Positions 1 through 59,882 of a stretch of 59,882 nt of DNA are shown piece after piece. Source of the stretch: Blastocatellia bacterium (lineage in GTDB: Bacteria; Acidobacteriota; Blastocatellia; RBC074). The position numbers and the translations under genes are program-made. How positions within the stretch are numbered: the first letter of the stretch is position 1; the number at the start of each line of letters is the position of its first letter. The notes beneath the pieces are model-generated. The model was not told the origin of the DNA. It did not search any database and saw nothing but the letters and a program-made list of their open reading frames with translations. The stretch is from the NCBI GenBank assembly GCA_046154695.1, contig JBJXFI010000018.1, positions 1 to 59,882 of the forward strand, given 5' to 3'.

Positions 1-72
1 CCCGGCAGTCTTGATAAAAATATAATGTGGCGAGCCACCGCGGCGGTGTAGCGCCCGGTTCCGGAGGTCGTT

Positions 73-3000
73 ATGCGGAAGGCAATGAATGCGGAGTGTT
101 CTCTCTCCCCGCGATGGGTGCGATGGACGTTGGCGCTGTTGTGCGTGGGTTCGCTCATCGGATTCGGTGGAGAGGCGGCGCGCCGCACCGCGCGGGATGT
201 GAGCGCCGTGGCGGTGAGCACGGTCTCGGCGGCGAGTTTCGAGTCGGTGTCGGTTTCGCCGGAGTCGATCGTGGCGGCGTTCGGCGCGCAGCTCGCGACC
301 CAGACCTTGATCGCCGGGGATGCCAATCCGAGCCAGCCGGGCATTCAACTGCCGACGGACCTCGGCGGGACGACGGTGGAGGTCAACAGCCGCCGCGCGG
401 GCATCTTTTTCGTTTCCAGCGGACAGGTCAATTTCGTCATTCCGCCCGCGACCGAGACCGGCCAGGCCAATGTGGTCATCCGGTCGGGGGACGGCACGAT
501 CTCCAACGGAACGATGCAGGTCCTGCCGGTCACGCCCGCGATCTTCACGGCCAACGCCAACGGACTCGGGGTTCCGGCCGCCACGCTGCTTCGCGTCAAA
601 ACCAACGGCCAGCAGATCTTCGAGCCCGTATCAAAATTCGATTCAACCTCGAATCGCTTCATCACCAGGCCGATCGACCTTGGACCCGAGGGGGAGCGCG
701 TCTTCCTGGTCCTCTTTCTGACCGGCATTCGCCGCGCCGCGGACACGAATGGCGACGGAAATTTCAATGAGAGCGTGCGCGTCCTGATCGCGGGCGAATC
801 GATGACGCCGCTCTTCGCGGGCGCGCAGTCGGATTTCGTCGGGCTGGATCAGATCAACTTCGAGATTCCCCGCAGCCTGCAGGGCCGGGGCATCGTCAAT
901 CTGTCTGTCAGCGCGCCGGGCTTCTCGACTTCCAATCTGGTCGATATCGAGATCAGCGGCGCGCCCGGCACGCCGCCGCAGATCATCGGGTTCGGCGGCG
1001 CGACGGCGCTTGCCGGGCAGGAATTTCTGATCAACGGCGGCGGATTCTCGCCCACGGCGGCCGAGAACCTGGTGCGCTTCGCGGGCTCCGAGGCGCAGGT
1101 GATGTCGGCCAGCACGTCGCAATTGCGGGTCCTCGTGCCTTTCGGCGTCCAGACCGGGGCCGTCAGCGTGCGAACGCCGCAGGGCGAGATCCTGAGCAAC
1201 GATCCGGTCCAGATTCGCACCTCGATCAGCGGCCTCGTGGAGAACACCGCGCGGCAGCCGATGAGCAATGTCGAGGTCAAGATCACCGGCACCGCCATCA
1301 CGGTCCGCACCAATGCCGAGGGCGCCTTCGTCCTGCCCGACGCCCCCGTGGGCGCGCAGTTCATCGAGATCAACGGCGGATCGCTGAGCGTCAATCCGCC
1401 CTATCCGCGCGTGACGTTAAAGATCACCGCGCAGTCGAGCCGCGATAATCAGTTCGCGCGCCCCATCGCGCTTCAGCAGTCGAACGGCGCAATGGGAACC
1501 ATCGGCACCGGCGCGCCCTTCGCCCCGGAAGCGCCCGCGTCCGAGGAGAACGCCCAGCCCCAGCCGCCCGTCTCGATTCAGATCGGCGGGTTTCAGCTCG
1601 ACGTGCCCGGAAATTCGACGGCCGCGTTCCCGAGCGGCGCAACCCGCGGCCCCGTGACGCTGACCCCGCTGCTCAACGGCCGAACGCCTGTCAATCTTCC
1701 CTTCGGGTATTACAGCGCCAGCGTCGTTCAGATCACGCCCTTCAATGTTCGCATCGGGCTCGGCGCGAAACTGGTCTTCCCGAACTCCGAGTCGCTTCCC
1801 GCCGGCACCAAGGTCGATCTCTTCCGGTTCGATCCGGTGGAGGCGATCTTCACGCGCGAGGCGGACACCGGAATCGTCACGCCCGACGGCCGCCGGATCG
1901 AAACTCCGGCCTCGACCGTCAAGACGACGCACTATTATTTCGCCGCCGCCTTTCGCCAGACGACGACCGCAACGGGGCGCGTGATCGAGAAGAACGGCAA
2001 GCCCGTCTCGCGCGCGCTCGTCCGCTGCCGCGGACAGGAGGCCCTCACCGACGGCGCCGGAACGTTTGTCCTGCGCTACATCCCCGTCACCGCCAACGAA
2101 CCGATCTCCGTCGAGGTCTCGTCCATTCGCACGCCGAGCCGCATCGAGCGGATTCAGAGCCCGACCGCGCCCGCCGTCGTCAACGCGATCACGAAAATTC
2201 CCGATGTCATTCTTCCGGGGCCCACCGAGAATCGGCCGCCGGTCATCCTGGGCGCGAACCGCGTCGAACTCGACGAGGGCAAGAGCTACGATATGAACCT
2301 TCAGATCAGCGATCCCGACGCCGGCCAGACGACCAGCGTGACGCTCGGCGGCGCCACCTTCGGGACGCTCATCAAGGGGACCGGGGACAACTTCCTGCTG
2401 CGCATCTCCCCCAACTTCCAGCAGTCGGGAGAGCACACGATGACCGTCAATGCCGCCGACAACGCCGGCGGAACGACCCGGCTGGATGTCGCGGTGCTGG
2501 TCAACGACGTCAACCGCGCGCCGGAGGCCGTCTCCCAGGCGGTGACCGTCGATCAGAACGGCTCCCTGGCCATTCGCCTCAACGGGACCGATCCCGACGG
2601 CGATCCGCTGACCTATAAACTCCTGACGCAGCCGACTCGCGGCGCGCTCTCGGGCAGCGTCCCCACCCTGACCTACCGGCCGAACACGAACTACGTCGGG
2701 CCCGACAGCTTCACGTTCCGGGTCAGCGACGGCCAGGTCGACAGCGAAACCGCGACCGTCTCCATCACCGTCCGGTCGGCCAATCGCGCGCCGATTCTGA
2801 CCGTTCCCGGCGCGCAATCCACCACCGAGAACAAGTCCATCGCCTTTCCGGTCTCGGCGACCGATCCCGACGCCGGACAGATCGTGACGATCTCCGCCTC
2901 CGGGCTTCCCGCCGGCGCCAGCTTCTCCCCCGCGGCGGGCGCCGCCGCATATGCCTTCAACTGGACGCCCAGCTTCACGCAGGCCGGCACATACACCGTC

Positions 3001-3393
3001 TCGTTCACGGCCACCGACAACGGCGTCCCGCCGCTGAGCGCCACCCGGTCCGTCCAGATCTCGGTTGGTGATGTTCCCGTCCTCGTCGTGCCCGGCGCGC
3101 AAAGCATCACCCAGGGCTCCACCCTGACCTTCAATGTCAGCGCTTCCGCCGCCGCCGCCGGCATCCCCCTGACCATCTCCGGCGTCACCCTGCCCCCCGG
3201 CGCCTCCGTCAGCACCTCCACCGGCAGCTTCGTCCAATTCCGCTGGGTCGTCCCCATCGCCCAACCCACCGGCGTCTATACCGCCACCTTCCGCGCCCTC
3301 TATTCCGGAGCCCCCAACATCAATGAGCAACGCTCCGTCTCCATCACCGTCAATCCCTATATCATCGGGCTCCAGGCGAAACCTCCGCGATAA
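73..3393 (+). CDS. Large secreted multidomain surface/adhesin-like protein (TIGR03437-like N-terminal domain, IPT/TIG, CarboxypepD_reg-like, cadherin-like and Ig-like repeats)
   Basis: 1106-aa ORF with a signal-like hydrophobic N-terminus (WTLALLCVGSLIGFGG). 'VSAASFESVSVSPESIVAAFG..LPTDLGGTTVEVNS..SSGQVNFVIP..FAGAQSDFVGLDQINFEIP' fits the TIGR03437 pattern. 'PQIIGFGG..LRVLVPFGVQTGAVSVRTPQG' is IPT/TIG-like. 'NRAPEAVSQAVTVDQNGS..GTDPDGDPLTY..YVGPDSFTFRVSDG' is cadherin-like. 'SATDPDAGQ..SGLPAGASF' is He_PIG-like. Confidence 0.85.
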   Translation: MRKAMNAECSLSPRWVRWTLALLCVGSLIGFGGEAARRTARDVSAVAVSTVSAASFESVSVSPESIVAAFGAQLATQTLIAGDANPSQPGIQLPTDLGGTTVEVNSRRAGIFFVSSGQVNFVIPPATETGQANVVIRSGDGTISNGTMQVLPVTPAIFTANANGLGVPAATLLRVKTNGQQIFEPVSKFDSTSNRFITRPIDLGPEGERVFLVLFLTGIRRAADTNGDGNFNESVRVLIAGESMTPLFAGAQSDFVGLDQINFEIPRSLQGRGIVNLSVSAPGFSTSNLVDIEISGAPGTPPQIIGFGGATALAGQEFLINGGGFSPTAAENLVRFAGSEAQVMSASTSQLRVLVPFGVQTGAVSVRTPQGEILSNDPVQIRTSISGLVENTARQPMSNVEVKITGTAITVRTNAEGAFVLPDAPVGAQFIEINGGSLSVNPPYPRVTLKITAQSSRDNQFARPIALQQSNGAMGTIGTGAPFAPEAPASEENAQPQPPVSIQIGGFQLDVPGNSTAAFPSGATRGPVTLTPLLNGRTPVNLPFGYYSASVVQITPFNVRIGLGAKLVFPNSESLPAGTKVDLFRFDPVEAIFTREADTGIVTPDGRRIETPASTVKTTHYYFAAAFRQTTTATGRVIEKNGKPVSRALVRCRGQEALTDGAGTFVLRYIPVTANEPISVEVSSIRTPSRIERIQSPTAPAVVNAITKIPDVILPGPTENRPPVILGANRVELDEGKSYDMNLQISDPDAGQTTSVTLGGATFGTLIKGTGDNFLLRISPNFQQSGEHTMTVNAADNAGGTTRLDVAVLVNDVNRAPEAVSQAVTVDQNGSLAIRLNGTDPDGDPLTYKLLTQPTRGALSGSVPTLTYRPNTNYVGPDSFTFRVSDGQVDSETATVSITVRSANRAPILTVPGAQSTTENKSIAFPVSATDPDAGQIVTISASGLPAGASFSPAAGAAAYAFNWTPSFTQAGTYTVSFTATDNGVPPLSATRSVQISVGDVPVLVVPGAQSITQGSTLTFNVSASAAAAGIPLTISGVTLPPGASVSTSTGSFVQFRWVVPIAQPTGVYTATFRALYSGAPNINEQRSVSITVNPYIIGLQAKPPR

Positions 3394-3553
3394 CCCCCGC
3401 CGCCGGTTTTTTTCTCCGGTGACCCCCAAAAAGTTGAAATAAAATCGGCCGATGTGGAATCATCGGCCGAAGCCAACGTCTGTTCCATGTAGGCAAGGTG
3501 TAAAACGAGCGGCCGCGGGGCCTGTTCATCCTCCGCGCCCGGCGGGAGCGTAT

Positions 3554-3668
3554 TCGGGGAGCGGGGTTGGGGAGCGGGGGTCGGGGAGCGGGGGTCGGGG
3601 AGCGGGGGTCGGGGAGAGGGGGTCGGGGAGCGGGGGTCGGGGAGCGGGGTCGGGGAGCGGTGTCGGGA
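3554..3668. repeat. G-rich tandem repeat, about 8.5 units of a 13-14 bp unit (consensus TCGGGGAGCGGGGG)
   Basis: Read directly: TCGGGGAGCGGGGT / TGGGGAGCGGGGG / TCGGGGAGCGGGGG x2 / TCGGGGAGAGGGGG / TCGGGGAGCGGGGG / two shortened units. It lies between the adhesin-like gene and the sigma-factor gene. Confidence 0.95.
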
Positions 3669-3907
3669 AGACGCGAGAAAGAGACGCAGGGCTCGGTCAG
3701 AATTCCAATTAGACATTTTTCAGTCGAATAAGATATTAGACAGGTAATGCATTCAACCGGCAGTACTGCTTGCCGGAGGCATGCCCGACTTCACTCCCCT
3801 TGAAGCCTGGGCGCGCCGCCGGCGCCCCGCAACCAATAACCATCAATCAATTGATCACTGCCATTTTGGTTTGCGAGGTTGGGAAGGCGCATGGAAAGGC
3901 GCGTGGA

Positions 3908-4954
3908 ATGGATAGGACATTAGCGGCGTTTTTGCACACAACGGACTCAGCCGAGCGTGAACGTCTCTTGCGGGAACTGATTCTGGATCAGGCGGCTCCC
4001 GTGGTGCGGCAGGCGCTGCGGTACCGGCTGCGATTTTACGCGGGGGGAGGCCGGTCCGGGGGGATGAATCCGGATGCGGAGGATCTGTACCACGATGTGC
4101 TGGCGAAACTCGTGCGGGTGTTGAACCAGATGCACCCGCAGGAGGACGCGGGCGAGATCAAGGATTTCCGGCAGTATGCGACGCGGGTGGCGGTCAATTC
4201 GTGCAACGATTATTTGCGGTCGAAGTATCCGTTGCGGACGCGATTGAAGGACAAGGTGAGGGACACGCTGGAGAGGCACGGGGAGTTCGCTGTGTGGAGA
4301 TCGGAGCAGGGAGAGCTGTTTTGCGGGTTGGTCGTGTGGGGGAGAGATCGTCGATCGGGGAGCGCGGGCGAGCGGCTGCGAGCCCTGGAGGAGCAGCCGG
4401 AGCTGCTTCGGCATGGGCGGCTGGGTGGGGACGAGGCGCGCGGGATGCCGCTCCCGCGGCTGCTTCAGGAGATCTTTGAATGGGTGTGCTCCCCGATGGA
4501 GTTGGAGAGCCTGGTGAACGCGACCGCCGTCTTGCTCGATATACGGGAGCATCAGTTCGAATCGATCGACGATGAGGCCAGCCTGCTGCCGAATCGGTTG
4601 TCGGCGGAGGGGCCCGCCTCGGATCAGATCCTCGAAGGGCGGGTGACGCTGGAGAAGCTCTGGAAGGACATCCGCCACCTGCCGGTCAGCCAGCGAGACA
4701 CCATCATCTACACGTTCTATGATTCGAAGGGGGATGATCTGTTGAGCCTGCTGTTCGAGGCGAGCATCGTGACCCCTTCGCAGATGGCGAGCGAACTGGG
4801 CGTTTCGCTGGAGCGTCTGCTGACGATCTGGAAGGAGATGCCGATGCGCAATGTCGATGCGGCGATTCTGATGGGGGTCGACCGCCAGGCGGTCAATAAA
4901 TGGCGGCACCGGGCGAAGAAGCGCCTGGAGCAGTGCTTTCAGCGGGTGATATGA
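3908..4954 (+). CDS. Unusually long sigma-70/ECF-like RNA polymerase sigma factor
   Basis: Region-2-like 'DAEDLYHDVLAKLVRVL..FRQYATRVAVNSCNDYLRSKYP'. C-terminal region-4-like HTH 'LPVSQRDTIIYTF..MASELGVSLERL..GVDRQAVNKWRHRAKKRLEQ'. ATG at 3908; the ORF track starts at a TTG at 3770. Confidence 0.65.
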   Translation: MDRTLAAFLHTTDSAERERLLRELILDQAAPVVRQALRYRLRFYAGGGRSGGMNPDAEDLYHDVLAKLVRVLNQMHPQEDAGEIKDFRQYATRVAVNSCNDYLRSKYPLRTRLKDKVRDTLERHGEFAVWRSEQGELFCGLVVWGRDRRSGSAGERLRALEEQPELLRHGRLGGDEARGMPLPRLLQEIFEWVCSPMELESLVNATAVLLDIREHQFESIDDEASLLPNRLSAEGPASDQILEGRVTLEKLWKDIRHLPVSQRDTIIYTFYDSKGDDLLSLLFEASIVTPSQMASELGVSLERLLTIWKEMPMRNVDAAILMGVDRQAVNKWRHRAKKRLEQCFQRVI

Positions 4955-4994
4955 AATTCCTCACGATTCCCACGAACAGCAGAGAGTGTGTTGT

Positions 4995-6209
4995 ATGCCT
5001 GATCACATTTCAAAACGAAGGATGACGCAATTTCGAGATCGAACGCTGGGAGTCGCCTCCCTGTGCGAGATCGCCCGGCATGTGGAGTTATGCGCCTCCT
5101 GCCACCAGCGATATCGCGAGGTCTTTCAGGAGAAGCGGGGGCCGGGGGCGGCCTGGTTCGGATTCTCCTCGGACAATTGGTTGAAGGAGGAGCATCTGGA
5201 TGGCGAGCGGATGGTTGCGTTCGCCGACGGCCGGGCGGAGGCGGAGGATTGCGAGATCATCGAGGAGCATTTGCGGATTTGCGGGCCGTGCCGGTCGGAT
5301 GTCGAGCGCCTGCGTGCGCATCGACGGGAAGAGGGCGAGAAGGGGGCGGGATGGCGCCGATGGATCGGGCTCCCGAAGAGCCAGGCGGCGGGCGGTCCGT
5401 GGGCGGGGTGGGTGATTCCGGCGCTGGCGGTGCTGCTGTTTCTTCTGCTGCTGGGCGCGATCCGTTGGGGAGGCCGGGGGCGGACCGAGGCGCCGCGCAC
5501 GGGAGACGCGGCCGTCGCTCCGGCGCCCCCTCCCGAAGAGAAGAGGGAAGCCCCCGAGCCTTCGCGGCCGCCCGAGGTTCGGCGAGATCGGCCGGCTTCC
5601 GTCGAGGCCGCCCGGGCCGGTGTGCGGCGGGTGCGAAGCGAGGGGCGGCTGGAGCGTCCCCCGATTCTGGATGATCTGATGATGGAACCCGGTATGACCC
5701 GCAGTGATCCGCGGGGCGACACGGAGTTCCGTCTCGTCTCGCCCCCGCAGGAGGTCATTCCGGAGAGCCGGCCCACGTTCCGGTGGGATGGCCTGCGAGG
5801 CGCGACGGGCTACAAGGTCTCTGTCGCCTCCCCCTCCGACTGGAAGGCCGTCGAGAGCCCCGCCCTCGACGGCGCGACGCGATCCTGGACGCCGCCCTCG
5901 CCCATGCGGCGCGGCGAGACCTATACCTGGGTCGTTCAGGCGCTCACCCCGGACGGCGGCGTCCGCATCCCCTCGACCGCCGAGCCGGAGCGGCGATTCA
6001 AGATTCTCAACGCCCGCGATTATCAACGCCTCCTGGAGCTTCGCCGGCAGAACCCGCCCCGCCTCGCCCGCGCCATCCTGTACGCGCAAATGGGACTGCT
6101 CGGCGACGCGGAAGCGGATCTTCTGCTGCTTCCCCGCGAAGGCCCCGACGCCGCCCTCATCTCCCGCCTGCTTGTCCAAATTCGCGCCTGGCGGCAATTG
6201 CGCCCCTGA
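4995..6209 (+). CDS. Membrane anti-sigma factor with two zf-HC2 (H-x3-C-x2-C) motifs
   Basis: 'HVELCASC' and 'HLRICGPC' motifs, one TM segment (WVIPALAVLLFLLLLGAI), a Pro/Arg-rich linker and an extracytoplasmic C-terminal domain. Begins 41 nt after the stop of the sigma gene. ATG at 4995 (alternative GTG at 4986). Confidence 0.7.
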   Translation: MPDHISKRRMTQFRDRTLGVASLCEIARHVELCASCHQRYREVFQEKRGPGAAWFGFSSDNWLKEEHLDGERMVAFADGRAEAEDCEIIEEHLRICGPCRSDVERLRAHRREEGEKGAGWRRWIGLPKSQAAGGPWAGWVIPALAVLLFLLLLGAIRWGGRGRTEAPRTGDAAVAPAPPPEEKREAPEPSRPPEVRRDRPASVEAARAGVRRVRSEGRLERPPILDDLMMEPGMTRSDPRGDTEFRLVSPPQEVIPESRPTFRWDGLRGATGYKVSVASPSDWKAVESPALDGATRSWTPPSPMRRGETYTWVVQALTPDGGVRIPSTAEPERRFKILNARDYQRLLELRRQNPPRLARAILYAQMGLLGDAEADLLLLPREGPDAALISRLLVQIRAWRQLRP

Positions 6210-6398
6210 GGATAGCGGCATTATATCGCTTTGCAGTTGCATTTACGGAAGAGAGTCACCACGGGGAAGAAGAAAGAAAGCCAATGTTTTCGCCTTCTGC
6301 CTCCCCGTGGTCCCCGTGCTCCCCGTGGTTAATTCCCTCCACTCAATTGCAAACCGATCTAGGTTCGCGGCTTCGCGGGAGACGCAATTCCGCAGGGC

Positions 6399-7493
6399 TC
6401 AATTCCCGATATTGAGGTACGCGATATTCGAGACGAAGCCGCTGGCGATGACCGTGACGCCGATCAGGCCGACGCCGCGCAGGCTCTCCTGCAGTTGGAC
6501 GTTGATCTGGTCGAGCCCTGCGTATTGGGCGTGCGGCCCGGCGAAAAGGATGTTGCAGTTCTGTCCGCCGACCTTGACCTGAATGCCCGAGAGATCGCGC
6601 AGTCCGGTGCCGAACAGGATCAAGTAGCTCGGACGCCCCGGGCTGCCGACGCTGATCGGAATGGCGTTCCCGTTCGCATCGACCGTCTGCGAGAAGGTTC
6701 GGCCATCCGCGGTCACGAGCGCGGCGATGACCCGGTTGCTGACGAAGATGCCCGGATTGGGGCCGGTCAGCGCGACGCCCTCCGTCCGCTGCCCGCTCGA
6801 GCCGTTCACCGCGACGTTGACCGCGCCGATATTGGTCGCCGGCATCAGGAAGTTGATCTGCGTCGGCGAGACATAAAAGAGGCTGACGGCCTCTCCGTTG
6901 ACGAGGACCTGCGTTCCCGAGATGTTCGTCGGCAGCGGGAGCCCCGTCGCCGACGAGGTCATCGAGGTCAGCGACTGCCCCTCATTCGCGAAGACCGTCG
7001 CGATCGAGCCGGGCGCGACCGGCGCCGTGAACGAGGCCGACGAGACCAGATTCATCTGGGGGCCGCCTCCCGTGCAGAGATCGCACGGCTTCGTGTGCGG
7101 CGCATTCCCCGTCGTCTCCACCGAACAGCTCGCGCCCGACCGCATCACCTGCTTGATGATGTACCGCGCGGCGAACCCGCACCCGACCGGCTCGGTCCAT
7201 GAGATCGCATTGGCCGCCGCGTCTCCCACCTTCGTCCCCCCGCGAAAGATCTCATAATGATCGATCAGCGAAATCGGATTCTGGTTCAGCCACCGCAGGT
7301 TGATGTTCGAACACGAAGACGGGTACCCTTGAAACAGGGGCGGCTTGCATGTCGTTTGCGCCTCCGCCATCCGAATCACACCCTGCCGGCTCGTCGTCGA
7401 ACACAGCGCCAACAGACACACTGCCAGAATCAGCAGTGACCTACCTTGCAACATGACATACCTCCATGCGAACGGGCGGAAGGGCGCGCGCAC
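6399..7493 (-). CDS. Secreted protein with C-terminal TIGR03437-like domain
   Basis: Signal-like 'LLILAVCLLALCS'. C-terminal 'VSSASFTAPVAPGSIATVFA..LPTNISGTQVLVNGEAVSLFYVSPTQINFLMP..FAGPHAQYAGLDQINVQL'. Alternative start at Met14 (7454). Confidence 0.8.
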   Translation of the reverse strand: MRAPFRPFAWRYVMLQGRSLLILAVCLLALCSTTSRQGVIRMAEAQTTCKPPLFQGYPSSCSNINLRWLNQNPISLIDHYEIFRGGTKVGDAAANAISWTEPVGCGFAARYIIKQVMRSGASCSVETTGNAPHTKPCDLCTGGGPQMNLVSSASFTAPVAPGSIATVFANEGQSLTSMTSSATGLPLPTNISGTQVLVNGEAVSLFYVSPTQINFLMPATNIGAVNVAVNGSSGQRTEGVALTGPNPGIFVSNRVIAALVTADGRTFSQTVDANGNAIPISVGSPGRPSYLILFGTGLRDLSGIQVKVGGQNCNILFAGPHAQYAGLDQINVQLQESLRGVGLIGVTVIASGFVSNIAYLNIGN

Positions 7494-7875
7494 GCTGATT
7501 TCAGGCGCACCTTTCCCTCGCTCGCGAATGAACAGCCAGAGAACAGGTTGGCAAATAAATCGGGGGGTCGTCTATTACGGTAGGGGATGCAAATGGGGCG
7601 ATGAGGATTCCGGGGCGGGAACCTTCAGGGCAATGGAGGAATGTGAGTGAGATTTCAACTAACTACCCGCGGCTAGTGTAGTCATCCCCGTCCTACAGAT
7701 CAATACGAAAAGTTTACACCTTCATTAGAAATCCCCTCGGTTATCTTCTCCGAAGGAACACCGGCCGCGATCCGCCGCTCCTGTCGTGCGGCAATGTTTC
7801 TCCCCTATAATCACCTCCGTTCCTGCTTGACTTGAAATAAACAAGAGCGAGGTGTGCGGCTTTTTCGAGAAGAGG

Positions 7876-8853
7876 ATGAAACATTCGATCGTTGTCCCAT
7901 TCCACGATGAGGAAGAGAATCTGCCGGTGTTGTATCGCCGTTTGACGACGGTGATGGAGGCGGTGGGCGGGGAATACGAGCTCGTCTTCATCGACGACGG
8001 CAGCGCGGACCGGACGCCGGCGTTGATGAAGGAGATCTGCGCGCTCGATCCGCGCGTCGTGGGCGTAAGGCTGCGGCGGAATTTCGGGCAGACCTCGGCG
8101 CTGGCGGCGGGGTTCGATCATGCGGTGGGGGAGGTGATCATTGCGATGGACGGGGATCTGCAGCACTGTCCGGAAGACATCCCGCGGTTTCTGGCGAAGA
8201 TCGACGAGGGTTTCGATGTGGTCAGCGGCTGGCGGCAGGACCGGCAGGACGGGTTTCGGCGGACGTTTCCCTCCAGGATCGCGAATCGCCTGATGGCCGT
8301 GGCCTCCGGGGTGCAGATTCACGACTTCGGGACGACCTTCAAGGCCTATCGGCGCGACGTGCTGCGGCGGATTCCCCTCTACGGCCAGATGCACCGGTTC
8401 ATTCCCGCGATGGCCAGCATCGAGGGCGCCCTGATCGCGGAGGTTCCGATCGAGGACCAGCCGCGCGCCGCCGGGAAGTCGCATTACGGGTTCTCGCGAA
8501 CCTTCCGCGTGATGTTCGATATTCTGACAATACGGCTGATCGTCCGGTATCTCTCCCGGCCGCTCCATTTCTTCGGCGGCATCGGCGCTCTGATGATTTC
8601 GCTCGCCCTGGCGCTGGCGGCATGGCTGCTCTTCAAAAAGCTCTATTGGCGCGAGGATATCTTCATTCAGAACGGGCCGATGCTGCTCTTCACGGCGGTG
8701 GCCTTTCTCGGCGGTATCCAGTTTCTGGGCCTGGGTTTGCTCGGCGATCTCTTCGCGCGGCTGTATTACGCGCCGGAGCAGCGAAGCATTTACAACGTCG
8801 CGCGGATCTATCGCAGCGAGCTGTCGCGCGATTCGGCCCCCGAGCGAAAGTGA
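7876..8853 (+). CDS. Family 2 glycosyltransferase, polyprenyl-phosphate sugar transferase type (ArnC/GtrB/DPM1-like)
   Basis: 'IVVPFHDEEENLPVLYRRL..YELVFIDDGSADRT', 'IAMDGDLQH', two C-terminal TM helices. ATG at 7876 preceded by GAGAAGAGG (the ORF track gives a GTG at 7852). Confidence 0.85.
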   Translation: MKHSIVVPFHDEEENLPVLYRRLTTVMEAVGGEYELVFIDDGSADRTPALMKEICALDPRVVGVRLRRNFGQTSALAAGFDHAVGEVIIAMDGDLQHCPEDIPRFLAKIDEGFDVVSGWRQDRQDGFRRTFPSRIANRLMAVASGVQIHDFGTTFKAYRRDVLRRIPLYGQMHRFIPAMASIEGALIAEVPIEDQPRAAGKSHYGFSRTFRVMFDILTIRLIVRYLSRPLHFFGGIGALMISLALALAAWLLFKKLYWREDIFIQNGPMLLFTAVAFLGGIQFLGLGLLGDLFARLYYAPEQRSIYNVARIYRSELSRDSAPERK

Positions 8854-8895
8854 GGCGCTTCTCCCTCTCCGTTCAAACGAGCGATTCGGCGGAAG

Positions 8896-10680
8896 CTACG
8901 GTCGATTCATCCAGACGCTCTTTCCGCCGTAATCGGCGAGCGGGAAGAGCGGGAGCCCTTCGAGGGCGCCGAGGGCGGCCTCCTTCTTGTTGTTTTCGGT
9001 GAAGAGGAAGACGCGGCCCGCGCCCTGCCAGAGACGGCGAAGGCCGGCGTCTTCGAGAAAGACGGGCGGGCAGTCGGGATAGGTGGATCCGAAGGCCATG
9101 CCGGTCACCTTGCCGTTGAGCAGCAGAATCGGCTGGTTCGTGTAAAAGCCGATGGACGAGCCGGTTTCGTATTCGCCGTTGAAGACGATCTTCGCGGAGG
9201 GCTCCCATCGGCTTTCGATCTCTGTCGCGAGCGCGCGGGAAGAGAGAATCGTTCCAAATTTTCGCAGGGCGAGATTGGCCGGCAGAAAGGTCAGTCCCAT
9301 GGTGAGAAGCATCGCGGCGGCGGCCTGTGGGTGGCGTCCGCGGCGGCGAAAGACGAACGCGGCCAGAAAGCCGAGCCCCAGCGAGAGCGCCGCGCCGATC
9401 GCTGGCGTCCGCAATTCGGCGAAGGCGTCCGCCGTCAGATCGAGAAAGTGACCGAGCGAGAGCGTGTACCGGTCATCGCCGGCGGCGGCGGTGTTGAGCA
9501 GCCGATAGAGATCGCCGGTCGGCGCGATCCCGCGCGCGCGCCAGACGAGCGCGCCGAGCAGCGCCGAGACCGCCACCCCGGCCAGGGCCAGCCCGCCCTG
9601 CGCCCAGAGCAGGTAGCGTGAGAGCCAGGCTGCCGGTTGGGCATGTTCTTCGACCTTCGCGAAGGCCGCGCCGAGAAGCAGCGCGAGCGGCGCGTACGCG
9701 GGGAAGGTGTAATACTCCTGGCTCGTCGAGAGGCTGAAGAAGAGCAGGATCAGCGCGGCCCACAACCAGAGGTGCAGGTTGATCAGGCGTTCGCGCGACG
9801 CGCGGCGGTCGATCGACGGGCGCTGGGCGCCGAGCAGCGGCAGGCCGATGCTCCACGGAAAAAGCCAGAGCAGGTGCATCGTCCAGTAGAATACCAACGG
9901 GACGCGGTTGTAATCCTTCGGCTCGCGCGTTCCGAGAAACCGTTTGACGTGCTCGTTGACGAAATAGAACCAGAAGAACCGGTCATTGCGGGCCCCCGCC
10001 AGCAGGTGCCACGGCGCCGCGATCGCGAGGAAAAGGAGCATCCCTGTCGGTAGGCGCAGGCGCCCCAACTCGCTCCAGAGCGTCCTCGTCAGCAGCAGAA
10101 AGAGCCCGATCGGCCCCGCCACAAAGACGATCCCGATCAATCCTTTCGTCAGCACGCACAGCGCGATCGCGGCATACATCAGGTAATACCATCGCTTTTC
10201 GCCCCCCTCGCCGAAAAAGCCCCGCAGAAAGCCGTAATGGGCCAGCAGCAGCCAGAGCGTCAGGATCGCCTCCGGAATCATGATCCGCGTGAAGAGGAAC
10301 ATCCCCACGCACGAGACCAGAATCGCGGCCGCATACAGCCCCGCACGCTCGGACCATGCCCACCGGCCGAAATGCCACGCCGTCAGCGCGAGCAGCAGGA
10401 TCGCCGCGATGATCGGAAAGCGGACCGCGAACGCATTGAAGCCGAAGAGGCGGAATGAGGCCGCCGTCGCCCAATAGATCATCGGCGCCTTTTCGAGATA
10501 CCGGACGCCATTGACGTGGAGCGTCACCCAATCGTTCCGCTCCAGCATCTCGCGGGCCGCCTTCGCGTGCGTCGCGTCCGCGTCGTCGAGCAGCGCCGGC
10601 TCGAAGGAGATCGCCGTGAAGACGCAGAAGGTGAGGGTGAGAAGGAGGCCGATCGACAGGTATTTGCGCATGGATATCAT
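8896..10680 (-). CDS. ArnT/PMT-like (GT39/GT83) polytopic membrane glycosyltransferase
   Basis: 594-aa multi-TM protein. N-terminal loop 'LDDADATHAKAAREMLERNDWVTLHVNGVRYLEKAPMIYW' is typical of the ArnT/PMT_2 family. Convergent with the GT2 gene. Confidence 0.8.
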   Translation of the reverse strand: MISMRKYLSIGLLLTLTFCVFTAISFEPALLDDADATHAKAAREMLERNDWVTLHVNGVRYLEKAPMIYWATAASFRLFGFNAFAVRFPIIAAILLLALTAWHFGRWAWSERAGLYAAAILVSCVGMFLFTRIMIPEAILTLWLLLAHYGFLRGFFGEGGEKRWYYLMYAAIALCVLTKGLIGIVFVAGPIGLFLLLTRTLWSELGRLRLPTGMLLFLAIAAPWHLLAGARNDRFFWFYFVNEHVKRFLGTREPKDYNRVPLVFYWTMHLLWLFPWSIGLPLLGAQRPSIDRRASRERLINLHLWLWAALILLFFSLSTSQEYYTFPAYAPLALLLGAAFAKVEEHAQPAAWLSRYLLWAQGGLALAGVAVSALLGALVWRARGIAPTGDLYRLLNTAAAGDDRYTLSLGHFLDLTADAFAELRTPAIGAALSLGLGFLAAFVFRRRGRHPQAAAAMLLTMGLTFLPANLALRKFGTILSSRALATEIESRWEPSAKIVFNGEYETGSSIGFYTNQPILLLNGKVTGMAFGSTYPDCPPVFLEDAGLRRLWQGAGRVFLFTENNKKEAALGALEGLPLFPLADYGGKSVWMNRP

Positions 10681-10740
10681 AAAAAACTATTATCTTCGCC
10701 ACTACGTGGAGTGATGCGGAAAAGCAAATAACTTAGGCAC

Positions 10741-12050
10741 CGCGAAAAAACAACTTGAGCAATTATTTCCTGGGAGAAATTGTGTAATTCCATTCTCCAT
10801 GAAACTTGGCCTTGATTAGTTTCAGGTTTGCGAGTTCTTCGTTACTAACCACGATCCCAGTTTCATAATGGTTTGTATCGAGTGCCGCACGCACAGTCAG
10901 TCCCTTCGTCGTGGTTGTCTTGCCGATTAAGTTCACAATCACTTCGTAACTGGTCAGAGGGCGGCCACGCCAGTTTTTGGTAATAAAGCAGAATAAACGA
11001 TGTTCAATCTTGTTCCACTTACTGGTTCCAGGCGGAAAATGAGACACTTGAAGCTTCAATCCCAATTCGTCGGCCAATTCTTGCAGCGCCACTTTCCAGA
11101 GGCGCGAGCGAGATCCGTTGCTGCCGCCTCCGTCCGCTGTTATCAGCAACTGTGTCGCGCGCGGAAAACGCTCCGCCCCCATCTCTTGCCACCAACGACG
11201 AATACTGGAGCTGGCGAACCGTGCCGTATCATGGTCAATCCCCACGCTTACCCAGCCCTCGTTGCTGGCCAGATCATAGACTCCGTAAGGAATGGCCTTG
11301 CCAAGTTGAGGGTCCGGGAAGTCATGTACTTTGACTTTTTCGGGCTTCCCATGTGGCCGCCATTCCTGGCCCGCATTCTTGAATTCCCCCACCAATTCCT
11401 TCTTTTTCGTATCCACCGAGATCACTGGTTGCCACCGCTTTTGAAACGCCATGACCTGTTGGTTGATATATTCGAATTGAGCGTTGCGATCAGGATGCGA
11501 CGAGCCTTCTTGTGTCTTGCGATTGGCCTGCAAACTGTAACCGGCCAATTTCAACAACGTCGCAACCGTGCGATCGGTGACGGGATGTTGCTGCCGGCGC
11601 AACTCTTCGGCCAACTTGCGAGTGCTCTTACAACTCCAGCGCAACGGCGATTCGGGATGTCCTCGTGTGCCCGGCTCAACCAAGGCATCCAACGCTTGTT
11701 GCAATTCTGGGTCTGTCTCTATCAATGGTTTACGGCCACCGCCCGGAGCACGAATCCGGGCACGAATGGACTCTTCAGGATGTGCCAGACGATATTCCAA
11801 TTCACGTCTACCGACCAAGATCGTGTTTCGCGCCAAGCCTGTCGCATTCGACACCATCGTTGCGCCGCCACAACCCAAATCCGAAGCTTCCGTGGCGGCC
11901 CATTGCCTGCGCATTCGTTCGTCCATCATTGGCTCAAGCGCCTGATACTTTTGCCGAATTCGTTCGATCGTGGTTTCATCTTGCATGCACCCACGATCTT
12001 CTAAACGCTAAAAATAGGCAATGCGATTTTGCTCAAGTTGTTTTTTCGCG
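10741..12050 (-). mobile_element. ISAzo13-family insertion sequence with perfect 21-bp terminal inverted repeats
   Basis: CGCGAAAAAACAACTTGAGCA at 10741-10761 is the exact reverse complement of 12030-12050. It encloses a single transposase ORF. GC is visibly lower than in the flanks. No clear target-site duplication was seen. Confidence 0.85.
10763..11986 (-). CDS. ISAzo13-family DDE transposase
   Basis: 407 aa. 'IERIRQKYQALEPMMDERMRRQWAATEASDLGCGGATMVSNATGLARNTI' and 'FPPGTSKWNKIEHRLF' match the DDE_Tnp_ISAZ013 (Rhodopirellula-type) pattern from memory. Confidence 0.85.
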   Translation of the reverse strand: MQDETTIERIRQKYQALEPMMDERMRRQWAATEASDLGCGGATMVSNATGLARNTILVGRRELEYRLAHPEESIRARIRAPGGGRKPLIETDPELQQALDALVEPGTRGHPESPLRWSCKSTRKLAEELRRQQHPVTDRTVATLLKLAGYSLQANRKTQEGSSHPDRNAQFEYINQQVMAFQKRWQPVISVDTKKKELVGEFKNAGQEWRPHGKPEKVKVHDFPDPQLGKAIPYGVYDLASNEGWVSVGIDHDTARFASSSIRRWWQEMGAERFPRATQLLITADGGGSNGSRSRLWKVALQELADELGLKLQVSHFPPGTSKWNKIEHRLFCFITKNWRGRPLTSYEVIVNLIGKTTTTKGLTVRAALDTNHYETGIVVSNEELANLKLIKAKFHGEWNYTISPRK

Positions 12051-12068
12051 AAGCCTTACTTGAAGGAG

Positions 12069-13190
12069 ATGGGATTGAGCAAGCAGTCTTCCGGAGATTC
12101 ATCGGCGGAGATCGCCGATCGCAAGCGGAGCCATTTCGATCTGTGCGCGCATCAGGAAGTCGAATTTCGCGCGAAGACCACCTGGCTGGAGGAGGTCGAG
12201 CTGGTCCATCAACCGCTGACGGAGACACGGTTGGAAGAGATCGACCTCGGAGTGACGGTGCTGGGGAAGCGGCTCGATTTTCCGTTGATGATCACGGGAA
12301 TGACGGGCGGGGCGGCCGAGGTGGGGCGATTCAATCGCGATGTGGCGGCGCTGGCGGATCGAATGCGGATCGGATTCGGCGTCGGATCGCAGCGGGCGAT
12401 GCTGCGGGATCCCGAATCGAAGTCGAGCTTCGCGGTTCGGGAGGTCGCGCCGGAGGTGCTCCTGTTCGGCAATATCGGCATCGCCCAGGCGCGCGAATTG
12501 ACGACCGCCGAGGCCGCCGGCCTCGCGCAGGCGATCGGCGCGGACGGGCTGTGCGTGCACTTAAACACGGCGATGGAGATCATACAGGAGAATGGCGATC
12601 ACGATTTTCGCGGATCCTTCGAGGCATTGAAGCGCCTTGCCGGGGAGTCCCCGCTGCCGATCATCGCCAAGGAAACGGGCTGCGGCTTCGCCCGCGAAAG
12701 CGGGGCGCGGCTGGTCGAAGCGGGCATTGAATGGGTCGATGTCTCGGGCGCGGGCGGCACCTCGTGGGTCGGCGTCGAGACGCTTCGCAATCGCGTGCTG
12801 CGGCATCTGGGCGAGGCCTTCTGGGATTGGGGCGTGCCGACGGCGGCCAGTCTGTGTGAGCTTCGCGGCCTGCCCCTGCAACTGATCGCCTCGGGCGGAA
12901 TTCGAACCGGGATGCAGGCCGCCCGCGCTCTCGCGCTCGGCGCCCGCGTCGTCGGCGTCGCGCTTCCCGTGCTGCGCGCCTATGTCGCCGGCGGGGTCGA
13001 TGAGGTCGAGATCTATCTGCGCCGCCTGTGCGAGGAACTGCGCGTCGCGGTCATGCTCGCGGGATGCTCGCGTGTGCGGGATCTGACTCCGCGGCACGTC
13101 GTCCTCCACGGCCGCCTGCTCGAATGGACCCGCCAGCGGGGGGAGATCGTTCGGAGTTCCGCCTTCAGGCGGGCCGGTATGAATGAATGA
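12069..13190 (+). CDS. fni: Type 2 (FMN-dependent) isopentenyl-diphosphate delta-isomerase
   Basis: 'RKRSHFDL..LVHQPL..IDLGVTVLGKRLDFPLMITGMTGG', 'IIAKETGCG', 'VDVSGAGGTSW', 'LIASGGIRTG'. ATG at 12069 directly after GAAGGAG. The last ~14 codons translate a GTTCGGAGTTCCGCC repeat. Confidence 0.85.
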   Translation: MGLSKQSSGDSSAEIADRKRSHFDLCAHQEVEFRAKTTWLEEVELVHQPLTETRLEEIDLGVTVLGKRLDFPLMITGMTGGAAEVGRFNRDVAALADRMRIGFGVGSQRAMLRDPESKSSFAVREVAPEVLLFGNIGIAQARELTTAEAAGLAQAIGADGLCVHLNTAMEIIQENGDHDFRGSFEALKRLAGESPLPIIAKETGCGFARESGARLVEAGIEWVDVSGAGGTSWVGVETLRNRVLRHLGEAFWDWGVPTAASLCELRGLPLQLIASGGIRTGMQAARALALGARVVGVALPVLRAYVAGGVDEVEIYLRRLCEELRVAVMLAGCSRVRDLTPRHVVLHGRLLEWTRQRGEIVRSSAFRRAGMNE

Positions 13191-13966
13191 GCGGCCTCGC
13201 CGGCTGCCGGCGCATTTGCCTCGTCACGGCCGTCGATGTCGAATTCAACGCGGCCGCGCGGCTGCTCGCGGACCCCGCGCACGGCGAAGAGTGCGGGGTC
13301 CGCCTCTGCCGCGGGACGCGCGGCGCCCGCCGTGTCACAATCCTCAAGGCCGGCATGGGCGCCATCGGTTTCGCTCCCCGCCTCGACGCGCATCTCGATG
13401 CCAATCCGTGCGACGCGTTGATCGTCGCCGGTCTTGCCGGGGCTCTCGTCCCCGACCTTGCCGCGGGGGATGCCGTCCTTTATGACCGGTGCGCGGATGC
13501 CCGGCCCGAAAACGCAAGAGAATTGGAATCCGACCGTGACGAAATCGCGAGGATTGTCGGGGACGATCTGCTTCTCAATACCCTGGGCGTTCTTTTGCAA
13601 GTCGCCGGACGCGCGGTCTCCGTCCGTCCCGGAATCACGGTCGGCGAGATCGTCGTCTCTTCCGAAAGGAAACTCTTCCTGGGAACCCGCCATCGCGCCG
13701 CCGCCGCCGATATGGAGACCTTCGAGATCTGGTCCCTCTGCCGCGGGCGCGGGCTCCCCTTCGCCGCTCTGCGGATCATCTCCGATGATGCCGGGCAGGA
13801 CCTGCCGGATTTCAATCGCGCCTATGATACCGAGGGCCGCATCCTCCCCCGTCGAATGGCGGCGGTGATGGCCGCGCACCCCGTCGTCACCGCGCGTTTT
13901 TTGATCAATCTACGCCGGGCCATGCGGGCGTTTCGACCCGCTCTCGAGATCGTTCTCGATGCCTGA
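13187..13966 (+). CDS. PNP_UDP_1 nucleoside phosphorylase/nucleosidase family protein, HpnG-like
   Basis: 'CLVTAVDVEFNAA', 'ILKAGMGAIG', 'DALIVAGLAGAL', 'AADMETFEI', 'LRIISDD'. Start overlaps the fni stop (ATGA). The HpnG assignment rests on context with the hpnA-like gene. Confidence 0.55.
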   Translation: MSGLAGCRRICLVTAVDVEFNAAARLLADPAHGEECGVRLCRGTRGARRVTILKAGMGAIGFAPRLDAHLDANPCDALIVAGLAGALVPDLAAGDAVLYDRCADARPENARELESDRDEIARIVGDDLLLNTLGVLLQVAGRAVSVRPGITVGEIVVSSERKLFLGTRHRAAAADMETFEIWSLCRGRGLPFAALRIISDDAGQDLPDFNRAYDTEGRILPRRMAAVMAAHPVVTARFLINLRRAMRAFRPALEIVLDA

Positions 13967-14008
13967 TTGGTGTGACCAAATAGATGCCGGCGCGCGGGGA
14001 TCGGTCTG

Positions 14009-14038
14009 TTGACAAGGTAAATCCGGCTCAACTACAGT
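14009..14038 (+). promoter_or_regulatory. Candidate sigma-70 promoter (TTGACA - 18 nt - TACAGT)
   Basis: TTGACA at 14009-14014 and TACAGT at 14033-14038, about 75 nt upstream of the yjbQ-like ATG. Confidence 0.35.
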
Positions 14039-14113
14039 TTATCGCTTGCTCGCGGGGCCCCGGCGCTTATGCTGGCAGGCCGCGATTGGGATACAACACA
14101 AGGAGAAGAACAG

Positions 14114-14605
14114 ATGAGCACAGTTGCACTCTCAGCGGTAGAGGCACATCCCAGGATTGAAACAAGAGAAGGGACCTACAAAGTCGCATCGACCACGCTG
14201 GTCTTCAGCACCTATGAGCGGGTCGAGATGAAGACGATCACGCGGGAGATCGCGGGGTTCGTCGAGCAGACGCCGATTCGGGACGGCGTCGTCCAGATCT
14301 CCTCGCTGCACACGACGGCGGGGCTGGTGTTGAATGAGACGCAGGATGCGCTGCTCTCCGACATGGCGGTGATGTTCGAGCAGCTCCTTCCGCGCGGCGT
14401 CTATTACAAGCACAACGATCCCGCGCATTCGGACTGCGATCGAAGGAACGCCGATGCTCACCTCCGCGCCCTGGTCGTGGGGCACAGCCTCTCGATCCCG
14501 ATCGTCGATGGGAAGATGAAGCTCGGTTCCTGGCAGAATATCCTCTTTACCGAGTTTGACGGGCCGAACAACCGCAAGGTCCATATTCAGGTGATGGGAG
14601 TTTGA
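14114..14605 (+). CDS. yjbQ: YjbQ/UPF0047 family protein (secondary thiamine-phosphate synthase-like)
   Basis: 'ISSLHTTAGLVLNE..DAHLRALVVGHSLSIPIVDGKMKLGSWQNILFTEFDGP' is the family pattern. ATG at 14114 after AAGGAGAAG. Confidence 0.8.
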   Translation: MSTVALSAVEAHPRIETREGTYKVASTTLVFSTYERVEMKTITREIAGFVEQTPIRDGVVQISSLHTTAGLVLNETQDALLSDMAVMFEQLLPRGVYYKHNDPAHSDCDRRNADAHLRALVVGHSLSIPIVDGKMKLGSWQNILFTEFDGPNNRKVHIQVMGV

Positions 14606-14615
14606 ATTCCCATTT

Positions 14616-15602
14616 ATGCGGGCATTTATCACGGGGGCGACAGGCTTCATCGGAGGCAATCTGGTTCGCCTGCTTCTTGAAGCGGGCCACGAGGTCCGGT
14701 GTCTGGCGCGCCGCGGGAGCGACCGGCGAAACATCGCCGGCTTGCCGGTGGATCTGGTCGAGGGGGATCTGGAAGACCGGCGGCAATTGACGGAAGCCCT
14801 GGCGGGCTGCGATGCGGTTTTCCACGTCGCGGCCCTTTACTCGTTATGGGGGAAGGATCGCGAGGCGATCTATCGGTCCAATGTCACGGGGACGGAGAAT
14901 ATGCTGGCGGCGGCGCGGGCCGCCCGGGTAAAGCGATTCGTGCACACGAGTTCCGTCGCCGCGATCGGCGTGCCCGCCCGGGGGACGATGGGCGATGAGC
15001 GGACCGAGACCTCGGCCGAAGAACTCGTCAGCGACTACAAGAAATCGAAATACCTGGCCGAGCGGGCGGCGATCGCGGCGGCGCGCCGAGGCCAGGATGT
15101 GGTGATCGTCAATCCCTCGACGCCGGTCGGGGCGCGTGACGTGAAGCCGACGCCGACGGGCGAGATCATCCTCCGGTTCCTGCGGGGCCGCATGCCCGCC
15201 TATGTTCACACGGGATTGAATCTGATCGATGTGGAGGATGTGGCGCGCGGCCACCTTCTCGCGTGGGAGCGCGGGCGGGCGGGCGAGCGATACATCCTCG
15301 GCAATCGAAACCTGACCCTCAGGCAGATGTTGGAGCTGCTCGCCGCCGTGACCGGACGACGCGCCCCCAGCTTCGCCATTCCGCACGCGATTCCGCTCGC
15401 CGCGGCCTATGTCGATGAGCGGATCCTGGCCCGATTCCTGGGGACACGCCCCCACCTCTCGTTCTATTCCGTTCAGATGTCGCGGAAAGCGATGTATTAC
15501 GATTCGTCCAAGGCCGTGCGGGAACTTGGGCTCCCGCAGCGTCCGATCGAGGCCGCACTGGAGAAGGCCGCGCATTGGTTTGAAGGCAGCGGGTATGTTT
15601 GA
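14616..15602 (+). CDS. hpnA: NAD-dependent epimerase/dehydratase, hopanoid-associated sugar epimerase HpnA-like
   Basis: '[68 protein letters not shown]' closely follows the TIGR03466 pattern as I remember it. Confidence 0.7.
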
Positions 15603-15648
15603 GCTATACTTGCCCGCGCATCGTTCCCAATGTAGAGGTACCGATTTC

Positions 15649-16740
15649 ATGCCTGGATTCAAGCACCGCGATTCTTCTCCCATTTTCCTCGTCCTGCTGC
15701 TGCTCTTCGCGGTTGCGGGGCTCGCTCAGGAGAAGCCCGGGAAGCCGGAAGAGCAGGTCGGCACGATCCGCCTGGACACGGATCTGGTCTCGATCGATGT
15801 CGCGGTCAGCGATCGCGCGGGCAGCCGCAGCGTCGCGGGCCTCAAGGCGGCGGATTTCGTGGTCTATGAAGACGGCGTCCGGCAGAAGATCGCGGCCTTC
15901 TCGGCGGAGGATGTCCCCTTCAACCTGGTACTGCTGTTGGACACCTCCGGCAGCACGCGCGAGGATGTCACGACCATGCGCCGGGCCGCGCGCCGCTTTC
16001 TCGACGAGCTTCGCCCGCGAGACCGCGTGGCCGTGGTCCAGTTCAACCGCGAGGTCGAGCTTCTCAAGGATCTGACAAGCGATCGCGAGCGGATCGAGGA
16101 GGCCCTCGAACGGCTCAAGCCGGGGACGGGCACCTCCTATTACGACGCGCTGCTGCTGACGATCGACGAGGTCTTCAAGGGCGTATCGGGGCGCCGGGCC
16201 ATCGTGGCGCTGACCGACGGCGTCGATTCCTTCGGCTATACGACCTATCGCGAAATCCTGGCCAAACTCGAAGCCGCCGGCGCGAGCGCCTATTTCCTCG
16301 AACTCGACACCGAATCGTTCACCGAGGTCGGGATGATGCGCGACTGCCAGGAGCGGAACCATTTCGAATTCTCTCCGAAACAATTGAAGAAGTACCGGGA
16401 GGAGTATGCCAGGGACGCGATGGAGGTGGATTACGGCGAGCACTGCCGCATCGCAAAGTTGGAACGGATGCAGATCAACCGGCGCCTCTATGAATCGGCG
16501 CGGCGGGAATTGCGCGAGATCGCCTCGAAGACGGGCGGCCGCGTCTATCCCGTGAAGGACCTGCGGCAGCTCGAACCGGCCTATTCCCAGATCGCCGCCG
16601 AACTGCACACGCTCTATACGCTGGCCTATTACCCGGCCAATGAACGGCGCGACGGCAAGTGGCGCCGCTTGAAGGTCGATCTCAAACGGCCGGGTTTCGA
16701 GGCGCATACGCGGCCGGGATACCGCGCGCCGCGGGATTGA
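15649..16740 (+). CDS. Secreted VWA-domain protein (acidobacterial TIGR03436-like)
   Basis: Signal peptide '[18 protein letters not shown]'. '[44 protein letters not shown]' contains the MIDAS DxSxS motif. ATG at 15649; the longer ORF-track start overlaps hpnA. Confidence 0.8.
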
Positions 16741-16764
16741 GACGAATGGAAAGGATGGTTCCGG

Positions 16765-17994
16765 ATGGCGGATCGTGATTACGACGTGGTGCTGTATGGA
16801 GCGAGCGGGTTCACCGGAAAGCAGACGGTGGAGTATTTCGCGCGGCGGGTTCCGGCCGGGGCGGTGCGATGGGCGATCGCGGGGCGCAATCGGGAGAAGC
16901 TGGAGGCGGTCCGCGCGCAGGTCGGCGGCGCGGCCGCGGGTGTGGATGTGCTGGTGGCCGACAGCCGGGACACGGCGGCCGTGGATGCCGTCGCCGGGCG
17001 GACCCGCGTGCTGCTATCCACGGCGGGGCCGTTCGCGATCCATGGCGGCCCGCTGGTCGATGCGTGCGTGCGCCTCGGCACGCATTACGCGGACATCACA
17101 GGAGAGACCCCCTGGGTGCGGGAGCTGATCGATCGATATCACGAGACGGCGGCCTCGTCGGGCACGCGCATCATTCCGTTTTGCGGCTTCGATTCGGTGC
17201 CCTCGGATCTGGGGGCGTACCTGATCGTCCGCCATCTGCAGCGGGAAACGGGCGCGTCGTGCAGAGCGGTGAGGGCCTATTATCAACTTGCCGGCGGACT
17301 CAATGGGGGAACGATGGCCACGGTCTTCCATCTTCAGGAGGCGGGGCTGACGGAGCGCGCGCGCGACCCGTTTCTGCTCGATCCTACGACGGCGTCCCGC
17401 GCGAAAACGGAAATCGATCGCAGCCTGGATCCGGTGCTGCCGCATTACGACGCCGATATTCATTCGTGGATCGGGCCATTCTTTATGGGCCAGATCAACA
17501 CCCGCGTCGTGCGCCGCAGCCAGGCGCTCTTTGAGCGGTGGGGCGAATCGTACGGGCCGTCGTTCGCCTATCAGGAATACATGAAGTTCGGCGGACCGCT
17601 CGGATGGGTCGGCGCCGCCGGGATGACGGCAGGCACGGCGATGTTCCAGCTTTCGCTTCAAACGCCGCTGCGCGGGCTGATGAAAGCGGTCCTGCCGCAG
17701 CCCGGCGCCGGTCCCTCCGAACGGACGATGGATCATGGTTGGTTTCGCTGCGAGCTGCTGGCCATCGCCGATGACGGGCGCAAGGTGCGCGGCCTGATCC
17801 GCGATCAGGGAGATCCCGGAAACCGCGCGACCGTCAAGATTCTCTGCGAATCGGCCCTCGGGCTCGCCCTGAACGCCGATCGACTGCCCGGCGGCAGCTC
17901 GCGCGGCGGCATCCTGACCCCGGCCACGGGCCTCGGCGACGTGCTCGCCGCACGGCTTCGCGACGCGGGAATGACGATCGAGATGGGAATCTGA
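16765..17994 (+). CDS. Saccharopine dehydrogenase-family NAD(P)-binding protein
   Basis: 'YDVVLYGASGFTGKQTVEYFARR..WAIAGRNREKLEAV..CGFDSVPSDLG'. Confidence 0.8.
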   Translation: MADRDYDVVLYGASGFTGKQTVEYFARRVPAGAVRWAIAGRNREKLEAVRAQVGGAAAGVDVLVADSRDTAAVDAVAGRTRVLLSTAGPFAIHGGPLVDACVRLGTHYADITGETPWVRELIDRYHETAASSGTRIIPFCGFDSVPSDLGAYLIVRHLQRETGASCRAVRAYYQLAGGLNGGTMATVFHLQEAGLTERARDPFLLDPTTASRAKTEIDRSLDPVLPHYDADIHSWIGPFFMGQINTRVVRRSQALFERWGESYGPSFAYQEYMKFGGPLGWVGAAGMTAGTAMFQLSLQTPLRGLMKAVLPQPGAGPSERTMDHGWFRCELLAIADDGRKVRGLIRDQGDPGNRATVKILCESALGLALNADRLPGGSSRGGILTPATGLGDVLAARLRDAGMTIEMGI

Positions 17995-18004
17995 AAGGGA
18001 TCGC

Positions 18005-18150
18005 TCCAGCTTGTGCCTGGTGTGGGGTGCGCGTGAAGAGTCCGGCGGGGCGCGCGCCGGAAGGGGTCTCGTTCGAGGCCCGGTCTTTTTCCGGTAGTGT
18101 CTGATGGATGCGGCACAAGCTGGACAGCTTGTGCCACTTTTTCTGAGGAG
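18005..18150 (+). repeat. Copy A of a ~150-nt structured intergenic element (half hairpin 1 + GC stem + hairpin 2 + T-run + GAGGAG)
   Basis: Aligns by eye at roughly 85-90% identity with 26574-26731. It ends in GGCACAAGCTGGACAGCTTGTGCC-ACTTTTTCTGAGGAG, 2 nt before the ATG at 18153. Confidence 0.85.
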
Positions 18151-19194
18151 CCATGGCACAGGAACGTAAATTTCAGGTGGGCATCAACTATCCATGGATC
18201 GATTATGCATGGGATTTCGGCGATCCGCCGTCGGCGTGGGTCGGGCCGGACTACGTCGCCGAATGGCGCGCGAAGAAGCGCAGCCGGATCCGCGAGGATT
18301 TTCGGGCCTTCGCCGACCTGGGCCTGTTCGCCGTTCGCTGGTTTCTGCTGGCCGACGGATTGAGTTACGGGACCGGCGCGGAAGGACCGCGCGTCGAGGC
18401 GGGGAAGTGGACCTTTCAGCCGCTTCCCCGCGATCATTCCTTTCACAAGCAGCTCCTCGACGATTTCGCGTTCGTCCTCCAGACCTGCGCCGAGCTGAAG
18501 ATCCAGTTCGTTCCCTCGCTGATCGATTTTCACTGGTGCCATCAGGGAGGCGCCGCCGATGCGAACGGCGAGGTCATCAAGGGCGGCCGCGCCGACCTCG
18601 TTCGCGACAGGGCGAAGCACGACGCGTTCTTCGACGCGGCGCTCGAACCGCTGCTCGACATCTCCATGCGCGCGCCCGAGGCAATCTATGCGTGGGAGCT
18701 GATCAACGAGCCGGAATGGGTGACCGAGACCGCCTCGCTGATGCAGATTCGCGGCGATCCGAACAAGACCGTCTCACAGGACGAGATGCTCGCCTTCATC
18801 GCCGAGGGCATCGGGCGGATCAATCACCGCCGCCTGCCGGATGGCCGCGCGGCATTCCGGTCCACCGTCGGATTCGCGCACTGGGACGCTGTAAAAGACT
18901 GGGACTCCCCCGGTCTCGGCGTCACGCTCCATCAATTCCACTATTACGCGCCCGACCGGCGCAAGATTCCCCGGCATAGCTTCGCGCCCGAATATCCCTG
19001 TTTCATCGGCGAATTCGCCACGAAATTCCATCGGGGATGGCCCGATTTGCGAAAGGGCGATCTCGCACGGACGATCTCGGCCCGGCTCAAATGCATCGAG
19101 GAGAAGGGGTATCCGTCAGCCTTTCTCTGGTCGGCCGGAGCCGTCGATGAGGCGACCATCTGGACCGGCGCCGATCAGGACGAGACGCTCGCGT

Positions 19195-20340
<1,146 letters not shown>

Positions 20341-20390
20341 TAGGTTGCTTCTCCCGTAACCGGCGTCCTCTCGCCGCGCCGCTCTCCCGC

Positions 20391-22643
20391 CTATCTCAAT
20401 AACGCATCGACCTTGGCCAGCAGCTCCTCGAAAACGATCCCGCGCTTGCTCAGGAAATCGTCGGCCCCCGACTGCAGCGCCTCGATCTTGTCCTCGAGCC
20501 CCTGGCGGCCGCCGAGCAGGATGACGGGCGTTTCGCGCTTCTCCTTGCGCAGGTCGCGGCAGATATCGAATCCAGATTGATGTTCGAGCAGCGCATCGAG
20601 GATCAGCAGTTGATAGTGGGCCGCGCGGGAGCGGGTTCGCTCCATCGCCTCCCTGCCGTCCTGCACCCGGTCGACCAGATAGTTCTCGACCTCCAGGCCC
20701 CGTTTCAGAATGGCCGCCAGCTCGTCATTGGCCACGGCGACCAGGATCCGTTCGATGGCCGGCAGCGAGGTCGTCGGCAGGCTGCCGGTGCGCCCCTTGT
20801 GCGCCATCGAGAGCCTCGCCGTGCCGGACGTCGGGGGGAGCATCGAGGTCATCGCCGCCGGCACATCCGCCAGCGTGGACGAGGCCAGCATCGCCTCGGC
20901 GCGCCGCAGATCGATCATCGCGCCGAGTTTGGCGAACTCGCGGGAGGCCTCCTCCAGATGCGCGCGCGCCGACTCGGGGCGGCTCTGGCGCAGGCGCAGC
21001 GACCCGATCGCTCCGTGGCAGACCGCCGTCCGATACGGGTCGCTGATGGTTTGAAAGATCGAAAGGCTTTGCCCAAAGGCGCGATTGGCCTCGCTCAATT
21101 CGCCGGCCTGGGTGTGGATCGTTCCCCGCGTGAAGAGCGCCCGCGCCATCAGGTTCAATGCCGGATCGAGAGAGGTCGCCGCCTCGGCGCCTTCCAGTTT
21201 CCCGCGGGCATTCGCCAGATCGGCGTTCTCCACGTGCGCAAGCGCAAGTTCGAACCCGAGCAGCACCTGCTCCTCGATCGCGCCCCGGTCGCGCGCGGCC
21301 GTCAACCCCTTCTCATACGCGTCGATCGCGGTCGATAGCTGGTGGCGCGCCTGGAGGATTCGCCCGAGGATTCGCTGCGTGCGCGCATAGATCACCGCGC
21401 CATGCCCCGCCACTGCCTGCTCGATCGATTGCCACGCGGCCGGCAGATCCCCCTGCAGCAGCTTCAATTCCGCCAGATCCGTCATCGCCACGGCTTCGGC
21501 CTTCGACAGCTTCTGTTCGCGGGCCAGCTTCAACCGATCCGCCAGCAGCCGCTCGGTCGCGGTCCAGGTTCCCAGGCGGGTCAGCACGCGGGAGAGGCTG
21601 CTGTAGCCCTTGAGCAGCAGCCGCACATTGCCGGTCTTCTCGATCATCTGGATGGCCGATTGATAAACGGGGATGGCCTCCTTCAGCCTGCCTTCGGTAT
21701 AAAGCACGAGCGCCTGCTGCAACTCGACCCGGCCCTTGAGCAGGTCGTCGCTCGTCTCCTCGGCCAACCGGGCGGCGCGGCCCCAATTGTAGCGGGCGCC
21801 CTCGAAGTCTCCTTCTTTCCACTCCACTTTTCCGAGCAGGTAATGGGACTCGGCGCGCAGGCGAACGTTGCCCGCCCGGCGCGCGGCGAGCATCGCCCGG
21901 TGCAGGTGGTCCCGCGCCGCCAGCAGGTCGCCGGCGCTGATCATCGCGCGGCCGAGCGCGGCGTGCGCGCCCGCGATTCCCGTGTCGTCGCTCTTGCCCT
22001 CGCCGGATTGCGAGAAGAAGCCCAGGCTGCGCTGCAGCGCGTCGATCGCGATCTCCATCTCCTTCCGCTCCAGATAGACGCGTCCGATGCAAAGCAGCAC
22101 GCCCGCGCGAAACGAGGGCGGAAGCGCGATCAACTGGGTCGTGTCGTTGTATTTCGAGAGCACATCCAGCGCCCGGTCAACCGCGCCCTTGTTCAAATGG
22201 GCCTCGGCCAGCACCCGGCGAAGATTGGCCTCTTCGCGGACATCCGCGTGCTGGATCTTCAATTGGCCGGTCAGGGAATGGATCAGGCCGTCGGCGCCGG
22301 CCGCCTCGTGGCGCGGCAGCAGCGGACCCGTCGCGCCTTCGGTCTCGATCAGTTGGAAGGTGATCTCCGGGCCGGCGCTGCCGAACCGGATGAGGTCGCC
22401 ATCGTTGAGCATCTGTTCCGAAATCCGGGCGCTGTTGATATAGCTTCCATTCGTCGATCCCAGATCGCGCAACATGAACCCGTTCCCCACACGGATCAGT
22501 TCGGCATGTGAACGCGACACCACCGTTTGGGGAATGCAGAGCGAATTTTCGGCGCCGCGTCCAATGGTGAATCGGGGGGATTCGAGCGGAAACGTTTGAG
22601 CTTCACCATTGAGGGTCAGATGAACTTCTCCACGCACACTCAT
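20391..22643 (-). CDS. FHA - TPR - receiver (REC) three-domain regulatory protein
   Basis: N-terminal FHA 'FTIGRGAENSLCIP..VSRSHAEL..LRDLGSTNGSYIN', central TPR-like helical repeats, C-terminal CheY-like domain 'ILVAVANDE..LLILDALL..PVILLGG..GADDFLSK'. Confidence 0.8.
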   Translation of the reverse strand: MSVRGEVHLTLNGEAQTFPLESPRFTIGRGAENSLCIPQTVVSRSHAELIRVGNGFMLRDLGSTNGSYINSARISEQMLNDGDLIRFGSAGPEITFQLIETEGATGPLLPRHEAAGADGLIHSLTGQLKIQHADVREEANLRRVLAEAHLNKGAVDRALDVLSKYNDTTQLIALPPSFRAGVLLCIGRVYLERKEMEIAIDALQRSLGFFSQSGEGKSDDTGIAGAHAALGRAMISAGDLLAARDHLHRAMLAARRAGNVRLRAESHYLLGKVEWKEGDFEGARYNWGRAARLAEETSDDLLKGRVELQQALVLYTEGRLKEAIPVYQSAIQMIEKTGNVRLLLKGYSSLSRVLTRLGTWTATERLLADRLKLAREQKLSKAEAVAMTDLAELKLLQGDLPAAWQSIEQAVAGHGAVIYARTQRILGRILQARHQLSTAIDAYEKGLTAARDRGAIEEQVLLGFELALAHVENADLANARGKLEGAEAATSLDPALNLMARALFTRGTIHTQAGELSEANRAFGQSLSIFQTISDPYRTAVCHGAIGSLRLRQSRPESARAHLEEASREFAKLGAMIDLRRAEAMLASSTLADVPAAMTSMLPPTSGTARLSMAHKGRTGSLPTTSLPAIERILVAVANDELAAILKRGLEVENYLVDRVQDGREAMERTRSRAAHYQLLILDALLEHQSGFDICRDLRKEKRETPVILLGGRQGLEDKIEALQSGADDFLSKRGIVFEELLAKVDALLR

Positions 22644-22752
22644 CGAATTGTCTCCTCTTGCCCATAAAACGCGGGGAGTATATCACCGGTCGCGCGCAAC
22701 GGGGAGGGAAGAAATCAAAAGTGCGAGGCGCTCCTCGGGATATTTTTCTTTC

Positions 22753-22780
22753 TTGACCCGAAAGGCCTTGCGGCTATAAT
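22753..22780 (+). promoter_or_regulatory. Near-consensus sigma-70 promoter (TTGACC - 16 nt - TATAAT) for the ATP-grasp cluster
   Basis: TTGACC at 22753-22758 and TATAAT at 22775-22780, about 75 nt upstream of the ATG at 22856 in the divergent intergenic region. Confidence 0.5.
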
Positions 22781-22855
22781 CGCCCCGCTGTTAATGAGTT
22801 CATCTCCACACCCCCGGAACCGACTCCGAATTAACGAACAGGACACGCAAGACGG

Positions 22856-23683
22856 ATGCCATCTTCACTTACAATAGGCGTGCTCGCGGAAGCGCGATAC
22901 CTGGTTCAGAACCAACCGACGGGTCTCTTTTCCGAGTTGCAATCGCAGGGACACGAGATCGTCCTGATCGATCCGCAGAGATCGTTTTACACGATGGGCT
23001 CGGACGCGTGGCTTGCGGGACTGGACGGAATCGTCGCGCGCGGCCGAAGCTGGGGGCTGCTCGGATTGCTCGGCTGGGCCGAGCGGGCCGGTATAAGGAC
23101 GATCAACCGCCGCGACGCGATCGCCGCCGTCCACAACAAGTCGCAGATGTCGATGGCGCTTGCGTCGAGCGGCCTGCCGATTCCCCAGACCTATTTCGGC
23201 AGCATCGCGCAGCTTGCGGCCAAGATTTCCCGCGATTGTTATCCAATCATTCTCAAACCGATCTTCGGCGATAATTCGCTCGGGCTGCTCGTCATCCCGA
23301 CGCCGGAGGAGATGGCCGCGACCGAGTGGACGGAGCCCGTGGCGCTGGCGCAGCGCTATTTCCGGACCGATGGATACGACCTAAAACTCTATGGCATCGG
23401 CGATGAGGTCTGGGTCGTGCGCAAGGTCTCGCCCTTCAACGCCGCCGAGGGGATGGACCGGTCGCGGGAGGGGCTCGTCGAGGCGACGCCGGAGCTGCGG
23501 GACCTCGGGCGCCGCTGCGGGCGGCTCTTCGGGCTGGACCTGTACGGCGTCGATTGCATCGAGACGGCCGACGGCGTCCTGATCATCGAGATCAACGACT
23601 ATCCCAACTACACCAACGTGCCGGCGGCAAACGCGCTGCTGGCGGAGTATGTCGTTGGCCGCTGCCGGAGCGATGCCTCGTGA
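22856..23683 (+). CDS. ATP-grasp enzyme, divergent paralogue 1 (RimK/ITPK-like)
   Basis: 'YPIILKPIFGDNSLGLLVI', 'DLKLYGIGDEVWVVRK', 'LYGVDCIETADGVLIIEINDYPNYTNVP'. Its N-terminal half is more RimK-like than in paralogues 2-4. Confidence 0.75.
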   Translation: MPSSLTIGVLAEARYLVQNQPTGLFSELQSQGHEIVLIDPQRSFYTMGSDAWLAGLDGIVARGRSWGLLGLLGWAERAGIRTINRRDAIAAVHNKSQMSMALASSGLPIPQTYFGSIAQLAAKISRDCYPIILKPIFGDNSLGLLVIPTPEEMAATEWTEPVALAQRYFRTDGYDLKLYGIGDEVWVVRKVSPFNAAEGMDRSREGLVEATPELRDLGRRCGRLFGLDLYGVDCIETADGVLIIEINDYPNYTNVPAANALLAEYVVGRCRSDAS

Positions 23684-23687
23684 GCCT

Positions 23688-24491
23688 ATGAAGATCGGGA
23701 TCATCACAAAACGGGAGAAGGCCACAAAATCGGGGTCGGTCATGCAGGAGGCGGCCGGAATTCTGCAATCGCGGGGCTGCGAGTGCGGGATGATCTATCC
23801 CGAGGACGGACGCATCGAGATCGCGGCGGTCCGAGCGGACTGCGATCTCTATCTGCTCAAATCCGGCACGGAGGCCGCGCTCTCGCTGGCGGGCGTGCTC
23901 GATTCGATGGGGGCGCGCATACTCAATCCGTATCCCACCGTCATCGCCATGCGCGACAAGGTCGTCTCGACGCGCAAACTGCTCTCGGCGGAGGTTCCGC
24001 TGCCCGAGACCTGGTTCGCCGCGAAGCCGGGCGACCTGGCCGATCTGCTTGCGGATGGTCCGATCGTCGTCAAGCCTTTCTGGGCGGCCTCGCAGGGGCG
24101 CGGTGTGCGAGTGATCCGCGAGGCGCGGGAACTCGCGTCCCTCGATCCGGTCGAAGATCTGCTCTTCGCGCAGCGATACAATCCGCCCGACGGCCGCGAC
24201 CACAAGCTCTATGTCATCGGGGAGCAGGTCTTCGGCGTCCGCCGCGTCTGGCCGCCAAAAACGCTCGAGGACAAGCTCGGCGAACCCTTCGAGGTTCCCG
24301 GCGAGATGCGGGAGATCGCGCTCCGCTGCGGCCGCGCCTTCGGCGTCGGCCTTTACGGCGTGGATCTGATCACCAGCGGCGGACGCTCCTACATCGTCGA
24401 TCTCAACACCTTTCCCGGATTCAAGGGCGTCCCCGATGCCGCATCGTTGTTGGCCGATTTCATTTTGAAAACATCCATTGAAAACATCTGA
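23688..24491 (+). CDS. ATP-grasp enzyme, ITPK1-like (inositol polyphosphate kinase family) paralogue 2
   Basis: 'CDLYLLKSGTE', 'ILNPYPTVIAMRDKVVS', 'HKLYVIGEQVFGVRR', 'LYGVDLITSGGRSYIVDLNTFPGFKGVP'. ATG lies 4 nt after the preceding stop. Confidence 0.7.
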   Translation: MKIGIITKREKATKSGSVMQEAAGILQSRGCECGMIYPEDGRIEIAAVRADCDLYLLKSGTEAALSLAGVLDSMGARILNPYPTVIAMRDKVVSTRKLLSAEVPLPETWFAAKPGDLADLLADGPIVVKPFWAASQGRGVRVIREARELASLDPVEDLLFAQRYNPPDGRDHKLYVIGEQVFGVRRVWPPKTLEDKLGEPFEVPGEMREIALRCGRAFGVGLYGVDLITSGGRSYIVDLNTFPGFKGVPDAASLLADFILKTSIENI

Positions 24492-24500
24492 GGTGAATGA

Positions 24501-25343
24501 ATGAAACTTCATTTTATGGTTGTCCGCCGGGTGCCGCCGGTTCCCAGCCCGGTGCTGGTCGAGTGCTACGAGATTTTGCGCGGACGCGGATACACGGTCA
24601 CCGAGGACATCGCCGAGGAGATTCTGCAGCGCCCCGATCTGCTGACGATCGACGCCGACCTCTATCTGCTCAAGTCTCACACGGAGCTCTCGCTCGCGAT
24701 GGCCGGCGTGCTGCACACGCAGGGCGCGAACATGCTCAACCCCTATGAGTCCTGTTCGCTGATTCAGAGCAAGATCATCACATCGAAGCTGCTGCGGGAG
24801 GCCGGGATTCCCGCGCCCGATTCGTGGGTGACCAATGATCTGAGCATGGCCAAATCGCTGCTCGAAAAACATCCGCTGATCATCAAGCCGCACATGGGGC
24901 ATCGCGGCGCGGGCGTCAGTCTTTGCCGGACGCCGGAGGAGATCGACCGGATCCCCGCGCCCGTCACCCCGATGATCATCCAGGAAGCGATTCCCGGGCC
25001 GGGCGAGGACCTCAAGATCTATTGCGTCGGCGATCAGGTGCAGGGCGTGCGGAAGCAGTTCTCCGAGTCCAGTTTCTCGGTCGCCGGCCGCCACGGCGAG
25101 ATCACCGAGGAGGTGCGCCGCATCTCGCAGCGCGTCGGCGAAGTGTGCGGCCTCGGTTTGTACGGCCTCGACATCATCGAAAGCGATCGCGGGCCCTATG
25201 TCGTCGATGTCAACTATTTTCCCGGCTACAAGGGCGTGCCGAACGCCGCCGGGCTGATCGCCGACTATATCGATCAGTACGCCAAAGGCCGCGTGACGCT
25301 GACGCCGCCGGTTCCCGGGGCCGCGCGCGTGGCCGCGAGCTGA
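24501..25343 (+). CDS. ATP-grasp enzyme, ITPK1-like paralogue 3
   Basis: '[11 protein letters not shown]', '[18 protein letters not shown]', '[15 protein letters not shown]', '[28 protein letters not shown]'. Confidence 0.7.
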
Positions 25344-25351
25344 ATGCCACG

Positions 25352-26572
25352 ATGAGCCAATCCCAGGAAGAAGCGGTGCGGGAGTCGAAGGCTTCCAGAA
25401 ACGCGGTGCTGGTTCTGCTGCTGGAAGGCTTTCTCTCCCGGCTGAGCTTCTCGGTTCTCGGGTTCGCGCTTCCGCTCTTTGCATACCGCCGGTTGGGGTT
25501 GAGTCTGACCCAGACGGGGTTTCTCTTCTCGGTCAACCTGATGTCGGAGCAGCTCTTCAAGCCGCTGATGGGCTGGGTGGCGGATCGCGCGGGGGTGAAG
25601 CGGATCTTCACGGCGTCGATTGCGCTGCGCAGCCTGGTGGCATTGCTGCTGGTCTTCGCCGGCGCGCCCTGGCAGGTGTACGCGATCCGGTTTTTGCATG
25701 GATTCGCGGAATCGCTGCGCGATCCCTCGGTTGCGGTGCTGATCGCGGTGAATGCGCGGGAGACGCGGCTCGCCTCGACCTTCGGCTGGTACACGACGGC
25801 GAAGCAGTCGGCCGGCTCGATCGGCGCCGCCCTGTGCGGGCTGTTGCTGGCCGCGACCGGGGACCGCTATGACGTGGCCTTTGCCGCGGGCTTTGTTCTT
25901 TCGCTTGCCCCCCTGTTCGCGGTCGCGCGATACCTGGAGGAACCGGCCCGCCATTCGGGCCCCGCCCCGGGGCCGCCCGCTTCCGCGGCGCCTTCAGGAG
26001 AGGCGGGGAAAAAAGAGAAGAGCGGGCTTTTGCCGATCGTCATCTTCGGGTTTTTGAGCGCGTGCACCGCGCGGATGATCACCCAGTTCTTTCCCATCCT
26101 GGCGATTGAATATGGCGGATTGAGCACGGCGCAGACGAGCCTGATCTATGCCGTCTCGCTCGTCATTCTGATCGGGGCCGGACCCCTCTTCGGCTGGCTG
26201 TCGGACAATGTCAGCCGGAAAATGGTTCTGATGGTTCGGGGCATCGCCAGTACGATCTCGTCGGCGTGCTTCTATTTCTTTCCCACGCTGCCCGGATTGG
26301 CCGCGGGGAACGTTCTCGATTCCCTGGGCAAGGCCGCCTTCCGGCCCGCCTGGGGCGCGATGATGGCCCGCGTCGCCCGGCTGAACCCGCGGCGACGGGC
26401 GCGAACGATGAGTTATTTGAGTCTCGGCGAGGGGCTCGGAGAGACCCTCGGGCCGATTCTGGGCGGGTTTCTGTGGAGCACCTGGGGCATCGGCGCCATG
26501 CTCGGCGCCCGCGTCGCCCTGGCGCTGCTCGGAGAGGTGTACGCCGTGATTGTGGCGCGAACCGATCAATAG
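25352..26572 (+). CDS. MFS transporter (12-TM type)
   Basis: ATG at 25352, 8 nt after paralogue 3. '[52 protein letters not shown]'. Paralogous to the C-terminal domain of the 29255-32410 protein. Confidence 0.85.
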
Positions 26573-26573
26573 C

Positions 26574-26731
26574 GGCACAAGCTGTCCAGCTTGTGCCGGG
26601 TGTAAGGGTGCGCGTGAAGAGTAGGGCGGGTCGCGCGCCGGAAGTCGTCTCGTTCGAGGCCTGGTTTTTTTCTGAGAGTGTCTGGCGGAGGCGGCACAAG
26701 CTGGACGGCTTGTGCCACTTTTTCTGAGGAG
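26574..26731 (+). repeat. Copy B (complete) of the ~150-nt structured intergenic element
   Basis: GGCACAAGCTGTCCAGCTTGTGCC (26574-26597), GC stem GGTGCGCG..CGCGCGCC, CTCGTTCGAG mini-hairpin, second hairpin GGCACAAGCTGGACGGCTTGTGCC, then ACTTTTTCTGAGGAG 6 nt before the ATG at 26738. Confidence 0.85.
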
Positions 26732-26737
26732 AATGAA

Positions 26738-27583
26738 ATGCGAATCTGTTTTTTGATGGAGCCGCCGCGAAGCAACACGTCGGTGACCTATGAAGTGTTG
26801 AGCGGATTGCAGGCGAGCGGGGCGGAGGTGGAGGTGGTCACCGAGCGAAGCGGGCTGATCGACCTGCAGAATTTCAGGTTCGATTACGATGTGTATCTTT
26901 TCAAGTCGCATTCGCCGCTGGCCGAGAGCCTGGCGGCCGCGGCCCATTTTCGCGACGCGCGGCTGCTGAACGAGTATCCGGCGACGATGAAGGTTCGGGA
27001 CAAGGTGCTGACCTGCACGATGCTGCTCCAGGCGGGCATTCCCACGCCGCGCACCTTCGTCACCGATGCGATCGAGACGCTGCGCCCGGCCGTGCGCGAG
27101 ATGCCGATCGTCGTCAAGCCCTATCGCGGCCGCCGCGGCATGGGAATCGAGGTCTGCATGGATGAGGCCCAGTTCGACGCGCTGGTCCGGCGCCGCGAGG
27201 GAGCCGCCGTGGCCGATCTCGACGAGGGGGGCGAGGACGGCACGGCCCTCGGCGATCGCCTGATCTTCGCGCAGGAGTACGAAGAACACGAACCCTACGA
27301 TTACAAGGCCTATGCCATCGGCGATTACGTCCACGCCATCAAACGCATCTTCCCGGCGAAAACCAAGGAAGAGAAACTCGGCGTTCCGGTCGGCGAGGAC
27401 CCGGAACTCGAAGATCTGGTCCGGCGCTGTGGAAAACTTTTCGGGCTGCAGCTCTATGGCGTCGATCTCGTGAAAACGCCAAAAGGCTATTCGGTGATCG
27501 AGGTCAACTGCTTTCCGGGATACAAGGGCGTTCCCGAGGGCGGCGCCCGCATTTCAAACTTTATCCTCGAACATGTCCGGTGA
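26738..27583 (+). CDS. ATP-grasp enzyme, ITPK1-like paralogue 4
   Basis: '[11 protein letters not shown]', '[17 protein letters not shown]', '[18 protein letters not shown]', '[15 protein letters not shown]', '[28 protein letters not shown]'. Confidence 0.7.
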
Positions 27584-27747
27584 CAGGCAACAGATGGTTC
27601 GGCGAGCTTCATCGAAGGAGCCGTTTTATTGACACCCCTTGCTCGGATTGCCCTGGATCAGACGATTAACACTCAAGGGGCCTGATGAGAAAGCTGTATA
27701 AATTGGCTGTTGAGCAGGCTGGAGATTATTTTGGAGGAACATAGACT

Positions 27748-29106
27748 ATGGCTTCGGGATTGAAATCTTGGACACCCCTGGCGATTCTGCTTATCGCGGG
27801 GGTTATTTCATTGGCGCTTATTTCGGAATCGGCTTCGGCCCATTTCACCTTCCTGGACGCGTTTTCGTCCGAAAAGGAGAAGAAAGACAAGAAAGAGAAG
27901 AAGTCGAAGAGCAAAGTCGACGACGATGATGACGACGATGACGATCAGGACAAGGAGCAAAAGAAGCGGGAGAAAGAGGAGAAGAAGCGGGCCGAGAAGG
28001 CCGCGAAGTCGAAGATGAAGTCCGAGCCGGAGGCGGCCTCGGGGGTGGCGATCGCGTCAACTGAAAGGGCGGGCGAGAAGGCGGAAAAGACGGCAGCGAA
28101 GAAGGCCGAAGCCCGGGCATTGGCGGGTCCGTCGGCGGCCGCGATTGCGGAGCCGTTGGAAGCGGTCTTCGCGGTGGTGGAGACCGATCCCGTTCCGCAC
28201 GGCGGGGACGCCGCCGATGATCCCGCCATCTGGATTCATCCGAAAGATCCGTCCCAGAGCACCATCATCGGCAGCGACAAGCAGGGCGGCCTCGCCGTCT
28301 ATGACCTGAGCGGCAAACAGATTCAGTATCTCTCCGACGGATTGATGGACAACGTGGACCTCCGGGACGGCTTCACGCTCGGGGGCGAAAAGGTCGCAAT
28401 CGTCACGGCGAGCAATCGGAAAGACAACTCCATCGCGATCTACAAGGTCAACGCCGCGACGCGAAAGCTCGAACCCGCCGCGGCCCGCGTGGTCAAGCAC
28501 GGCATGACGGTTTACGGCATGTGTATGTATCGGAGCGGGAAATCCGGGAAATTCTTTTATTTCGGAACCAGCAAATCGGGCGATGTCGAACAGTACGAGC
28601 TCTTCGACAATGGCGGCAAGGTGGATGTGAGGAAGGTCCGCAGCTTCAAGCTCGGATCGGTCGTCGAGGGCTGCGTCGCAGATGATGAACTGGGCCATTT
28701 CTACATCAGCGAGGAGGCGGTGGGAATCTGGAAATACGGCGCGGATCCGGATGCGGGCGCGGAGCGCGTCCAGGTCGACAAGGTCGGCGGCCATTTGAAG
28801 GCCGATGTCGAAGGACTGGCGATCGCGTACGGTCCCGACGGGAAGGGATATCTGATGGCCTCCAGCCAGGGGGACTATTCGTTTGTCGTCTACCGGCGGG
28901 AAGGCAATAACGAGTTTGTCCGGAAGTTCCGGATCGGCGACGGCGCGGGGGTCGATGGCGCGGAAGAGACCGACGGAATCGATGTGACGACGGCCAGCCT
29001 GGGGCCCGCGTTCCCGAATGGCCTCTTCGTCGTGCAGGACGGGTTCAACGACAAGGGCAACCAGAACTTCAAACTCGTTCCCCTGCAGGCGATCGTCAGG
29101 CCGTAA
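27748..29106 (+). CDS. Secreted beta-propeller phytase (3-phytase, BPP family) with K/E/D-rich N-terminal extension
   Basis: Signal/TM '[18 protein letters not shown]'. '[83 protein letters not shown]' fits the Bacillus PhyC-type phytase pattern. GGAGGAAC SD. Confidence 0.8.
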
Positions 29107-29122
29107 CCCGCGGCAGCGAACA

Positions 29123-29219
29123 GGGAGGAGACACGGAATAGACGGAAAGAGCGGAATCAACGGGCCCGAAATCGCGGGCTGCCGGTTGTTCCGTTAATTC
29201 CGTCTATTCGTTTTCTCCC
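29123..29219. repeat. ACGGAA-type imperfect palindromic element, copy I
   Basis: GGGAGGAGACACGGAATAGACGGAAAGAGCGGAATCAACGG .. CCGGTTGTTCCGTTAATTCCGTCTATTCGTTTTCTCCC. The arms are reverse complements with a few mismatches. Confidence 0.8.
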
Positions 29220-29254
29220 ATCTCATTGAGAGACAATTTCGGAGGACGTCACGC

Positions 29255-32200
29255 GTGAAACGATGCCCGGTTTGCAATCGTGAAATGCCCGATACCAAGA
29301 AGTTCTGTGATCGGGATGGGGCGGCGCTCGTTGCGATCGAGCCGGCGCTGCTGCCGCGGCTGATCATCCGGGCGCCGGAGGGCGGGGAGCGGGACATGGC
29401 GATCATCTCCGCGATCTCGACCATCGGGAAGACGCCGGACAACGGCATCGTCGTCACGGATGGCGCGATCAGCCGGAAGCATGCGCAGATCGAGCAGCGG
29501 GATGGACAGTATCTCCTCAAGGATCTGGGAAGCCTGAACGGGACGTTTTTGAATGGGCAGCGGCTCGATTCGCGGGAGCAGCCGCTGAAGGACGGCGATG
29601 AGATCGTGATCGGGCGGACGCGCATGCTGTTTCGGCTGCTGCCCGATATGTCGCAATTCGCGACGGTCGAAAACGACCCGCAGCGGGGACAGGAGCCTCC
29701 GCCTCGATTGACGAGCGTCATTGAGACGCCGCGGCCGCCGGTTCCCGCGCCGGCGCCTCCGGCGAAGCCCGCGGCGCCTCCTCTACAGCCGCCTCCGCAA
29801 TTGGCGCCGAAAGCGCCGCCTCCGCCTCCGCAATTGACGCCGAAACCCGTGCCTCCGGCGCCGCCGCGGATCACGAATCCGGCGATTCCGGAGGGGAAAC
29901 GTCCGGAATATAAGGTGGCGCTGACCGGCGAACTGGTCGTGCCCTCGTCCGCGGCGACCCTGACGGGAGACTCCGGGCCGATCATTCTCGACGGCCGGTA
30001 TGAACTCGAAAAACGAATCCTGCAGGATGCGACCGGGACGCTCTATCGCGCGCGACGAGTGTTGCTGAATGACCGCGTCTCGATTCGGGTGCTGCGGCCG
30101 GAGCTGGTGGGCGAGGAGACCGCGGTCGAGCGGTTTCGCCGCCAGGCGCAGGTCGCCGCGCTGATCCGGCATCCCAATTCCGTGCAGGTCTACGACTTCG
30201 GCTATTCGCCCGAGGGGGCGGCCTATATCGTCGAGGAACTGATCTCGGGCAGGACGCTGCGGGATCTGATTCGCAAAGAGCGGGGGCTGAGCCTTGCGCA
30301 CGTCGTCGGCCTGTTCAATCAACTCTGCGGCGCGGTGCACGCAGCCCATCTGAGCGGGATCATGCTCCGCGATCTGCGGCCGGAGATGATCTATGTCGAG
30401 ACCGACCCGAGCGGCGGCGAACTGATCAAGGTCGGGGGATATGCGCTGGCCAAGATGGAGGGAGCGGGCGCGAGGGAAAAGTCGCTGACCGGTCCCATCG
30501 GCGTGTATGGCCTGCCGCAATACGCCTCTCCCGAACAATTGTTCAATCGGCCGCTGGACGCGCGATCCGATATCTATTCGCTGGGCGTGATCCTGTATGA
30601 GCTGCTCACCGGGACTGTCCCGTTCGACTCCGAGAACGAGAACGAGCTGCTGACGATGCACATGTATTCGTCCGTTCCCGATCTCACCGAGATTGGGCGG
30701 AGCGACCTGGATGAAGGCGTTGCGGCCGTCGTCAACCGGGCGCTGGATCCGTCCCCCAACAGGCGCCAGGCCTCCGCGCTGCAGCTCGCGGAAGAGCTGC
30801 AGGCCGTCTCCGGCGTGGGCGGCAACCCGCTCAGTCAGATGGTCTCGAAAGTCACGGGGCTGCTCTCTTTCCCGCATCTGGTGATCCCGCCGAAGATCCA
30901 GCCTTCGGCGGGGGAACAGGCGCTGCCGTCGGTTCTGCCCGAGGTCCGGGAACAGGGGAAGGGCGCATTCAATCCGGTGGTGATGGCGCTGATGGCCGAG
31001 GCCTTTCTGTCGCGCCTCTCAAGCGGAATGATCAAAACGGCCGTTCCGCTCTATGCGCTGCTGGTCTTCGGAATGAAGATCACTTCGGTCATGGCGCTGG
31101 TGCTGGTTCAGAACATCGTTCCGCTGCTGCTGCGGCCGGTCTTCGGATCGCTGGCCGACAAGCACGGCAAGAAACGGGTCTTTATGGTCTCGCTCACCAT
31201 CCGGACGCTGGTGGGCGTGCTCTATGCGGTCGCTTCGCTGCCGATGCTCTATTTCGTCAGTCTCGTTCGCGGAATCGCGGACTCGGCCAAGGGGCCGTCG
31301 GCCTCCGCAATGATCGCCGACAACACCGATGAGAAGAGCATCGCGCAGGCCTATTCCTGGTACACGACGACCAAATCGACCTCCGGCGGCATCGGCGAGG
31401 CGCTTGCGGCCTTCGTTCTGACGGTGCTGATCGCGGTCTATGCGGGCACGCAGACGGTCAACGTCAATTTCGCGGTCACCGACAAGGTCACGCGCTCCGG
31501 CGCGGGCGCGGAGGAGATCGTCAAGGATCCCGCGCGGATTCGCGTGGGACAGCCGCTCCCCGGCGCCGAGAGCGATCCGGCCGCGCCCAGGGTGGTGCGC
31601 GTCGAGCAGCGCGCGATGCGCCTCGGCGATGTCCCGATCGAGGACCTGCCGAAGGTCGTCGATTCGCCCCCGCTGCGAAAGGCCCTGGTCGCCATCTTTC
31701 TCATCGCCACCGTCTTTTCGCTCGGCTCGCTGATTCTCGTCGCGGTCTTCATCAAGGAAAAGAAGAAAGAGAAGAAAGAGAAGAAGGAGAAGGGCGCGCT
31801 CACCGGGCGGCTCGATGCGCCGCTGGAACAACCGAATATCTGGCTCTTCGCCCTGCTCGGGACCGCGCTGACCGCGCCGGCCTATATGGTCACCGGGGAG
31901 TTCTTCACGATTCTCGCCGTCAAACTCGAGGTCACGCCCTCCTCTCTCGGATGGATCAAGATTCTCGCCGAGACGGCCGTGCCCCTGCTCTTCGGGCCCT
32001 TCTTCGGATGGCTCGCCGATCGCATCGGCGCCGGCCGGGTGATCGCGCTGCGATCCATCGCCAATATGCTCACCTCGGCCCTCTTCTGGATCGTTCCCTG
32101 GTTTGCCGGAACCGCGCTGCTGGGCCTGATGATGGGCGTCGCCCGCGCGATCGACGAAGTCGGCAAGGCCGCTTTCAAGCCGACATGGGGCGCCATCGCC

Positions 32201-32410
32201 GCCAAGGTCTCCAGTTTCAATCTTTCGGCCCGCAGCCGGACCATGGGCATTCTCGAAGGCGGCGTCGACGCCTCCGACCTCGTCTTCCCCGTCGTCGCCG
32301 GCATGCTTTTACAGTATCTGTCGCTCGGGCCGCTGATGCTCGTCCGCGCGATGCTCGCCGTCGCGGCCGAGATTTACGGCTTCCTGCTTATGCGCAAATA
32401 TAAAATCTGA
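29255..32410 (+). CDS. Fusion protein: zinc ribbon - FHA - degenerate Ser/Thr protein kinase-like domain - MFS transporter
   Basis: '[19 protein letters not shown]'. FHA '[30 protein letters not shown]'. Pro-rich linker. Hanks-type fold '[72 protein letters not shown]'. From about aa 570 an MFS domain paralogous to 25352-26572. Confidence 0.85.
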
Positions 32411-32523
32411 AATTCGTCCGACGCGCGTATAAAAAATCCTCGCGGGCTTTGACCTATTGCCCCGTCCGATTTACAACATACGGCAAGAAACGATCGATTC
32501 AATTCCACACCCGGAGACTGTCT

Positions 32524-33192
32524 ATGAAGAACAAGATATTTCCTGCTGTCGTCTGTATGCTTTTTCTTGGAATTTCGGGCCAGGCGCAGACGCCCGGCCC
32601 TCCGGCGGATAAGGAAGGGTTTGTCTCCCTCTTCGACGGGAAGAGCCTTGCCGGATGGAAGCTCGTCAGCGGGCGGGGCCCCGGCTATATCGTGAAATAC
32701 GGCGAGATCATCTGTCCGGTCGAGGGAGGCGGAAATCTTTACACGGAGAACGAGTACGCCAATTTCGCGTTCCGGTTCGAGTTCAAGTTCGAGCCCGGCG
32801 GGAACAACGGCATCGGCATTCGCGCGCCGCTCGACGGCGATGCCGCATATCAGGGCATGGAGATTCAGATTCTCGATGACCAGCACGAAAAGTATAAGGG
32901 GAAGATCAAATCGGAGCAGCATCACGGCTCGGTTTATGATGTCGTTCCGGCCCGGACCGGCTATCTGAAGCCCGCGGGTGAATGGAATGTGGAGGAGATC
33001 CGCGCCGAAGGGAGCCGCATCCGCGTGACGCTCAACGACGTGATCATCCTCGACACGGATCTCAATCTCGTGCGCGAGGCCGAGGTGCTCAGGAAACATC
33101 CGGGGCTGCGGCGGAAGAGCGGCCACATCGGCTTTCTCGGGCACGGCTCGCTGGTCCAGTTTCGCAACCTTCGCATCAAGACGCTGCCGTAA
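32524..33192 (+). CDS. Secreted DUF1080 (3-keto-disaccharide hydrolase-like) protein
   Basis: Signal '[18 protein letters not shown]'. '[71 protein letters not shown]'. Confidence 0.8.
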
Positions 33193-33237
33193 GGTTGTTC
33201 GGAGTTCCGCCTTCAGGCCAATGGCATTAAGTTTAGA

Positions 33238-33485
33238 GGGTGTATTGAAGTTCTTTTGCCTCAACCCGCAAAGCGGGTGGCAGCATATAGCCTGGGGTGA
33301 AGGCGAAGCCAGAACCCCAGGGTTGGTAAAAACCGTTGTCAAGCCCGTGAAACGGGCGACAGCGAACGCTCTGCCGCCCGTTTCACGGGCTTGCGAGCGT
33401 TTTCGATGCGGTCCTGGGGCTTACGCCCCAGGCTATATGCTGTCGCCTGCTTCGCAGGCTGCAAAAATCGAATTTCAAAACACCC
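33238..33485. repeat. ~250-bp compound imperfect palindrome made of nested small hairpins (MITE-like or structured RNA)
   Basis: Symmetry centre near 33365. AAGCCCGTGAAACGGGCG (33341-33358) pairs with 33375-33392 (18/18). CAGCATATAGCCTGGGG (33281-33297) pairs with 33426-33442 (17/17). Outer GGGTGT..TTGAA pairs with TTCAA..ACACCC. Confidence 0.8.
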
Positions 33486-33486
33486 A

Positions 33487-33840
33487 CTACGGGATGCTCC
33501 ACAAGATATACGCGGCCAGCACGGCGCCGGCGATCGCGCTGCCGTAACAGATCACGGCGATCAGCTCGTTCAGATGCTTGATCTGCAGCCCATCGTACAG
33601 CGTAAAACGAAACCGGTGCGCGCCGTGAAAAAGCGGCACCGAACACAACACGAACAACACGAGCCGCATCAACGGCTGCCGCGCCAGCCCCAGCATGCTC
33701 TCATAGCTCGGCGCCTCGACCCAGCCGAGCGGAATCGCCAGGCCGAACAGGAAGAGCAGCGCTGGAAATACCAGCGCCGCGATCATTCCGCCGGAACTGA
33801 AGAGCGACCACAGAAACGGCTCATTCGATCGTTTGCCCAT
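33487..33840 (-). CDS. frdD: Fumarate reductase membrane anchor subunit D
   Basis: 'KRSNEPFLWSLFSSGGMIAALVFPALLFLFGLAIPLG..HGAHRFRFTLYDL' parallels E. coli FrdD. 117 aa counted from 'MGKRSNEP'. Confidence 0.8.
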   Translation of the reverse strand: MGKRSNEPFLWSLFSSGGMIAALVFPALLFLFGLAIPLGWVEAPSYESMLGLARQPLMRLVLFVLCSVPLFHGAHRFRFTLYDGLQIKHLNELIAVICYGSAIAGAVLAAYILWSIP

Positions 33841-33841
33841 C

Positions 33842-34276
33842 TCAATTCCCTCTCGTAAAAAGCCACCAGATGACCGCCGAGACCGCCAGCCACAGCGCAT
33901 AGTTCGGCGCGGAGATCATCCAGTCCGGCAGCCGCTTTCCGCCCACCCGCACCGGCATCGCCTTCGGCGCCAGGTTGAACCACGTGATCGAGTGATAGAG
34001 CACAAAGAGAAACGCGATGAGGCTCATCACGAGAAACGACGGCGTCCTCCACCACGCCAGAAATGCGGCGTAGCTTTCCGGCCCCCGGGACAGGCTCCAG
34101 ATCATCCAGAGCAGCAGCACGCCGACATAGCCGACCGCGATGCTGCTCAGTTCCCGCAGGATGAATTTGAAGGACCGCCATTGCTCCATCCACCACCAGG
34201 TGGAGACCCGTTTGCGATACCACTTGGGACGATAGAGGTTATAGGCCGGCGATTCTTTCATCTCGGAATCCTCCAT
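33842..34276 (-). CDS. frdC: Fumarate reductase membrane anchor subunit C
   Basis: 'YRPKWYRKRVSTWWW..FILRELSSIAVGY..GPESYAAFLAWW..LYHSITWFNLAPKA' parallels E. coli FrdC. Confidence 0.8.
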   Translation of the reverse strand: MEDSEMKESPAYNLYRPKWYRKRVSTWWWMEQWRSFKFILRELSSIAVGYVGVLLLWMIWSLSRGPESYAAFLAWWRTPSFLVMSLIAFLFVLYHSITWFNLAPKAMPVRVGGKRLPDWMISAPNYALWLAVSAVIWWLFTRGN

Positions 34277-34324
34277 GCTCCAATTGCCATTTCAGAGCTG
34301 AATGCGGCCATTCCGGCGCGCTTC

Positions 34325-35068
34325 TCATTTCTTGCCCCACGGCATGAGCACCGATTTGTACCAATCGGTCACCGCCTTGATCTTGTACTGCTGGATGGCC
34401 CCCGCAGGATCGACGTTCTTCGGGCAGGCTTTCGTGCATTCTCCGTTGAAGGTGCAGCCCCAGATGCCGTCGTGCTGGGAAAGGATGTCGAGGCGCTCCT
34501 CGGCCCCCTGATCGCGGGAGTCCTCGTTATAGCGCTGCGCCAGCGCGATGGCCGCCGGCCCGATGAAATGCGGATCCAGCCCGACGACCGGGCACGCGGC
34601 GTAACAGCACAGGCAGTTGATGCACATGCTGAACTGTTTGTAGTTGTCCATCTCCCGGGGCGTTTGCAGGTATTCGCCTTCCGAGATCGGCTTCTCTTCC
34701 TGGCGGACGATCCACGGGTTGACGCTCTTCAGCTTGTTGATGAAATCGGTGATCTCCACGACCAGGTCGCGAACGATCGGAAAGTAGCGCAGCGGCTCGA
34801 TGCGAATCGGCCCCGGCGCATAGTGTGTCAGGAAGGTGGCGCAGGTGAGCTTCGGCTCCCCGTTGACCATCATCCCGCAGCTCCCGCAGACGCCCATCCG
34901 GCAGCTCCACCGAAACGAAAGCGATCCGTCCAGCCTGTCCTTGACGTAATTGAGCGCGTCGAGCACCACCCAGTCTTTATTGAGGGGCACCTCGAACCGC
35001 TCGAACGCGGGCTCCGCTTCCTGCTCGGGCCGGTAACGCGCGACCTCGAGAGTGATCGTTTCAGCCAT
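34325..35068 (-). CDS. frdB: Fumarate reductase iron-sulfur subunit
   Basis: Cys clusters '[15 protein letters not shown]' (2Fe-2S), '[12 protein letters not shown]' and '[12 protein letters not shown]'. Confidence 0.9.
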
Positions 35069-35074
35069 CTATCC

Positions 35075-36820
35075 TCACTTTCCATACACCCGCTCGGCGG
35101 GTGGCCATCGGGTAATCGTGACGGGCAGATACTCCACCCGCGATGTGCCGTCGTCGTTGCGGTAGACCATAGAGTGGCCCAGGAACTTCTCGTCGTCCCG
35201 CGCGGGGAAGTCCGTTCGCTGGTGCGAGCCGCGCGATTCCCTGCGATCGAGCGCGCAGGCGATGATCGTCTCGGCCACATCGAGCATATACGAAAGCTCC
35301 AGCGCCGCCGTCAGCTCGGTGTTGAACGTGTGGCTGTGGTCGCTGATGGCGACATTCCTGAACCGCTCCTGCAATTTGCCGATCGCGTCGGAAGCCGTGG
35401 CCAGGGAGTCGTGCGTGCGGTAAATCCCCGCGCCGTCCTCCATCGCCTTCTGCATCGCCGACCGGATGTCGGCGATGCTCTCGCGGCCGTCCGTTTTATG
35501 GAGGAACGTCCCTTCCACCCGGCGCTTCTCATCCAGGGCCTGCGCAAGGATCCGCGCCGTGTTTCCGTCCTTCTGCTCCGAGGCGAACACGGCGGCGGCC
35601 TCTCCCGCGCGCCGCCCGAAGACCAGCAGCTCGGTCAGCGAATTCGACCCCAGCCGGTTCGCGCCGTTGATGCTGACGCAGGCCGCCTCGCCCGCGGCAT
35701 ACAACCCCCGGATCGGCGTCGCCGCGTTGATGTCGGTGTGAACGCCGCCCATCATGTAATGCACGACAGGGCGCACCGGAATCATCTGTTTGGCCGGATC
35801 GATGTTCTCGTATTTCAGGCAGAGCTCGCGAACGAACGGGATCTTGGCGTTGATCTTCTTCTCGCCCAGGTGCCGAATGTCGAGGTAAACGACGTGGCCG
35901 TATGGCGTTTCAATGGTGCGCCCTTTTTCGAACTCCTTGACGAAGGCCTGCGACAGCCGGTCGCGCGGCCCCAGCTCCATCGAGCGGAGCACGGGCGTCG
36001 GCTCCGGTTTGCCCAGGCTGTAATCCTGCAGATACCGGTAGCCGTCCTTGTTGAGCAGCCACCCGCCCTCGGCGCGCGCGGCCTCCGTGATCAGAATGCC
36101 GGTGAAGGGCAGCCCCGTCGGATGGTACTGGACGAATTCCATGTCCTTGAGCGGCACCCCCACGCGATACGCCAGCGACATCCCGTCCCCGCACTTGATG
36201 TTGGCGTTGGTCGTGAACGGAAAAACCTTTCCGCAGCCGCCGGTCGAAATGATCACCGATTTGGCCAGGATCGTCTGTATCCGGCCGCTCATCAACTCGA
36301 TGGCGACCACGCCGCGCGCCTGCCCGTCGTCCACCAGAATCTTTGTGACGAACCACTCGTCATACCGATTGACGCCGGTGTATTTGAGCGAGGTCTGGTA
36401 GAGCGTGTGAAGCATGTGGAAGCCCGTCTTGTCGGCGGCGAACCACGTGCGCTCATTCTTCATTCCGCCAAAAGGGCGCACCGCGACCCGGCCATCCGGC
36501 TCGCGGCTCCACGGACAGCCCCAATGCTCGAGCTGCAGCAGCTCTTTCGGCGCTTCCCTGACGAAATACTCGACCGCGTCCTGGTCGCACATCCAGTCGC
36601 CGCCCGAGATCGTGTCGTAGCAATGCTCGTCCAGCGTGTCGTTGGGTTTGATGACGCCGGCGGCGCCGCCTTCGGCCGAGACCGTGTGGCTGCGCATCGG
36701 ATACACCTTCGAAACGACGGCGATGTTGAGTTTCGGATTGAATTCGGAGATGGCAATGGCCGCGCGCAGACCCGCCCCACCACCGCCGATCATGAGAACA
36801 TCGTGGAAAGAGACATCCAT
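35075..36820 (-). CDS. frdA: Fumarate reductase flavoprotein subunit
   Basis: '[15 protein letters not shown]', FAD-histidyl motif '[10 protein letters not shown]', 'HYMMGGV', 'RLGSNSL'. Confidence 0.9.
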
Positions 36821-37124
36821 GTTGTGCTTGACTCCTCACGCCGCAAGCCGGGCGGCTCGCGGGGAACCAGTTACTTCGGCGGAAGAAGCGGCGAATGCGA
36901 CGCCCGGCTTCTTCACCAATTTTCGTGAACTGCGAAAGAGCCTCTGCTGGCAGGCTGGCATACCGCCGCGCAGCCCGGAGATTCACCCGGTAGGGATGAG
37001 TACGTTCTTATTTGATTGTTCTGAAATAGAAAACTTCGCTGGACGATGGAAAACGCACCGTAGTCTACGCATCTCCCCCGTAAGCGTCAACGGAACGGCG
37101 TCGGCAATCGCACAAGGGAGTGAT

Positions 37125-37163
37125 TAAAAGCATGAAACCTTGCGCCCCGGCGGGGGGGCGCAA
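37125..37163 (-). terminator. Candidate intrinsic terminator after the DinB-family gene
   Basis: 9-bp GC stem TTGCGCCCC/GGGGCGCAA (37140-37163). On the minus strand it is followed by GGTTTCATGCTTTTAATC. Confidence 0.4.
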
Positions 37164-37232
37164 GTCCGAGCTACATCGGTACATGGTTTTTTGGCGCGGA
37201 TCGACGAGCGTCCCACTTGTTTCCATTCCGGT

Positions 37233-37886
37233 TTAGCTTCTTGGCCGGACCTTCCTGGGAAAATTCGGATCCGCCTTCACTTCATCGATCTGTTTGTTGT
37301 GCCGAAAATTGTGAAGCGGGATGTAGACCAGCCACTGATACGCGTTCAGCGTGCCGAAGACCGGGAACGGGTGGTCCAGGGTGTGCGCCTTGAGCGGCTT
37401 GTCGGTGGTCTCGATGAACTTCAGCGAACGGGCGCGCCCCTCCTTCAATTTTGCGACGACCTCGTCCCGCGAAAGCTTCCCCGTGGGAACGATGGCCTCG
37501 GGCGCGCTGGCCTTACCCTTTCGACCGACCATGACATCTTCGAGAAAGGCCGTTTTGCCTTTGGTCTTCTCCTCCCAGTCGGGATTGGGTTTCGCGTTGA
37601 GCGCCTGCTCCATCGCGCCGAAGAGCAGCCCCTCCGCCATCGAGATATGCTCCGCGACTTCGAGCACGGACCATTTTTCCGGCGCCGCCTTGAATTTCAA
37701 CTGGGCCTCGGTCAATCCCTCGAGCGCCGCAAGCGTCTGGGCATGGGAATCCTTCATCCACTGGATCGCCTTTGCGCGCTCTTCGGCCGTCAATTTGCCC
37801 GCTTCATCGGCCGCGAGGCCGGCATCCGCCCCCGCAAAGAGGCCCACAGCCAGTACCGACAGCAGTAATCCTCTGAGTCTCTTCAT
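37233..37886 (-). CDS. Secreted DinB-family (DinB_2) protein
   Basis: Signal '[16 protein letters not shown]'. '[15 protein letters not shown]', '[22 protein letters not shown]'. ATG at 37886. Confidence 0.7.
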
Positions 37887-38090
37887 TTCGTTTTCCCTCC
37901 TCGGAAATTCGGAAACCAATATAGTTGTTTTTGTGTGTCGACGTGGAAGCTTCACATATGCGCGGCTTATCTTCAAGATTGCACTTTTGAATTTTTCCCA
38001 TTGAGGGTAGACTGCTGTTTACCGCCGCGAAAAAAACGGAACGATGGATTCTTCCCACGATCTGAACCAAATCGAATCTCAGGAGGCTGG

Positions 38091-38807
38091 ATGGCGGCTT
38101 CGGCGCAACGTCTGGAAAGCTCAGCGGCAGGACTGCTCGCGCGCCTGTGGCAATCCTCGGTAGGCAAGAAGTATGTAATGGCGGTGACGGGCCTGGGGTT
38201 ATGGCTCTTCGTCATCATTCATCTGCTGGGAAATTTGCAGGTCTTTCTGCCGCCGGGCGTGATCAACAACTATGCCCACACGCTCAAGGCGAACCCCGTG
38301 ATCCTGTGGGGCGCGCGGGCGGGTCTGCTGGCGACGGTGGGGCTCCACATCACGGCGGCGATTCAATTGGCGATCGCGAACCGGCGCGCGCGGCCCATCG
38401 GCTACGCGGCGGGCAAGCCGGTGGAATCCTCCCTCGCGCAACGAACGATCGTTGTGAGCGGACTGGTGATTCTCGCCTTCATCCTCTTCCATCTCTCGCA
38501 TTTCACGATCGGCCTGGTCGATCCCGGACTGCTCGCGCTCCGGGATCCGCAAACCGGCTATCACGACGTTCATAAAATGATGGTCATGGGATTCTCGAAT
38601 CTCTATTTCGCGGGATTCTATATCCTCTCGATGGGGCTTTTAATGTTTCATCTGAGCCACGGCGTCAGCAGCCTCTTTCAATCGCTGGGGCTGCGAAGTA
38701 AAAAGACGCACCGCTTTTTTCACATGGTCGCGCATCTGGTTGCCATTGCGATATTTATCGGCAACTGCTCGATTCCGCTGGCGATTATGGCGGGGAGGAT
38801 CAAATGA
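38091..38807 (+). CDS. sdhC: Succinate dehydrogenase/fumarate reductase cytochrome b subunit (b558-type single anchor)
   Basis: Five predicted TM helices with conserved His ('[13 protein letters not shown]', 'LHITAAI', 'LFHLSHF', 'MFHLSHG'). AGGAGG SD 5 nt before the ATG at 38091. Confidence 0.8.
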
Positions 38808-38883
38808 ACGCCCCGCGGCGACGGGCAAAAGACTCATCGCAAGGTTTTCTTCCGGGGCGGAGCAGGCACTTCCATTATTCGTT

Positions 38884-40806
<1,923 letters not shown>

Positions 40807-40986
40807 TTCGTGACGTTGTAGCGACATTCGGCCAGTACGTTTCAGTCGGCAGTCAGCGGTCGTTTGCTGAAGGTTCCCGGCGCGCGCCGGAGAACACTAT
40901 ACTTGCTTGTGACGGTAGGCGAATCGCTGGCTGCCGGAAACCTCTCTTCACGGAATCGATCCGTGCGACACTATTCAGGAGCAGGA

Positions 40987-41739
<753 letters not shown>

Positions 41740-41789
41740 GTTGAGCTTTTCCAGCCCATTTTCCAGTCCATGGCAATGGCCCCACCCGG

Positions 41790-41815
41790 GAGCGCCGAGC
41801 GCCTGCTCGGCGCTC
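41790..41815 (+). terminator. 10-bp perfect GC-rich hairpin downstream of sdhB (no clear T-tract)
   Basis: GAGCGCCGAG-CGCCTG-CTCGGCGCTC, flanked by a second pairing ATGGCAATG/CATTGCCAT. Confidence 0.3.
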
Positions 41816-41905
41816 TGAAAAACATTGCCATCCTTATAAACATCCGCCCCCGAATCCGGTACTATCGGACGTCCTACAATTTCAGCCAACCAAAGGAGAA
41901 TCCAC

Positions 41906-42823
41906 ATGGCCAGAGTAATCTTCGCGAAGGGCGTCAAGGGCGAGATCGTCCGAAAAATCCAGCGCAAATTGACCGAATTGAGTTTCGACACAAACGGGAT
42001 CGACGGAGACTACGGGAACGGCACGCGCAAAGCGATCGTCGCGTTCCAAACGGAGAAAGGCCTCGATCAAACCGGCGAGGTGGACACGACGACATACGAA
42101 GCCCTGATGGGAGCTCCGATACCGGCGGTCTCCGAGCGGGCGCTGCAGTTGACGGCGGCCTTCGAGGGGACCGGGTTCACGAGGGCGGTCGGGAACTTCG
42201 ATGGCGCGGGCATCACGTGGGGAATCATCGGCTTCACGCTCCGGCACGGGGAGTTGAAGAAGATTATCATGACGATCAATGACGAGGAGCCGGCGCTCGT
42301 CCGGGCGGCCTTCAAGACCAAGACCGATGAGCTGCTGGCGGTCCTCAACTCCTCGCTCGCGAAGCAGCTCGCCTTCGCCGACAGCATCAGCCTGGGCGCA
42401 GGCAAGGTCAGGCTGGCCGAGCCGTGGCGGTCCTCATTCGAGCGATTCGGAGAGTTCGACCGGGTGCAGGCGCTGCAGCTCGAGCGCGCCGAAAAGGACT
42501 ATATTCAACCGGCGCGGCTGACGGCGGACAAGTTCGGATTGAAGACCGAGCTGGGGCTTTCGCTGGCCATCGACATCCACGTTCAAAACGGGCGAATCAA
42601 GGATCCCGCGGCGGAGCAGATCAGAGCCGAACTGGCGGCCCATCCGATCTCGAATGAACGGGAGCTGCGCGTCATCATCGGCAATGCCGTCGCCGATAAG
42701 GCCAATCCCAAATTCCGCGAGGACGTTCGCTCGCGCAAGCTGACGATCGCCACCGGCGCGGGCTCAGTCCACGGGGCGACGTACATCCTGCGAAACTGGG
42801 GGCTCGACAATCTGCCGCTGTAA
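41906..42823 (+). CDS. Peptidoglycan-binding (PG_binding_1) domain protein with lysozyme-like/GH46-like C-terminal domain
   Basis: 'GEIVRKIQRKLTELSFDTNGIDGDYGNGTRKAIVAFQTEKGLDQTGEVD' is a PG_binding_1 repeat. The function of the C-terminal 'TAAFEG..GNFDGAGITWGIIGF' region is uncertain. Confidence 0.6.
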   Translation: MARVIFAKGVKGEIVRKIQRKLTELSFDTNGIDGDYGNGTRKAIVAFQTEKGLDQTGEVDTTTYEALMGAPIPAVSERALQLTAAFEGTGFTRAVGNFDGAGITWGIIGFTLRHGELKKIIMTINDEEPALVRAAFKTKTDELLAVLNSSLAKQLAFADSISLGAGKVRLAEPWRSSFERFGEFDRVQALQLERAEKDYIQPARLTADKFGLKTELGLSLAIDIHVQNGRIKDPAAEQIRAELAAHPISNERELRVIIGNAVADKANPKFREDVRSRKLTIATGAGSVHGATYILRNWGLDNLPL

Positions 42824-43089
42824 GAACTCGGTGGAAGCCCTCTAAGCGCAACCGGCAAATCAGTCCGTATGCAAATGCGACCGGCGATCGGGGATTCGCT
42901 TCCGCCCATGGGGCGGCGCCCGATATAATGCGCCTCGCCATGACCTTTCAAACCGGCAACAAGTTCAAATGCGGATGAACTCGTCCCGAGACAGGAAATG
43001 CAACAAGAGGCATTCACTGGTGAAATACACGCTTGAATAGGATCATTTGGTCACAGACGCGGCGGTAACCGCGGCACCCAGGAGAAATT

Positions 43090-44184
43090 ATGAAAAACAT
43101 GATATCGGTATTTCTTGCGATCGTCTGCTGGTCGTTGCTTGCGCCTGCGCAATCGCCCGGGCAGGTCGTCACCGTGCTGAAGGGCCTCGACCCGGTTGAG
43201 ATGGTCAGCGGCAAGGAAGTTCAGGGACAGGAGCCTCTCTCGGTCGTTCGCGGCCGTTATCGCTACCTGTTTGCTTCGGAAGCCAACCGAAAAGCATTTG
43301 AAAAATCGCCTGACGAATACCAGATTCAATTCGGCGGCGGCTGCGGCCAAATGGGCAGTTTGAGCGGCGCGGGCAATCCCGATCGATTTTACGTCTTTAA
43401 CAAACGCATCTATATCTTCGCGTCGGATTCCTGCCGCAATTCATTCAAGAAAAACCCGGAAGCCCACCTTGAAACTCCGGACGCGGCGCCAATGGGCTCC
43501 GCCGCCGAAAGGAGACGCGGGCAGGAGCTCCTCACATTGGCGCTGAAGGGCTTCGGCGGGGCGTCAAAGGTTGATGGCGTTAAAAACTATCAGGCCAGGA
43601 TCAAACTCAGTTACAGGCAGGGCGACAAGGTCACGGAGTATCCGCAGACCAAGACCCACGTTTTTCCCGGACGCTATCGCAATGAATACGATTGGGGATC
43701 ATCGCAAACCGGCGATGTGTTATTGCCGGATCGCGCGATCAGCATTTCCCGCAGGGCTTCCGGCAGCGATGCCTGGCAGCGGGAAGAAGCCGTCAGAGCC
43801 GCGCTCGAACGCGAGGTGTACCGCGAGCCGTTGGCGATTGTGAAAGCTCGCAAAGAGAGAGGCTTCACTGCGTTCGCCGCCGGCCACGCGAAAATCGGCG
43901 ACGTCGAAGTCGAGTTGCTCAAGGTCGGTTTCAAAGGCGCGACATCCACGCTCGGCATCGATCCGAAGACCGGCCGGATTCTGCGAATCGCCTATCGCGA
44001 CCGCAAGGGAGCCTACGGCGATGTCGGCAAGACCTTCTCCGATTTTCGCGCGGTGGACGGGCTCGTCTTGCCGTTTGGCGTCGAAGAGACATTCAACGGC
44101 AAACCCATCACCAGTCCGACGACGTCCATCGAATCCGTCGCAATCAACAGCCAGCTCGACCTGACGCTTTTTCAGAAACCATAG
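43090..44184 (+). CDS. Secreted protein, YHS-like N-terminal domain plus LolA-like C-terminal module
   Basis: Signal 'VFLAIVCWSLLAPAQS'. 'YRYLFASEANRKAFEKSPDEY' and 'IYIFASDSCRNSFKKNPE' are YHS-like. The C-terminal 'DPKTGRILRIAY..FSDFRAVDGLVLPF' resembles the C-terminus of the 45689-46822 protein. Confidence 0.6.
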   Translation: MKNMISVFLAIVCWSLLAPAQSPGQVVTVLKGLDPVEMVSGKEVQGQEPLSVVRGRYRYLFASEANRKAFEKSPDEYQIQFGGGCGQMGSLSGAGNPDRFYVFNKRIYIFASDSCRNSFKKNPEAHLETPDAAPMGSAAERRRGQELLTLALKGFGGASKVDGVKNYQARIKLSYRQGDKVTEYPQTKTHVFPGRYRNEYDWGSSQTGDVLLPDRAISISRRASGSDAWQREEAVRAALEREVYREPLAIVKARKERGFTAFAAGHAKIGDVEVELLKVGFKGATSTLGIDPKTGRILRIAYRDRKGAYGDVGKTFSDFRAVDGLVLPFGVEETFNGKPITSPTTSIESVAINSQLDLTLFQKP

Positions 44185-44237
44185 CCGCCCGTCCCGGCTA
44201 GCGGTTCACCATCCATTCATCACAGGAGACACTCAAC

Positions 44238-45521
44238 ATGACTAGAAAATGCGGTCTTGCTCGATTATTGATGATGCTCGCGCTGGCGGTTTGCTCGCCC
44301 GCGTTCGCACAAGCGCCGCGCAATGAGAAGCCTGAATCGGTCGGGTTATCGGCGCAACGGCTCCAGCGCATCAACCTCCTGATCGAGCAAAAGCTCAAAG
44401 AGGGGAAGCTGGTCAATGCCATCACGATGGTGGCGCGGCGGGGCAAGCTCGTCCATTTTGAAACCTATGGCAAAGCCGATGTGGAAGCCGGCAAGCCGCT
44501 GAAAAACGACGCCATCTTTCGCATTTATTCGATGACGAAGCCGATCACCACGCTGGCGGCGATGATGCTGTATGAGGAAGGCAGGTTTCAGCTCAATGAT
44601 CCGCTCTATCTTTATCTGCCTGAGTTTCGTGACACAGAGGTGTACCAGGACAACGGCACACCCGGCGGCGCGCGCGTCAAACCCACGCGCCCGATTACGC
44701 CGCGTGATTTGATGTCGCATACGTCGGGGCTGACCTATGGCGCGTTTGGCGATACGCCGGTGGATCGGCTGTACCGGGCGGCCAACTTGTTGGATGGCTC
44801 GCTGACGCTGGCCGATTTCTCGCGGAAAGCCGCTGCGTTGCCGTTGCTCTTTCATCCCGGTGAACGCTGGAATTATGGCGTGAACACGGACATTCTGGGC
44901 CGTCTGGTCGAAGTGCTTTCCGGTGTCTCGCTCGATGAATATTTCCGCGAGCGCATCTTCAAACCGCTGGGCATGAACGACACGGCGTTTGATGTTCCGG
45001 CGGCGAAGCTCGACCGCTTTCCTGTCACCTATCAATGGGACGCGGCGGGCAAGCGCGTCATCGCGGATCATCCGGGCAAAAGCCGGTTTGCCAGCCCCGC
45101 GAAGTTTTATTCAGGCGGCGGCGGATTGGTTTCGACGGCGCGGGATTACCTGCGGTTTTGCCAGTTGATGCTCAACGGCGGCGAATTGGATGGTGTGCGG
45201 TTGCTGAGTCCGAAAACCGTGCAACTGATGACGATGAATCACACCGCGCAAGCGCAAAAACCCACCGCTGGCGTAGCGCTCGGGATGGGCGCGGAGTTCG
45301 GGCTGGGTTATCGCGTGATTGCCGACGCCGCCGCCAATCAGCGAATCGGCTCACAGGGCACGTTTGATTGGGGCGGGCTGGCATCGACGAGTTTTTTCAT
45401 TGACCCCAAAGAACAACTGATCGGCATTTTGTTGACGCAAAAGCTGCCCACCGATAATCGTTTGACGATTGAATTTCGCACGGCGGTGTATCAGGCAATC
45501 ATTGAATCGAACGTTCGGTAA
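44238..45521 (+). CDS. Serine hydrolase, class C beta-lactamase/DD-peptidase family
   Basis: Signal 'LLMMLALAVCSPAFAQ', SxxK motif 'FRIYSMTKPIT', 'SHTSGLTYG'. Confidence 0.8.
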   Translation: MTRKCGLARLLMMLALAVCSPAFAQAPRNEKPESVGLSAQRLQRINLLIEQKLKEGKLVNAITMVARRGKLVHFETYGKADVEAGKPLKNDAIFRIYSMTKPITTLAAMMLYEEGRFQLNDPLYLYLPEFRDTEVYQDNGTPGGARVKPTRPITPRDLMSHTSGLTYGAFGDTPVDRLYRAANLLDGSLTLADFSRKAAALPLLFHPGERWNYGVNTDILGRLVEVLSGVSLDEYFRERIFKPLGMNDTAFDVPAAKLDRFPVTYQWDAAGKRVIADHPGKSRFASPAKFYSGGGGLVSTARDYLRFCQLMLNGGELDGVRLLSPKTVQLMTMNHTAQAQKPTAGVALGMGAEFGLGYRVIADAAANQRIGSQGTFDWGGLASTSFFIDPKEQLIGILLTQKLPTDNRLTIEFRTAVYQAIIESNVR

Positions 45522-45586
45522 GGCCGGGAAAATTGCCGCCCCCACGACGGACTACCGGAAATCCGGCAGGGGCGCCCGGCCTCCTC

Positions 45587-45628
45587 GGAAAAAGTGGCAC
45601 AAGCTGTCCAGCTTGTGCCACCATGCTT
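45587..45628. terminator. Bidirectional terminator-like hairpin; third (hairpin-only, inverted) copy of the GGCACAAGCTG element
   Basis: GGCACAAGCTGTCCAGCTTGTGCC at 45596-45619, between convergent genes. The minus strand reads hairpin + ACTTTTTCC. The plus strand has CTTTT 8 nt downstream. Confidence 0.55.
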
Positions 45629-45688
45629 TTCATTGCTTCCGGGCGTCGCCACGCGACATGACGGCTCCTTGGAATACGTTCGGGGGCG

Positions 45689-46822
45689 CTATTTCGCCGC
45701 GGGTAGGACGAACAACGCCTCATCGACACGCGCGTTGTGCCGGACCTCGGTGAACTTCCGCAGCGACGAGTAGACGCGGTCGAGATAGGAGGTGCGTATC
45801 GTGAAGGGGACCTTCACGCCGTCGACGTCCCGATAGTCCTCGTAATCGGTCTGCTCGGGATCGACGCCGATGACGGTCTCGGTCGTGATGATGCGGCGCA
45901 CGAGCAGCCCCGTCTCCTTGTCGAATAAGAAGCGCACCCGCCGCTTGTCGGCGAGCGCCGTCCGCAGCACCGCGGCCTCGCGATCCCCGACCTTCTCATA
46001 TCCCCCGAAAGCCAGGCGCGCGTTGGGATCTCGAACGAGAACCGGATCCAGACTCATCGCCAGCGAACGCGCGCGCGACAGGTCCACGGCATCCATCGCC
46101 CGGTCCTCGCGCGAATTTTTCAGCCACCCTCGCGCGCCGTTGAGCTTCTGCGAGGACGCCCCCTGCGGCAACTCCACGCTCATCGCGTACTTGTCCGGTC
46201 CGAGAAAGTGGATCTCCAACGGAAAGCCCTGCCCATTGCCCGCGATGCTCGCTCCCTTGATCACCCGCGTCCTGATCTTTTCAAGCGCCTCTTTCCCGCC
46301 GACGGCTTGCGTATATTTGGCGAGGATCTCAGGCGCGGTGGGAAACGGGCCCGCCGCCGCCGGCGCGGGTTTGGGGGCCGCCGCCGGAAGGACCGGGATG
46401 CTCAAGGGATGGTCGTGGCCCTGATGGCAGGTCTGGCATGTCACCTGTGTGCGCCCGTTGAAGTGCTGTTTATTGATCTCCATGGTCATCAGGATCATCT
46501 TGCGGGCGATCTTCTTGTGGTTGTTGTCGTCCTTCTCGAACTCGAACGCATCGCCGGTCTTGACGTGGCAATCGGCGCATCCCATGCCGAGGGTGGCGCT
46601 GATATAGTTCATCATCGGTCGTATCTGGGAGGCGGGCAGCCCCTTCAACGCCTGAATATTCTTGTATGTCTGTTCCGTGGTCGGTTCCGCGGGGACGGCC
46701 GGTTCCTGCGTCTCGCCCGAGGCGGCCTGAATCGGGAGGCCCGGGCGGCCGGTCAGAACCAGCAGGCCCGCCAGGACCAGAAACGCGCATGCCAGAAAAC
46801 GCTTGATTTCGGGTTGAATCAT
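45689..46822 (-). CDS. Secreted c-type cytochrome (reaction-centre cytochrome c subunit-like domain) with LolA-like C-terminal module
   Basis: Two CxxCH motifs ('CADCHV', 'CQTCHQ') within 'YKNIQALKGLPASQIRPMMNYISATLG..KIARKMILMTMEINK'. ATG at 46822 after AAGGAG. Confidence 0.75.
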   Translation of the reverse strand: MIQPEIKRFLACAFLVLAGLLVLTGRPGLPIQAASGETQEPAVPAEPTTEQTYKNIQALKGLPASQIRPMMNYISATLGMGCADCHVKTGDAFEFEKDDNNHKKIARKMILMTMEINKQHFNGRTQVTCQTCHQGHDHPLSIPVLPAAAPKPAPAAAGPFPTAPEILAKYTQAVGGKEALEKIRTRVIKGASIAGNGQGFPLEIHFLGPDKYAMSVELPQGASSQKLNGARGWLKNSREDRAMDAVDLSRARSLAMSLDPVLVRDPNARLAFGGYEKVGDREAAVLRTALADKRRVRFLFDKETGLLVRRIITTETVIGVDPEQTDYEDYRDVDGVKVPFTIRTSYLDRVYSSLRKFTEVRHNARVDEALFVLPAAK

Positions 46823-46911
46823 TAAATTCTCCTTCAGAGTTTTTGGATAGAGTAACGTTTCCTTATAGCCGCTTGCATATGCATGCGCCCTGGCTGCGTG
46901 ATTCCGAAAGA

Positions 46912-47002
46912 GGAAAACGGAACAGACGGAAATAACGGAATCGACGAAACCAAACAATCCGAGGCTCCGTTTGTTCCGTTATTTCCGTCTGTTCCGTTTT
47001 CC
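46912..47002. repeat. ACGGAA-type palindromic element, copy II (perfect 29-bp arms)
   Basis: GGAAAACGGAACAGACGGAAATAACGGAA (46912-46940) is the exact reverse complement of 46974-47002. The loop is 33 nt. Confidence 0.9.
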
Positions 47003-47216
47003 CTCCTCTTCTCGATGGCGAGCCGGGTCGGATGCGAATGAAAACCGCTATAAATCAGGCGCGTATTGTAGCCGGATCGGGAAAATTTTGCGCGGGGGAT
47101 TCCGTCAGCCATCCCAACCGGGGAAAATCGATTCCAATGGGCCGATTTCGGGTCTATTGCGTATCTAAAGCGGGCAAACGACAATGAGGTGAGCGCGTTT
47201 CGATTGAGGAGCAAAA

Positions 47217-48200
47217 GTGATGATGCGTTTTTGCATAAGTTGTGGAATCGAACTGATCGACGCCGCGAAATTCTGCCGTCGTTGCGGCGCGGTGATCGAG
47301 AATCTTCCCCAGGGCAGGGGCGCGCAAACCGACCCCCTGAAAACGCAATTCGAGCCGACGGAGCGGCTGGACGAGAAGCCGCCCGTCGAAGCGCCGCAAC
47401 CAGCCAGGACGGAAGCGACGGCGCGGCCTCGACGGGCATTCAAAACGATCCCGATGCCGCCGTCCATTCCGACGGATGCGAAACCGACCAGGATCACCGG
47501 CTCGGTCACAGGCTCGGCCGCCGCGCGGACCCCGCCGTCCGGCAGCGGAAAAAAATGGATTGCGCTTGGGGCGCCCGCGTTTCTGTTGATCGTGCTTTGC
47601 GGGATCTTCTTCTCGACCAATTTCAGGAACTCCTCCGCGGAGCCCACAACCGGGGCAGTGGCTACGACTCCGGAAGTGCGGGGAGAGGCTCCGGCCGCCG
47701 AAGTTCCGGCGGAGACGCCGTCACCCGTGGCTGCCGCGCCCAGGCCCTCGATCAAACCGGCCGCCTCTCAGGAACGCCCCACCCCGGCAATGGCGCAACC
47801 GATGCCCGCGCGGCCGGCTCTCGATGAAGCCCCGCCGGTTCAACCCGCCGCTCAACCGGCGAACTCCGCCCAGCCGGTCAAATCCGCATCCGCCACGCCC
47901 GAAGTGAAGGCCGAGAAACCGGCGGCTCTCACCATGCAGGACCACTGGCGCATCGGCGCGGGCCACCTCGGCGCCGGGCGGAACCAGGAAGCCCTTCGCG
48001 AATTCGAGCAGGCGCGCCGGCTCGCCCCGGGCAATATCGACATCTTCTACCTGATCGGCACGGCCTATCATCAGATGGGCAGGTATGACGAGGCGCTCGA
48101 GGCCTATCGCAAATGCACCTCCGGCGTTTATGCCAGCGTCGCGCAAAATCATGTGAAACGCCTGGAGAAAAAAGGCGGAAAGAAGGAAGGAAAGAAGTAG
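47217..48200 (+). CDS. Zinc-ribbon / single-TM / Pro-rich / TPR protein
   Basis: 'FCISCGIELIDAAKFCRRCG', TM 'WIALGAPAFLLIVLCGIFF', C-terminal TPR 'ALREFEQARRLAPGNIDIFYLIGTAYHQMGRYDEALEAY'. Confidence 0.7.
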   Translation: MMMRFCISCGIELIDAAKFCRRCGAVIENLPQGRGAQTDPLKTQFEPTERLDEKPPVEAPQPARTEATARPRRAFKTIPMPPSIPTDAKPTRITGSVTGSAAARTPPSGSGKKWIALGAPAFLLIVLCGIFFSTNFRNSSAEPTTGAVATTPEVRGEAPAAEVPAETPSPVAAAPRPSIKPAASQERPTPAMAQPMPARPALDEAPPVQPAAQPANSAQPVKSASATPEVKAEKPAALTMQDHWRIGAGHLGAGRNQEALREFEQARRLAPGNIDIFYLIGTAYHQMGRYDEALEAYRKCTSGVYASVAQNHVKRLEKKGGKKEGKK

Positions 48201-48218
48201 CGGCTCTGTCTCATTCCA

Positions 48219-48320
48219 TTCATCGCGGAGAGCGATCACCGGATCGACCCGCATGGCGCACCGGGCCGGGAAACAACACGCGAGGAACCAGAGTTTCCAC
48301 GATATTTCCTTTGCTCCCGA
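48219..48320 (-). pseudogene. Possible remnant of the C-terminus of an FtsX/MacB-type permease
   Basis: The minus-strand frame just after the ATPase stop reads '..LWFLACCFPARCAMRVDPVIALRDE'. This matches the characteristic '..PA.RAA.LDPV.ALR.E' C-terminal signature of FtsX-like permeases. No upstream permease body is present. Confidence 0.4.
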
Positions 48321-48351
48321 ACTGATTGCCCGAATTGAATTGAGTAGATGC

Positions 48352-49041
48352 CTATCGATTCTGCCCGTCCTCGACGACGCGGCCATCGAAGAGGTGAATC
48401 GAGCGGTCGGCGTGTTTGGCGAACCGCGGATCGTGCGTGACCATGCAGATTGTCGCGCCGCCCCGATGCAGCTCCCGCAGCAGGTCCATGACCGCGTCGC
48501 CATTGGTCGAATCGAGGTTTCCGGTCGGCTCGTCCGCCAGCAGGATGAGCGGCTCGCCCGCCACGGCGCGGGCGACGGCGACCCGCTGTTGTTGACCGCC
48601 GGAAAGCTGCGAGGGCAGATGCTTCGCCCGATGCGCCATCCCGACCTTCTCCAGGGCCGCGTTGACGCGCTCGCGCCGCTCGCTCGAACTCATTCCTCGA
48701 TAGGTCAGGGGCAGCTCCACGTTCTCAAAGACCGTCAGGTCGCCGATCAGATTGAAGCTTTGAAAGATGAACCCGATCTCCCGGTTGCGGATTCGGGCGC
48801 GCTCCGACAGGCTCAGGCCCTGGACGGGCTTCCCGTTCAACTCATACGCGCCCTCGCTCGGCGAATCGAGCAGCCCGAGAATCGAGAGGAGCGTCGACTT
48901 GCCGCACCCCGAGGGCCCTGCGATCGACACATATTCGCCTTTGTTGATCTCCAGATGAATGCCGGAAAGCGCATGCGTCTCGACCTCATCGGTATAAAAA
49001 ACCTTTGTCACTCCATCCATCCGCAGCAGGGGCTGGCTCAT
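48352..49041 (-). CDS. ABC transporter ATP-binding protein (MacB/LolD-type)
   Basis: Walker A 'GPSGCGKST', signature 'LSGGQQQRVAVARA', Walker B 'ILLADEPTGNLD'. Confidence 0.9.
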   Translation of the reverse strand: MSQPLLRMDGVTKVFYTDEVETHALSGIHLEINKGEYVSIAGPSGCGKSTLLSILGLLDSPSEGAYELNGKPVQGLSLSERARIRNREIGFIFQSFNLIGDLTVFENVELPLTYRGMSSSERRERVNAALEKVGMAHRAKHLPSQLSGGQQQRVAVARAVAGEPLILLADEPTGNLDSTNGDAVMDLLRELHRGGATICMVTHDPRFAKHADRSIHLFDGRVVEDGQNR

Positions 49042-49116
49042 CGTGTGTCTCCCGGGTAAATGTTCGGAGTTCCGCCTGCGGAAGACCGCCTGAGGGCGAA
49101 ACTCCGGGCGATGTCG

Positions 49117-50376
49117 TCAATTCAATCGAATTCGCGCCGCGTCATCTCCGACACGCGAGGTGTCGGAGACGATGACCTTGTCGCCGACGCGCAATCCGCC
49201 GCGAACCTCGATCACGGTGACGGAGGCGCGGCCGAGCGTCACGGTGACGGCTTCCGCGTGCGTTTCGTCCGGTTCGAGCCGGAAGAGCTTGATCGTGGCG
49301 CCCTCCTGCCCGAACGTCGGCCGCTGTACATAGAGGACGTTCTCCAGTCGTTCGAGCTCGATCACGCCGTCGACATTGAGATCCGGAACGGCGCCTTTCG
49401 GCAGTTCGGCCAGAAGCTGGACTTCGACGAGGCGGGTGCCGTTCTGAACGGCGGGATCGACGCGGCGCACGCGACCGGGAATGACGCCGTTGCGCGTGTC
49501 GATCTGTGCCGTCTGGCCGATCTGAATATCCTTTGCCTGCGTCTCGGCGACCTTGACCTCGGCTTTGAGGCGGCTCGGATCCGAAACGCGCGCGAGGTTC
49601 GTGCCGGGCGCGACCTGCTGGCCGATCTGCACCGTCAGCTCCTGCAGCACGCCGTGCATGCCGGCCTTGATCCGCAGGTCGGCGATCTGTTTCCGCCGCA
49701 GATTGAACAACGTCCGCCGCTGATCGAGCGTGGCCTGCGAGACGGCCATCTGCGTCTTGATCGCCTCCCCGGTCATGGCGAGGCGCTTTTTTTCCAGTTC
49801 GTTTCGCGTTCCCAACTCGGAGGCCTTCATCTTCAACTGCTTCAGTCGAATCTCCGACACCAATCCATCTTTCGAGAGCTGCTCATTGGCCTCGGCCTCC
49901 AGCCGGGCGTTCAGAAAGTCCGCCTCGACCGTCGCGGCCTGCGCCTGCTGGTTGAGCAACTGAGTTTCGAGATCGGTCCGCCGGTTGATATATTCGGCCT
50001 CCGCCGATTTGACCACGGCCTCGGCTTCCATCAACTGTTGCTGCAGCTCCTGATTGCTCAGCTCGAAGATCACCGTCTCGGGGGTGACAAAGGTTCCCGG
50101 CTGGACCAGCCGCTTCTCCACGCGGCCGCTGGTCATCGCGGGAATCCAGACAATCTCTTCCGGCACCAGCGTCCCCTGCCCGCGAACGCTGCGAATCATC
50201 TCTCCCCGCTTCACCTCATCCGTGATGACCGTCGATCGCTCGATCGTCGGCGCCGCCGGTTTCAACCGCCCCAGCACGACGCTCACCGCGCTGATTCCGC
50301 CAATCAATAACAGGGCGTAAAATACCCGGCGTATCTTTCGATTTCGCGCCACCGCTTTGTCACGAGGTTTATCCAT
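49117..50376 (-). CDS. HlyD/MacA-type periplasmic adaptor (membrane fusion protein)
   Basis: N-terminal TM 'VFYALLLIGGISAVSVVL', coiled-coil region, beta-barrel 'GQTAQIDTRNGVIPGRVRRVDPAV'. Confidence 0.85.
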   Translation of the reverse strand: MDKPRDKAVARNRKIRRVFYALLLIGGISAVSVVLGRLKPAAPTIERSTVITDEVKRGEMIRSVRGQGTLVPEEIVWIPAMTSGRVEKRLVQPGTFVTPETVIFELSNQELQQQLMEAEAVVKSAEAEYINRRTDLETQLLNQQAQAATVEADFLNARLEAEANEQLSKDGLVSEIRLKQLKMKASELGTRNELEKKRLAMTGEAIKTQMAVSQATLDQRRTLFNLRRKQIADLRIKAGMHGVLQELTVQIGQQVAPGTNLARVSDPSRLKAEVKVAETQAKDIQIGQTAQIDTRNGVIPGRVRRVDPAVQNGTRLVEVQLLAELPKGAVPDLNVDGVIELERLENVLYVQRPTFGQEGATIKLFRLEPDETHAEAVTVTLGRASVTVIEVRGGLRVGDKVIVSDTSRVGDDAARIRLN

Positions 50377-50415
50377 AAATTCTCCCGTTCATGCTCCCAA
50401 AACATCCCCCTCTTA

Positions 50416-50432
50416 TCCAATTCCCGTGCCAA
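50416..50432 (-). promoter_or_regulatory. Sigma-54-like -24/-12 element upstream of the adaptor gene
   Basis: The minus strand reads TTGGCACGGGAATTGGA, against the consensus TGGCACG-N4-TTGCW. The spacing is correct and there is one mismatch (final C to G). It ends about 40 nt upstream of the ATG at 50376. Confidence 0.3.
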
Positions 50433-50590
50433 GCCCCGCCGAAAGGCTAACAAACTGTGAATATTGGCTTATTTGCGAGTGCGGCGCATTCAGTAGACGT
50501 CCGGGTGTTCGGTAATGGGAACTCGAAGTCCCAAAAGTGATATGACCCGATGAAGGCGGAAAAGGACAGTGAATGCAGCCCCCTGGGGGA

Positions 50591-53506
50591 TCAGGCGACA
50601 AGGGTCTCGCTCACCTCCTGATCACCGAGTTTGGCCGTCAGGGTCAGGCTGGAGTTTCGCCCTTCCCCGCCGGCCATCTGGATCAGGCGGTCGAAGACGG
50701 CGAAGAGGGTGTTGTCTCCCTTGTCGAGATTATCGAAGCCCTGGAGCGCCCTGCCGAAATCGTCGAGGGCCGTCTCGAACTCTTTCGGCGGGATCTTGCC
50801 GTTCTGCCGGACGATTCTTGAGAGATTGCCCATGCCGTCGATCATTGCGTCTTCGATCCCATACAGGTTGACGAGCACCCGGAGCTGCGCCGGGCTGAGC
50901 CGCACACTCGCCGGGGCATTTTTGAAACCGACCGGCGAGGGATGGATCGGCTTGATCTCCCGGGTGTCGGCGGGGTTCACGAAGTCGGGCCGGTTGCGCA
51001 GCGTATAGACCCCCGGTGTCCAGTAGGCCCAGGCCAGTTCCTCGAAGTTCACCCCCCGGGAAATATAGTTGGAAAAGACGATCAGGCGCATCGTGCGGCG
51101 CAGGGCCTCTTCGATCGGGGGCTTGAACCTGCCGTCCTGATAGAAATCCTCATTGAGCAACGCCTGCAGGCTCTTCTCGGTGAAGCGCACATCGTAGGAG
51201 AGCGAGACCTTGCCGAAGTTTCCGTTCGCATCGACCGGCAGCAGCGTTTTCATCCGCTCGAAGGCTTCCTGCCCGGACGGCGAGAGGCCGAATTCCGCCG
51301 CGAATCCGAGATATTTCCGCAGCTCCTCCGGCCGGGTTTCGGGATCATCCAGAATCAGCTTGTAGCGGGCGGACATGTTCCGGATCGCATCGATGAGATA
51401 CATCTTGTTGGCGGGATCGAGCTCCAGCCGGCCCTCGGATTCGCCGATGAAGCGAAGGAGCAGGTTGGTGTAGACCCGCTCCCCCTGGCGTTTGCGCACC
51501 CGCTCCGCCTCCAGATCGAGCGTCGTAATGGCCGTCAGGACGCCGTTGCCGTCGGACTGGATGCGCTGGTCGGCCTGTGTGATCAGGCGATCGAGCCCCT
51601 CGTAATGCCATTTCCGATGCCAGCCGAGAATATTCATCGAGAAGCGGCTCTCGCGCGTGATCCGGCTCAGGATTCTTCCCTCGCGAATGACGACGAATTC
51701 CCTGTCGAAAGCGGCCAGGACGTTCTCGAAATTGCCGTGCCCGGCCTCGCGCATCAGATCGCGGCCGCCCTCCGTGTTGAGATCGAACTCGAAATCGAAG
51801 AGCGCCTCTCCCTCCGCGGTTCGGCTGTATTCGGCCTGCAGCTTGAACTGGAACGATTGATTGAGCGCTTCGGATACCTTTTGAAAGGCCGTGTCGCGAA
51901 ACTTCCGCATGGAGACGAGCACGCGGTTGAACTTCACGACGGCGTCATTCGCCGCGGGCGTCGAGATCGAGCCGATGACCTTTCCCATGACGCGCTCGAC
52001 AAAGGCGGTGAGCTTCCTGTCGGCCTTCCCCTTCAGCTTGTCGAAATCGGTGGCGTCGTCCAGCGCAACGAGAAAATGGTCGAGCGGAAACTCCGACTTC
52101 GCCAGCGCGACCAGGCGCCGGAGGTGCTCGTGCGCGGAGCTCTCGATCAGGGCGAGCGCCTGGGCGGCGCGAAGGCGAATCGCCTCCAGCGAGTTGGCCG
52201 CGCCGGCGGGCGGCGGCGTCTCACCGGTCATCCATCCGAACGGGTCGCCGTCGGTGAGCTGCTGGATCACACCCCAGAGGATGTTGCCCGCATCGACCCG
52301 CACCTCCATCTTCAGCGCCTGCCAGGTCGATGCCTCTTCGATCTTTCGCAGGGCCGTCCGCAGCCGGACGTCGACCTCCTTCCTGACCGGATCGAAGTAT
52401 TTGTCGAAGAGCGTGACGGCGTGATTTCCCGCCTCCCGATACGAGGACGTGATCTCGTGGGCGCGCGCGAGAACCTCATCGAGCTTCGTCCGCTCCCGAA
52501 GTTCCTCGAAGGCGAAGCCCGTTGACCGCTCGATGAAGACTTTGGCGAGGTTGTCGACATAGGCTTCGAGGTCGTCGAAATCCCGAACACCGGCGATCTG
52601 ATCGAAGAGGTTCAGCCAATTCTTCGAGTTCAGGCCGAGGATCGTGGCCAGCAGATCATTGGCGCTTTCGGGCCAGCCCTCGGCCTCGACCTTCGCCGAG
52701 GCGTTGACGGTCGCGCCGACGGACAAACCGCGGCTCGCGCTCTTGCTGATCGTCACGCGCCCCCAGCCGGGCTCGCCGCCCTCACGAACCACGACCTTGA
52801 AATGGCCCAACAGCTTCGCGCCAAGACTGAGTCTCGCCGCCAGCGCGAAGTCCACCTTCTGCGAAAGCGCCAGCTCTCCGATCGAGAACGACGGCGCGCC
52901 GGACACTTCATAGCCGAAATTGACGCCCGCCTTGAAATTGAGATAGCCGCCGTACTCGAAGACGATGACCTGACCCTGCGCCGGCGCCGCCGTGACATCG
53001 GCCGGCATGCTCATTGCGCCGAAAAAGTCGCGAATGAGCTTTTCCGCCGGGGTGTCGGCGGGCGCCGATCGAACCATCCAATACCCGGCCTCGACGCCCG
53101 CGCTGAGCGTGGCGCTCGCCGATAAAAGCCCGTGCCGCACCTTCGTCGCGAGATTCGCGCCGGCTCCCCCGCCCGCCTCGAAGACCAGCAGGATCCGGTC
53201 CGGATGGGCGGCGAAATAGTCCGCCATGCCGAAGGCGGCGAGCGGTTTTGCGCGCTCGGTCGAACTCTCCTTCCACAGCGCGGCAAGACGGCACCTCGCC
53301 CCGGCTTCCAGGCCCAGCTTGACGCTGTTTCCGGACCCGAGAGCCAGCGAGCGGCCCCCGCCCATCTCCGCTCCGACCCGAAACAGGTCCGCCTCCGTCG
53401 GCGCCAGCGGCGCCAGGGGATTGGGAACGAACAGCTCGATCGAGAGCGCGCCGTCTCCGGACGCTCCGGCCTTGATATCCTCTCGCTTGATCTTGATCTC
53501 CGGCAT
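50591..53506 (-). CDS. Large orphan protein (971-997 aa), no recognisable domain
   Basis: Long uninterrupted ORF with coding-like composition. ATG at 53506 preceded by AAAGGAAACA (alternative ATG at 53584). The N-terminal ~300 aa are Gly/Ala/Ser-rich and beta-strand-like; the rest is helical. No signal peptide or TM segment. Confidence 0.75.
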   Translation of the reverse strand: MPEIKIKREDIKAGASGDGALSIELFVPNPLAPLAPTEADLFRVGAEMGGGRSLALGSGNSVKLGLEAGARCRLAALWKESSTERAKPLAAFGMADYFAAHPDRILLVFEAGGGAGANLATKVRHGLLSASATLSAGVEAGYWMVRSAPADTPAEKLIRDFFGAMSMPADVTAAPAQGQVIVFEYGGYLNFKAGVNFGYEVSGAPSFSIGELALSQKVDFALAARLSLGAKLLGHFKVVVREGGEPGWGRVTISKSASRGLSVGATVNASAKVEAEGWPESANDLLATILGLNSKNWLNLFDQIAGVRDFDDLEAYVDNLAKVFIERSTGFAFEELRERTKLDEVLARAHEITSSYREAGNHAVTLFDKYFDPVRKEVDVRLRTALRKIEEASTWQALKMEVRVDAGNILWGVIQQLTDGDPFGWMTGETPPPAGAANSLEAIRLRAAQALALIESSAHEHLRRLVALAKSEFPLDHFLVALDDATDFDKLKGKADRKLTAFVERVMGKVIGSISTPAANDAVVKFNRVLVSMRKFRDTAFQKVSEALNQSFQFKLQAEYSRTAEGEALFDFEFDLNTEGGRDLMREAGHGNFENVLAAFDREFVVIREGRILSRITRESRFSMNILGWHRKWHYEGLDRLITQADQRIQSDGNGVLTAITTLDLEAERVRKRQGERVYTNLLLRFIGESEGRLELDPANKMYLIDAIRNMSARYKLILDDPETRPEELRKYLGFAAEFGLSPSGQEAFERMKTLLPVDANGNFGKVSLSYDVRFTEKSLQALLNEDFYQDGRFKPPIEEALRRTMRLIVFSNYISRGVNFEELAWAYWTPGVYTLRNRPDFVNPADTREIKPIHPSPVGFKNAPASVRLSPAQLRVLVNLYGIEDAMIDGMGNLSRIVRQNGKIPPKEFETALDDFGRALQGFDNLDKGDNTLFAVFDRLIQMAGGEGRNSSLTLTAKLGDQEVSETLVA

Positions 53507-53847
53507 TGTTTCCTTTCGTGAAACTCCCTCGCTGCAAATTCTACGGGCGATATCGAGACGAGGTCCTTCAAGGGCGTCCGTCATCCACCCGGGCTTCGCC
53601 TCCTCGTTTCGGCGAAGTATTCAATCCTCTCCCGTATTTTTCAATCTCCCTGCCGGATAAATCCAGCGATCGACGGCTCCGGATGGCTCATTTTCCCCGC
53701 GTCCGCGCGATAACCCTTTCAAATCAGGGGTTCGCGAATGTGGCCCGCCTTTTGCAGCTACGCCATATGGGGGGCCGGTTTTCAACCGGCCCTGCTACAA
53801 GGCGGACCGGTTGGAAACCGGCCAAACATTTTTTCAAGGAAAAAATA

Positions 53848-54354
53848 ATGAAAAAACTGATTGTGACAATGACTCTCCTGCTGCTTTCAACCGGCCTCGC
53901 GCTCGCGCAGACGCCGCGGCCGCCGCAGAAGGAATACATGGGCCAGGGATATGTGTACATTGGCCCGGGCGCCTTCACCACCGACTCGGACGCCCTGCTC
54001 CATTTCGGCGGCGGGGGCGAGGGATTTCTCAAGGGGGGCCTCGCCGCCGGAGTCGAATTCGGGGGCTTTTCGAACGCGAAAAATCTCTCCAACGGATTCG
54101 GCGTTCTCTCGCCCGGCGTCTCCTATCACTTTCTGAAGGCGAGCCGGTCCGGCAAGGTCGTGCCGTTCGTGACCGGGGGATACACGCTCTTCTTTTCCTC
54201 CGATGGCGTCGACAACGGAATCCATTTCGGCGGGGGCGTCAACTACTGGTTCAAGGAACGGATCGGGCTGCGCATCGAGGTGCGCGACCACGCGCCGTAT
54301 CCCTTCACCGATTTTCACATCGTCGGTTTCCGGTTCGGTTTCGCGTTTCGCTGA
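53848..54354 (+). CDS. Small outer-membrane beta-barrel protein (OmpW/OmpA_membrane-like, porin family)
   Basis: Signal 'LIVTMTLLLLSTGLALAQ', alternating Gly/aromatic strands, C-terminal 'VGFRFGFAFR' ending in an aromatic + R. Confidence 0.75.
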   Translation: MKKLIVTMTLLLLSTGLALAQTPRPPQKEYMGQGYVYIGPGAFTTDSDALLHFGGGGEGFLKGGLAAGVEFGGFSNAKNLSNGFGVLSPGVSYHFLKASRSGKVVPFVTGGYTLFFSSDGVDNGIHFGGGVNYWFKERIGLRIEVRDHAPYPFTDFHIVGFRFGFAFR

Positions 54355-54371
54355 GCCACGGTTGTCCGGGC

Positions 54372-55358
<987 letters not shown>

Positions 55359-55422
55359 ACTCGATCGAGTCTGGAGCCCGGCGTCCGAGGTTCGCTTCTC
55401 CCGCGGTGAGTCGATGGCCGGC

Positions 55423-55806
55423 TCACGATTCCGGGTGTTGAACCTCCGCCTCCGGGCTCTCAGGCAACTCCTTCTTGATTTCTTCGATCAACTGCATCAT
55501 CCGGTCGCCCTGTTCGATCGTATCGTCATAGGCGAATGTGATCTCCGGAACGGACCGCAATCGGATCCGCGATCCGACCTGCCGGCGGATGAATCCGGCC
55601 GCGCGCGTGAGCGCGGCGAGCGTCTCCTTTTTCTCGTCGGGGGCTCCCAGGACGCTGACCATTACCTTGGCATAACGAAGGTCGGGGCTGAGCTTCACGT
55701 CGGTGATGGTGGCAAATCCCACGCGCGGATCCTTTACCTCTTGAGCGATGATGCCGCTGAGCAACTGCCGCAGATCTTCCCCCAGTTTTCGCGCGCGATG
55801 GGACAT
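55423..55806 (-). CDS. rbfA: 30S ribosome-binding factor A
   Basis: 'RARKLGEDLRQLLSGIIAQEVKDPRVGFATITDVKLSPDLRYAKVMVSV..VPEITFAYDDTIEQG'. The longer ORF-track start runs into a repeat element. Confidence 0.9.
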   Translation of the reverse strand: MSHRARKLGEDLRQLLSGIIAQEVKDPRVGFATITDVKLSPDLRYAKVMVSVLGAPDEKKETLAALTRAAGFIRRQVGSRIRLRSVPEITFAYDDTIEQGDRMMQLIEEIKKELPESPEAEVQHPES

Positions 55807-55976
55807 AGAAAAAAACCGATCCTTCCCCATCCTATTCCCATTGCCCATCTGACATCTTGCGTTGATTCGCCGCGCAAGGCATTCCGGCAATGGAAAATGG
55901 AAAATGATAAATGAACTCGGCGGATCTCTTCTGGAGGCCCGCCAGTGGCGCCACTCAGAAGCAAGCCCCCGCCCCT

Positions 55977-56077
55977 GAGAGAAGAGAACAACGGAACAAA
56001 CGGAAATAACGGAACAACAAGAATCAACCAATACTTTCATTCTCAGGCTCCGTGTGCTCCGTTATCTCCCCTTTCTC
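55977..56077. repeat. ACGGAA-type palindromic element, copy III (degenerate right arm)
   Basis: AACGGAACAAACGGAAATAACGGAAC .. GGCTCCGTGTGCTCCGTTATCTCC in the infB-rbfA intergenic gap. The loop/right arm is similar to copy II (GAGGCTCCGTTTGTTCCGTTATTTCC). Confidence 0.7.
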
Positions 56078-56110
56078 AATGACCGGGTGGATGACTTATA
56101 AAGTGCTCCA

Positions 56111-58975
56111 CTAGAGCTTGGTCGGGGCTATCTTCTCGACGATATAGGCCTCGATGATGTCGCCCATCTTGAAATCATTGAATCGATCGACGGTGATTCC
56201 GCACTCGTATCCCTGTTGAACTTCGCTGACGTCATCCTTGAAGCGCCGCAGACTGCCGATCGAGGACTCGAAGACGACGACATTGTCGCGAATGAGGCGC
56301 GCCTGGGCGGTGCGCTTGATCAAGCCGTTGGTGACCATGCAGCCGGCGATATTGCCGATGCGGGGGACGCGAATGATGTCGCGGACCTCGGCCTTGCCGA
56401 GCACGACATCCTTGAGCGTGGCATCCATCAGGCCGAGCATGGAATTGCGAATCTCCTCCTCGACCTTGTAGATGATCGAGTGGAGGCGGATGTCGACCTG
56501 TTCCTGTTTGGCGACCTCTTCGGCGCGCGTTTCGGGGCGCACGTTGAAGCCGATGATGACGGTGGCCGCGCCGGTTTCGGTGGCGTTCGAGGCGCTGGCG
56601 AGCAGCACGTCATCATAGGTGATGGCGCCGACCGCGGAGCGGATGATGCGAACCTTGACCTTGTCGGTCGAGAGTTTCGTGAGCGTATCCTTGAGCACCT
56701 CGACCGAGCCCTGCACGTCGGCCTTGAGAATGACGAGCAGTTCCTTGACCTCGCCCGTCTCCATCTGGGCGGCGAGTTGATCGAGGCCGCGGGCGGCGGT
56801 GCGGGCGAGCGCCGTGATGCGCGCCTTCGCCTGCCGCTGCTGGGAGATCTGCTGGGCCTTGACCACGTCGCTGACGACCTGGAACTGGTCGCCGGCGGCG
56901 GGGACGCCCTCCAGGCCGAGAACCTCGACCGGCGTCGCGGGGCCCGTCTCCAGAATGCGTTCGCCGATGTCGTTCATCAGCGCGCGAACCTTGCCCGAGA
57001 AATTTCCGACGATGAAGGGCTCTCCGATGCGAAGGGTGCCGTTCTGAATGAGAACGGTGGCGACGGCGCCGCGGCCGCGATCGAGTTTGGCCTCGAGAAC
57101 GGTGCCGGTGGCCATGCGCTTCGGATTGGCCTTCAGATCGAGAATATCGGCCGACAGGAGGATCATTTCGAGCAGGCCGTCGATATTCTCCCGCTTCTTG
57201 GCGGAGACTTCGACCATTTCGATCTCGCCGCCCCATTTGCTCCACAGCAGGCCGCGATCGGCAAGCTCCTTGCGAACGCGATCGGGATTGGCATCGGGTT
57301 TGTCGATCTTGTTGATCGCGACGACGATCGGGACGACGGCGGCCTTGGCATGTTCGATGGCCTCGACTGTCTGGGGCATCACGCCGTCATCGGCGGCGAC
57401 GACCAGGACGACGATGTCCGTCACGCGGGCGCCGCGGGCGCGCATCATCGTGAAGGCTTCGTGACCGGGCGTGTCGAGAAAGACAACGCGCCGGTCCTTG
57501 CCCGGCGTATCGGGGTTGGGAACCTGCACCGAATAAGCGCCGATGTGCTGGGTGATGCCGCCCGCCTCGCCTTCGGCGACGCGCGCCGAGCGGATGCCGT
57601 CGAGCAGGCTCGTCTTTCCATGATCGACGTGGCCCATGACGGTGATGACCGGGGCGCGCGGATCGGTGTCTTCCATCGCCTCGGGGGTGACCTCGAATTC
57701 GGTCTCGATGATCATGTCCTCGAAATCGCCGAAGGAGACATCCCATCCGTAATCTTTTCCGAGGTCCCGCGCCATATCGAGACTGATGGTTTGATTGATC
57801 GTGGCCATCACGCCGCGCTGCATCAGGGCGGTAACGATGTCGCGGGGTTTCGCCTCGATCTTTTCAGCGAACTCACGAACCGTGCTGCCCTCGACGAGGC
57901 GAATCGGCTTCAGATCGACCGGCGCCAGTTTGGCGGCCTGCGCGGGCGCGAAGCCCGCCTGCTTTCGCTGCCCCTGGCGCTGCTTGTTGCCTTCCTCGAA
58001 CTTGTCCTTCTCCTTGTTGCGCTGCTGATTTCGCCCCTTCGGGCGCTGATCCTTGGGCGGAATGTAAACCGTCCGCTGTTGCGCCCCCGAGGGAAGAATA
58101 TGGACATCCTTGTCGCGGCCTTCACGCGGCGCGCCGGGGCGGGCTGCGGCACCCTGCGGCGCGCGTTCTCCGCTCCGCTGCGTGGACGCCGATCTGGCCG
58201 GCGGCTGCGCCTTCACCACGGACTTGGGCGCGGGCTTCGGCAGGGGCGCGCGAGGCGCCAGTTTAATGACCTTGGTCCCTCCCGCTCCAGCGGCCGCCCC
58301 GGGCGTGGCCCGAACCGGACTGGCGGGCGCGGGCGGTTTTGGCGGGGCCTCCGCCGCAACCGGCTGCGCGGACGGAGTCTCGGCAACCGCGCCTTCCGCG
58401 CCGAAAGGCGCGGCGGCCGGCGTTTCCACGGGCGCCGCCGGCTCGCCCATCGCTTCGGACTGCTCGGCCGCCGGAGTCTCGACAACCGACGGCGCCTCGG
58501 CCTGCGCGGCCGCGGGCGGCGTGATCCTGGTGACGCGCACCTCCGGCTCTTCCGCCGGCGGGGCAGCGGCCTCCACCGCGGGAGCCTGCTCCGCCATAAC
58601 CTGCGACTTCGGCGCGCGCGGCGTGATCTGTTTGATGGTGGTTTGCGGCGCCGCGGGCGCGGACGGCCCGGATGGCCCGGACGCGGCAGACGTGACCTCA
58701 GCGGGAATCGGCTCCGGCGCGCCATGCTCAGCCGTCGCGGAAGCCTCAGCTGCCTCCGCCGCCGACGGGTGATGCTTGATCAAACGGGCCGTGCGCGGGG
58801 CCGGCGCGACGTCTTTCTTCGGATAGTACATCTCGCGGATCTTCGCCGCGATGTTGTCTTCCAGCGTATTGGAGGGCACGCTGACGTCAACGCCCATACG
58901 CCGGGCATCCTCGAGGATCTTCTTGCTCTCGAGTTTCAGTTCTTTCGCTAAATCGTAAATTCGTACCTTACCCAT
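56111..58975 (-). CDS. infB: Translation initiation factor IF-2
   Basis: '[18 protein letters not shown]', G domain '[26 protein letters not shown]', long Ala/Pro-rich N-terminal region. Confidence 0.97.
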
Positions 58976-59300
58976 TCAATCCTTTGAGAGTTAAGAGTTT
59001 GGGAGTTAGAGGAGCAACACGAAGGAATCAATCCGTCGAAAACTCCCCCCGTTCCCCGGGCCTGAATTCGGCCTCTTACTCAGGCCGGCCCCCCGCGACA
59101 ATCGCGAGTATAAAAAGGAGAGGGGGGAGGCGAACAGCTTGACGCCTGTCCCACATCGGAGGAATCGAAAGAGCTCATGACCATTCGGGTCCAATTGGGG
59201 CCGTAATGATCAACGACCTGACCGCAGGCCGTAGCTCCTCAACTCCACATCGGCTACCGATCCTGTCAGTCAACTCCCAGCATTTTCCGAACCCTCGTAA

Positions 59301-59882
59301 TCATTCAGCCTTCTCGTCCGTTTCAGAGGACGGCCCCACTTCGCCCTCGTCGTCACCATCTCCCTCGGACGCTTCTTCAGCCTCCTCGGATGACTGCTCG
59401 GAAGCCTCTTCGGACTCCTCGGGCTCCTCTTCGGACATTTCCCCGGGCTCCTCTTCGGACGTTTCCCCGGGCTCCTCTTCGGACATTTCCTCGGGCTCCT
59501 CTTCGGACGCGGCCTCGGCGTCTTCTTCCTCTTCCGACGCTTCGGAGGCGTCTTCGTCGGACGCATCTTCGACCTCGAGGCCGCTTTCGTCCTCTTCGGC
59601 TGACTCTTCCACGATCTCTTCGCCGAACTCGTCCGTTACGCGGGCCCGGCGGGCATCGGTGATGGCCACGGCCATATCGAGCAGCTCCTGCGCCTCGTCG
59701 ATGCTCAGATCGAGCCAGTCGGAGACATCGTCAACGGTGGCTTCCGCCAGTTGCTCAATCGTCTCGATGCCGTGTTCGGCGAGCGCGTCGCTGTCGCCGA
59801 TCGAAATACCCTCGATCTGCGAGAGCTTCACGATGGGAGCGGTGATCATCTGCTCCATCTGCGAGGCGATCTCGCGTTTCAT
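59301..59882 (-). CDS. nusA: Transcription termination/antitermination factor NusA, C-terminal part (5' end lies beyond the window)
   Basis: HhH-like 'LSQIEGISIGDSDALAEHGIETIEQLAEATVDD', then a long acidic tail. Position upstream of infB. The ORF is open to the window edge. Confidence 0.8.
   Translation of the reverse strand: MKREIASQMEQMITAPIVKLSQIEGISIGDSDALAEHGIETIEQLAEATVDDVSDWLDLSIDEAQELLDMAVAITDARRARVTDEFGEEIVEESAEEDESGLEVEDASDEDASEASEEEEDAEAASEEEPEEMSEEEPGETSEEEPGEMSEEEPEESEEASEQSSEEAEEASEGDGDDEGEVGPSSETDEKAE

Follow-up and report, generated by a model that had tools for sequence, protein, structure and literature searches.

The closest described relatives of the ATP-grasp enzymes considered here are the ligases RimK, LysX and ArgX and the kinase ITPK1, which phosphorylates InsP1 upwards and of which Lokiarchaeum has four homologues, two pairs flanking inositol-phosphate synthase genes (PMC6900528). 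Further parallels are the mtlA-mtlD mannitol operon, the bifunctional mannitol-1-phosphate dehydrogenase/phosphatase of Acinetobacter, the secreted beta-propeller phytases of Bacillus (PhyC/TS-Phy; 1POO, 1H6L), and PPIP5K/Vip1, in which an ATP-grasp and a phosphomonoesterase domain are joined in one protein. In mycobacteria, the pseudokinase domain of the membrane transporter MviN (MurJ) reportedly works with FhaA. Here we describe an operon from a Blastocatellia bacterium, located in a stretch of 59,882 nt (contig JBJXFI010000018.1, the window hereafter). A sequence-only reading of this DNA knew of no bacterial system of such composition, and our literature searches likewise gave no published description; the operon is real, undescribed and present in several bacterial phyla.

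Re-reading of the sequence combined with profile searches gave the same gene set, gene order and promoter for positions 20391–33192 as the sequence-only reading. A sigma-70-like promoter (22753–22780, + strand, TTGACC-16 nt-TATAAT) fits at 11/12 positions and was the sole promoter-like match in the 14.4 kb scanned (19000–33400). It precedes, on the same strand, the ATP-grasp genes gA (22856–23683, 275 aa; RimK 2.4e-7, Ins134_P3_kin 6.7e-7), gB (23688–24491, 267 aa; RimK 2.6e-11, Ins134_P3_kin 8.6e-9) and gC (24501–25343, 280 aa; RimK 2.1e-16, Ins134_P3_kin 3.8e-11) and an MFS transporter gene (25352–26572, 406 aa; MFS_1 3e-41), with gaps of 4, 9 and 8 nt. The start of gB was set at 23688 although the longest ORF opens at 23649; its orthologues begin with MKIG. 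Downstream lie a fourth ATP-grasp gene, gD (26738–27583, 281 aa; ATPgrasp_ST 4e-12, RimK 3.9e-11, Ins134_P3_kin 5.3e-9), and the genes for a secreted beta-propeller phytase (27748–29106), a Zn-ribbon/FHA-pseudokinase-MFS fusion (29255–32410, 1051 aa; FHA 8e-20, Pkinase 3e-26, MFS_1 5e-27) and a secreted DUF1080 (3-keto-disaccharide hydrolase-like) protein (about 32449–33192, with a start at 32449 or 32524; PF06439 1.9e-43), all on the + strand. Divergent from the operon is the gene of an FHA-TPR-REC regulator (20391–22643, − strand; FHA 1e-17, TPR_12 2e-24, Response_reg 2e-17), and downstream of it on the same strand is an MtlD-like (mannitol-1-phosphate-5-dehydrogenase-like) oxidoreductase gene (19195–20340, − strand; PF01232 and PF08125), a conserved gene that was cut off by the left edge of 20391 originally drawn for the island.

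The spacer between the MFS gene and gD is 165 nt long and contains the palindrome GGCACAAGCTG-N4-GCTTGTGCC twice (26572–26597 and 26691–26716, + strand; fold z = −5.7 over 26572–26716), of which the second, together with its T-run, resembles a terminator. As the palindrome recurs elsewhere in the window, at 18112 and 45596, it is a dispersed REP-like element, and it was not found in the 84 related loci described below; the structured repeat proposed earlier consists of these two copies, and the 158 nt given then are corrected to the 165 nt of the spacer. The palindromic element proposed 3′ of the phytase gene takes the form of a long imperfect hairpin in the phytase/fusion-gene interval (29127–29218, + strand; 37-nt arms, 76% complementary, MFE −66.9 kcal/mol, fold z = −5.4), which is probably a terminator or RNA-stability element.

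A core of three paralogous ATP-grasp enzymes, the MFS transporter and the MtlD-like gene was conserved in at least six phyla, with the order gA-gB-(MtlD-like)-gC-MFS seen in Acidobacteriota, Chloroflexota, Actinomycetota, Gemmatimonadota, Gamma- and Betaproteobacteria and Eisenbacteria MAGs, and since it recurs in dozens of genomes, this arrangement is far beyond chance. The carriers found were without exception MAGs or metagenome contigs, and represent soil and wastewater bacteria of several phyla. Each of gA, gB and gC is 45–60% identical across phyla (54–59% for gC, whose relatives form 172 representative clusters at E≤1e-30) and about 30% identical to the other two, the order is fixed, and start/stop codon overlaps of 4 nt are frequent between core genes of related loci. 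In the set of 84 related loci, those of the Acidobacteriota type contained gA and gB in 45/45, gD in 36/37, the phytase in 31/37 and the FHA-pseudokinase-MFS fusion in 31/33 cases, with the MFS gene 3′ of gC in 49/49 of these and in 15/16 other loci, and the FHA-TPR-REC gene in 34/40 loci with enough upstream sequence. Neither gD nor the FHA-TPR-REC gene was present in the 11 loci from other phyla, and the phytase, gD and the fusion were all missing from the Chloroflexota, Actinomycetota, Gemmatimonadota and gammaproteobacterial versions (phytase in 1/11 non-Acidobacteriota loci); the function of the core is therefore independent of phytate. A betaproteobacterial MAG locus (L083) has a phytase gene after the core, 3′ of the MFS gene. 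The MtlD-like gene was found in 56/84 loci, and outside the Acidobacteria it sits between gB and gC. Judged by this distribution, gD, the phytase, the fusion and the FHA-TPR-REC regulator are Acidobacterial additions to the core. Co-conservation of the gene set, in support of the first reading, holds for the Acidobacteriota-type loci; the DUF1080 protein, once counted as an island member, has no homologue in the 84 loci, and its gene adjoins the system but probably does not belong to it.

The ATP-grasps had been read as ITPK1-like, but all four were nearer to RimK/LysX by Pfam, NCBIfam, PDB phmmer and hmmsearch, Foldseek, HMM and hhalign comparisons. The hhalign E-values were 1e-13 to 1e-20 against RimK versus 5e-5 to 3e-13 against ITPK1, the gA family HMM scored 80 bits on EcRimK and 47 bits on HsITPK1, and the AF2 model of gC (pLDDT 89) reached TM-scores of 0.76–0.77 with ArgX, LysX and RimK and 0.67–0.70 with ITPK1. 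In PDB profile searches ITPK1 (E about 1e-15) ranked straight after RimK/LysX/ArgX (down to 6e-25) as second-nearest solved family, while the similarity to PPIP5K2 was marginal (E=2e-3). The proteins share size and domain order with RimK, LysX and ArgX, but remain below all curated family cut-offs (65–90 bits for NCBIfam rimK_fam and LysX, versus 143–276), give no match to Rimk_N, GSH-S_ATP or Dala_Dala_lig_C, all of which are matched by genuine RimK, and lack the [ST]-N-x-x-R-G-G loop that RimK and LysX have in common as [FW]x[ST]NxxRGG; nor does the island contain an S6 or LysW-type substrate gene. Conversely, all four exceed the gathering cut-off of 23 bits for Ins134_P3_kin (PF05770; 29–43 bits), which a genuine RimK control did not match, and share with ITPK1 the ATP-grasp fold and the C-terminal motif D-x-N-x-F-P-G-Y-[KE]-G-V. 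The PF05770 match is restricted to the last 55–70 of 201 profile positions, however, the N-terminal domain of ITPK1 (PF17927) is missing, and the proteins are shorter (265–280 aa), without the ITPK1 insertion after R212. Using the published ITPK1 residue list (PMC6900528), the equivalent of K199 was Lys and that of R212 Lys or Arg in all four, a feature which does not discriminate since these positions are basic in RimK as well. Basic residues abound in the Gly-rich loops, the gA consensus VRKpSPfN aligns with VQRPSLKN of ITPK1, and one relative has the exact ITPK1 motif VQRPSL. HMM cross-scores placed gD closest to gB, making it a gB-like paralogue.

The MtlD-like protein aligned over its full length with the MtlD structure 3H2Z (E=6e-55) and has kept the GxGxxG and K-x4-N-x2-H motifs, but with 241 bits falls under the 368-bit cut-off of the NCBIfam MtlD equivalog, and differs from the mtlA-mtlD system in having no PTS and in always accompanying three ATP-grasps and an MFS transporter. 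It is fused to gC in three proteins (P0121, P0122 and P0164). An inositol-monophosphatase-family (IMPase) domain (PF00459, 5e-52) is joined to a gB-type ATP-grasp in P0161/P0272, on six contigs, within an MtlD-grasp-gA-grasp-gB::IMPase-MFS operon, a variant in which the added phosphatase domain recalls the Acinetobacter enzyme; PPIP5K/Vip1 pairs comparable domains, but with a histidine acid phosphatase instead of an IMPase-family domain. A distant member of the ATP-grasp family adjoins a ROK sugar kinase. The dehydrogenase::ATP-grasp and ATP-grasp::IMPase fusions suggest that the substrate is the phosphate of a sugar or polyol, and the partner kept across phyla is this MtlD-like enzyme rather than an inositol enzyme, contrary to the inositol-phosphate system initially envisaged. 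No inositol-specific genes (MIPS, iol) were seen in the window or the related loci; the lack of an inositol-phosphate synthase, already claimed from the sequence, was borne out among the scanned window ORFs of ≥300 aa, a part of all ORFs.

The phytase has an N-terminal signal peptide followed by a K/E/D-rich linker of about 100 residues (approximately residues 40–135) that sets it apart from the Bacillus enzymes, as does its position in an ATP-grasp/MFS operon, and its whole catalytic propeller (residues 140–449) aligns with that of 1POO (E=4e-87). Together with the match to PF02333 (7.6e-106), this confirmed it as a secreted close relative of the characterised Bacillus beta-propeller phytases. 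Phytase-like propellers (PF13449 NHL-type, DUF3616) are also found nearby, and replace or join the phytase in some relatives.

The nearest solved structures for the MFS transporter were QacA and NorA (E about 1e-5), and it resembles DHA3/EntS-like exporter models, with MFS_3 matches in relatives. The polyol-permease model TIGR00897 matched weakly over its full length (E=8e-12), whereas the GlpT/UhpT/PgtP organophosphate family scored only 65 bits against a 407-bit cut-off and gave no PDB match. These distant similarities to drug- and siderophore-type exporters speak weakly against import of inositol phosphates by the MFS proteins, as had been suggested. The E-x-F-x-S-R motif of TM1 is invariant, and several Lys/Arg residues are kept in transmembrane segments. 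The MFS part of the fusion is a paralogue of the stand-alone transporter (35–36% identity over both halves), for which the fusion stands in at four loci (L045, L046, L049 and L052), and the architecture occurs in at least 120 database clusters. In the window and 40 orthologues the VAIK Lys is replaced by Arg and DFG by GYG/GYA, hence the kinase domain is a pseudokinase, as first read. Like MviN with FhaA, the fusion links a membrane transporter to a cytoplasmic pseudokinase and an FHA partner, and its transport would be controlled by Ser/Thr phosphorylation; its transporter is, however, of the MFS and not the MOP flippase type, the FHA domain forms part of the one polypeptide and a cell-wall context is absent. 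In diderm lineages, DUF5916 or alginate-export-type outer-membrane proteins are found beside the core.

We tentatively favour a pathway in which a hexitol phosphate derived from fructose-6-phosphate is phosphorylated stepwise and then transported. The MtlD-like enzyme, given its full-length homology and conserved catalytic motif, would convert fructose-6-phosphate into a hexitol phosphate, for example mannitol-1-phosphate, or back, and gA, gB and gC (plus gD in Acidobacteria) would each perform one ATP-dependent modification of this polyol phosphate. These steps are most likely O-phosphorylations of the ITPK1 kind, with a polyphosphorylated hexitol as outcome; a kinase rather than a ligase is suggested by the missing RimK/LysX loop, the PF05770 scores, the rank of ITPK1 in the PDB, the basic K199/R212 equivalents and Gly-rich loops, and the VQRPSL relative. 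The MFS transporter may move the anionic product or a precursor over the membrane, with export weakly favoured as direction, and some diderms may add the adjacent outer-membrane barrel. The secreted Ca-dependent phytase could cleave not only phytate but also vicinal polyphosphate esters of this kind, the second transporter copy with its FHA and pseudokinase domains may gate transport through Ser/Thr-phosphorylation signalling, and the FHA-TPR-REC protein would be a third Acidobacterial addition, acting as regulator. The embedding of the phytase in 31/37 Acidobacteriota-type loci and one betaproteobacterial MAG, the invariant Arg/Lys residues of the MFS transporter and the neighbouring outer-membrane proteins argue for this reading, and the Lokiarchaeum loci, with ITPK1 paralogues clustered with an enzyme making a polyol monophosphate from hexose phosphate, provide a precedent together with the phosphorylation of InsP1 by ITPK1 (PMC6900528). 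They differ in that the partner here is MtlD-like (acyclic hexitol phosphate) and not MIPS, and that this system comes from bacteria and includes a secreted phytase besides a transporter. Against the kinase assignment stand the overall proximity of the ATP-grasps to ligases and the C-terminal-only PF05770 match, and export of a phosphorus-rich compound via a DHA-like MFS followed by hydrolysis outside the cell would be costly and without precedent. The IMPase fusion would fit just as well as the last step, a dephosphorylation, towards a non-phosphorylated product. Literature searches for a polyphosphorylated hexitol in bacteria found nothing, and to our knowledge none is known.

RimK, LysX and ArgX being the top match in every comparison, the ATP-grasps may instead be carboxylate-activating ligases, which would place three to four acyl or amino-acyl groups in ester or amide linkage on the MtlD-made hexitol phosphate for export by the MFS. 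In some lineages a phosphatase would strip off the phosphate handle, and the product might be a polycarboxylate chelator or osmolyte. The majority of ATP-grasp families are ligases, an ATP-grasp occurs alongside an MFS exporter in vibrioferrin clusters, the MFS here is exporter-like, and gB::IMPase just before the MFS gene fits the logic of compatible-solute pathways, where a phosphorylated precursor is built upon and then dephosphorylated. We nevertheless consider ligation somewhat less likely than phosphorylation, as the RimK/LysX loop, the ligase domain matches and scores near the rimK_fam/LysX cut-offs are lacking in all four families, a gene to provide a special acid or amine is missing, the 4–9-nt gaps hold no carrier protein or precursor peptide, and ATP-grasp enzymes rarely esterify polyols. 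Modification of a protein by RimK-like addition of glutamates, with unrelated neighbours, draws on the same top match and is very improbable: the RimK N-terminal domain and catalytic loop are missing, the cluster has no Glu-tailed target gene, and the MtlD-like and IMPase fusions and translational coupling tie the ATP-grasps to small-molecule metabolism.

Scavenging of inositol phosphates, as originally proposed, had the phytase trimming phytate, the MFS proteins importing lower InsPs, and ITPK1-like kinases re-phosphorylating them or harvesting their phosphate under FHA control. The bona fide phytase inside most Acidobacteriota-type operons and once in a betaproteobacterial MAG, the additional propellers close by, the ITPK1 signal above threshold and the IMPase fusion are all consistent with it, but we regard it as unlikely, since 10/11 loci of other phyla carry the core without phytase, the conserved and fused MtlD-like partner is left unexplained, MIPS and iol genes were not seen in the window or the loci, and the MFS has no specific organophosphate-transporter affinity. 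Phosphate transfer from isolated, uncrowded InsP3 monoesters to ADP is moreover thermodynamically unfavourable, which speaks against the harvest. Less probable still is a PTS-independent equivalent of mtlA-mtlD, in which a hexitol imported by the MFS is phosphorylated by the ATP-grasps as hexitol kinases and then oxidised by the MtlD-like enzyme, giving fructose-6-phosphate. Although this is the simplest pathway employing all three kinds of component, and is in line with the MtlD-like enzyme and the polyol-permease match, three paralogues in fixed order with about 30% mutual identity indicate three steps rather than one kinase, the IMPase fusion would create a futile cycle, and alginate-export/DUF5916 channels and secreted phytases are unexpected for uptake of a neutral polyol.

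Most likely, then, the operon builds and transports a multiply modified sugar alcohol, which is probably phosphorylated, as in the hexitol phosphate pathway that we favour. If the modifications were instead made by ligases, an Acidobacterial chelator could help to release phytate from minerals and so make it available to the phytase encoded alongside.

An ORF listing with Pfam and NCBIfam scans of the window recovered all genes named in the sequence-only reading, which had proposed an island for the uptake, remodelling and signalling of inositol polyphosphates at 20391–33192. An FHA-TPR-REC regulator is encoded on the minus strand (20391–22643), and a σ70-like promoter (22753–22780, 11/12 match) on the plus strand precedes the genes for the ATP-grasp paralogues gA (22856–23683), gB (23688–24491) and gC (24501–25343), a stand-alone MFS transporter (25352–26572), a fourth ATP-grasp paralogue, gD (26738–27583), a secreted beta-propeller phytase (27748–29106) and an FHA-kinase-like-MFS fusion (29255–32410). 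The gaps of 4, 9 and 8 nt originally given were correct, and contained no plausible small ORF for a LysW-like carrier or a RiPP precursor. The plus-strand gene for a DUF1080 protein 3′ of the fusion gene had been counted with the island, and was ruled out as a member of the system, as 0/84 related loci contained a homologue. Just 3′ of the DUF1080 gene lies an Acido-Lenti-1 sRNA motif (Rfam RF01687, 33413–33460, plus strand; 40.8 bits, gathering score 37; E=2e-6), which fits with the window being of Acidobacterial origin. Elsewhere on the contig, an ISAZ013-type DDE transposase gene (10763–11986, minus strand; PF07592, E=8e-145) coincides with a local low-GC stretch (0.56 vs ~0.63), and a 1031-aa ORF without a Pfam match (33833–36928, plus strand) is probably a GC-rich shadow ORF, which overlaps a minus-strand succinate dehydrogenase/fumarate reductase flavoprotein gene (35075–36820; PF00890, 1.6e-109).

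With a gC alignment as the query, 80 loci were retrieved from the GTDB species representatives and mapped by tblastn, and this survey bore out the co-conservation of the gene set, with most members recurring in Acidobacteriota-type loci. When only those loci with enough flanking sequence were counted, the MFS gene was present in 49/49, gA and gB in 45/45, gD in 36/37, the phytase in 31/37, the FHA-pseudokinase-MFS fusion in 31/33 and the FHA-TPR-REC regulator in 34/40. Elsewhere, in Chloroflexota, Actinomycetota, Gemmatimonadota, Gamma- and Betaproteobacteria and Eisenbacteria MAGs, only gA-gB-gC-MFS was kept (15/16 and 11/12). Operon identity was 45–60% across six or more phyla, and all carriers found were MAGs or metagenome contigs. 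The left boundary originally drawn for the island left out an adjoining core member that the sequence-only reading had missed, a mannitol-1-phosphate-dehydrogenase-like (MtlD-like) gene located downstream of the FHA-TPR-REC regulator (19195–20340, minus strand). This gene was detected in 56/84 loci, those without one being mostly short contigs, and outside Acidobacteriota its usual place is between gB and gC; in locus L062 the genes there overlap by 4 nt.

The genes around this core varied between lineages. The sole phytase gene 3′ of the MFS gene outside Acidobacteria was found in the betaproteobacterial locus L083, where it is followed by an alginate-export-type porin, while DUF5916 outer-membrane proteins adjoin the MFS in L042, L070, L077 and L091, and many Acidobacterial loci also contain DUF3616 or an NHL-type 'phytase-like' propeller (PF13449). 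The regulators also differ: Anaerolineae have a serine/threonine kinase (STK) and an FHA-wHTH protein, Actinomycetota a small FHA protein, and other variants sigma-54 activators. Two Chloroflexota loci (L065, 946–6576; L075, 13062–18762) have the operon flanked by a shared ECF-type sigma factor, an unknown protein, a TPR-CHAT protein and an S8 peptidase. In some Blastocatellia loci gB and gC are separated by additional genes, which were set aside as an inserted DUF433/DUF5615 toxin-antitoxin-like pair rather than pathway genes; this pair is on the opposite strand and splits the tight operon (L009, 5578–6310, minus strand), with similar gaps in L006, L011, L016 and L022. Many apparently conserved small families from ORF clustering were discarded as opposite-strand shadow ORFs of GC-rich genes. 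Several MAGs labelled as Heliomicrobium, Heliobacteriaceae or Clostridia (L008, L010, L012, L021, L045 and others) carried clusters 64–92% identical to those of Blastocatellia, and these labels look wrong.

The ATP-grasp paralogues had been labelled as ITPK1-like, and gA–gD do score above the gathering threshold for PF05770 (Ins134_P3_kin; 29.5–43.3 bits vs 23), but RimK, LysX and ArgX were nearer in every comparison. The PF05770 match was limited to profile positions ~130–200 of 201 and arose in all four proteins from a C-terminal D-x-N-x-FPGYKGV region, compared with positions 1–200 and 298 bits for a human ITPK1 control, and no PF05770 match at all for a genuine RimK control. Pfam RimK was the best or near-best match of gA–gD, spanning nearly the whole ATP-grasp domain. 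Pfam searches detected neither the N-terminal pre-ATP-grasp domain PF17927 (4e-36 in the ITPK1 control), nor Rimk_N (1.6e-40 in the RimK control), GSH-S_ATP or Ddl domains in gA–gD, and LysX_preATP_grasp was absent from the window proteins, with faint matches in some relatives only. Full-length NCBIfam matches to rimK_fam (65–90 bits) and LysX (65–78 bits) remained well below the curated cut-offs (143 bits for TIGR00768, 276 for LysX and 350 for MptN). In phmmer and profile hmmsearch comparisons with the PDB, RimK, LysX and ArgX ranked first (E as low as 6e-25), directly followed by ITPK1 (~1e-15), with PsnB, cyanophycin synthetase and Ddl further down the ranking. The same order, with RimK nearer, emerged when family HMMs and hhalign were applied to human ITPK1 and E. 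coli RimK, using reference sequences identical to PDB chains 2ODT and 5ZCT, respectively. An AF2 model of gC (pLDDT 89) gave TM-scores of 0.76–0.77 to ArgX, LysX and RimK and 0.67–0.70 to ITPK1, and this predicted structure could not separate a ligase from a kinase.

Individual motifs set the family apart from typical RimK-type ligases. The [FW]-x-[ST]-N-x-x-R-G-G loop that follows the second ATP-binding strand in E. coli RimK, Pseudomonas RimK and Thermus LysX is missing from the conservation profiles of the gA–gD families, and the operon gaps hold no gene for an S6, LysW or precursor-peptide substrate. Protein glutamylation, as a function of these RimK-related enzymes, is unlikely. The inositol-phosphate contacts of ITPK1 are H167, K199 and R212 (proximal) and K18, K59, H162 and G301 (distal) (PMC6900528). 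The K199 position is Lys in gA–gD and Arg in RimK, those of R212 (in all four) and K59 are Lys or Arg, Arg takes the H167 position in gB and in most gA, and gB, gC and gD retain G301; since RimK, too, is basic at most of these positions, the contact residues do not discriminate and were dropped as a criterion. ITPK1-like V-[RQ]-[KR]-P-S loops are present in gA and in a distant relative, the latter having exactly VQRPSL. The description that suits the gA–gD family best is that of a distinct clade lying between RimK/LysX and ITPK1. One weak family member (P0236) was located within a glycosyltransferase/APH/ABC cluster of no relation to the operon and was left out.

The alignment of the MtlD-like protein to MtlD (3H2Z, E=6e-55) is full-length, and the two Mannitol_dh domains are present together with the GxGxxG motif for NAD binding and the catalytic K-x4-N-x2-H. 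Its best NCBIfam equivalog score was 241 bits and did not reach the cut-off of 368, which makes it a diverged paralogue, possibly with another substrate. Searching 1.84 billion representative proteins with a profile yielded 172 clusters at E≤1e-30, among them natural fusions of the MtlD-like protein with gC (P0121, on two contigs; partial forms P0122 and P0164), and of a gB-type ATP-grasp with an inositol-monophosphatase-family (IMPase) domain (PF00459, 5e-52; P0161/P0272, on six contigs). The operon of the latter has the order MtlD-like, ATP-grasp, gA, degenerate ATP-grasp, gB::IMPase and MFS. Its degenerate paralogue (L088/L089, 9207–10004) matches the family HMMs in the N-terminal half only and has no Pfam match, which suggests a non-catalytic subunit. 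A distant ATP-grasp family member adjoins a ROK sugar kinase. Together, the fusions and gene overlaps tie the ATP-grasp proteins to a sugar- or hexitol-phosphate substrate, which is predicted to have hydroxyls and phosphate, and no carboxylate or amine.

The description of the phytase as a secreted beta-propeller enzyme proved sound: PF02333 matched at E=7.6e-106 (positions 23–353 of 375), the entire propeller matched Bacillus phytase structures (1POO, E=4e-87), and the translated N-terminal hydrophobic segment ends in SASA, as for a secretion signal. Beta-propeller phytases are specialised for Ca-chelated vicinal phosphate esters. Low-complexity segments rich in K, E and D are found in the phytase (residues ~40–135, and a nine-Asp run in the linker) and in the central MFS loop of the fusion, with Ca binding or surface tethering as possibilities. 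The stand-alone MFS reached 65 bits vs a cut-off of 407 for TIGR00881 (OPA), in its N-terminal half only, and its PDB matches did not include GlpT or UhpT, the best being QacA and NorA; its nearest solved relatives are exporters, at a weak E of ~1e-5. It has invariant Arg/Lys in its transmembrane segments and an acidic residue in TM1. The stand-alone and fused MFS are paralogous (35–36% identity), and the fused version takes the place of the stand-alone one in L045, L046, L049 and L052. The fusion does contain a pseudokinase, as proposed, in the window and in 40 orthologues, but is absent from the core of the other phyla. In all of these the VAIK Lys is replaced by Arg and DFG has become GYG, and in the orthologues the HRD His is replaced by Leu and the Asn is variable, in contrast to a genuine neighbouring STK from L062, which retains the VAIK Lys, HRD...N and the DFG Asp. 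Fusions of this architecture are frequent in Blastocatellia, with at least 120 database clusters that bear no annotation beyond 'MFS transporter' or 'kinase'. We take the MviN pseudokinase of mycobacteria, with FhaA, to be its closest known analogue, and this analogy suggests that the fusion may be a phosphorylation-gated transporter.

A structured repeat of 158 nt had also been described between the MFS gene and gD. The spacer, which in fact measures 165 nt, does carry a palindromic element, but this is dispersed and not specific to the cluster. A perfect 24-nt palindrome, GGCACAAGCTG-N4-GCTTGTGCC, of which none are expected by chance, occurs in four intergenic copies in the window (18112–18135, 26574–26597, 26693–26716 and 45596–45619), two of these in the spacer, and was absent from all 84 related loci. 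The copies at 18112 and 45596 and the absence from related loci indicate a REP-like dispersed element, apparently specific to the genome of the window, rather than a cluster regulator. A cluster-specific riboswitch or attenuator in the spacer was rejected on the same grounds, and no Rfam family matched inside the cluster. Taken together with its T-run, the second spacer copy resembles a terminator, and a long stable hairpin is located 3′ of the phytase gene.

ITPK1 phosphorylates InsP1, and Lokiarchaeum has four ITPK1 homologues placed on either side of inositol-phosphate synthase genes (PMC6900528), a layout paralleled by the operon of the window. The reading that we favour, if only tentatively, is that fructose-6-P would be reduced to a hexitol phosphate, which the ATP-grasp paralogues would phosphorylate one after another, as ITPK1 does with InsP1, with the anionic product carried by the MFS and the Acidobacterial phytase serving as a recycling or companion enzyme. 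Its main rival, possible although rather doubtful, has the ATP-grasp proteins as ligases on the same scaffold that yield an exported acylated polyol, and the gB::IMPase fusion fits such ligase logic equally well. Simple hexitol catabolism around the MtlD-like enzyme is unlikely. The scavenging of inositol phosphates, put forward as the function in the sequence-only reading, accounts for the phytase, but leaves unexplained both the MtlD-like core gene and the phytase-free versions in other phyla, and we consider it quite improbable.

In its most extended form, to which we give only a small chance, stepwise phosphorylation would have several phyla make an acyclic phytate analogue: a set of three or four ATP-grasp kinases related to ITPK1 would act on a hexitol phosphate derived from fructose-6-phosphate, and the product would be moved out of the cytoplasm by a dedicated MFS (some lineages adding an outer-membrane channel) and re-mobilised by the Acidobacterial Ca-dependent phytase, with the fusion gated by phosphorylation. 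If this is true, the product would be a private phosphorus or cation store or a metal-binding agent, and polyphosphorylated polyol metabolism, so far taken to be eukaryotic and Asgard-archaeal, would be widespread in soil and wastewater bacteria. We found no published description of the gene set in the literature on bacterial ITPK1, ATP-grasp with mannitol-1-phosphate, polyol polyphosphates, or phytase with RimK. The operon components belong to known superfamilies, and we see only a small chance that the operon is a bacterial polyphosphorylated-polyol pathway, a finding that would be categorically new.

Highly phosphorylated polyols, of which the inositol phosphates are an example, count as a hallmark of eukaryotes and, lately, also of Asgard archaea. 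If the ATP-grasp proteins are kinases, bacteria would make and handle related molecules on a different scaffold, and such molecules would be linked to phytases, which drive the turnover of organic phosphorus in soil and wastewater. Should the ATP-grasp proteins prove to be ligases, the operon would define a widespread exported metabolite in abundant and mostly uncultured bacteria such as Blastocatellia and Anaerolineae. The uncharacterised FHA-pseudokinase-transporter fusion also offers a model for phosphorylation-gated transport.

Follow-up and report, generated by a model that had tools for sequence, protein, structure and literature searches.

Four neighbouring ATP-grasp genes of a soil acidobacterium belong to a widespread bacterial clade between RimK/LysX ligases and ITPK kinases

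The window analysed here is a stretch of 59,882 nucleotides from a Blastocatellia bacterium. It includes four ATP-grasp genes, G1 to G4, whose products are paralogues 1 to 4 (P1 to P4). The genes and features of the locus are the following:

19195..20340, minus strand: mannitol-1-phosphate (M1P) 5-dehydrogenase-like enzyme, 381 aa (Pfam Mannitol_dh N and C domains)
20391..22643, minus strand: FHA-TPR-response-regulator receiver protein, divergent from G1
22753..22780, plus strand: sigma-70-like promoter (TTGACC-16-TATAAT) 5' of G1, 11/12 consensus positions
22856..23683, plus strand: G1, ATP-grasp protein P1, 275 aa (ORF list, profile searches)
23688..24491, plus strand: G2, ATP-grasp protein P2, 267 aa from the ATG at 23688
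24501..25343, plus strand: G3, ATP-grasp protein P3, 280 aa
25352..26572, plus strand: MFS transporter, 406 aa, directly 3' of G3 (Pfam MFS_1, 3e-41)
26570..26735, no strand assigned: repeat element of ~150 nt with palindromic ends, between the MFS gene and G4
26738..27583, plus strand: G4, ATP-grasp protein P4, 281 aa, with a 20-aa acidic insertion
27748..29106, plus strand: beta-propeller phytase family protein (Pfam PF02333, 7.6e-106)
29255..32410, plus strand: FHA-Ser/Thr kinase-MFS fusion protein, 1051 aa

In the ORF scan P2 has a second possible start at 23649, and the ORF of P4 opens at 26678. The promoter is a consensus match only, the sole such site in 22500-29400, where shuffled sequences average 1.0. 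The repeat element is 88% identical to 18000-18155 and occurs in 0/84 related loci. The phytase family protein has a hydrophobic segment at its N-terminus as well as a linker rich in K/E/D, and scores 256 bits against the NCBIfam phytase-like phosphatase model, below the cut-off of 440. The MFS half of the fusion protein is 35-36% identical to the operon MFS.

The four ATP-grasp proteins are clear paralogues (27-39% identity, pairwise BLASTP E 1e-27 to 1e-51), and all four plus-strand ORFs reported in a preliminary description of this DNA are confirmed. That description placed three of them in tandem, but the MFS gene (25352-26572) and the ~150-nt repeat part P3 from P4. It also assigned four sequence blocks to P2-P4, of which blocks 1 and 3 are exact in all three proteins, whereas the spacers of the other two were wrong: block 2 needs 6 spacer residues instead of 10, and block 4 needs 5 instead of 6 to fit P3 and P4, the internal Gly of this block being absent from P2. 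P1 had rightly been called more divergent and fits 0/4 patterns. G1 is the most RimK-like paralogue, with RGRS in place of LKSH and NDYPNYT in place of NxFPGYKG.

The proteins share with the ITPK1 family (human, plant and Entamoeba enzymes, and Lokiarchaeal LcIKA-D) the three-domain ATP-grasp fold and a C-terminal D-x-N-x-F-P-G-[YF] motif. All of P1-P4 exceed the gathering score of PF05770 (29.5-43.3 bits, cut-off 23), while neither control, RimK from E. coli or LysX from Thermus, is matched at E <= 0.01; the ITPK-like C-terminal signature proposed earlier is thus family-specific, and its NxFPG[YF] core is common to the family and ITPKs and missing in RimK/LysX. The ITPK motifs cited for that proposal were accurate, the human sequence used being identical to PDB 2ODT/2Q7D and potato ITPK1 carrying IDINYFPGY. 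When aligned to the ITPK1 contact residues (PMC6900528), K58 and K172 of the family are Lys, as are K59 and K199 of ITPK1 (Arg in RimK/LysX), the R212 position is K/R, the H162 position is His or Arg in G3/G4, the H167 position is Arg in G1/G2, and G242 of the FPG motif aligns with G301. Each of the four proteins retains the residues that bind ATP and Mg. However, at three of these "ITPK" basic positions RimK too has a basic residue (Arg), so that a basic pocket, assessed by alignment only, cannot tell kinase from ligase chemistry.

The likeness to ITPK1 is also confined in extent. The PF05770 match covers the last ~60 residues only and scores 29-43 bits, where human ITPK1 scores 298; the ITPK N-domain PF17927 is not detected in the paralogues by profile search; and at 267-281 aa the proteins are smaller than ITPKs (~320 aa) and have none of the ITPK insertions. 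The preliminary description had regarded them as ITPK1-family enzymes. Instead, the top profile matches are RimK (rimK_fam), LysX and MptN, with Pfam RimK matched over the whole domain, and a sequence search of the PDB finds RimK (1e-14) and LysX (2e-12). With the AF2 models of G2 and G3 (pLDDT 95.3 and 94.9), Foldseek places ArgX/LysX/RimK (TM 0.77-0.83) above ITPK1, which first appears at rank 13 for P2 and rank 29 for P3; for the G2 model, LysX/ArgX reach TM 0.81-0.83 and ITPK1 0.71-0.73. The closest solved structures include LysX/ArgX in complex with LysW. Membership of the ITPK1 family is therefore rejected.

The proteins also differ from the RimK/LysX/ArgX/MptN/CofF ligases, with which they share their best overall similarity, their size, and Asn and Asp-Lys motifs in the linker region. 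Their rimK_fam scores (65-90 bits) are well below the cut-off of 143, and on Pfam RimK they fall far short of genuine RimK (284 bits) and LysX (107 bits). In place of the D-I-R motif of RimK/LysX they have D-x-K, with Lys for Arg, and neither the [ST]-N-x-x-x-G-G loop (FRSNLHRGG in the RimK control, ITNTARGG in LysX) nor the N-[ST]-[ST]-P-G motif is conserved, although G1 still has Arg where RimK has R64. In hhalign comparisons RimK outscores ITPK for all four paralogue groups, the probability for ITPK being 97-99.7%. Profile-profile comparison relates the family strongly to both ITPK (E 2.6e-26) and RimK (E 3.8e-31), which barely detect each other (E 0.0023, probability 12.5%), so the family, as yet uncharacterised, forms a bridging clade of bacterial ATP-grasp enzymes that stands between ligases and inositol-phosphate kinases and includes all four proteins.

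This clade is widespread. Relatives fall into 1024 protein clusters at E <= 1e-5 (50%-identity clusters: 98, 658 and 2839 at E <= 1e-30, 1e-10 and 1e-3, respectively), and at least 498 stretches in GTDB species-representative genomes, from about eight phyla, encode one, contrary to the earlier view that the signature is rare in bacteria. The operon is translationally coupled and follows the order G1-G2-[M1P-dehydrogenase-like]-G3-MFS. G1 orthologues open it in 44/44 loci of the Acidobacteriota type and in 17/20 from other phyla, and the MFS gene comes next after G3 in 46/47 and 19/21 loci; in the other phyla the dehydrogenase-like gene separates G2 from G3 and is read in their direction. Across phyla, three or four of the paralogues are retained as orthologues in a fixed order, with the M1P-dehydrogenase-like enzyme and the MFS transporter as near-universal partners. 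The phytase, paralogue 4 and the FHA-kinase-MFS fusion are Blastocatellia-specific additions: G4 is found in 41/44 Acidobacteriota-type loci against 0/17 loci from other phyla, the phytase in 27/32 Blastocatellia-type loci against 0/9 adequately covered loci elsewhere, and the fusion in 34/34 Acidobacteriota-type loci. The FHA-TPR-receiver protein is present in 28/32 loci of this type. The preliminary description had correctly noted an adjoining beta-propeller phytase (the PF02333 protein at 27748..29106), but the association of the phytase with the ATP-grasp genes does not extend beyond Blastocatellia-type loci.

Natural fusions tie these components together, and include dehydrogenase-G3, G3-MFS and ATP-grasp-IMPase proteins. 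G3, the core enzyme of the family, is fused at L076:1730-3961, L073:9977-12292 and P0121/P0122/P0170, its partner in L076 and P0121/P0122/P0170 being the M1P-dehydrogenase-like enzyme. In a minority of genomes (L081, P0166) an IMPase domain for which the HisN, CysQ and SuhB models score much alike is fused to the ATP-grasp domain. PPIP5K, an inositol pyrophosphate kinase, likewise joins ATP-grasp and phosphatase domains in one polypeptide (PMC8024741), but its phosphatase is a histidine acid phosphatase, and the likeness drawn here is one of architecture. In the Solirubrobacterales variant L073 the dehydrogenase is replaced by an HddA-like heptose-7-P kinase, a GmhA-like isomerase and a transketolase. 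Separately, a distant relative (P0235) appears, judged by eye only, to be fused to a glycosyltransferase-like region.

Since the operon partners across phyla are the M1P-dehydrogenase-like enzyme and a transporter, the substrate of the ATP-grasp enzymes is probably a sugar-alcohol phosphate and not phytate. The dehydrogenase matches the NCBIfam M1P 5-dehydrogenase model over its full length (2e-71) and PDB 3H2Z (6e-55); as it stays under the equivalog cut-offs, it may act on another substrate than MtlD. As in MtlD mannitol catabolism it accompanies a transporter, but the operon shows no PTS component, and the ATP-grasp enzymes occupy the place expected for a kinase or PTS.

The best reading, put forward tentatively, is that the enzymes are ITPK-like kinases that modify a hexitol phosphate one after another. 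The dehydrogenase would convert fructose-6-phosphate to mannitol-1-phosphate, and G1, G2 and G3 (with G4 in Blastocatellia) would each transfer a phosphate from ATP onto a different hydroxyl, yielding a multiply phosphorylated hexitol; the G3 step would be coupled to the MFS, whose cargo across the membrane would be either this product or one of its precursors. In Blastocatellia, where the module also gained the FHA/receiver regulator, secreted phytase-type propeller phosphatases would cleave such esters extracellularly, and the MFS-Ser/Thr-kinase fusion could sense the compound. A catabolic version, with uptake, phosphorylation and oxidation to fructose-6-phosphate, is possible. This reading is favoured by the ITPK-type features absent from RimK/LysX and the bridging position of the family, by partner enzymes that all handle sugar or polyol phosphates and none amino acids, by coupled operons without a small carrier or precursor gene, and by the phytase-type phosphatases adjoining the operon in Blastocatellia; the fixed order of paralogues suggests serial positional steps. 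A precedent exists in the Lokiarchaeal ITPK homologues (LcIK), four paralogues of which flank inositol-phosphate synthase genes (PMC6900528). There, too, the paralogues are clustered with an enzyme turning a hexose phosphate into a polyol monophosphate, although here this partner is M1P-dehydrogenase-like. The reading is weakened by the overall best matches to ligases, by an MFS weakly nearest to drug/H+ antiporter exporters (QacA/NorA, E 2e-5), an odd vehicle for a polyphosphate ester, by the cost of exporting phosphorus in soil, and by the apparent glycosyltransferase fusion and a P3 and P4 match to Pfam ATPgrasp_ST ("sugar-transfer associated ATP-grasp") above its cut-off. To our knowledge, characterised bacterial ATP-grasp enzymes are nearly all ligases, and we know of no multiply phosphorylated hexitol in nature; both count against kinases.

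The matches to ligases, the weak exporter likeness of the MFS, the ATPgrasp_ST match and the apparent glycosyltransferase fusion lend some weight to the chief, though doubtful, alternative, RimK/LysX-type carboxylate-amine (or carboxylate-hydroxyl) ligases that add acids or amino acids serially to a sugar-alcohol phosphate scaffold, after which an IMPase-type phosphatase may strip the phosphate and the MFS export an osmolyte, metallophore or signal. Pairs of an ATP-grasp ligase and an MFS exporter are known, for example BacD/BacE of bacilysin, and the sugar-transfer associated ATP-grasp proteins are reportedly predicted amidoligases. Against ligases stand the sub-threshold RimK scores and missing motifs, scaffold enzymes whose compounds offer no carboxylate or amine, and the lack of any amino-acid-related enzyme in the operons examined.

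True ITPK1-type kinases or phosphotransferases acting on inositol phosphates, for instance released by the phytase and imported by the MFS, as the preliminary description proposed, are improbable. The ITPK-like motifs and PF05770 matches agree with them, as do the IMPase-family fusions and the beta-propeller phytase or "Phytase-like" NHL propeller that fills the same slot in Blastocatellia loci; the phytase is confined to these loci, however, whereas the dehydrogenase is near-universal, the profile match is short and leaves out the N-domain, the IMPase domain does not favour SuhB over HisN or CysQ models, no inositol-phosphate synthase or iol genes occur among the window ORFs scanned, and re-phosphorylating imported inositol phosphates has no obvious purpose. 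Modification of a protein or carrier C-terminus (as RimK modifies S6 and LysX LysW), perhaps of the transporter or a regulator, is very improbable: the LysX/ArgX-LysW and RimK structures and a weak match of G1 orthologues to LysX_preATP_grasp (25 bits, below the cut-off of 27) favour it, but the signature motifs are missing, the tightly coupled operons hold no LysW-like, S6-type or other small carrier or precursor-peptide gene, and the fusion partners are a sugar-phosphate dehydrogenase and a phosphatase.

In the serial-kinase reading, what the scaffold is, that the chemistry is that of a kinase rather than a ligase, in which order the steps run and which way transport goes are all inferred. 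A kinase function is plausible, and it would likely act on the phosphate of a hexitol or sugar rather than on inositol phosphates derived from phytate. The four neighbouring genes of this soil acidobacterium thus represent a bacterial family that is unstudied yet widespread.

The ATP-grasp paralogues stand in a row on the forward strand of the window. They are called P1 to P4, or G1 to G4 where their orthologue groups in other genomes are also meant, and their surroundings are as follows:

19195-20340, reverse strand: mannitol-dehydrogenase-family (MtlD-like) protein, upstream of G1 and divergent
20391-22643, reverse strand: FHA-TPR-receiver protein, upstream of G1 and divergent
22856-23683, forward strand: G1 (P1), ATP-grasp ORF
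23688-24491, forward strand: G2 (P2), ATP-grasp ORF
24501-25343, forward strand: G3 (P3), ATP-grasp ORF
25352-26572, forward strand: MFS transporter ORF
26738-27583, forward strand: G4 (P4), ATP-grasp ORF
27748-29106, forward strand: beta-propeller phytase (Pfam PF02333)
29255-32410, forward strand: FHA-Ser/Thr-kinase-MFS fusion, a single protein

The four proteins are mutually paralogous (BLASTP E 1e-27 to 1e-51), and all retain the ATP-binding Lys and the acidic/Asn Mg ligands of the ATP-grasp C-domain. K129 and D224 do not vary across the 80- and 118-sequence alignments and P1-P4, where D236/E and N238 are conserved as well. A strong sigma-70-like hexamer pair is matched upstream of G1. The 630-aa antisense ORF that overlaps G2 and G3 (23592-25484, reverse strand) is a high-GC artefact and no gene, as judged from its GC content by codon position and from the fact that the forward-strand genes are conserved.

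The fold and superfamily of the paralogues are already known. The preliminary description had ascribed ITPK1-family signatures to P2-P4, a reading that by its own terms would fall if RimK-type proteins matched best; the best profile matches and the closest solved structures are indeed RimK-type, and for this reason P1-P4 should not be filed as ITPK1 family. The Pfam model of the ITPK ATP-grasp domain (PF05770) matches all four above its cut-off (29.5-43.3 bits), with the match confined to model positions ~130-200 of 201 (the last ~60 positions), and in each protein RimK or ATPgrasp_ST outscores it. Human ITPK1, used as a control, scores 298 bits over model positions 1-200, and the E. coli RimK and Thermus LysX controls do not match this model. 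The ITPK pre-ATP-grasp N-domain (PF17927), which the human control matches at 4.3e-36, gives no match in P1-P4 at E ≤ 0.01. A sequence search of the PDB returns RimK (1e-14), LysX (2e-12) and, for the C-terminus only, ITPK1 (8e-6). On the Pfam RimK model, whose cut-off is 21 bits, P1-P4 reach 31-60 bits, with model positions 2-177 of 188 covered. True RimK and LysX get 284 and 107 bits there, respectively, and human ITPK1 only E 0.0025. The top NCBIfam models for P1-P4 are rimK_fam, LysX and MptN, all far under their cut-offs (rimK_fam TIGR00768, 65-90 bits vs 143.4; LysX TIGR02144, 65-78 bits vs 275.6).

When the family profile, a 118-sequence alignment of G1-G4 orthologues, is compared with verified sequences, it matches ITPK (human and potato) at E 2.6e-26 and RimK (E. 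coli and P. aeruginosa) at E 3.8e-31, whereas ITPK and RimK profiles matched directly reach only E 0.0023 (probability 12.5%). Because it matches both strongly while they match each other weakly, the family is a real intermediate. Enzymes of the ITPK type are considered to be eukaryotic and Asgard, and where they arose inside the ATP-grasp superfamily is unclear. Since the family detects both groups while those barely detect each other, it is a concrete candidate for the evolutionary connection of the two.

The ITPK-like C-terminal signature of the family is specific with respect to the RimK and LysX controls. The C-terminal Mg/substrate motif D-x-N-x-F-P-G-[YF] is at least 90% conserved in the G2 and G3 orthologue groups. 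G4 orthologues keep the FPG core at the same level (≥ 90%), the aromatic residue being less conserved, though present in the G4 of the window, and G1 orthologues carry a variant of the ITPK-type motif, N-D-[FY]-P-N-Y-T. The motif is absent from both controls, which have NASPGLEG (RimK) and NHTMEF (LysX) at the corresponding site; in the alignment, N-x-F-P-G stands where RimK has N-S-S-P-G. The D-I-R of the controls is likewise replaced by D-x-K, and the alignment reveals no conserved loop Asn corresponding to their [ST]-N-x-x-x-G-G loop. The four sequence blocks first described for P2-P4 are found there, two of them with misstated spacings, and the human and plant ITPK1 motifs cited for comparison were accurate.

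In human ITPK1, the most conserved inositol-phosphate contacts are H167, K199 and R212, and K18, K59, H162 and G301 also contribute (PMC6900528). Mapped by hhalign/MAFFT alignments only, K199 corresponds to the nearly invariant K172, where RimK and LysX have the Arg of D-I-R, and G301 corresponds to G242, the Gly of FPG, which is not common to RimK/LysX. K59 corresponds to K58 in G2-G4 and to Arg in G1 and in RimK, and R212 to K185 or Arg, with Arg in the RimK/LysX column. H162 aligns with His in G3 and Arg in G4, and H167 with Arg in G1/G2 and Ala or Gln in G3/G4; at neither position are RimK/LysX basic. K18 falls roughly at a conserved Arg of G3. RimK, too, has Arg at three ITPK1 contact positions in this alignment. 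The AlphaFold models are confident (pLDDT 94.9 for P3 and 95.3 for P2), and Foldseek places ArgX/LysX/RimK nearest to both among PDB structures (TM 0.77-0.83, E ~1e-19), with the first ITPK1 entry ranking 29th for P3 and 13th for P2 (TM 0.69-0.73, E ~1e-16 to 4e-17).

The supposed rarity of such proteins in bacteria does not hold. Relatives form 1024 clusters at E ≤ 1e-5, and 98, 658 and 2839 clusters at 50% identity for E ≤ 1e-30, 1e-10 and 1e-3, respectively. At least 498 confirmed stretches in GTDB species genomes, where related loci were located with a 15-sequence alignment, encode relatives; the hosts include Acidobacteriota (mainly Blastocatellia), Chloroflexota, Actinomycetota, Gemmatimonadota, Rokubacteria, Eisenbacteria, Myxococcota and Proteobacteria. 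No description of the family or its operon was found in the searchable literature, which also yielded nothing relevant on bacterial ITPK homologues, on ATP-grasp proteins with mannitol-1-phosphate or heptose/GmhA clusters, or on mannitol kinase.

Across phyla the core of the locus is G1-G2-[MtlD-like]-G3-MFS on one strand, and in high-GC genomes its stop and start codons overlap, so that the genes are translationally coupled. The MtlD-like enzyme aligns end to end with mannitol-1-phosphate 5-dehydrogenases (NCBIfam 2e-71; PDB 3H2Z 6e-55) and scores under the equivalog cut-off (241 vs 368 bits, NCBIfam PRK02318 models); it is a member of the mannitol-1-phosphate dehydrogenase family by sequence, with a putative substrate. 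Gene fusions join the same partners: Mannitol_dh with G3 (P0121, P0122 and P0170; locus L076, positions 1730-3961, 743 aa), G3 with MFS (locus L073, a single 771-aa frame without internal stop) and ATP-grasp with IMPase (P0166, locus L081); P0146 is a tandem ATP-grasp protein. The L073 operon (L073:6557-14399, from a Solirubrobacterales MAG) comprises two G2-like ATP-grasps and the G3-MFS fusion, and its dehydrogenase slot is taken by an HddA-like heptose-7-phosphate kinase (1.5e-90), a GmhA-like isomerase (1.7e-60) and a split transketolase. Here the sugar-phosphate supply module is swapped around the shared ATP-grasp/MFS core.

Other components are additions of one lineage, as shown by tblastn of the window proteins against 84 related loci. 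G4 occurs in 41/44 Acidobacteriota-type loci vs 0/17 in other phyla, phytase in 27/32 vs 0/9, an NHL 'Phytase-like' propeller in 14/34 vs 0/11, the FHA-kinase-MFS fusion in 34/34 vs 1/10 and the FHA-TPR-receiver protein in 28/32 vs 0/9. In locus L003 the NHL/Phytase-like propeller occupies the phytase slot. The phytase-family protein of the window, whose activity and substrate are predicted, matches PF02333 at E 7.6e-106 (model positions 23-353 of 375), and an exact-sequence look-up returned no record of it. Between its N-terminal hydrophobic segment and the propeller lies a low-complexity linker of ~90 residues that is rich in K/E/D and includes nine Asp in a row. The FHA-kinase-MFS fusion has an unusual make-up: a Cys-rich segment at the N-terminus is combined with FHA and Ser/Thr kinase domains and with a full MFS domain that contains a long insert. 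This MFS half is paralogous to the operon MFS (35-36% identity), and the fusion may act as a transporter-like sensor.

Several further features of the window accompany these genes. A ~150-nt repeat element is present in two copies (18000-18155 and 26570-26735, 88% identical), each ending immediately ahead of the ribosome-binding site and start codon that belong to the following gene (a 358-aa ORF and G4, respectively). It is bounded by ~24-nt palindromes (GGCACAAGCTGGACAGCTTGTGCC), of which a lone end lies at 45594-45621, and folds strongly (z -4.9). With no match in Rfam and no copy found in any of the 84 related loci, it resembles a MITE/REP-like insertion specific to this genome, and it may affect G4 expression. 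The 358-aa ORF (18153-19229, forward strand) has no Pfam or NCBIfam match and adjoins the MtlD-like gene in ~8 related loci. An Rfam match to the Acido-Lenti-1 sRNA (33413-33460, forward strand; 40.8 bits vs a gathering score of 37) is consistent with the acidobacterial origin of the window. An ISAZ013-family DDE transposase (10763-11986, reverse strand; PF07592 7.7e-145) lies in a lower-GC stretch (GC 0.56, 10001-12000). Two succinate-dehydrogenase/fumarate-reductase-type gene sets are located a few kb apart, the first (34325-36820, reverse strand) recognized from ORF translations only and the second (38740-41739, forward strand) by profile scans (flavoprotein 38740-40806, Fe-S subunit 40864-41739).

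Very probably, the ATP-grasp paralogues act one after another on a scaffold that is a sugar-alcohol or sugar phosphate, G3 being coupled to both the dehydrogenase and the transporter and the phytase link being a lineage-specific addition. That the predicted chemistry consists of ITPK-like kinase steps is a tentative proposal, somewhat short of an even chance. It is favoured because what the family has in common with ITPKs at the active site is exactly what RimK/LysX lack, because every partner enzyme acts on phosphorylated polyols or sugars and none on amino acids, because the operon is without a carrier or precursor gene, and because a set of three or four conserved paralogues suits phosphorylation of one position after another. 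The layout also argues for it, since it parallels that of Lokiarchaeal ITPK genes, which flank an inositol-phosphate synthase (PMC6900528). A biosynthetic version of this kinase proposal would account for more of the operon genes than a catabolic one, in which uptake would be followed by phosphorylation and oxidation to fructose-6-phosphate. The catabolic version, likewise a candidate, is simpler for the trio of G3, MFS and dehydrogenase alone, but gives no role to G1, G2, G4 or, in the variant operon, the HddA-like kinase.

The main rival, RimK-type ligation onto the same scaffold, appears unlikely while deserving serious weight: the overall similarity of the paralogues is better to ligases, the operon MFS is weakly similar to exporters, and sugar-associated ATP-grasp relatives exist; the features shared with ITPKs and the nature of the partner enzymes favour kinases instead. 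The phytate/inositol-phosphate pathway of the preliminary description is improbable; the phytase that accompanies the paralogues in Acidobacteriota-type loci belongs to the additions of that lineage. Modification of protein tails is more improbable still, and the coupled operons of high-GC genomes contain no small ORF for an S6- or LysW-type substrate between G1, G2, the dehydrogenase, G3 and MFS. A RiPP (graspetide) pathway was rejected, as the precursor gene is absent and PsnB-type ligases are structurally more distant (TM ~0.66).

Together, the conserved partners (polyol-phosphate dehydrogenase, IMPase, heptose-phosphate enzymes and a dedicated transporter) suggest that major soil phyla, still uncultured, have a sugar-alcohol phosphate pathway not described before. 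Should the paralogues be ligases, the operon product would be a sugar-alcohol conjugate of a new, exported class. Should they be kinases, polyol-polyphosphate chemistry would extend to bacteria, which would have a soluble form of their own; this would affect soil phosphorus cycling and have a bearing on soil organic phosphates of unexplained origin (PMC5984642). A bolder and distinctly doubtful proposal is that the bacterial clade is the sister group or source of ITPK kinases, and that with it abundant bacteria of dry soils (Blastocatellia, Chloroflexota, Solirubrobacterales, Gemmatimonadota and Rokubacteria) make polyols carrying several phosphates, on a hexitol, heptose or possibly inositol base. 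Turnover and sensing would fall, in Blastocatellia, to secreted phytase-type enzymes and to the MFS-kinase sensor. Were this true, bacteria would have a soluble polyol-polyphosphate pathway as a counterpart of the inositol-phosphate route found in eukaryotes and Asgard archaea. The origin of some soil organic phosphomonoesters is still unclear (PMC5984642), and the clade would then be a candidate microbial source of them.

What the first reader, a model, noticed from the sequence alone, without database searches (positions are those of the whole stretch)
29255..32410. Fusion of zinc ribbon, FHA, catalytically degenerate kinase and MFS transporter (possible transceptor)
This is a single 1051-aa ORF. 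The kinase-like domain (about aa 248-515, nt 29996-30799) keeps the Hanks fold landmarks: RFRR.AQ..A.L.HP, YASPEQ and [19 protein letters not shown]. Nearly every catalytic position is substituted. The Gly-loop GxGxxG reads QDATGT. VAIK Lys is Arg (VSIRVL, R278). The alpha-C Glu is Gln (RFRRQAQ, Q297). HRDLKPxN reads [11 protein letters not shown] reads GGY (394-396). It is therefore predicted to be a pseudokinase. From about aa 570 (nt 30962) the protein is a full MFS transporter, paralogous to the stand-alone MFS at 25352-26572. Shared blocks include [32 protein letters not shown] and [26 protein letters not shown]. In the FHA domain the usually invariant Gly-Arg is Gly-Lys (TIGKTPDN). Transporters covalently fused to FHA plus a kinase-like module are very unusual. 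The architecture suggests transport regulated by, or reporting to, phospho-signalling.
Basis: seen in the sequence. Interest (0 to 1): 0.8.

Follow-up and report, generated by a model that had tools for sequence, protein, structure and literature searches.

The report
FHA–pseudokinase–MFS transporter fusion, conserved
This is a real 1051-residue membrane protein, conserved in one group of soil Acidobacteria, that joins a phospho-threonine reader and a catalytically dead kinase domain to a transporter; it looks like a transporter controlled by protein phosphorylation, an arrangement not yet described for this transporter class.

Summary
The ORF 29255-32410 (+) is real. Its domains are a Cys3-Asp/His zinc ribbon, FHA, a disordered Pro-rich linker, a Hanks-type pseudokinase and a 12-TM MFS permease.

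It is not an assembly artefact. More than 120 full-length, collinear homologues (53-86% identity) exist. About 58 species-level genomes carry it, all Acidobacteriota/Blastocatellia MAGs.

The kinase substitutions are fixed across the family: beta3 Lys to Arg, alphaC Glu to Gln, DFG to GGY, catalytic-loop Asn lost, Gly-loop lost.

The MFS half is the most conserved part. It keeps motif A in both halves and has a family-specific ~75-residue beta-rich insert in the periplasmic TM5-TM6 loop.

The gene ends a conserved cluster: FHA-TPR-receiver regulator, four RimK-like ATP-grasp enzymes, a paralogous MFS and a secreted beta-propeller phytase-like enzyme. A related cassette (four ATP-grasps, a mannitol-dehydrogenase-family enzyme, an MFS) occurs in Actinomycetota and Myxococcota, sometimes with its own pseudokinase-MFS or ATP-grasp-MFS fusions.

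Best reading: a working transporter for the cassette's unknown metabolite, switched by phospho-Thr/FHA interactions on a non-catalytic kinase scaffold. The closest precedents are M. tuberculosis Rv1747 and MviN/FhaA. This is a new variant of a known regulatory theme. The transceptor idea is neither excluded nor favoured.

The parts
29255..32410 (+). Whole gene: zinc ribbon-FHA-linker-pseudokinase-MFS, 1051 aa, GTG start, with GGAGGA Shine-Dalgarno at 29241-29246
29255..29326 (+). N-terminal zinc-ribbon-like motif (aa 1-24): C4-x2-C7 ... C18-x2-D21
   Evidence: Pfam gives only E 0.091. C4, C7 and C18 are invariant in the 83 homologues with this N-terminus, and position 21 is D (62) or H (22). 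About 35 of 118 homologues lack the motif.
29345..29644 (+). FHA domain (aa 31-130), with GK in place of GR
   Evidence: Pfam 8e-20. Closest solved relatives are GarA/OdhI (about 1e-14) and the FHA domains of Rv1747. G58, S73, R74, H76 and N95-G96 are conserved. AF2 pLDDT is above 90.
29645..29908 (+). Disordered Pro-rich linker (aa 131-218)
   Evidence: AF2 pLDDT is below 50 for 135-207. Length is variable in homologues, and some carry a second FHA domain here.
29909..29935 (+). Conserved linker motif Y-K/R-V-x-x-T-G-E-L (aa 219-227). T224 has Leu at +3 and is a candidate FHA ligand.
   Evidence: Present in the family consensus. It forms an island of pLDDT 75-89 within the disordered linker. 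Phosphorylation is inferred, not shown.
29990..30814 (+). Hanks-type pseudokinase domain (aa 246-520): R278, Q297, L371-R372-D373, M378, G394-G395-Y396. The activation-loop T412 aligns with PknB T171.
   Evidence: Foldseek TM-score normalised to target is 0.86-0.88 against PknB/PknA.
30815..30970 (+). Juxtamembrane linker (aa 521-572) with the conserved K-x-T534-G-L-L motif, a candidate phospho-acceptor
   Evidence: T534 is Thr in 105/118 homologues and +3 is Leu.
30971..31444 (+). MFS N-half, TM1-TM5 (aa 573-730), including motif A ([12 protein letters not shown])
31445..31663 (+). Family-specific beta-rich insert in the periplasmic TM5-TM6 loop (aa 731-803)
   Evidence: Absent from the paralogous MFS and from P0273. 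Conserved in the family. AF2 pLDDT is about 90 in the full model and 76 when modelled alone. No PDB fold match, best E 0.98.
31664..31837 (+). TM6 (aa 804-832) and the Lys-rich cytoplasmic central loop (aa 833-861)
31838..32407 (+). MFS C-half, TM7-TM12 (aa 862-1051), with a second motif A ([12 protein letters not shown]) and the signature [14 protein letters not shown]
25352..26572 (+). Stand-alone paralogous MFS of the same cassette
22856..25343 (+). Three tandem RimK/LysX-like ATP-grasp genes (22856-23683, 23649-24491, 24501-25343)
   Evidence: Synteny.
26678..27583 (+). Fourth RimK-like ATP-grasp gene
27748..29106 (+). Secreted beta-propeller phytase-like phosphatase, with a signal peptide and a charged low-complexity region
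   Evidence: Pfam PF02333 at 7.6e-106. NF045638-like. Sequence. Synteny.
20391..22643 (-). Divergently transcribed FHA-TPR-receiver regulator, conserved next to the cluster
19195..20340 (-). Mannitol-dehydrogenase-family oxidoreductase. It is paired with the FHA-TPR-REC gene here and lies inside the ATP-grasp/MFS cassette in other phyla.
29123..29219 (+). Long stable hairpin in the phytase-fusion intergenic spacer, a possible terminator or attenuator
   Evidence: Fold z-score -5.6. An analogous hairpin with a different sequence occurs in the orthologous locus L003, z -6.1.

Best explanation
The gene encodes a working MFS permease whose activity or assembly is controlled by Ser/Thr-phosphorylation signalling, through a built-in non-catalytic module.

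**Shown.**
- It is one conserved polypeptide. From the cytoplasmic side it reads: zinc ribbon, FHA, disordered linker, PknB-like kinase fold, then 12 TM helices.
- The kinase fold lacks the Gly-loop, the beta3 Lys, the alphaC Glu, the metal-binding Asn and the DFG Asp.
- A clade-specific beta-rich insert faces the periplasm.
- The gene belongs to a conserved cluster with four RimK-like ATP-grasp enzymes, a paralogous MFS, a secreted phytase-like phosphatase and an FHA-TPR-receiver regulator.

**Inferred.**
1. The pseudokinase cannot do canonical Mg-ATP phosphotransfer. It acts as a scaffold and phospho-acceptor.
2. It keeps the PknB back-to-back dimer residues (R248, L271, D314, matching PknB R10, L33, D76). 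It also keeps the HRD Arg and a Thr at the PknB T171 position. So it can pair with itself or with an active PknB-type kinase encoded elsewhere, and be phosphorylated in trans.
3. Candidate sites are T412, T534 (juxtamembrane) and T224 (linker). Each has a hydrophobic residue at +3, the FHA preference.
4. The cis FHA domain binds the phospho-Thr, within one chain or between chains. The FHA of the neighbouring TPR-receiver protein may do so as well. This switches the transporter between states, as phosphorylation activates the FHA-bearing ABC transporter Rv1747 and as phospho-MviN recruits FhaA.
5. The cargo is the unknown, probably anionic, product or substrate of the ATP-grasp cassette.
For: **Real fusion and conservation.** (more than 120 collinear homologues; about 58 species genomes).

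**Pseudokinase.**
- One search gives the PknB register.
- One search gives family frequencies: R 114/121, Q 113/121, G-G-Y 119/109/112, and no Asn at the catalytic-loop position.
- One search shows that distant members still lack the DFG Asp.
- Fold confirmed.
- The pocket residues are fixed rather than drifting, so the site is under selection.

**FHA competence.** (GarA-like; only Arg to Lys differs).

**Candidate phospho-sites.**

**Dimer-interface residues at least 90% conserved.**

**Transporter competence.**
- The MFS half has roughly 32% invariant columns, against about 20% for the kinase and about 8% for FHA, among 27 diverse members.
- Motif A is present in both halves, and signature motifs are shared with the cassette MFS across phyla.
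- The fusion is the only cassette MFS in loci L043, L045, L049 and L050.
- In a second lineage the cassette's own MFS carries a degenerate kinase domain, sometimes with an ATP-grasp as well.

**Cluster synteny.**

**Precedents.** Rv1747 (PMC3138270) and MviN/FhaA (PMC12599244).
Against: - No active Hanks kinase or PP2C phosphatase is encoded in the window or in the conserved neighbourhood. The writer and eraser are hypothetical.
- No phosphorylation data exist.
- T412 is Ala in 24/118 members, and T224 is missing in some.
- The FHA is itself degenerate in at least one member, L053. FHA reading therefore cannot be essential everywhere.
- The FHA Arg to Lys change could weaken phospho-Thr binding.
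- AF2 pTM is only 0.59, and no inter-domain confidence values were available. Domain docking is therefore unknown.
- The cargo is unknown.
Confidence: 0.6

Rival explanations
1. Ligand-gated transporter or transceptor. The conserved but non-catalytic kinase pocket (R278, Q297, D373, K/R375) binds a small anionic ligand, either a nucleotide without metal or the cassette metabolite. Alternatively or additionally, the periplasmic TM5-TM6 insert senses an external cue. The MFS conformational cycle is then coupled to the FHA/pseudokinase module, which reports to the FHA-TPR-receiver regulator.
For: - The pocket residues are fixed across the family rather than decayed at random.
- The clade gained a cytoplasmic module and a conserved periplasmic insert of unknown fold.
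- An FHA-TPR-REC regulator is a conserved neighbour.
- Relatives of this MFS subfamily are repeatedly fused to sensor-type domains such as cNMP-binding plus rhodanese, pentapeptide and PD40.
Against: - No ligand is known.
- The MFS keeps every hallmark of a cycling transporter, and it is the sole cassette MFS in some genomes.
- Nothing links the protein physically to the regulator.
- This rival is compatible with the main explanation rather than exclusive of it.
Confidence: 0.2
2. Atypical but active kinase. The domain retains the HRD Asp and Arg and the APE/SPEQ substrate-binding region. It phosphorylates itself or the transporter by a non-canonical mechanism, metal-independent as in CASK or with a relocated Lys as in WNK. 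The cis FHA reads the product.
For: - D373 is kept in 96/121 members and R372 in 121/121. K375 is kept in 106/121.
- The activation loop and C-lobe are full length, unlike the MviN-type pseudokinase.
- One divergent member keeps the beta3 Lys (L045).
Against: - Five elements are lost together and family-wide: the Gly-rich loop, beta3 Lys, alphaC Glu, catalytic-loop Asn and DFG Asp.
- 22/121 members also lose the HRD Asp (Gly).
- To my knowledge, no active kinase lacks all of these.
Confidence: 0.1
3. Artefact. Two adjacent genes, an FHA-kinase and an MFS, were merged by a sequencing or assembly frameshift or by a missed stop codon.
For: None found. One distant orthologue (L059) is fragmented into several ORFs, but that locus comes from a long-read MAG.
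Against: - The frame is uninterrupted.
- More than 120 independent full-length homologues come from different assemblies and technologies, including 5.7 Mb and 9.5 Mb contigs.
- The alignment is collinear through the junction, with conserved junction residues G553, E554, P558 and V560.
Confidence: 0.01

Closest known systems
Rv1747 of Mycobacterium tuberculosis (ABC exporter with two N-terminal FHA domains, regulated by PknF)
   Same: - Cytoplasmic FHA domain(s) are fused N-terminally to a transporter through a disordered linker.
- In Rv1747 the linker carries phospho-acceptor Thr residues, and phosphorylation positively regulates transport (PMC3138270).
- The FHA here matches the Rv1747 FHA domains in sequence.
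- Some family members also carry two FHA domains.
   Different: - The transporter class differs: an ABC ATPase there, an MFS secondary carrier here.
- Rv1747 has no kinase-like domain.
- Its cognate active kinase, PknF, is in the same operon. Here no active kinase is nearby.
MviN/MurJ (Rv3910) of M. tuberculosis with its intracellular pseudokinase domain and the FHA protein FhaA
   Same: A polytopic transporter is covalently linked to a cytoplasmic pseudokinase. The pseudokinase is phosphorylated by PknB, and the phospho-Thr recruits an FHA domain that regulates the transporter's pathway. The pseudokinase forms a PknB-like back-to-back dimer (PMC12599244).
   Different: - MviN is a MOP-superfamily flippase with the pseudokinase at the C-terminus, and the FHA is a separate protein.
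- Its ActPs3-type pseudokinase has lost all motifs and has an activation-loop deletion.
- Here the pseudokinase is N-terminal to an MFS, the FHA is in cis, and the activation loop and HRD Arg-Asp are retained.
GarA/OdhI (stand-alone FHA regulators with an N-terminal phospho-Thr switch)
   Same: They are the closest solved FHA relatives (about 1e-14). They provide the model for intramolecular binding of an FHA domain to a phospho-Thr on a flexible segment of the same chain.
   Different: They are small soluble proteins that regulate metabolic enzymes. They have no kinase-like or membrane domain.
Described bacterial pseudokinase families (ActPs1-3, DLHK, GLW, CP1, DYD)
   Same: Degenerate Hanks-type domains conserved as families. 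ActPs2 also has a beta3 Lys to Arg change, and DLHK also keeps the HRD Asp.
   Different: None of these families is reported with an MFS, with FHA plus MFS, or from Acidobacteriota. The papers contain no occurrence of 'MFS', 'transporter' or 'Acidobacteri'.
Pkinase-like-MFS and Pkinase-like-ATP-grasp-MFS fusions in other, probably actinobacterial, metagenome lineages (P0130, P0273, P0276, P0277)
   Same: - They share the MFS subfamily and signature motifs.
- They share the same ATP-grasp/mannitol-dehydrogenase cassette.
- The degenerate kinase domain, lacking the DFG Asp, sits N-terminal to the MFS.
- The alignment with the window protein is collinear.
   Different: - No FHA, no zinc ribbon and no periplasmic insert.
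- The beta3 Lys and catalytic-loop Asn are retained.
- Only 25-29% identity in the kinase part, so a common or an independent origin is unresolved.

Membership tests
Catalytically active Hanks-type Ser/Thr protein kinase | Bilobal protein-kinase fold | tested here: met
   Pfam PF00069 at 92.7 bits against a cut-off of 31.7. PknB E 3e-37. Foldseek TM-score normalised to target is 0.86-0.88.
Catalytically active Hanks-type Ser/Thr protein kinase | Gly-rich loop GxGxxG | tested here: not met
   QDATGT. Only the fifth Gly is conserved in the family.
Catalytically active Hanks-type Ser/Thr protein kinase | Beta3 (VAIK) Lys paired with the alphaC Glu | tested here: not met
   R278 (Arg in 114/121) and Q297 (Gln in 113/121).
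Catalytically active Hanks-type Ser/Thr protein kinase | HRD catalytic Asp | tested here: met
   L371-R372-D373. Asp in 96/121 and Gly in 22/121.
Catalytically active Hanks-type Ser/Thr protein kinase | Metal-binding Asn of the catalytic loop and Asp of DFG | tested here: not met
   M378 (Thr, Ser or Met in the family) and G394-G395-Y396.
Catalytically active Hanks-type Ser/Thr protein kinase | Phosphotransfer activity | not testable with these tools
   Needs a biochemical assay.
Bacterial pseudokinase (class) | Kinase fold lacking at least one of VAIK-Lys, HRD-Asp or DFG-Asp, with the change conserved in a family | tested here: met
   Two of the three are lost and fixed across 121 sequences.
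Published bacterial pseudokinase families (ActPs1-3, DLHK, GLW, CP1, DYD) | Family-specific motif patterns and domain partners | tested here: inconclusive
   The motif combination R / LRD / GGY with FHA plus MFS partners matches none of the descriptions. The family models were not available to score.
FHA domain (phospho-Thr reader) | FHA fold with the conserved G-R, S-x-x-H and N-G loop residues | tested here: met
   Pfam 71.5 bits against a cut-off of 20.7. G58, S73, H76 and N95-G96 are present. The Arg is replaced by Lys, with K in 96/121 and R in 18/121.
FHA domain (phospho-Thr reader) | Binding of phospho-Thr peptides | not testable with these tools
   Candidate ligands T224, T412 and T534 are inferred from conservation and a +3 Leu/Ile.
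Major facilitator superfamily transporter | Twelve TM helices in two six-helix halves, with motif A (G-x-x-x-D-R/K-x-G-R-R/K) in the TM2-3 loop | tested here: met
   Pfam 95.1 bits against a cut-off of 33.4. Twelve long helices in the AF2 model. [12 protein letters not shown] and [12 protein letters not shown] are conserved.
Major facilitator superfamily transporter | Substrate translocation | not testable with these tools
   The cargo is unknown. The closest solved relative is only NorA, at E 2e-4.
Rv1747-type FHA-regulated transporter | FHA fused to the transporter, phospho-acceptor Thr in a disordered linker, and a cognate kinase in the operon | tested here: inconclusive
   The FHA fusion and disordered linker are present. 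The Thr sites are only candidates. No kinase lies in the window. The transporter class differs (MFS, not ABC).
MviN-type transporter-pseudokinase | MOP-family flippase with a C-terminal ActPs3 pseudokinase that has an activation-loop deletion | tested here: not met
   The transporter is an MFS, the pseudokinase is N-terminal, and the activation loop is full length.
Zinc ribbon | Two Cys-x2-Cys knuckles | tested here: inconclusive
   Pfam E 0.091, 13 bits against a cut-off of 25. The pattern is C-x2-C ... C-x2-D/H, with the three Cys invariant.
Transceptor (transporter homologue that signals) | Signalling output that depends on substrate binding | not testable with these tools
   Only architecture is available.

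The most novel reading that the evidence does not exclude
The protein is a ligand-sensing, phospho-switchable transceptor. Its catalytically dead but strictly conserved kinase pocket binds the cassette's metabolite or a nucleotide, and its periplasmic TM5-TM6 insert senses the outside. Together they gate an MFS carrier and relay the state, through FHA/phospho-Thr contacts, to the neighbouring FHA-TPR-receiver regulator. That would be a bacterial pseudokinase acting as an allosteric metabolite sensor built into a secondary transporter.
Probability: 0.2. Interest if true: 0.8.

Novelty: new variant of a known kind. Interest (0 to 1): 0.55.

Why it matters
Bacterial pseudokinases are barely studied experimentally. 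The one well-understood transporter-linked case, MviN/FhaA, and the one FHA-fused transporter, Rv1747, are both mycobacterial.

That makes it a compact system for asking how phospho-Thr signalling gates a secondary transporter.

It also flags an uncharacterised, cross-phylum cassette of four ATP-grasp enzymes, an oxidoreductase and an MFS. In abundant soil Acidobacteria this cassette is coupled to a secreted phytase-like enzyme, so it may bear on soil phosphorus or metabolite cycling.

The fixed, non-canonical pocket residues (Arg, Gln, Asp) suggest a retained ligand-binding function that can be tested directly.

Tried and rejected
1. **Assembly or frameshift artefact.** Rejected on homologue collinearity.
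2. **Anti-phage defence kinase.** PADLOC gives strong hits (PD-T4-6, mad6, PglW), but they cover only the generic kinase fold at 244-520. Nothing else in the neighbourhood matches defence models. Rejected.
3. **Neighbouring ATP-grasps as inositol-phosphate kinases.** They match RimK/LysX far better and over their full length. Not excluded, but not favoured.
4. **Fold identification of the periplasmic insert.** It was modelled alone (pLDDT 76) and searched against the PDB. No match was better than E 0.98.
5. **Closest solved MFS for substrate inference.** Only NorA at E 2e-4, which is uninformative.
6. **Literature.** Searches for FHA+pseudokinase+MFS, kinase/MFS fusions, the ATP-grasp/phytase cluster, bacterial ITPK homologues and the ATP-grasp/mannitol-dehydrogenase/MFS cassette found nothing relevant.
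7. **Rfam scan.** No riboswitch lies upstream of the gene.
8. **Divergent orthologue L059.** It was to be used for motif evolution, but the gene is fragmented there.
9. **Lost script machine.** It was lost. Per-site rate analysis, phylogeny and co-occurrence statistics with kinases and phosphatases could not be done.


Full report
**1.

ORF listing and translation show one uninterrupted frame, 29255-32410 (+), of 1051 codons with a GTG start. A GGAGGA Shine-Dalgarno sequence lies 8 nt upstream.

Pfam detects three domains, all well above the curated cut-offs:
- FHA at 56-120 (8e-20).
- Pkinase at 251-504 (3e-26).
- MFS_1, best stretch 583-724 plus further stretches (5e-27).

NCBIfam's best kinase match is the PknB/Stk1 model (3.7e-61), far below its equivalog cut-off.

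- GFGGMS corresponds to QDATGT.
- K40 corresponds to R278.
- E59 corresponds to Q297.
- HRDVKPAN corresponds to LRDLRPEM.
- DFG corresponds to GGY.

One correction is needed. The catalytic Asp of HRD is retained (D373), as is the HRD Arg.

The zinc ribbon is not significant in Pfam (E 0.091). However, its three Cys are invariant in all 83 homologues that have this N-terminus. The fourth ligand position is Asp in 62 and His in 22, a pattern expected of a real metal site.

The FHA Gly-Lys is confirmed. The remaining FHA signature (S73-R74-x-H76, N95-G96) is intact.

The MFS half is 35-36% identical to the stand-alone MFS at 25352-26572 over both six-helix halves.

**2. It is a conserved protein family, not an artefact**

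A search of 5.8 billion protein clusters returned more than 120 full-length proteins. They are 53-86% identical and carry the same FHA+Pkinase+MFS Pfam architecture. Sources name them 'MFS transporter', 'serine/threonine-protein kinase' or 'bifunctional serine/threonine protein kinase/MFS transporter', and assign them to Blastocatellia/Acidobacteriota.

A scan of one genome per GTDB species found the gene in about 58 species, all MAGs. These include 5.7 Mb and 9.5 Mb contigs and a 'Chloracidobacterium sp. UBA7656' bin. A dozen bins labelled Heliomicrobium, Heliobacteriaceae or Clostridia sit among the Blastocatellia hits at 62-66% identity. They share the whole cluster and are almost certainly mislabelled.

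Alignments run collinear through the kinase-MFS junction, with conserved junction residues.

**3. The kinase domain is a family-wide pseudokinase with a fixed, non-canonical pocket**

Frequencies in 121 sequences:

| Position | State in family |
|---|---|
| Beta3 Lys | Arg in 114 |
| AlphaC Glu | Gln in 113 |
| H of HRD | Leu, Val or Ile |
| HRD Arg | invariant |
| HRD Asp | Asp in 96, Gly in 22 |
| Catalytic-loop Asn | Thr, Ser or Met |
| DFG | Gly 119, Gly 109, Tyr 112 |

Distant members (about 50-55% identity) still lack the DFG Asp. One of them keeps the beta3 Lys.

Both metal ligands, the Gly-rich loop and the Lys-Glu pair are lost together, so canonical Mg-ATP phosphotransfer is very unlikely. 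The replacement residues are conserved rather than drifting, so the pocket is under selection. That fits a structural role or a ligand-binding role.

The AF2 model (mean pLDDT 82.7) gives a confident kinase fold with a disordered activation loop at 401-415. Foldseek places it on PknB/PknA with TM-score 0.86-0.88.

Three residues match PknB R10, L33 and D76: R248, L271 and D314. All are at least 90% conserved. In PknB these form the back-to-back N-lobe dimer interface. That role rests on my own knowledge. The PDB entries listed are L33D and D76A mutants of PknB.

T412 aligns with the PknB activation-loop phospho-site T171. It is Thr in 92/118, and most other members have a Thr one or two positions away.

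**4. Topology and the transporter half**

The AF2 secondary structure shows twelve long helices from residue 574 to 1049. Motif A is present after TM2 ([12 protein letters not shown]) and after TM8 ([12 protein letters not shown]). A Lys-rich segment ([13 protein letters not shown]) follows TM6.

With the standard N-in MFS topology and the positive-inside rule, the zinc ribbon, FHA and pseudokinase are cytoplasmic.

The TM5-TM6 loop is then periplasmic. In this clade it carries a conserved ~75-residue insert (aa 731-803) that the paralogous MFS and the other pseudokinase-MFS lineage lack. AF2 predicts three long strands plus a short helix, with pLDDT about 90 in context and 76 when modelled alone. 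No PDB fold matches; the best E is 0.98.

Among 27 diverse members, invariant columns make up roughly 32% of the MFS half, 20% of the pseudokinase and 8% of the FHA (counted). The transporter is the most constrained part.

**5. Genomic context**

The gene is the last member of a conserved cluster. In nearly every orthologous locus with enough flanking DNA the order is as follows:
- FHA-TPR-receiver regulator, divergently transcribed (here 20391-22643, minus strand).
- ATP-grasp 1, 2 and 3.
- Stand-alone MFS.
- ATP-grasp 4.
- Beta-propeller phytase-like gene.
- The fusion.

A sigma-70-like promoter (TTGACC, 16 nt, TATAAT) precedes ATP-grasp 1.

The phytase-like protein has a signal peptide followed by a highly charged low-complexity stretch.

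In a subset of loci (L043, L045, L049, L050), ATP-grasp 4 is followed directly by the fusion. No stand-alone MFS or phytase-like gene lies within ±10 kb, so the fusion is the only cassette MFS there. L037 and L048 also lack both genes in the DNA recovered, but show only ATP-grasp 4 upstream.

The four ATP-grasp proteins match the RimK family, LysX and MptN models over their full length, at 1e-18 to 1e-25 against the RimK-family model (weaker for LysX and MptN). They match the Ins(1,3,4)P3 5/6-kinase model only over the shared C-terminal nucleotide-binding segment. They are more probably carboxylate-amine ligases than inositol-phosphate kinases, but this is not settled.

**6. A wider cassette and independent 'Rosetta-stone' fusions**

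The MFS half was scored against 1.84 billion representatives. It found only 603 relatives at E below 1e-3 and 52 at E below 1e-30. The fused clade collapses to three representatives plus fragments. There is then a jump to stand-alone relatives at 33-41% identity.

Several of those relatives carry other fused domains:
- A degenerate kinase.
- cNMP-binding plus rhodanese.
- Pentapeptide repeats.
- PD40.
- An ABC ATPase.

A search with the kinase-MFS relative P0130 revealed three things:
- A second small lineage of about 715-760 residues with a kinase-like domain lacking the DFG Asp (TSF/TQF).
- Triple fusions of kinase-like domain, RimK ATP-grasp and MFS.
- ATP-grasp-MFS fusions.

Their loci, and those of stand-alone relatives in an Ornithinimicrobium chromosome and a Myxococcales MAG, share a core cassette. 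It has four RimK-like ATP-grasps in the Ornithinimicrobium and Myxococcales loci (at least two in the short P0273 contig, whose first gene is unannotated), one mannitol-dehydrogenase-family enzyme and this MFS.

In the window the mannitol-dehydrogenase homologue sits next to the FHA-TPR-REC gene (19195-20340, minus strand). The same pairing occurs in L002.

The window protein and P0273 align collinearly across kinase and MFS.

Domain fusion therefore ties the MFS, the ATP-grasps and a dead kinase together functionally across phyla. The fused MFS most likely carries the same class of cargo as the cassette MFS.

**7. Mechanism**

*Shown:* the architecture, the topology, the loss of catalytic residues, the conservation and the context.

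*Inferred:* the pseudokinase is a docking and phospho-acceptor module, possibly dimerising through the PknB-type interface with itself or with an active PknB-like kinase encoded elsewhere. No second kinase domain exists in the window.

There are three conserved Thr candidates, each followed by Leu or Ile at +3. That is the usual FHA preference, which rests on my own knowledge.
- T224, in the Y-K/R-V-x-x-T-G-E-L island of the otherwise disordered linker. AF2 gives it pLDDT 75-89.
- T412, in the activation loop.
- T534, in the juxtamembrane K-x-T-G-L-L motif (Thr in 105/118).

The FHA domain is closest to GarA/OdhI, which use an intramolecular phospho-Thr switch. It also matches the FHA domains of Rv1747.

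Two published cases give the working analogy:
- Rv1747 is an ABC transporter with N-terminal FHA domains. Its linker threonines are phosphorylated by PknF, and this positively regulates transport (PMC3138270).
- MviN's pseudokinase is phosphorylated by PknB and recruits FhaA (PMC12599244).

The present protein combines both ideas in one chain on an MFS. The conserved FHA-TPR-receiver neighbour could compete for or share the same phospho-sites. That would link the transporter to a two-component pathway. This last step is speculative.

**8. Weak points**

- No writer or eraser is identified, and there are no phosphorylation data.
- The FHA Arg is Lys in most members.
- The FHA is degenerate in one member, L053 (GS, and no S-x-N-G).
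- T412 and T224 are not universal.
- AF2 pTM is 0.59 and no inter-domain confidence values were available, so docking is unknown.
- The cargo is unknown.
- That prevented phylogeny, rate analysis and co-occurrence statistics.

**9. Comparison and novelty**

The protein meets the definition of a pseudokinase, an FHA domain and an MFS transporter. It fails the tests for an active Hanks kinase, missing five of the seven sequence and fold features tested.

It works like Rv1747 and MviN/FhaA but belongs to neither family, because the transporter superfamily and the domain order differ.

Two recent surveys of bacterial pseudokinases list seven families. None has an MFS partner and none comes from Acidobacteriota.

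Literature searches for the architecture and for the cassette found nothing. Databases already hold and auto-name the proteins.

I rate it a new variant of a known regulatory kind. It is uncharacterised, conserved, and of moderate-to-good interest.

**10. Verdict**

The 'transceptor' and inositol-phosphate ideas are unsupported but not excluded.

| Item | Value |
|---|---|
| Real conserved pseudokinase-FHA-MFS fusion | about 0.95 |
| Phospho-Thr/FHA-regulated working transporter | about 0.6 |
| Ligand-sensing or transceptor variant | about 0.2 |
| Atypical active kinase | about 0.1 |
| Artefact | about 0.01 |
| Interest | 0.55 |

Noticed in passing
window 19195-29106 (and L001, L002, L066, L067, L068): A cross-phylum cassette of four RimK/LysX-like ATP-grasp genes, a mannitol-dehydrogenase-family gene and a distinctive MFS subfamily. 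It occurs in Acidobacteriota, Actinomycetota (Ornithinimicrobium) and Myxococcota. The Blastocatellia version adds a secreted phytase-like enzyme. I found no published function.
   Followed up: partly
window 20391-22643 (-): A 750-aa FHA + TPR + response-regulator receiver protein, transcribed divergently from the ATP-grasp operon. It is conserved next to the cluster in most orthologous loci, and in L002 it is paired with the mannitol-dehydrogenase gene.
   Followed up: partly
window 29123-29219 (+); L003 about 3362-3430: A very stable long hairpin lies in the spacer between the phytase-like gene and the fusion gene (z -5.6). The orthologous locus L003 has an equally stable hairpin of unrelated sequence at the same place (z -6.1). 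It may be a terminator, an attenuator or a palindromic element.
   Followed up: partly
window 33413-33460 (+): Rfam Acido-Lenti-1 sRNA motif (40.8 bits against a gathering score of 37). It lies between the 3-keto-disaccharide-hydrolase-like gene and a 1031-aa ORF.
   Followed up: no
window 33833-36928 (+) and 37140-37868 (+): A 1031-aa ORF and a 242-aa ORF with no Pfam or NCBIfam match. Neither is conserved next to the fusion gene in any of the 60-odd related loci.
   Followed up: no
window 27748-29106 (+), aa 40-130: The phytase-like protein has an extreme charged low-complexity segment after its signal peptide: [14 protein letters not shown], then nine consecutive Asp, then a Lys/Glu-rich stretch. 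This precedes the beta-propeller.
   Followed up: no
window 23649-23683: ATP-grasp genes 1 and 2 overlap by 35 nt. Genes 2 and 3, and gene 3 and the MFS, are separated by only 8-9 nt. This suggests translational coupling within the cassette.
   Followed up: no
L059 10001-12938: The most divergent orthologue is broken into five or more short ORFs. It comes from a long-read MAG, so this is either indel errors or a genuine pseudogene.
   Followed up: partly
L005-L008, L011, L013, L019, L027, L037, L045, L050, L051, L056: MAGs deposited as 'uncultured Heliomicrobium / Heliobacteriaceae / Clostridia' carry the whole Blastocatellia-type cluster, with 53-77% identity to the window protein (best aligned segment). 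Their taxonomic labels are probably wrong.
   Followed up: no
L045 9992-13543; P0087; P0124: Some family members (about 1110-1180 aa) carry a second FHA domain inserted in the linker. This gives an FHA-FHA-pseudokinase-MFS arrangement even closer to Rv1747.
   Followed up: partly
P0169, P0137, P0127, P0145 (relatives of the cassette MFS): The same MFS subfamily is repeatedly fused at its C-terminus to other cytoplasmic modules: cNMP-binding plus rhodanese, pentapeptide repeats, PD40 and an ABC ATPase.
   Followed up: no
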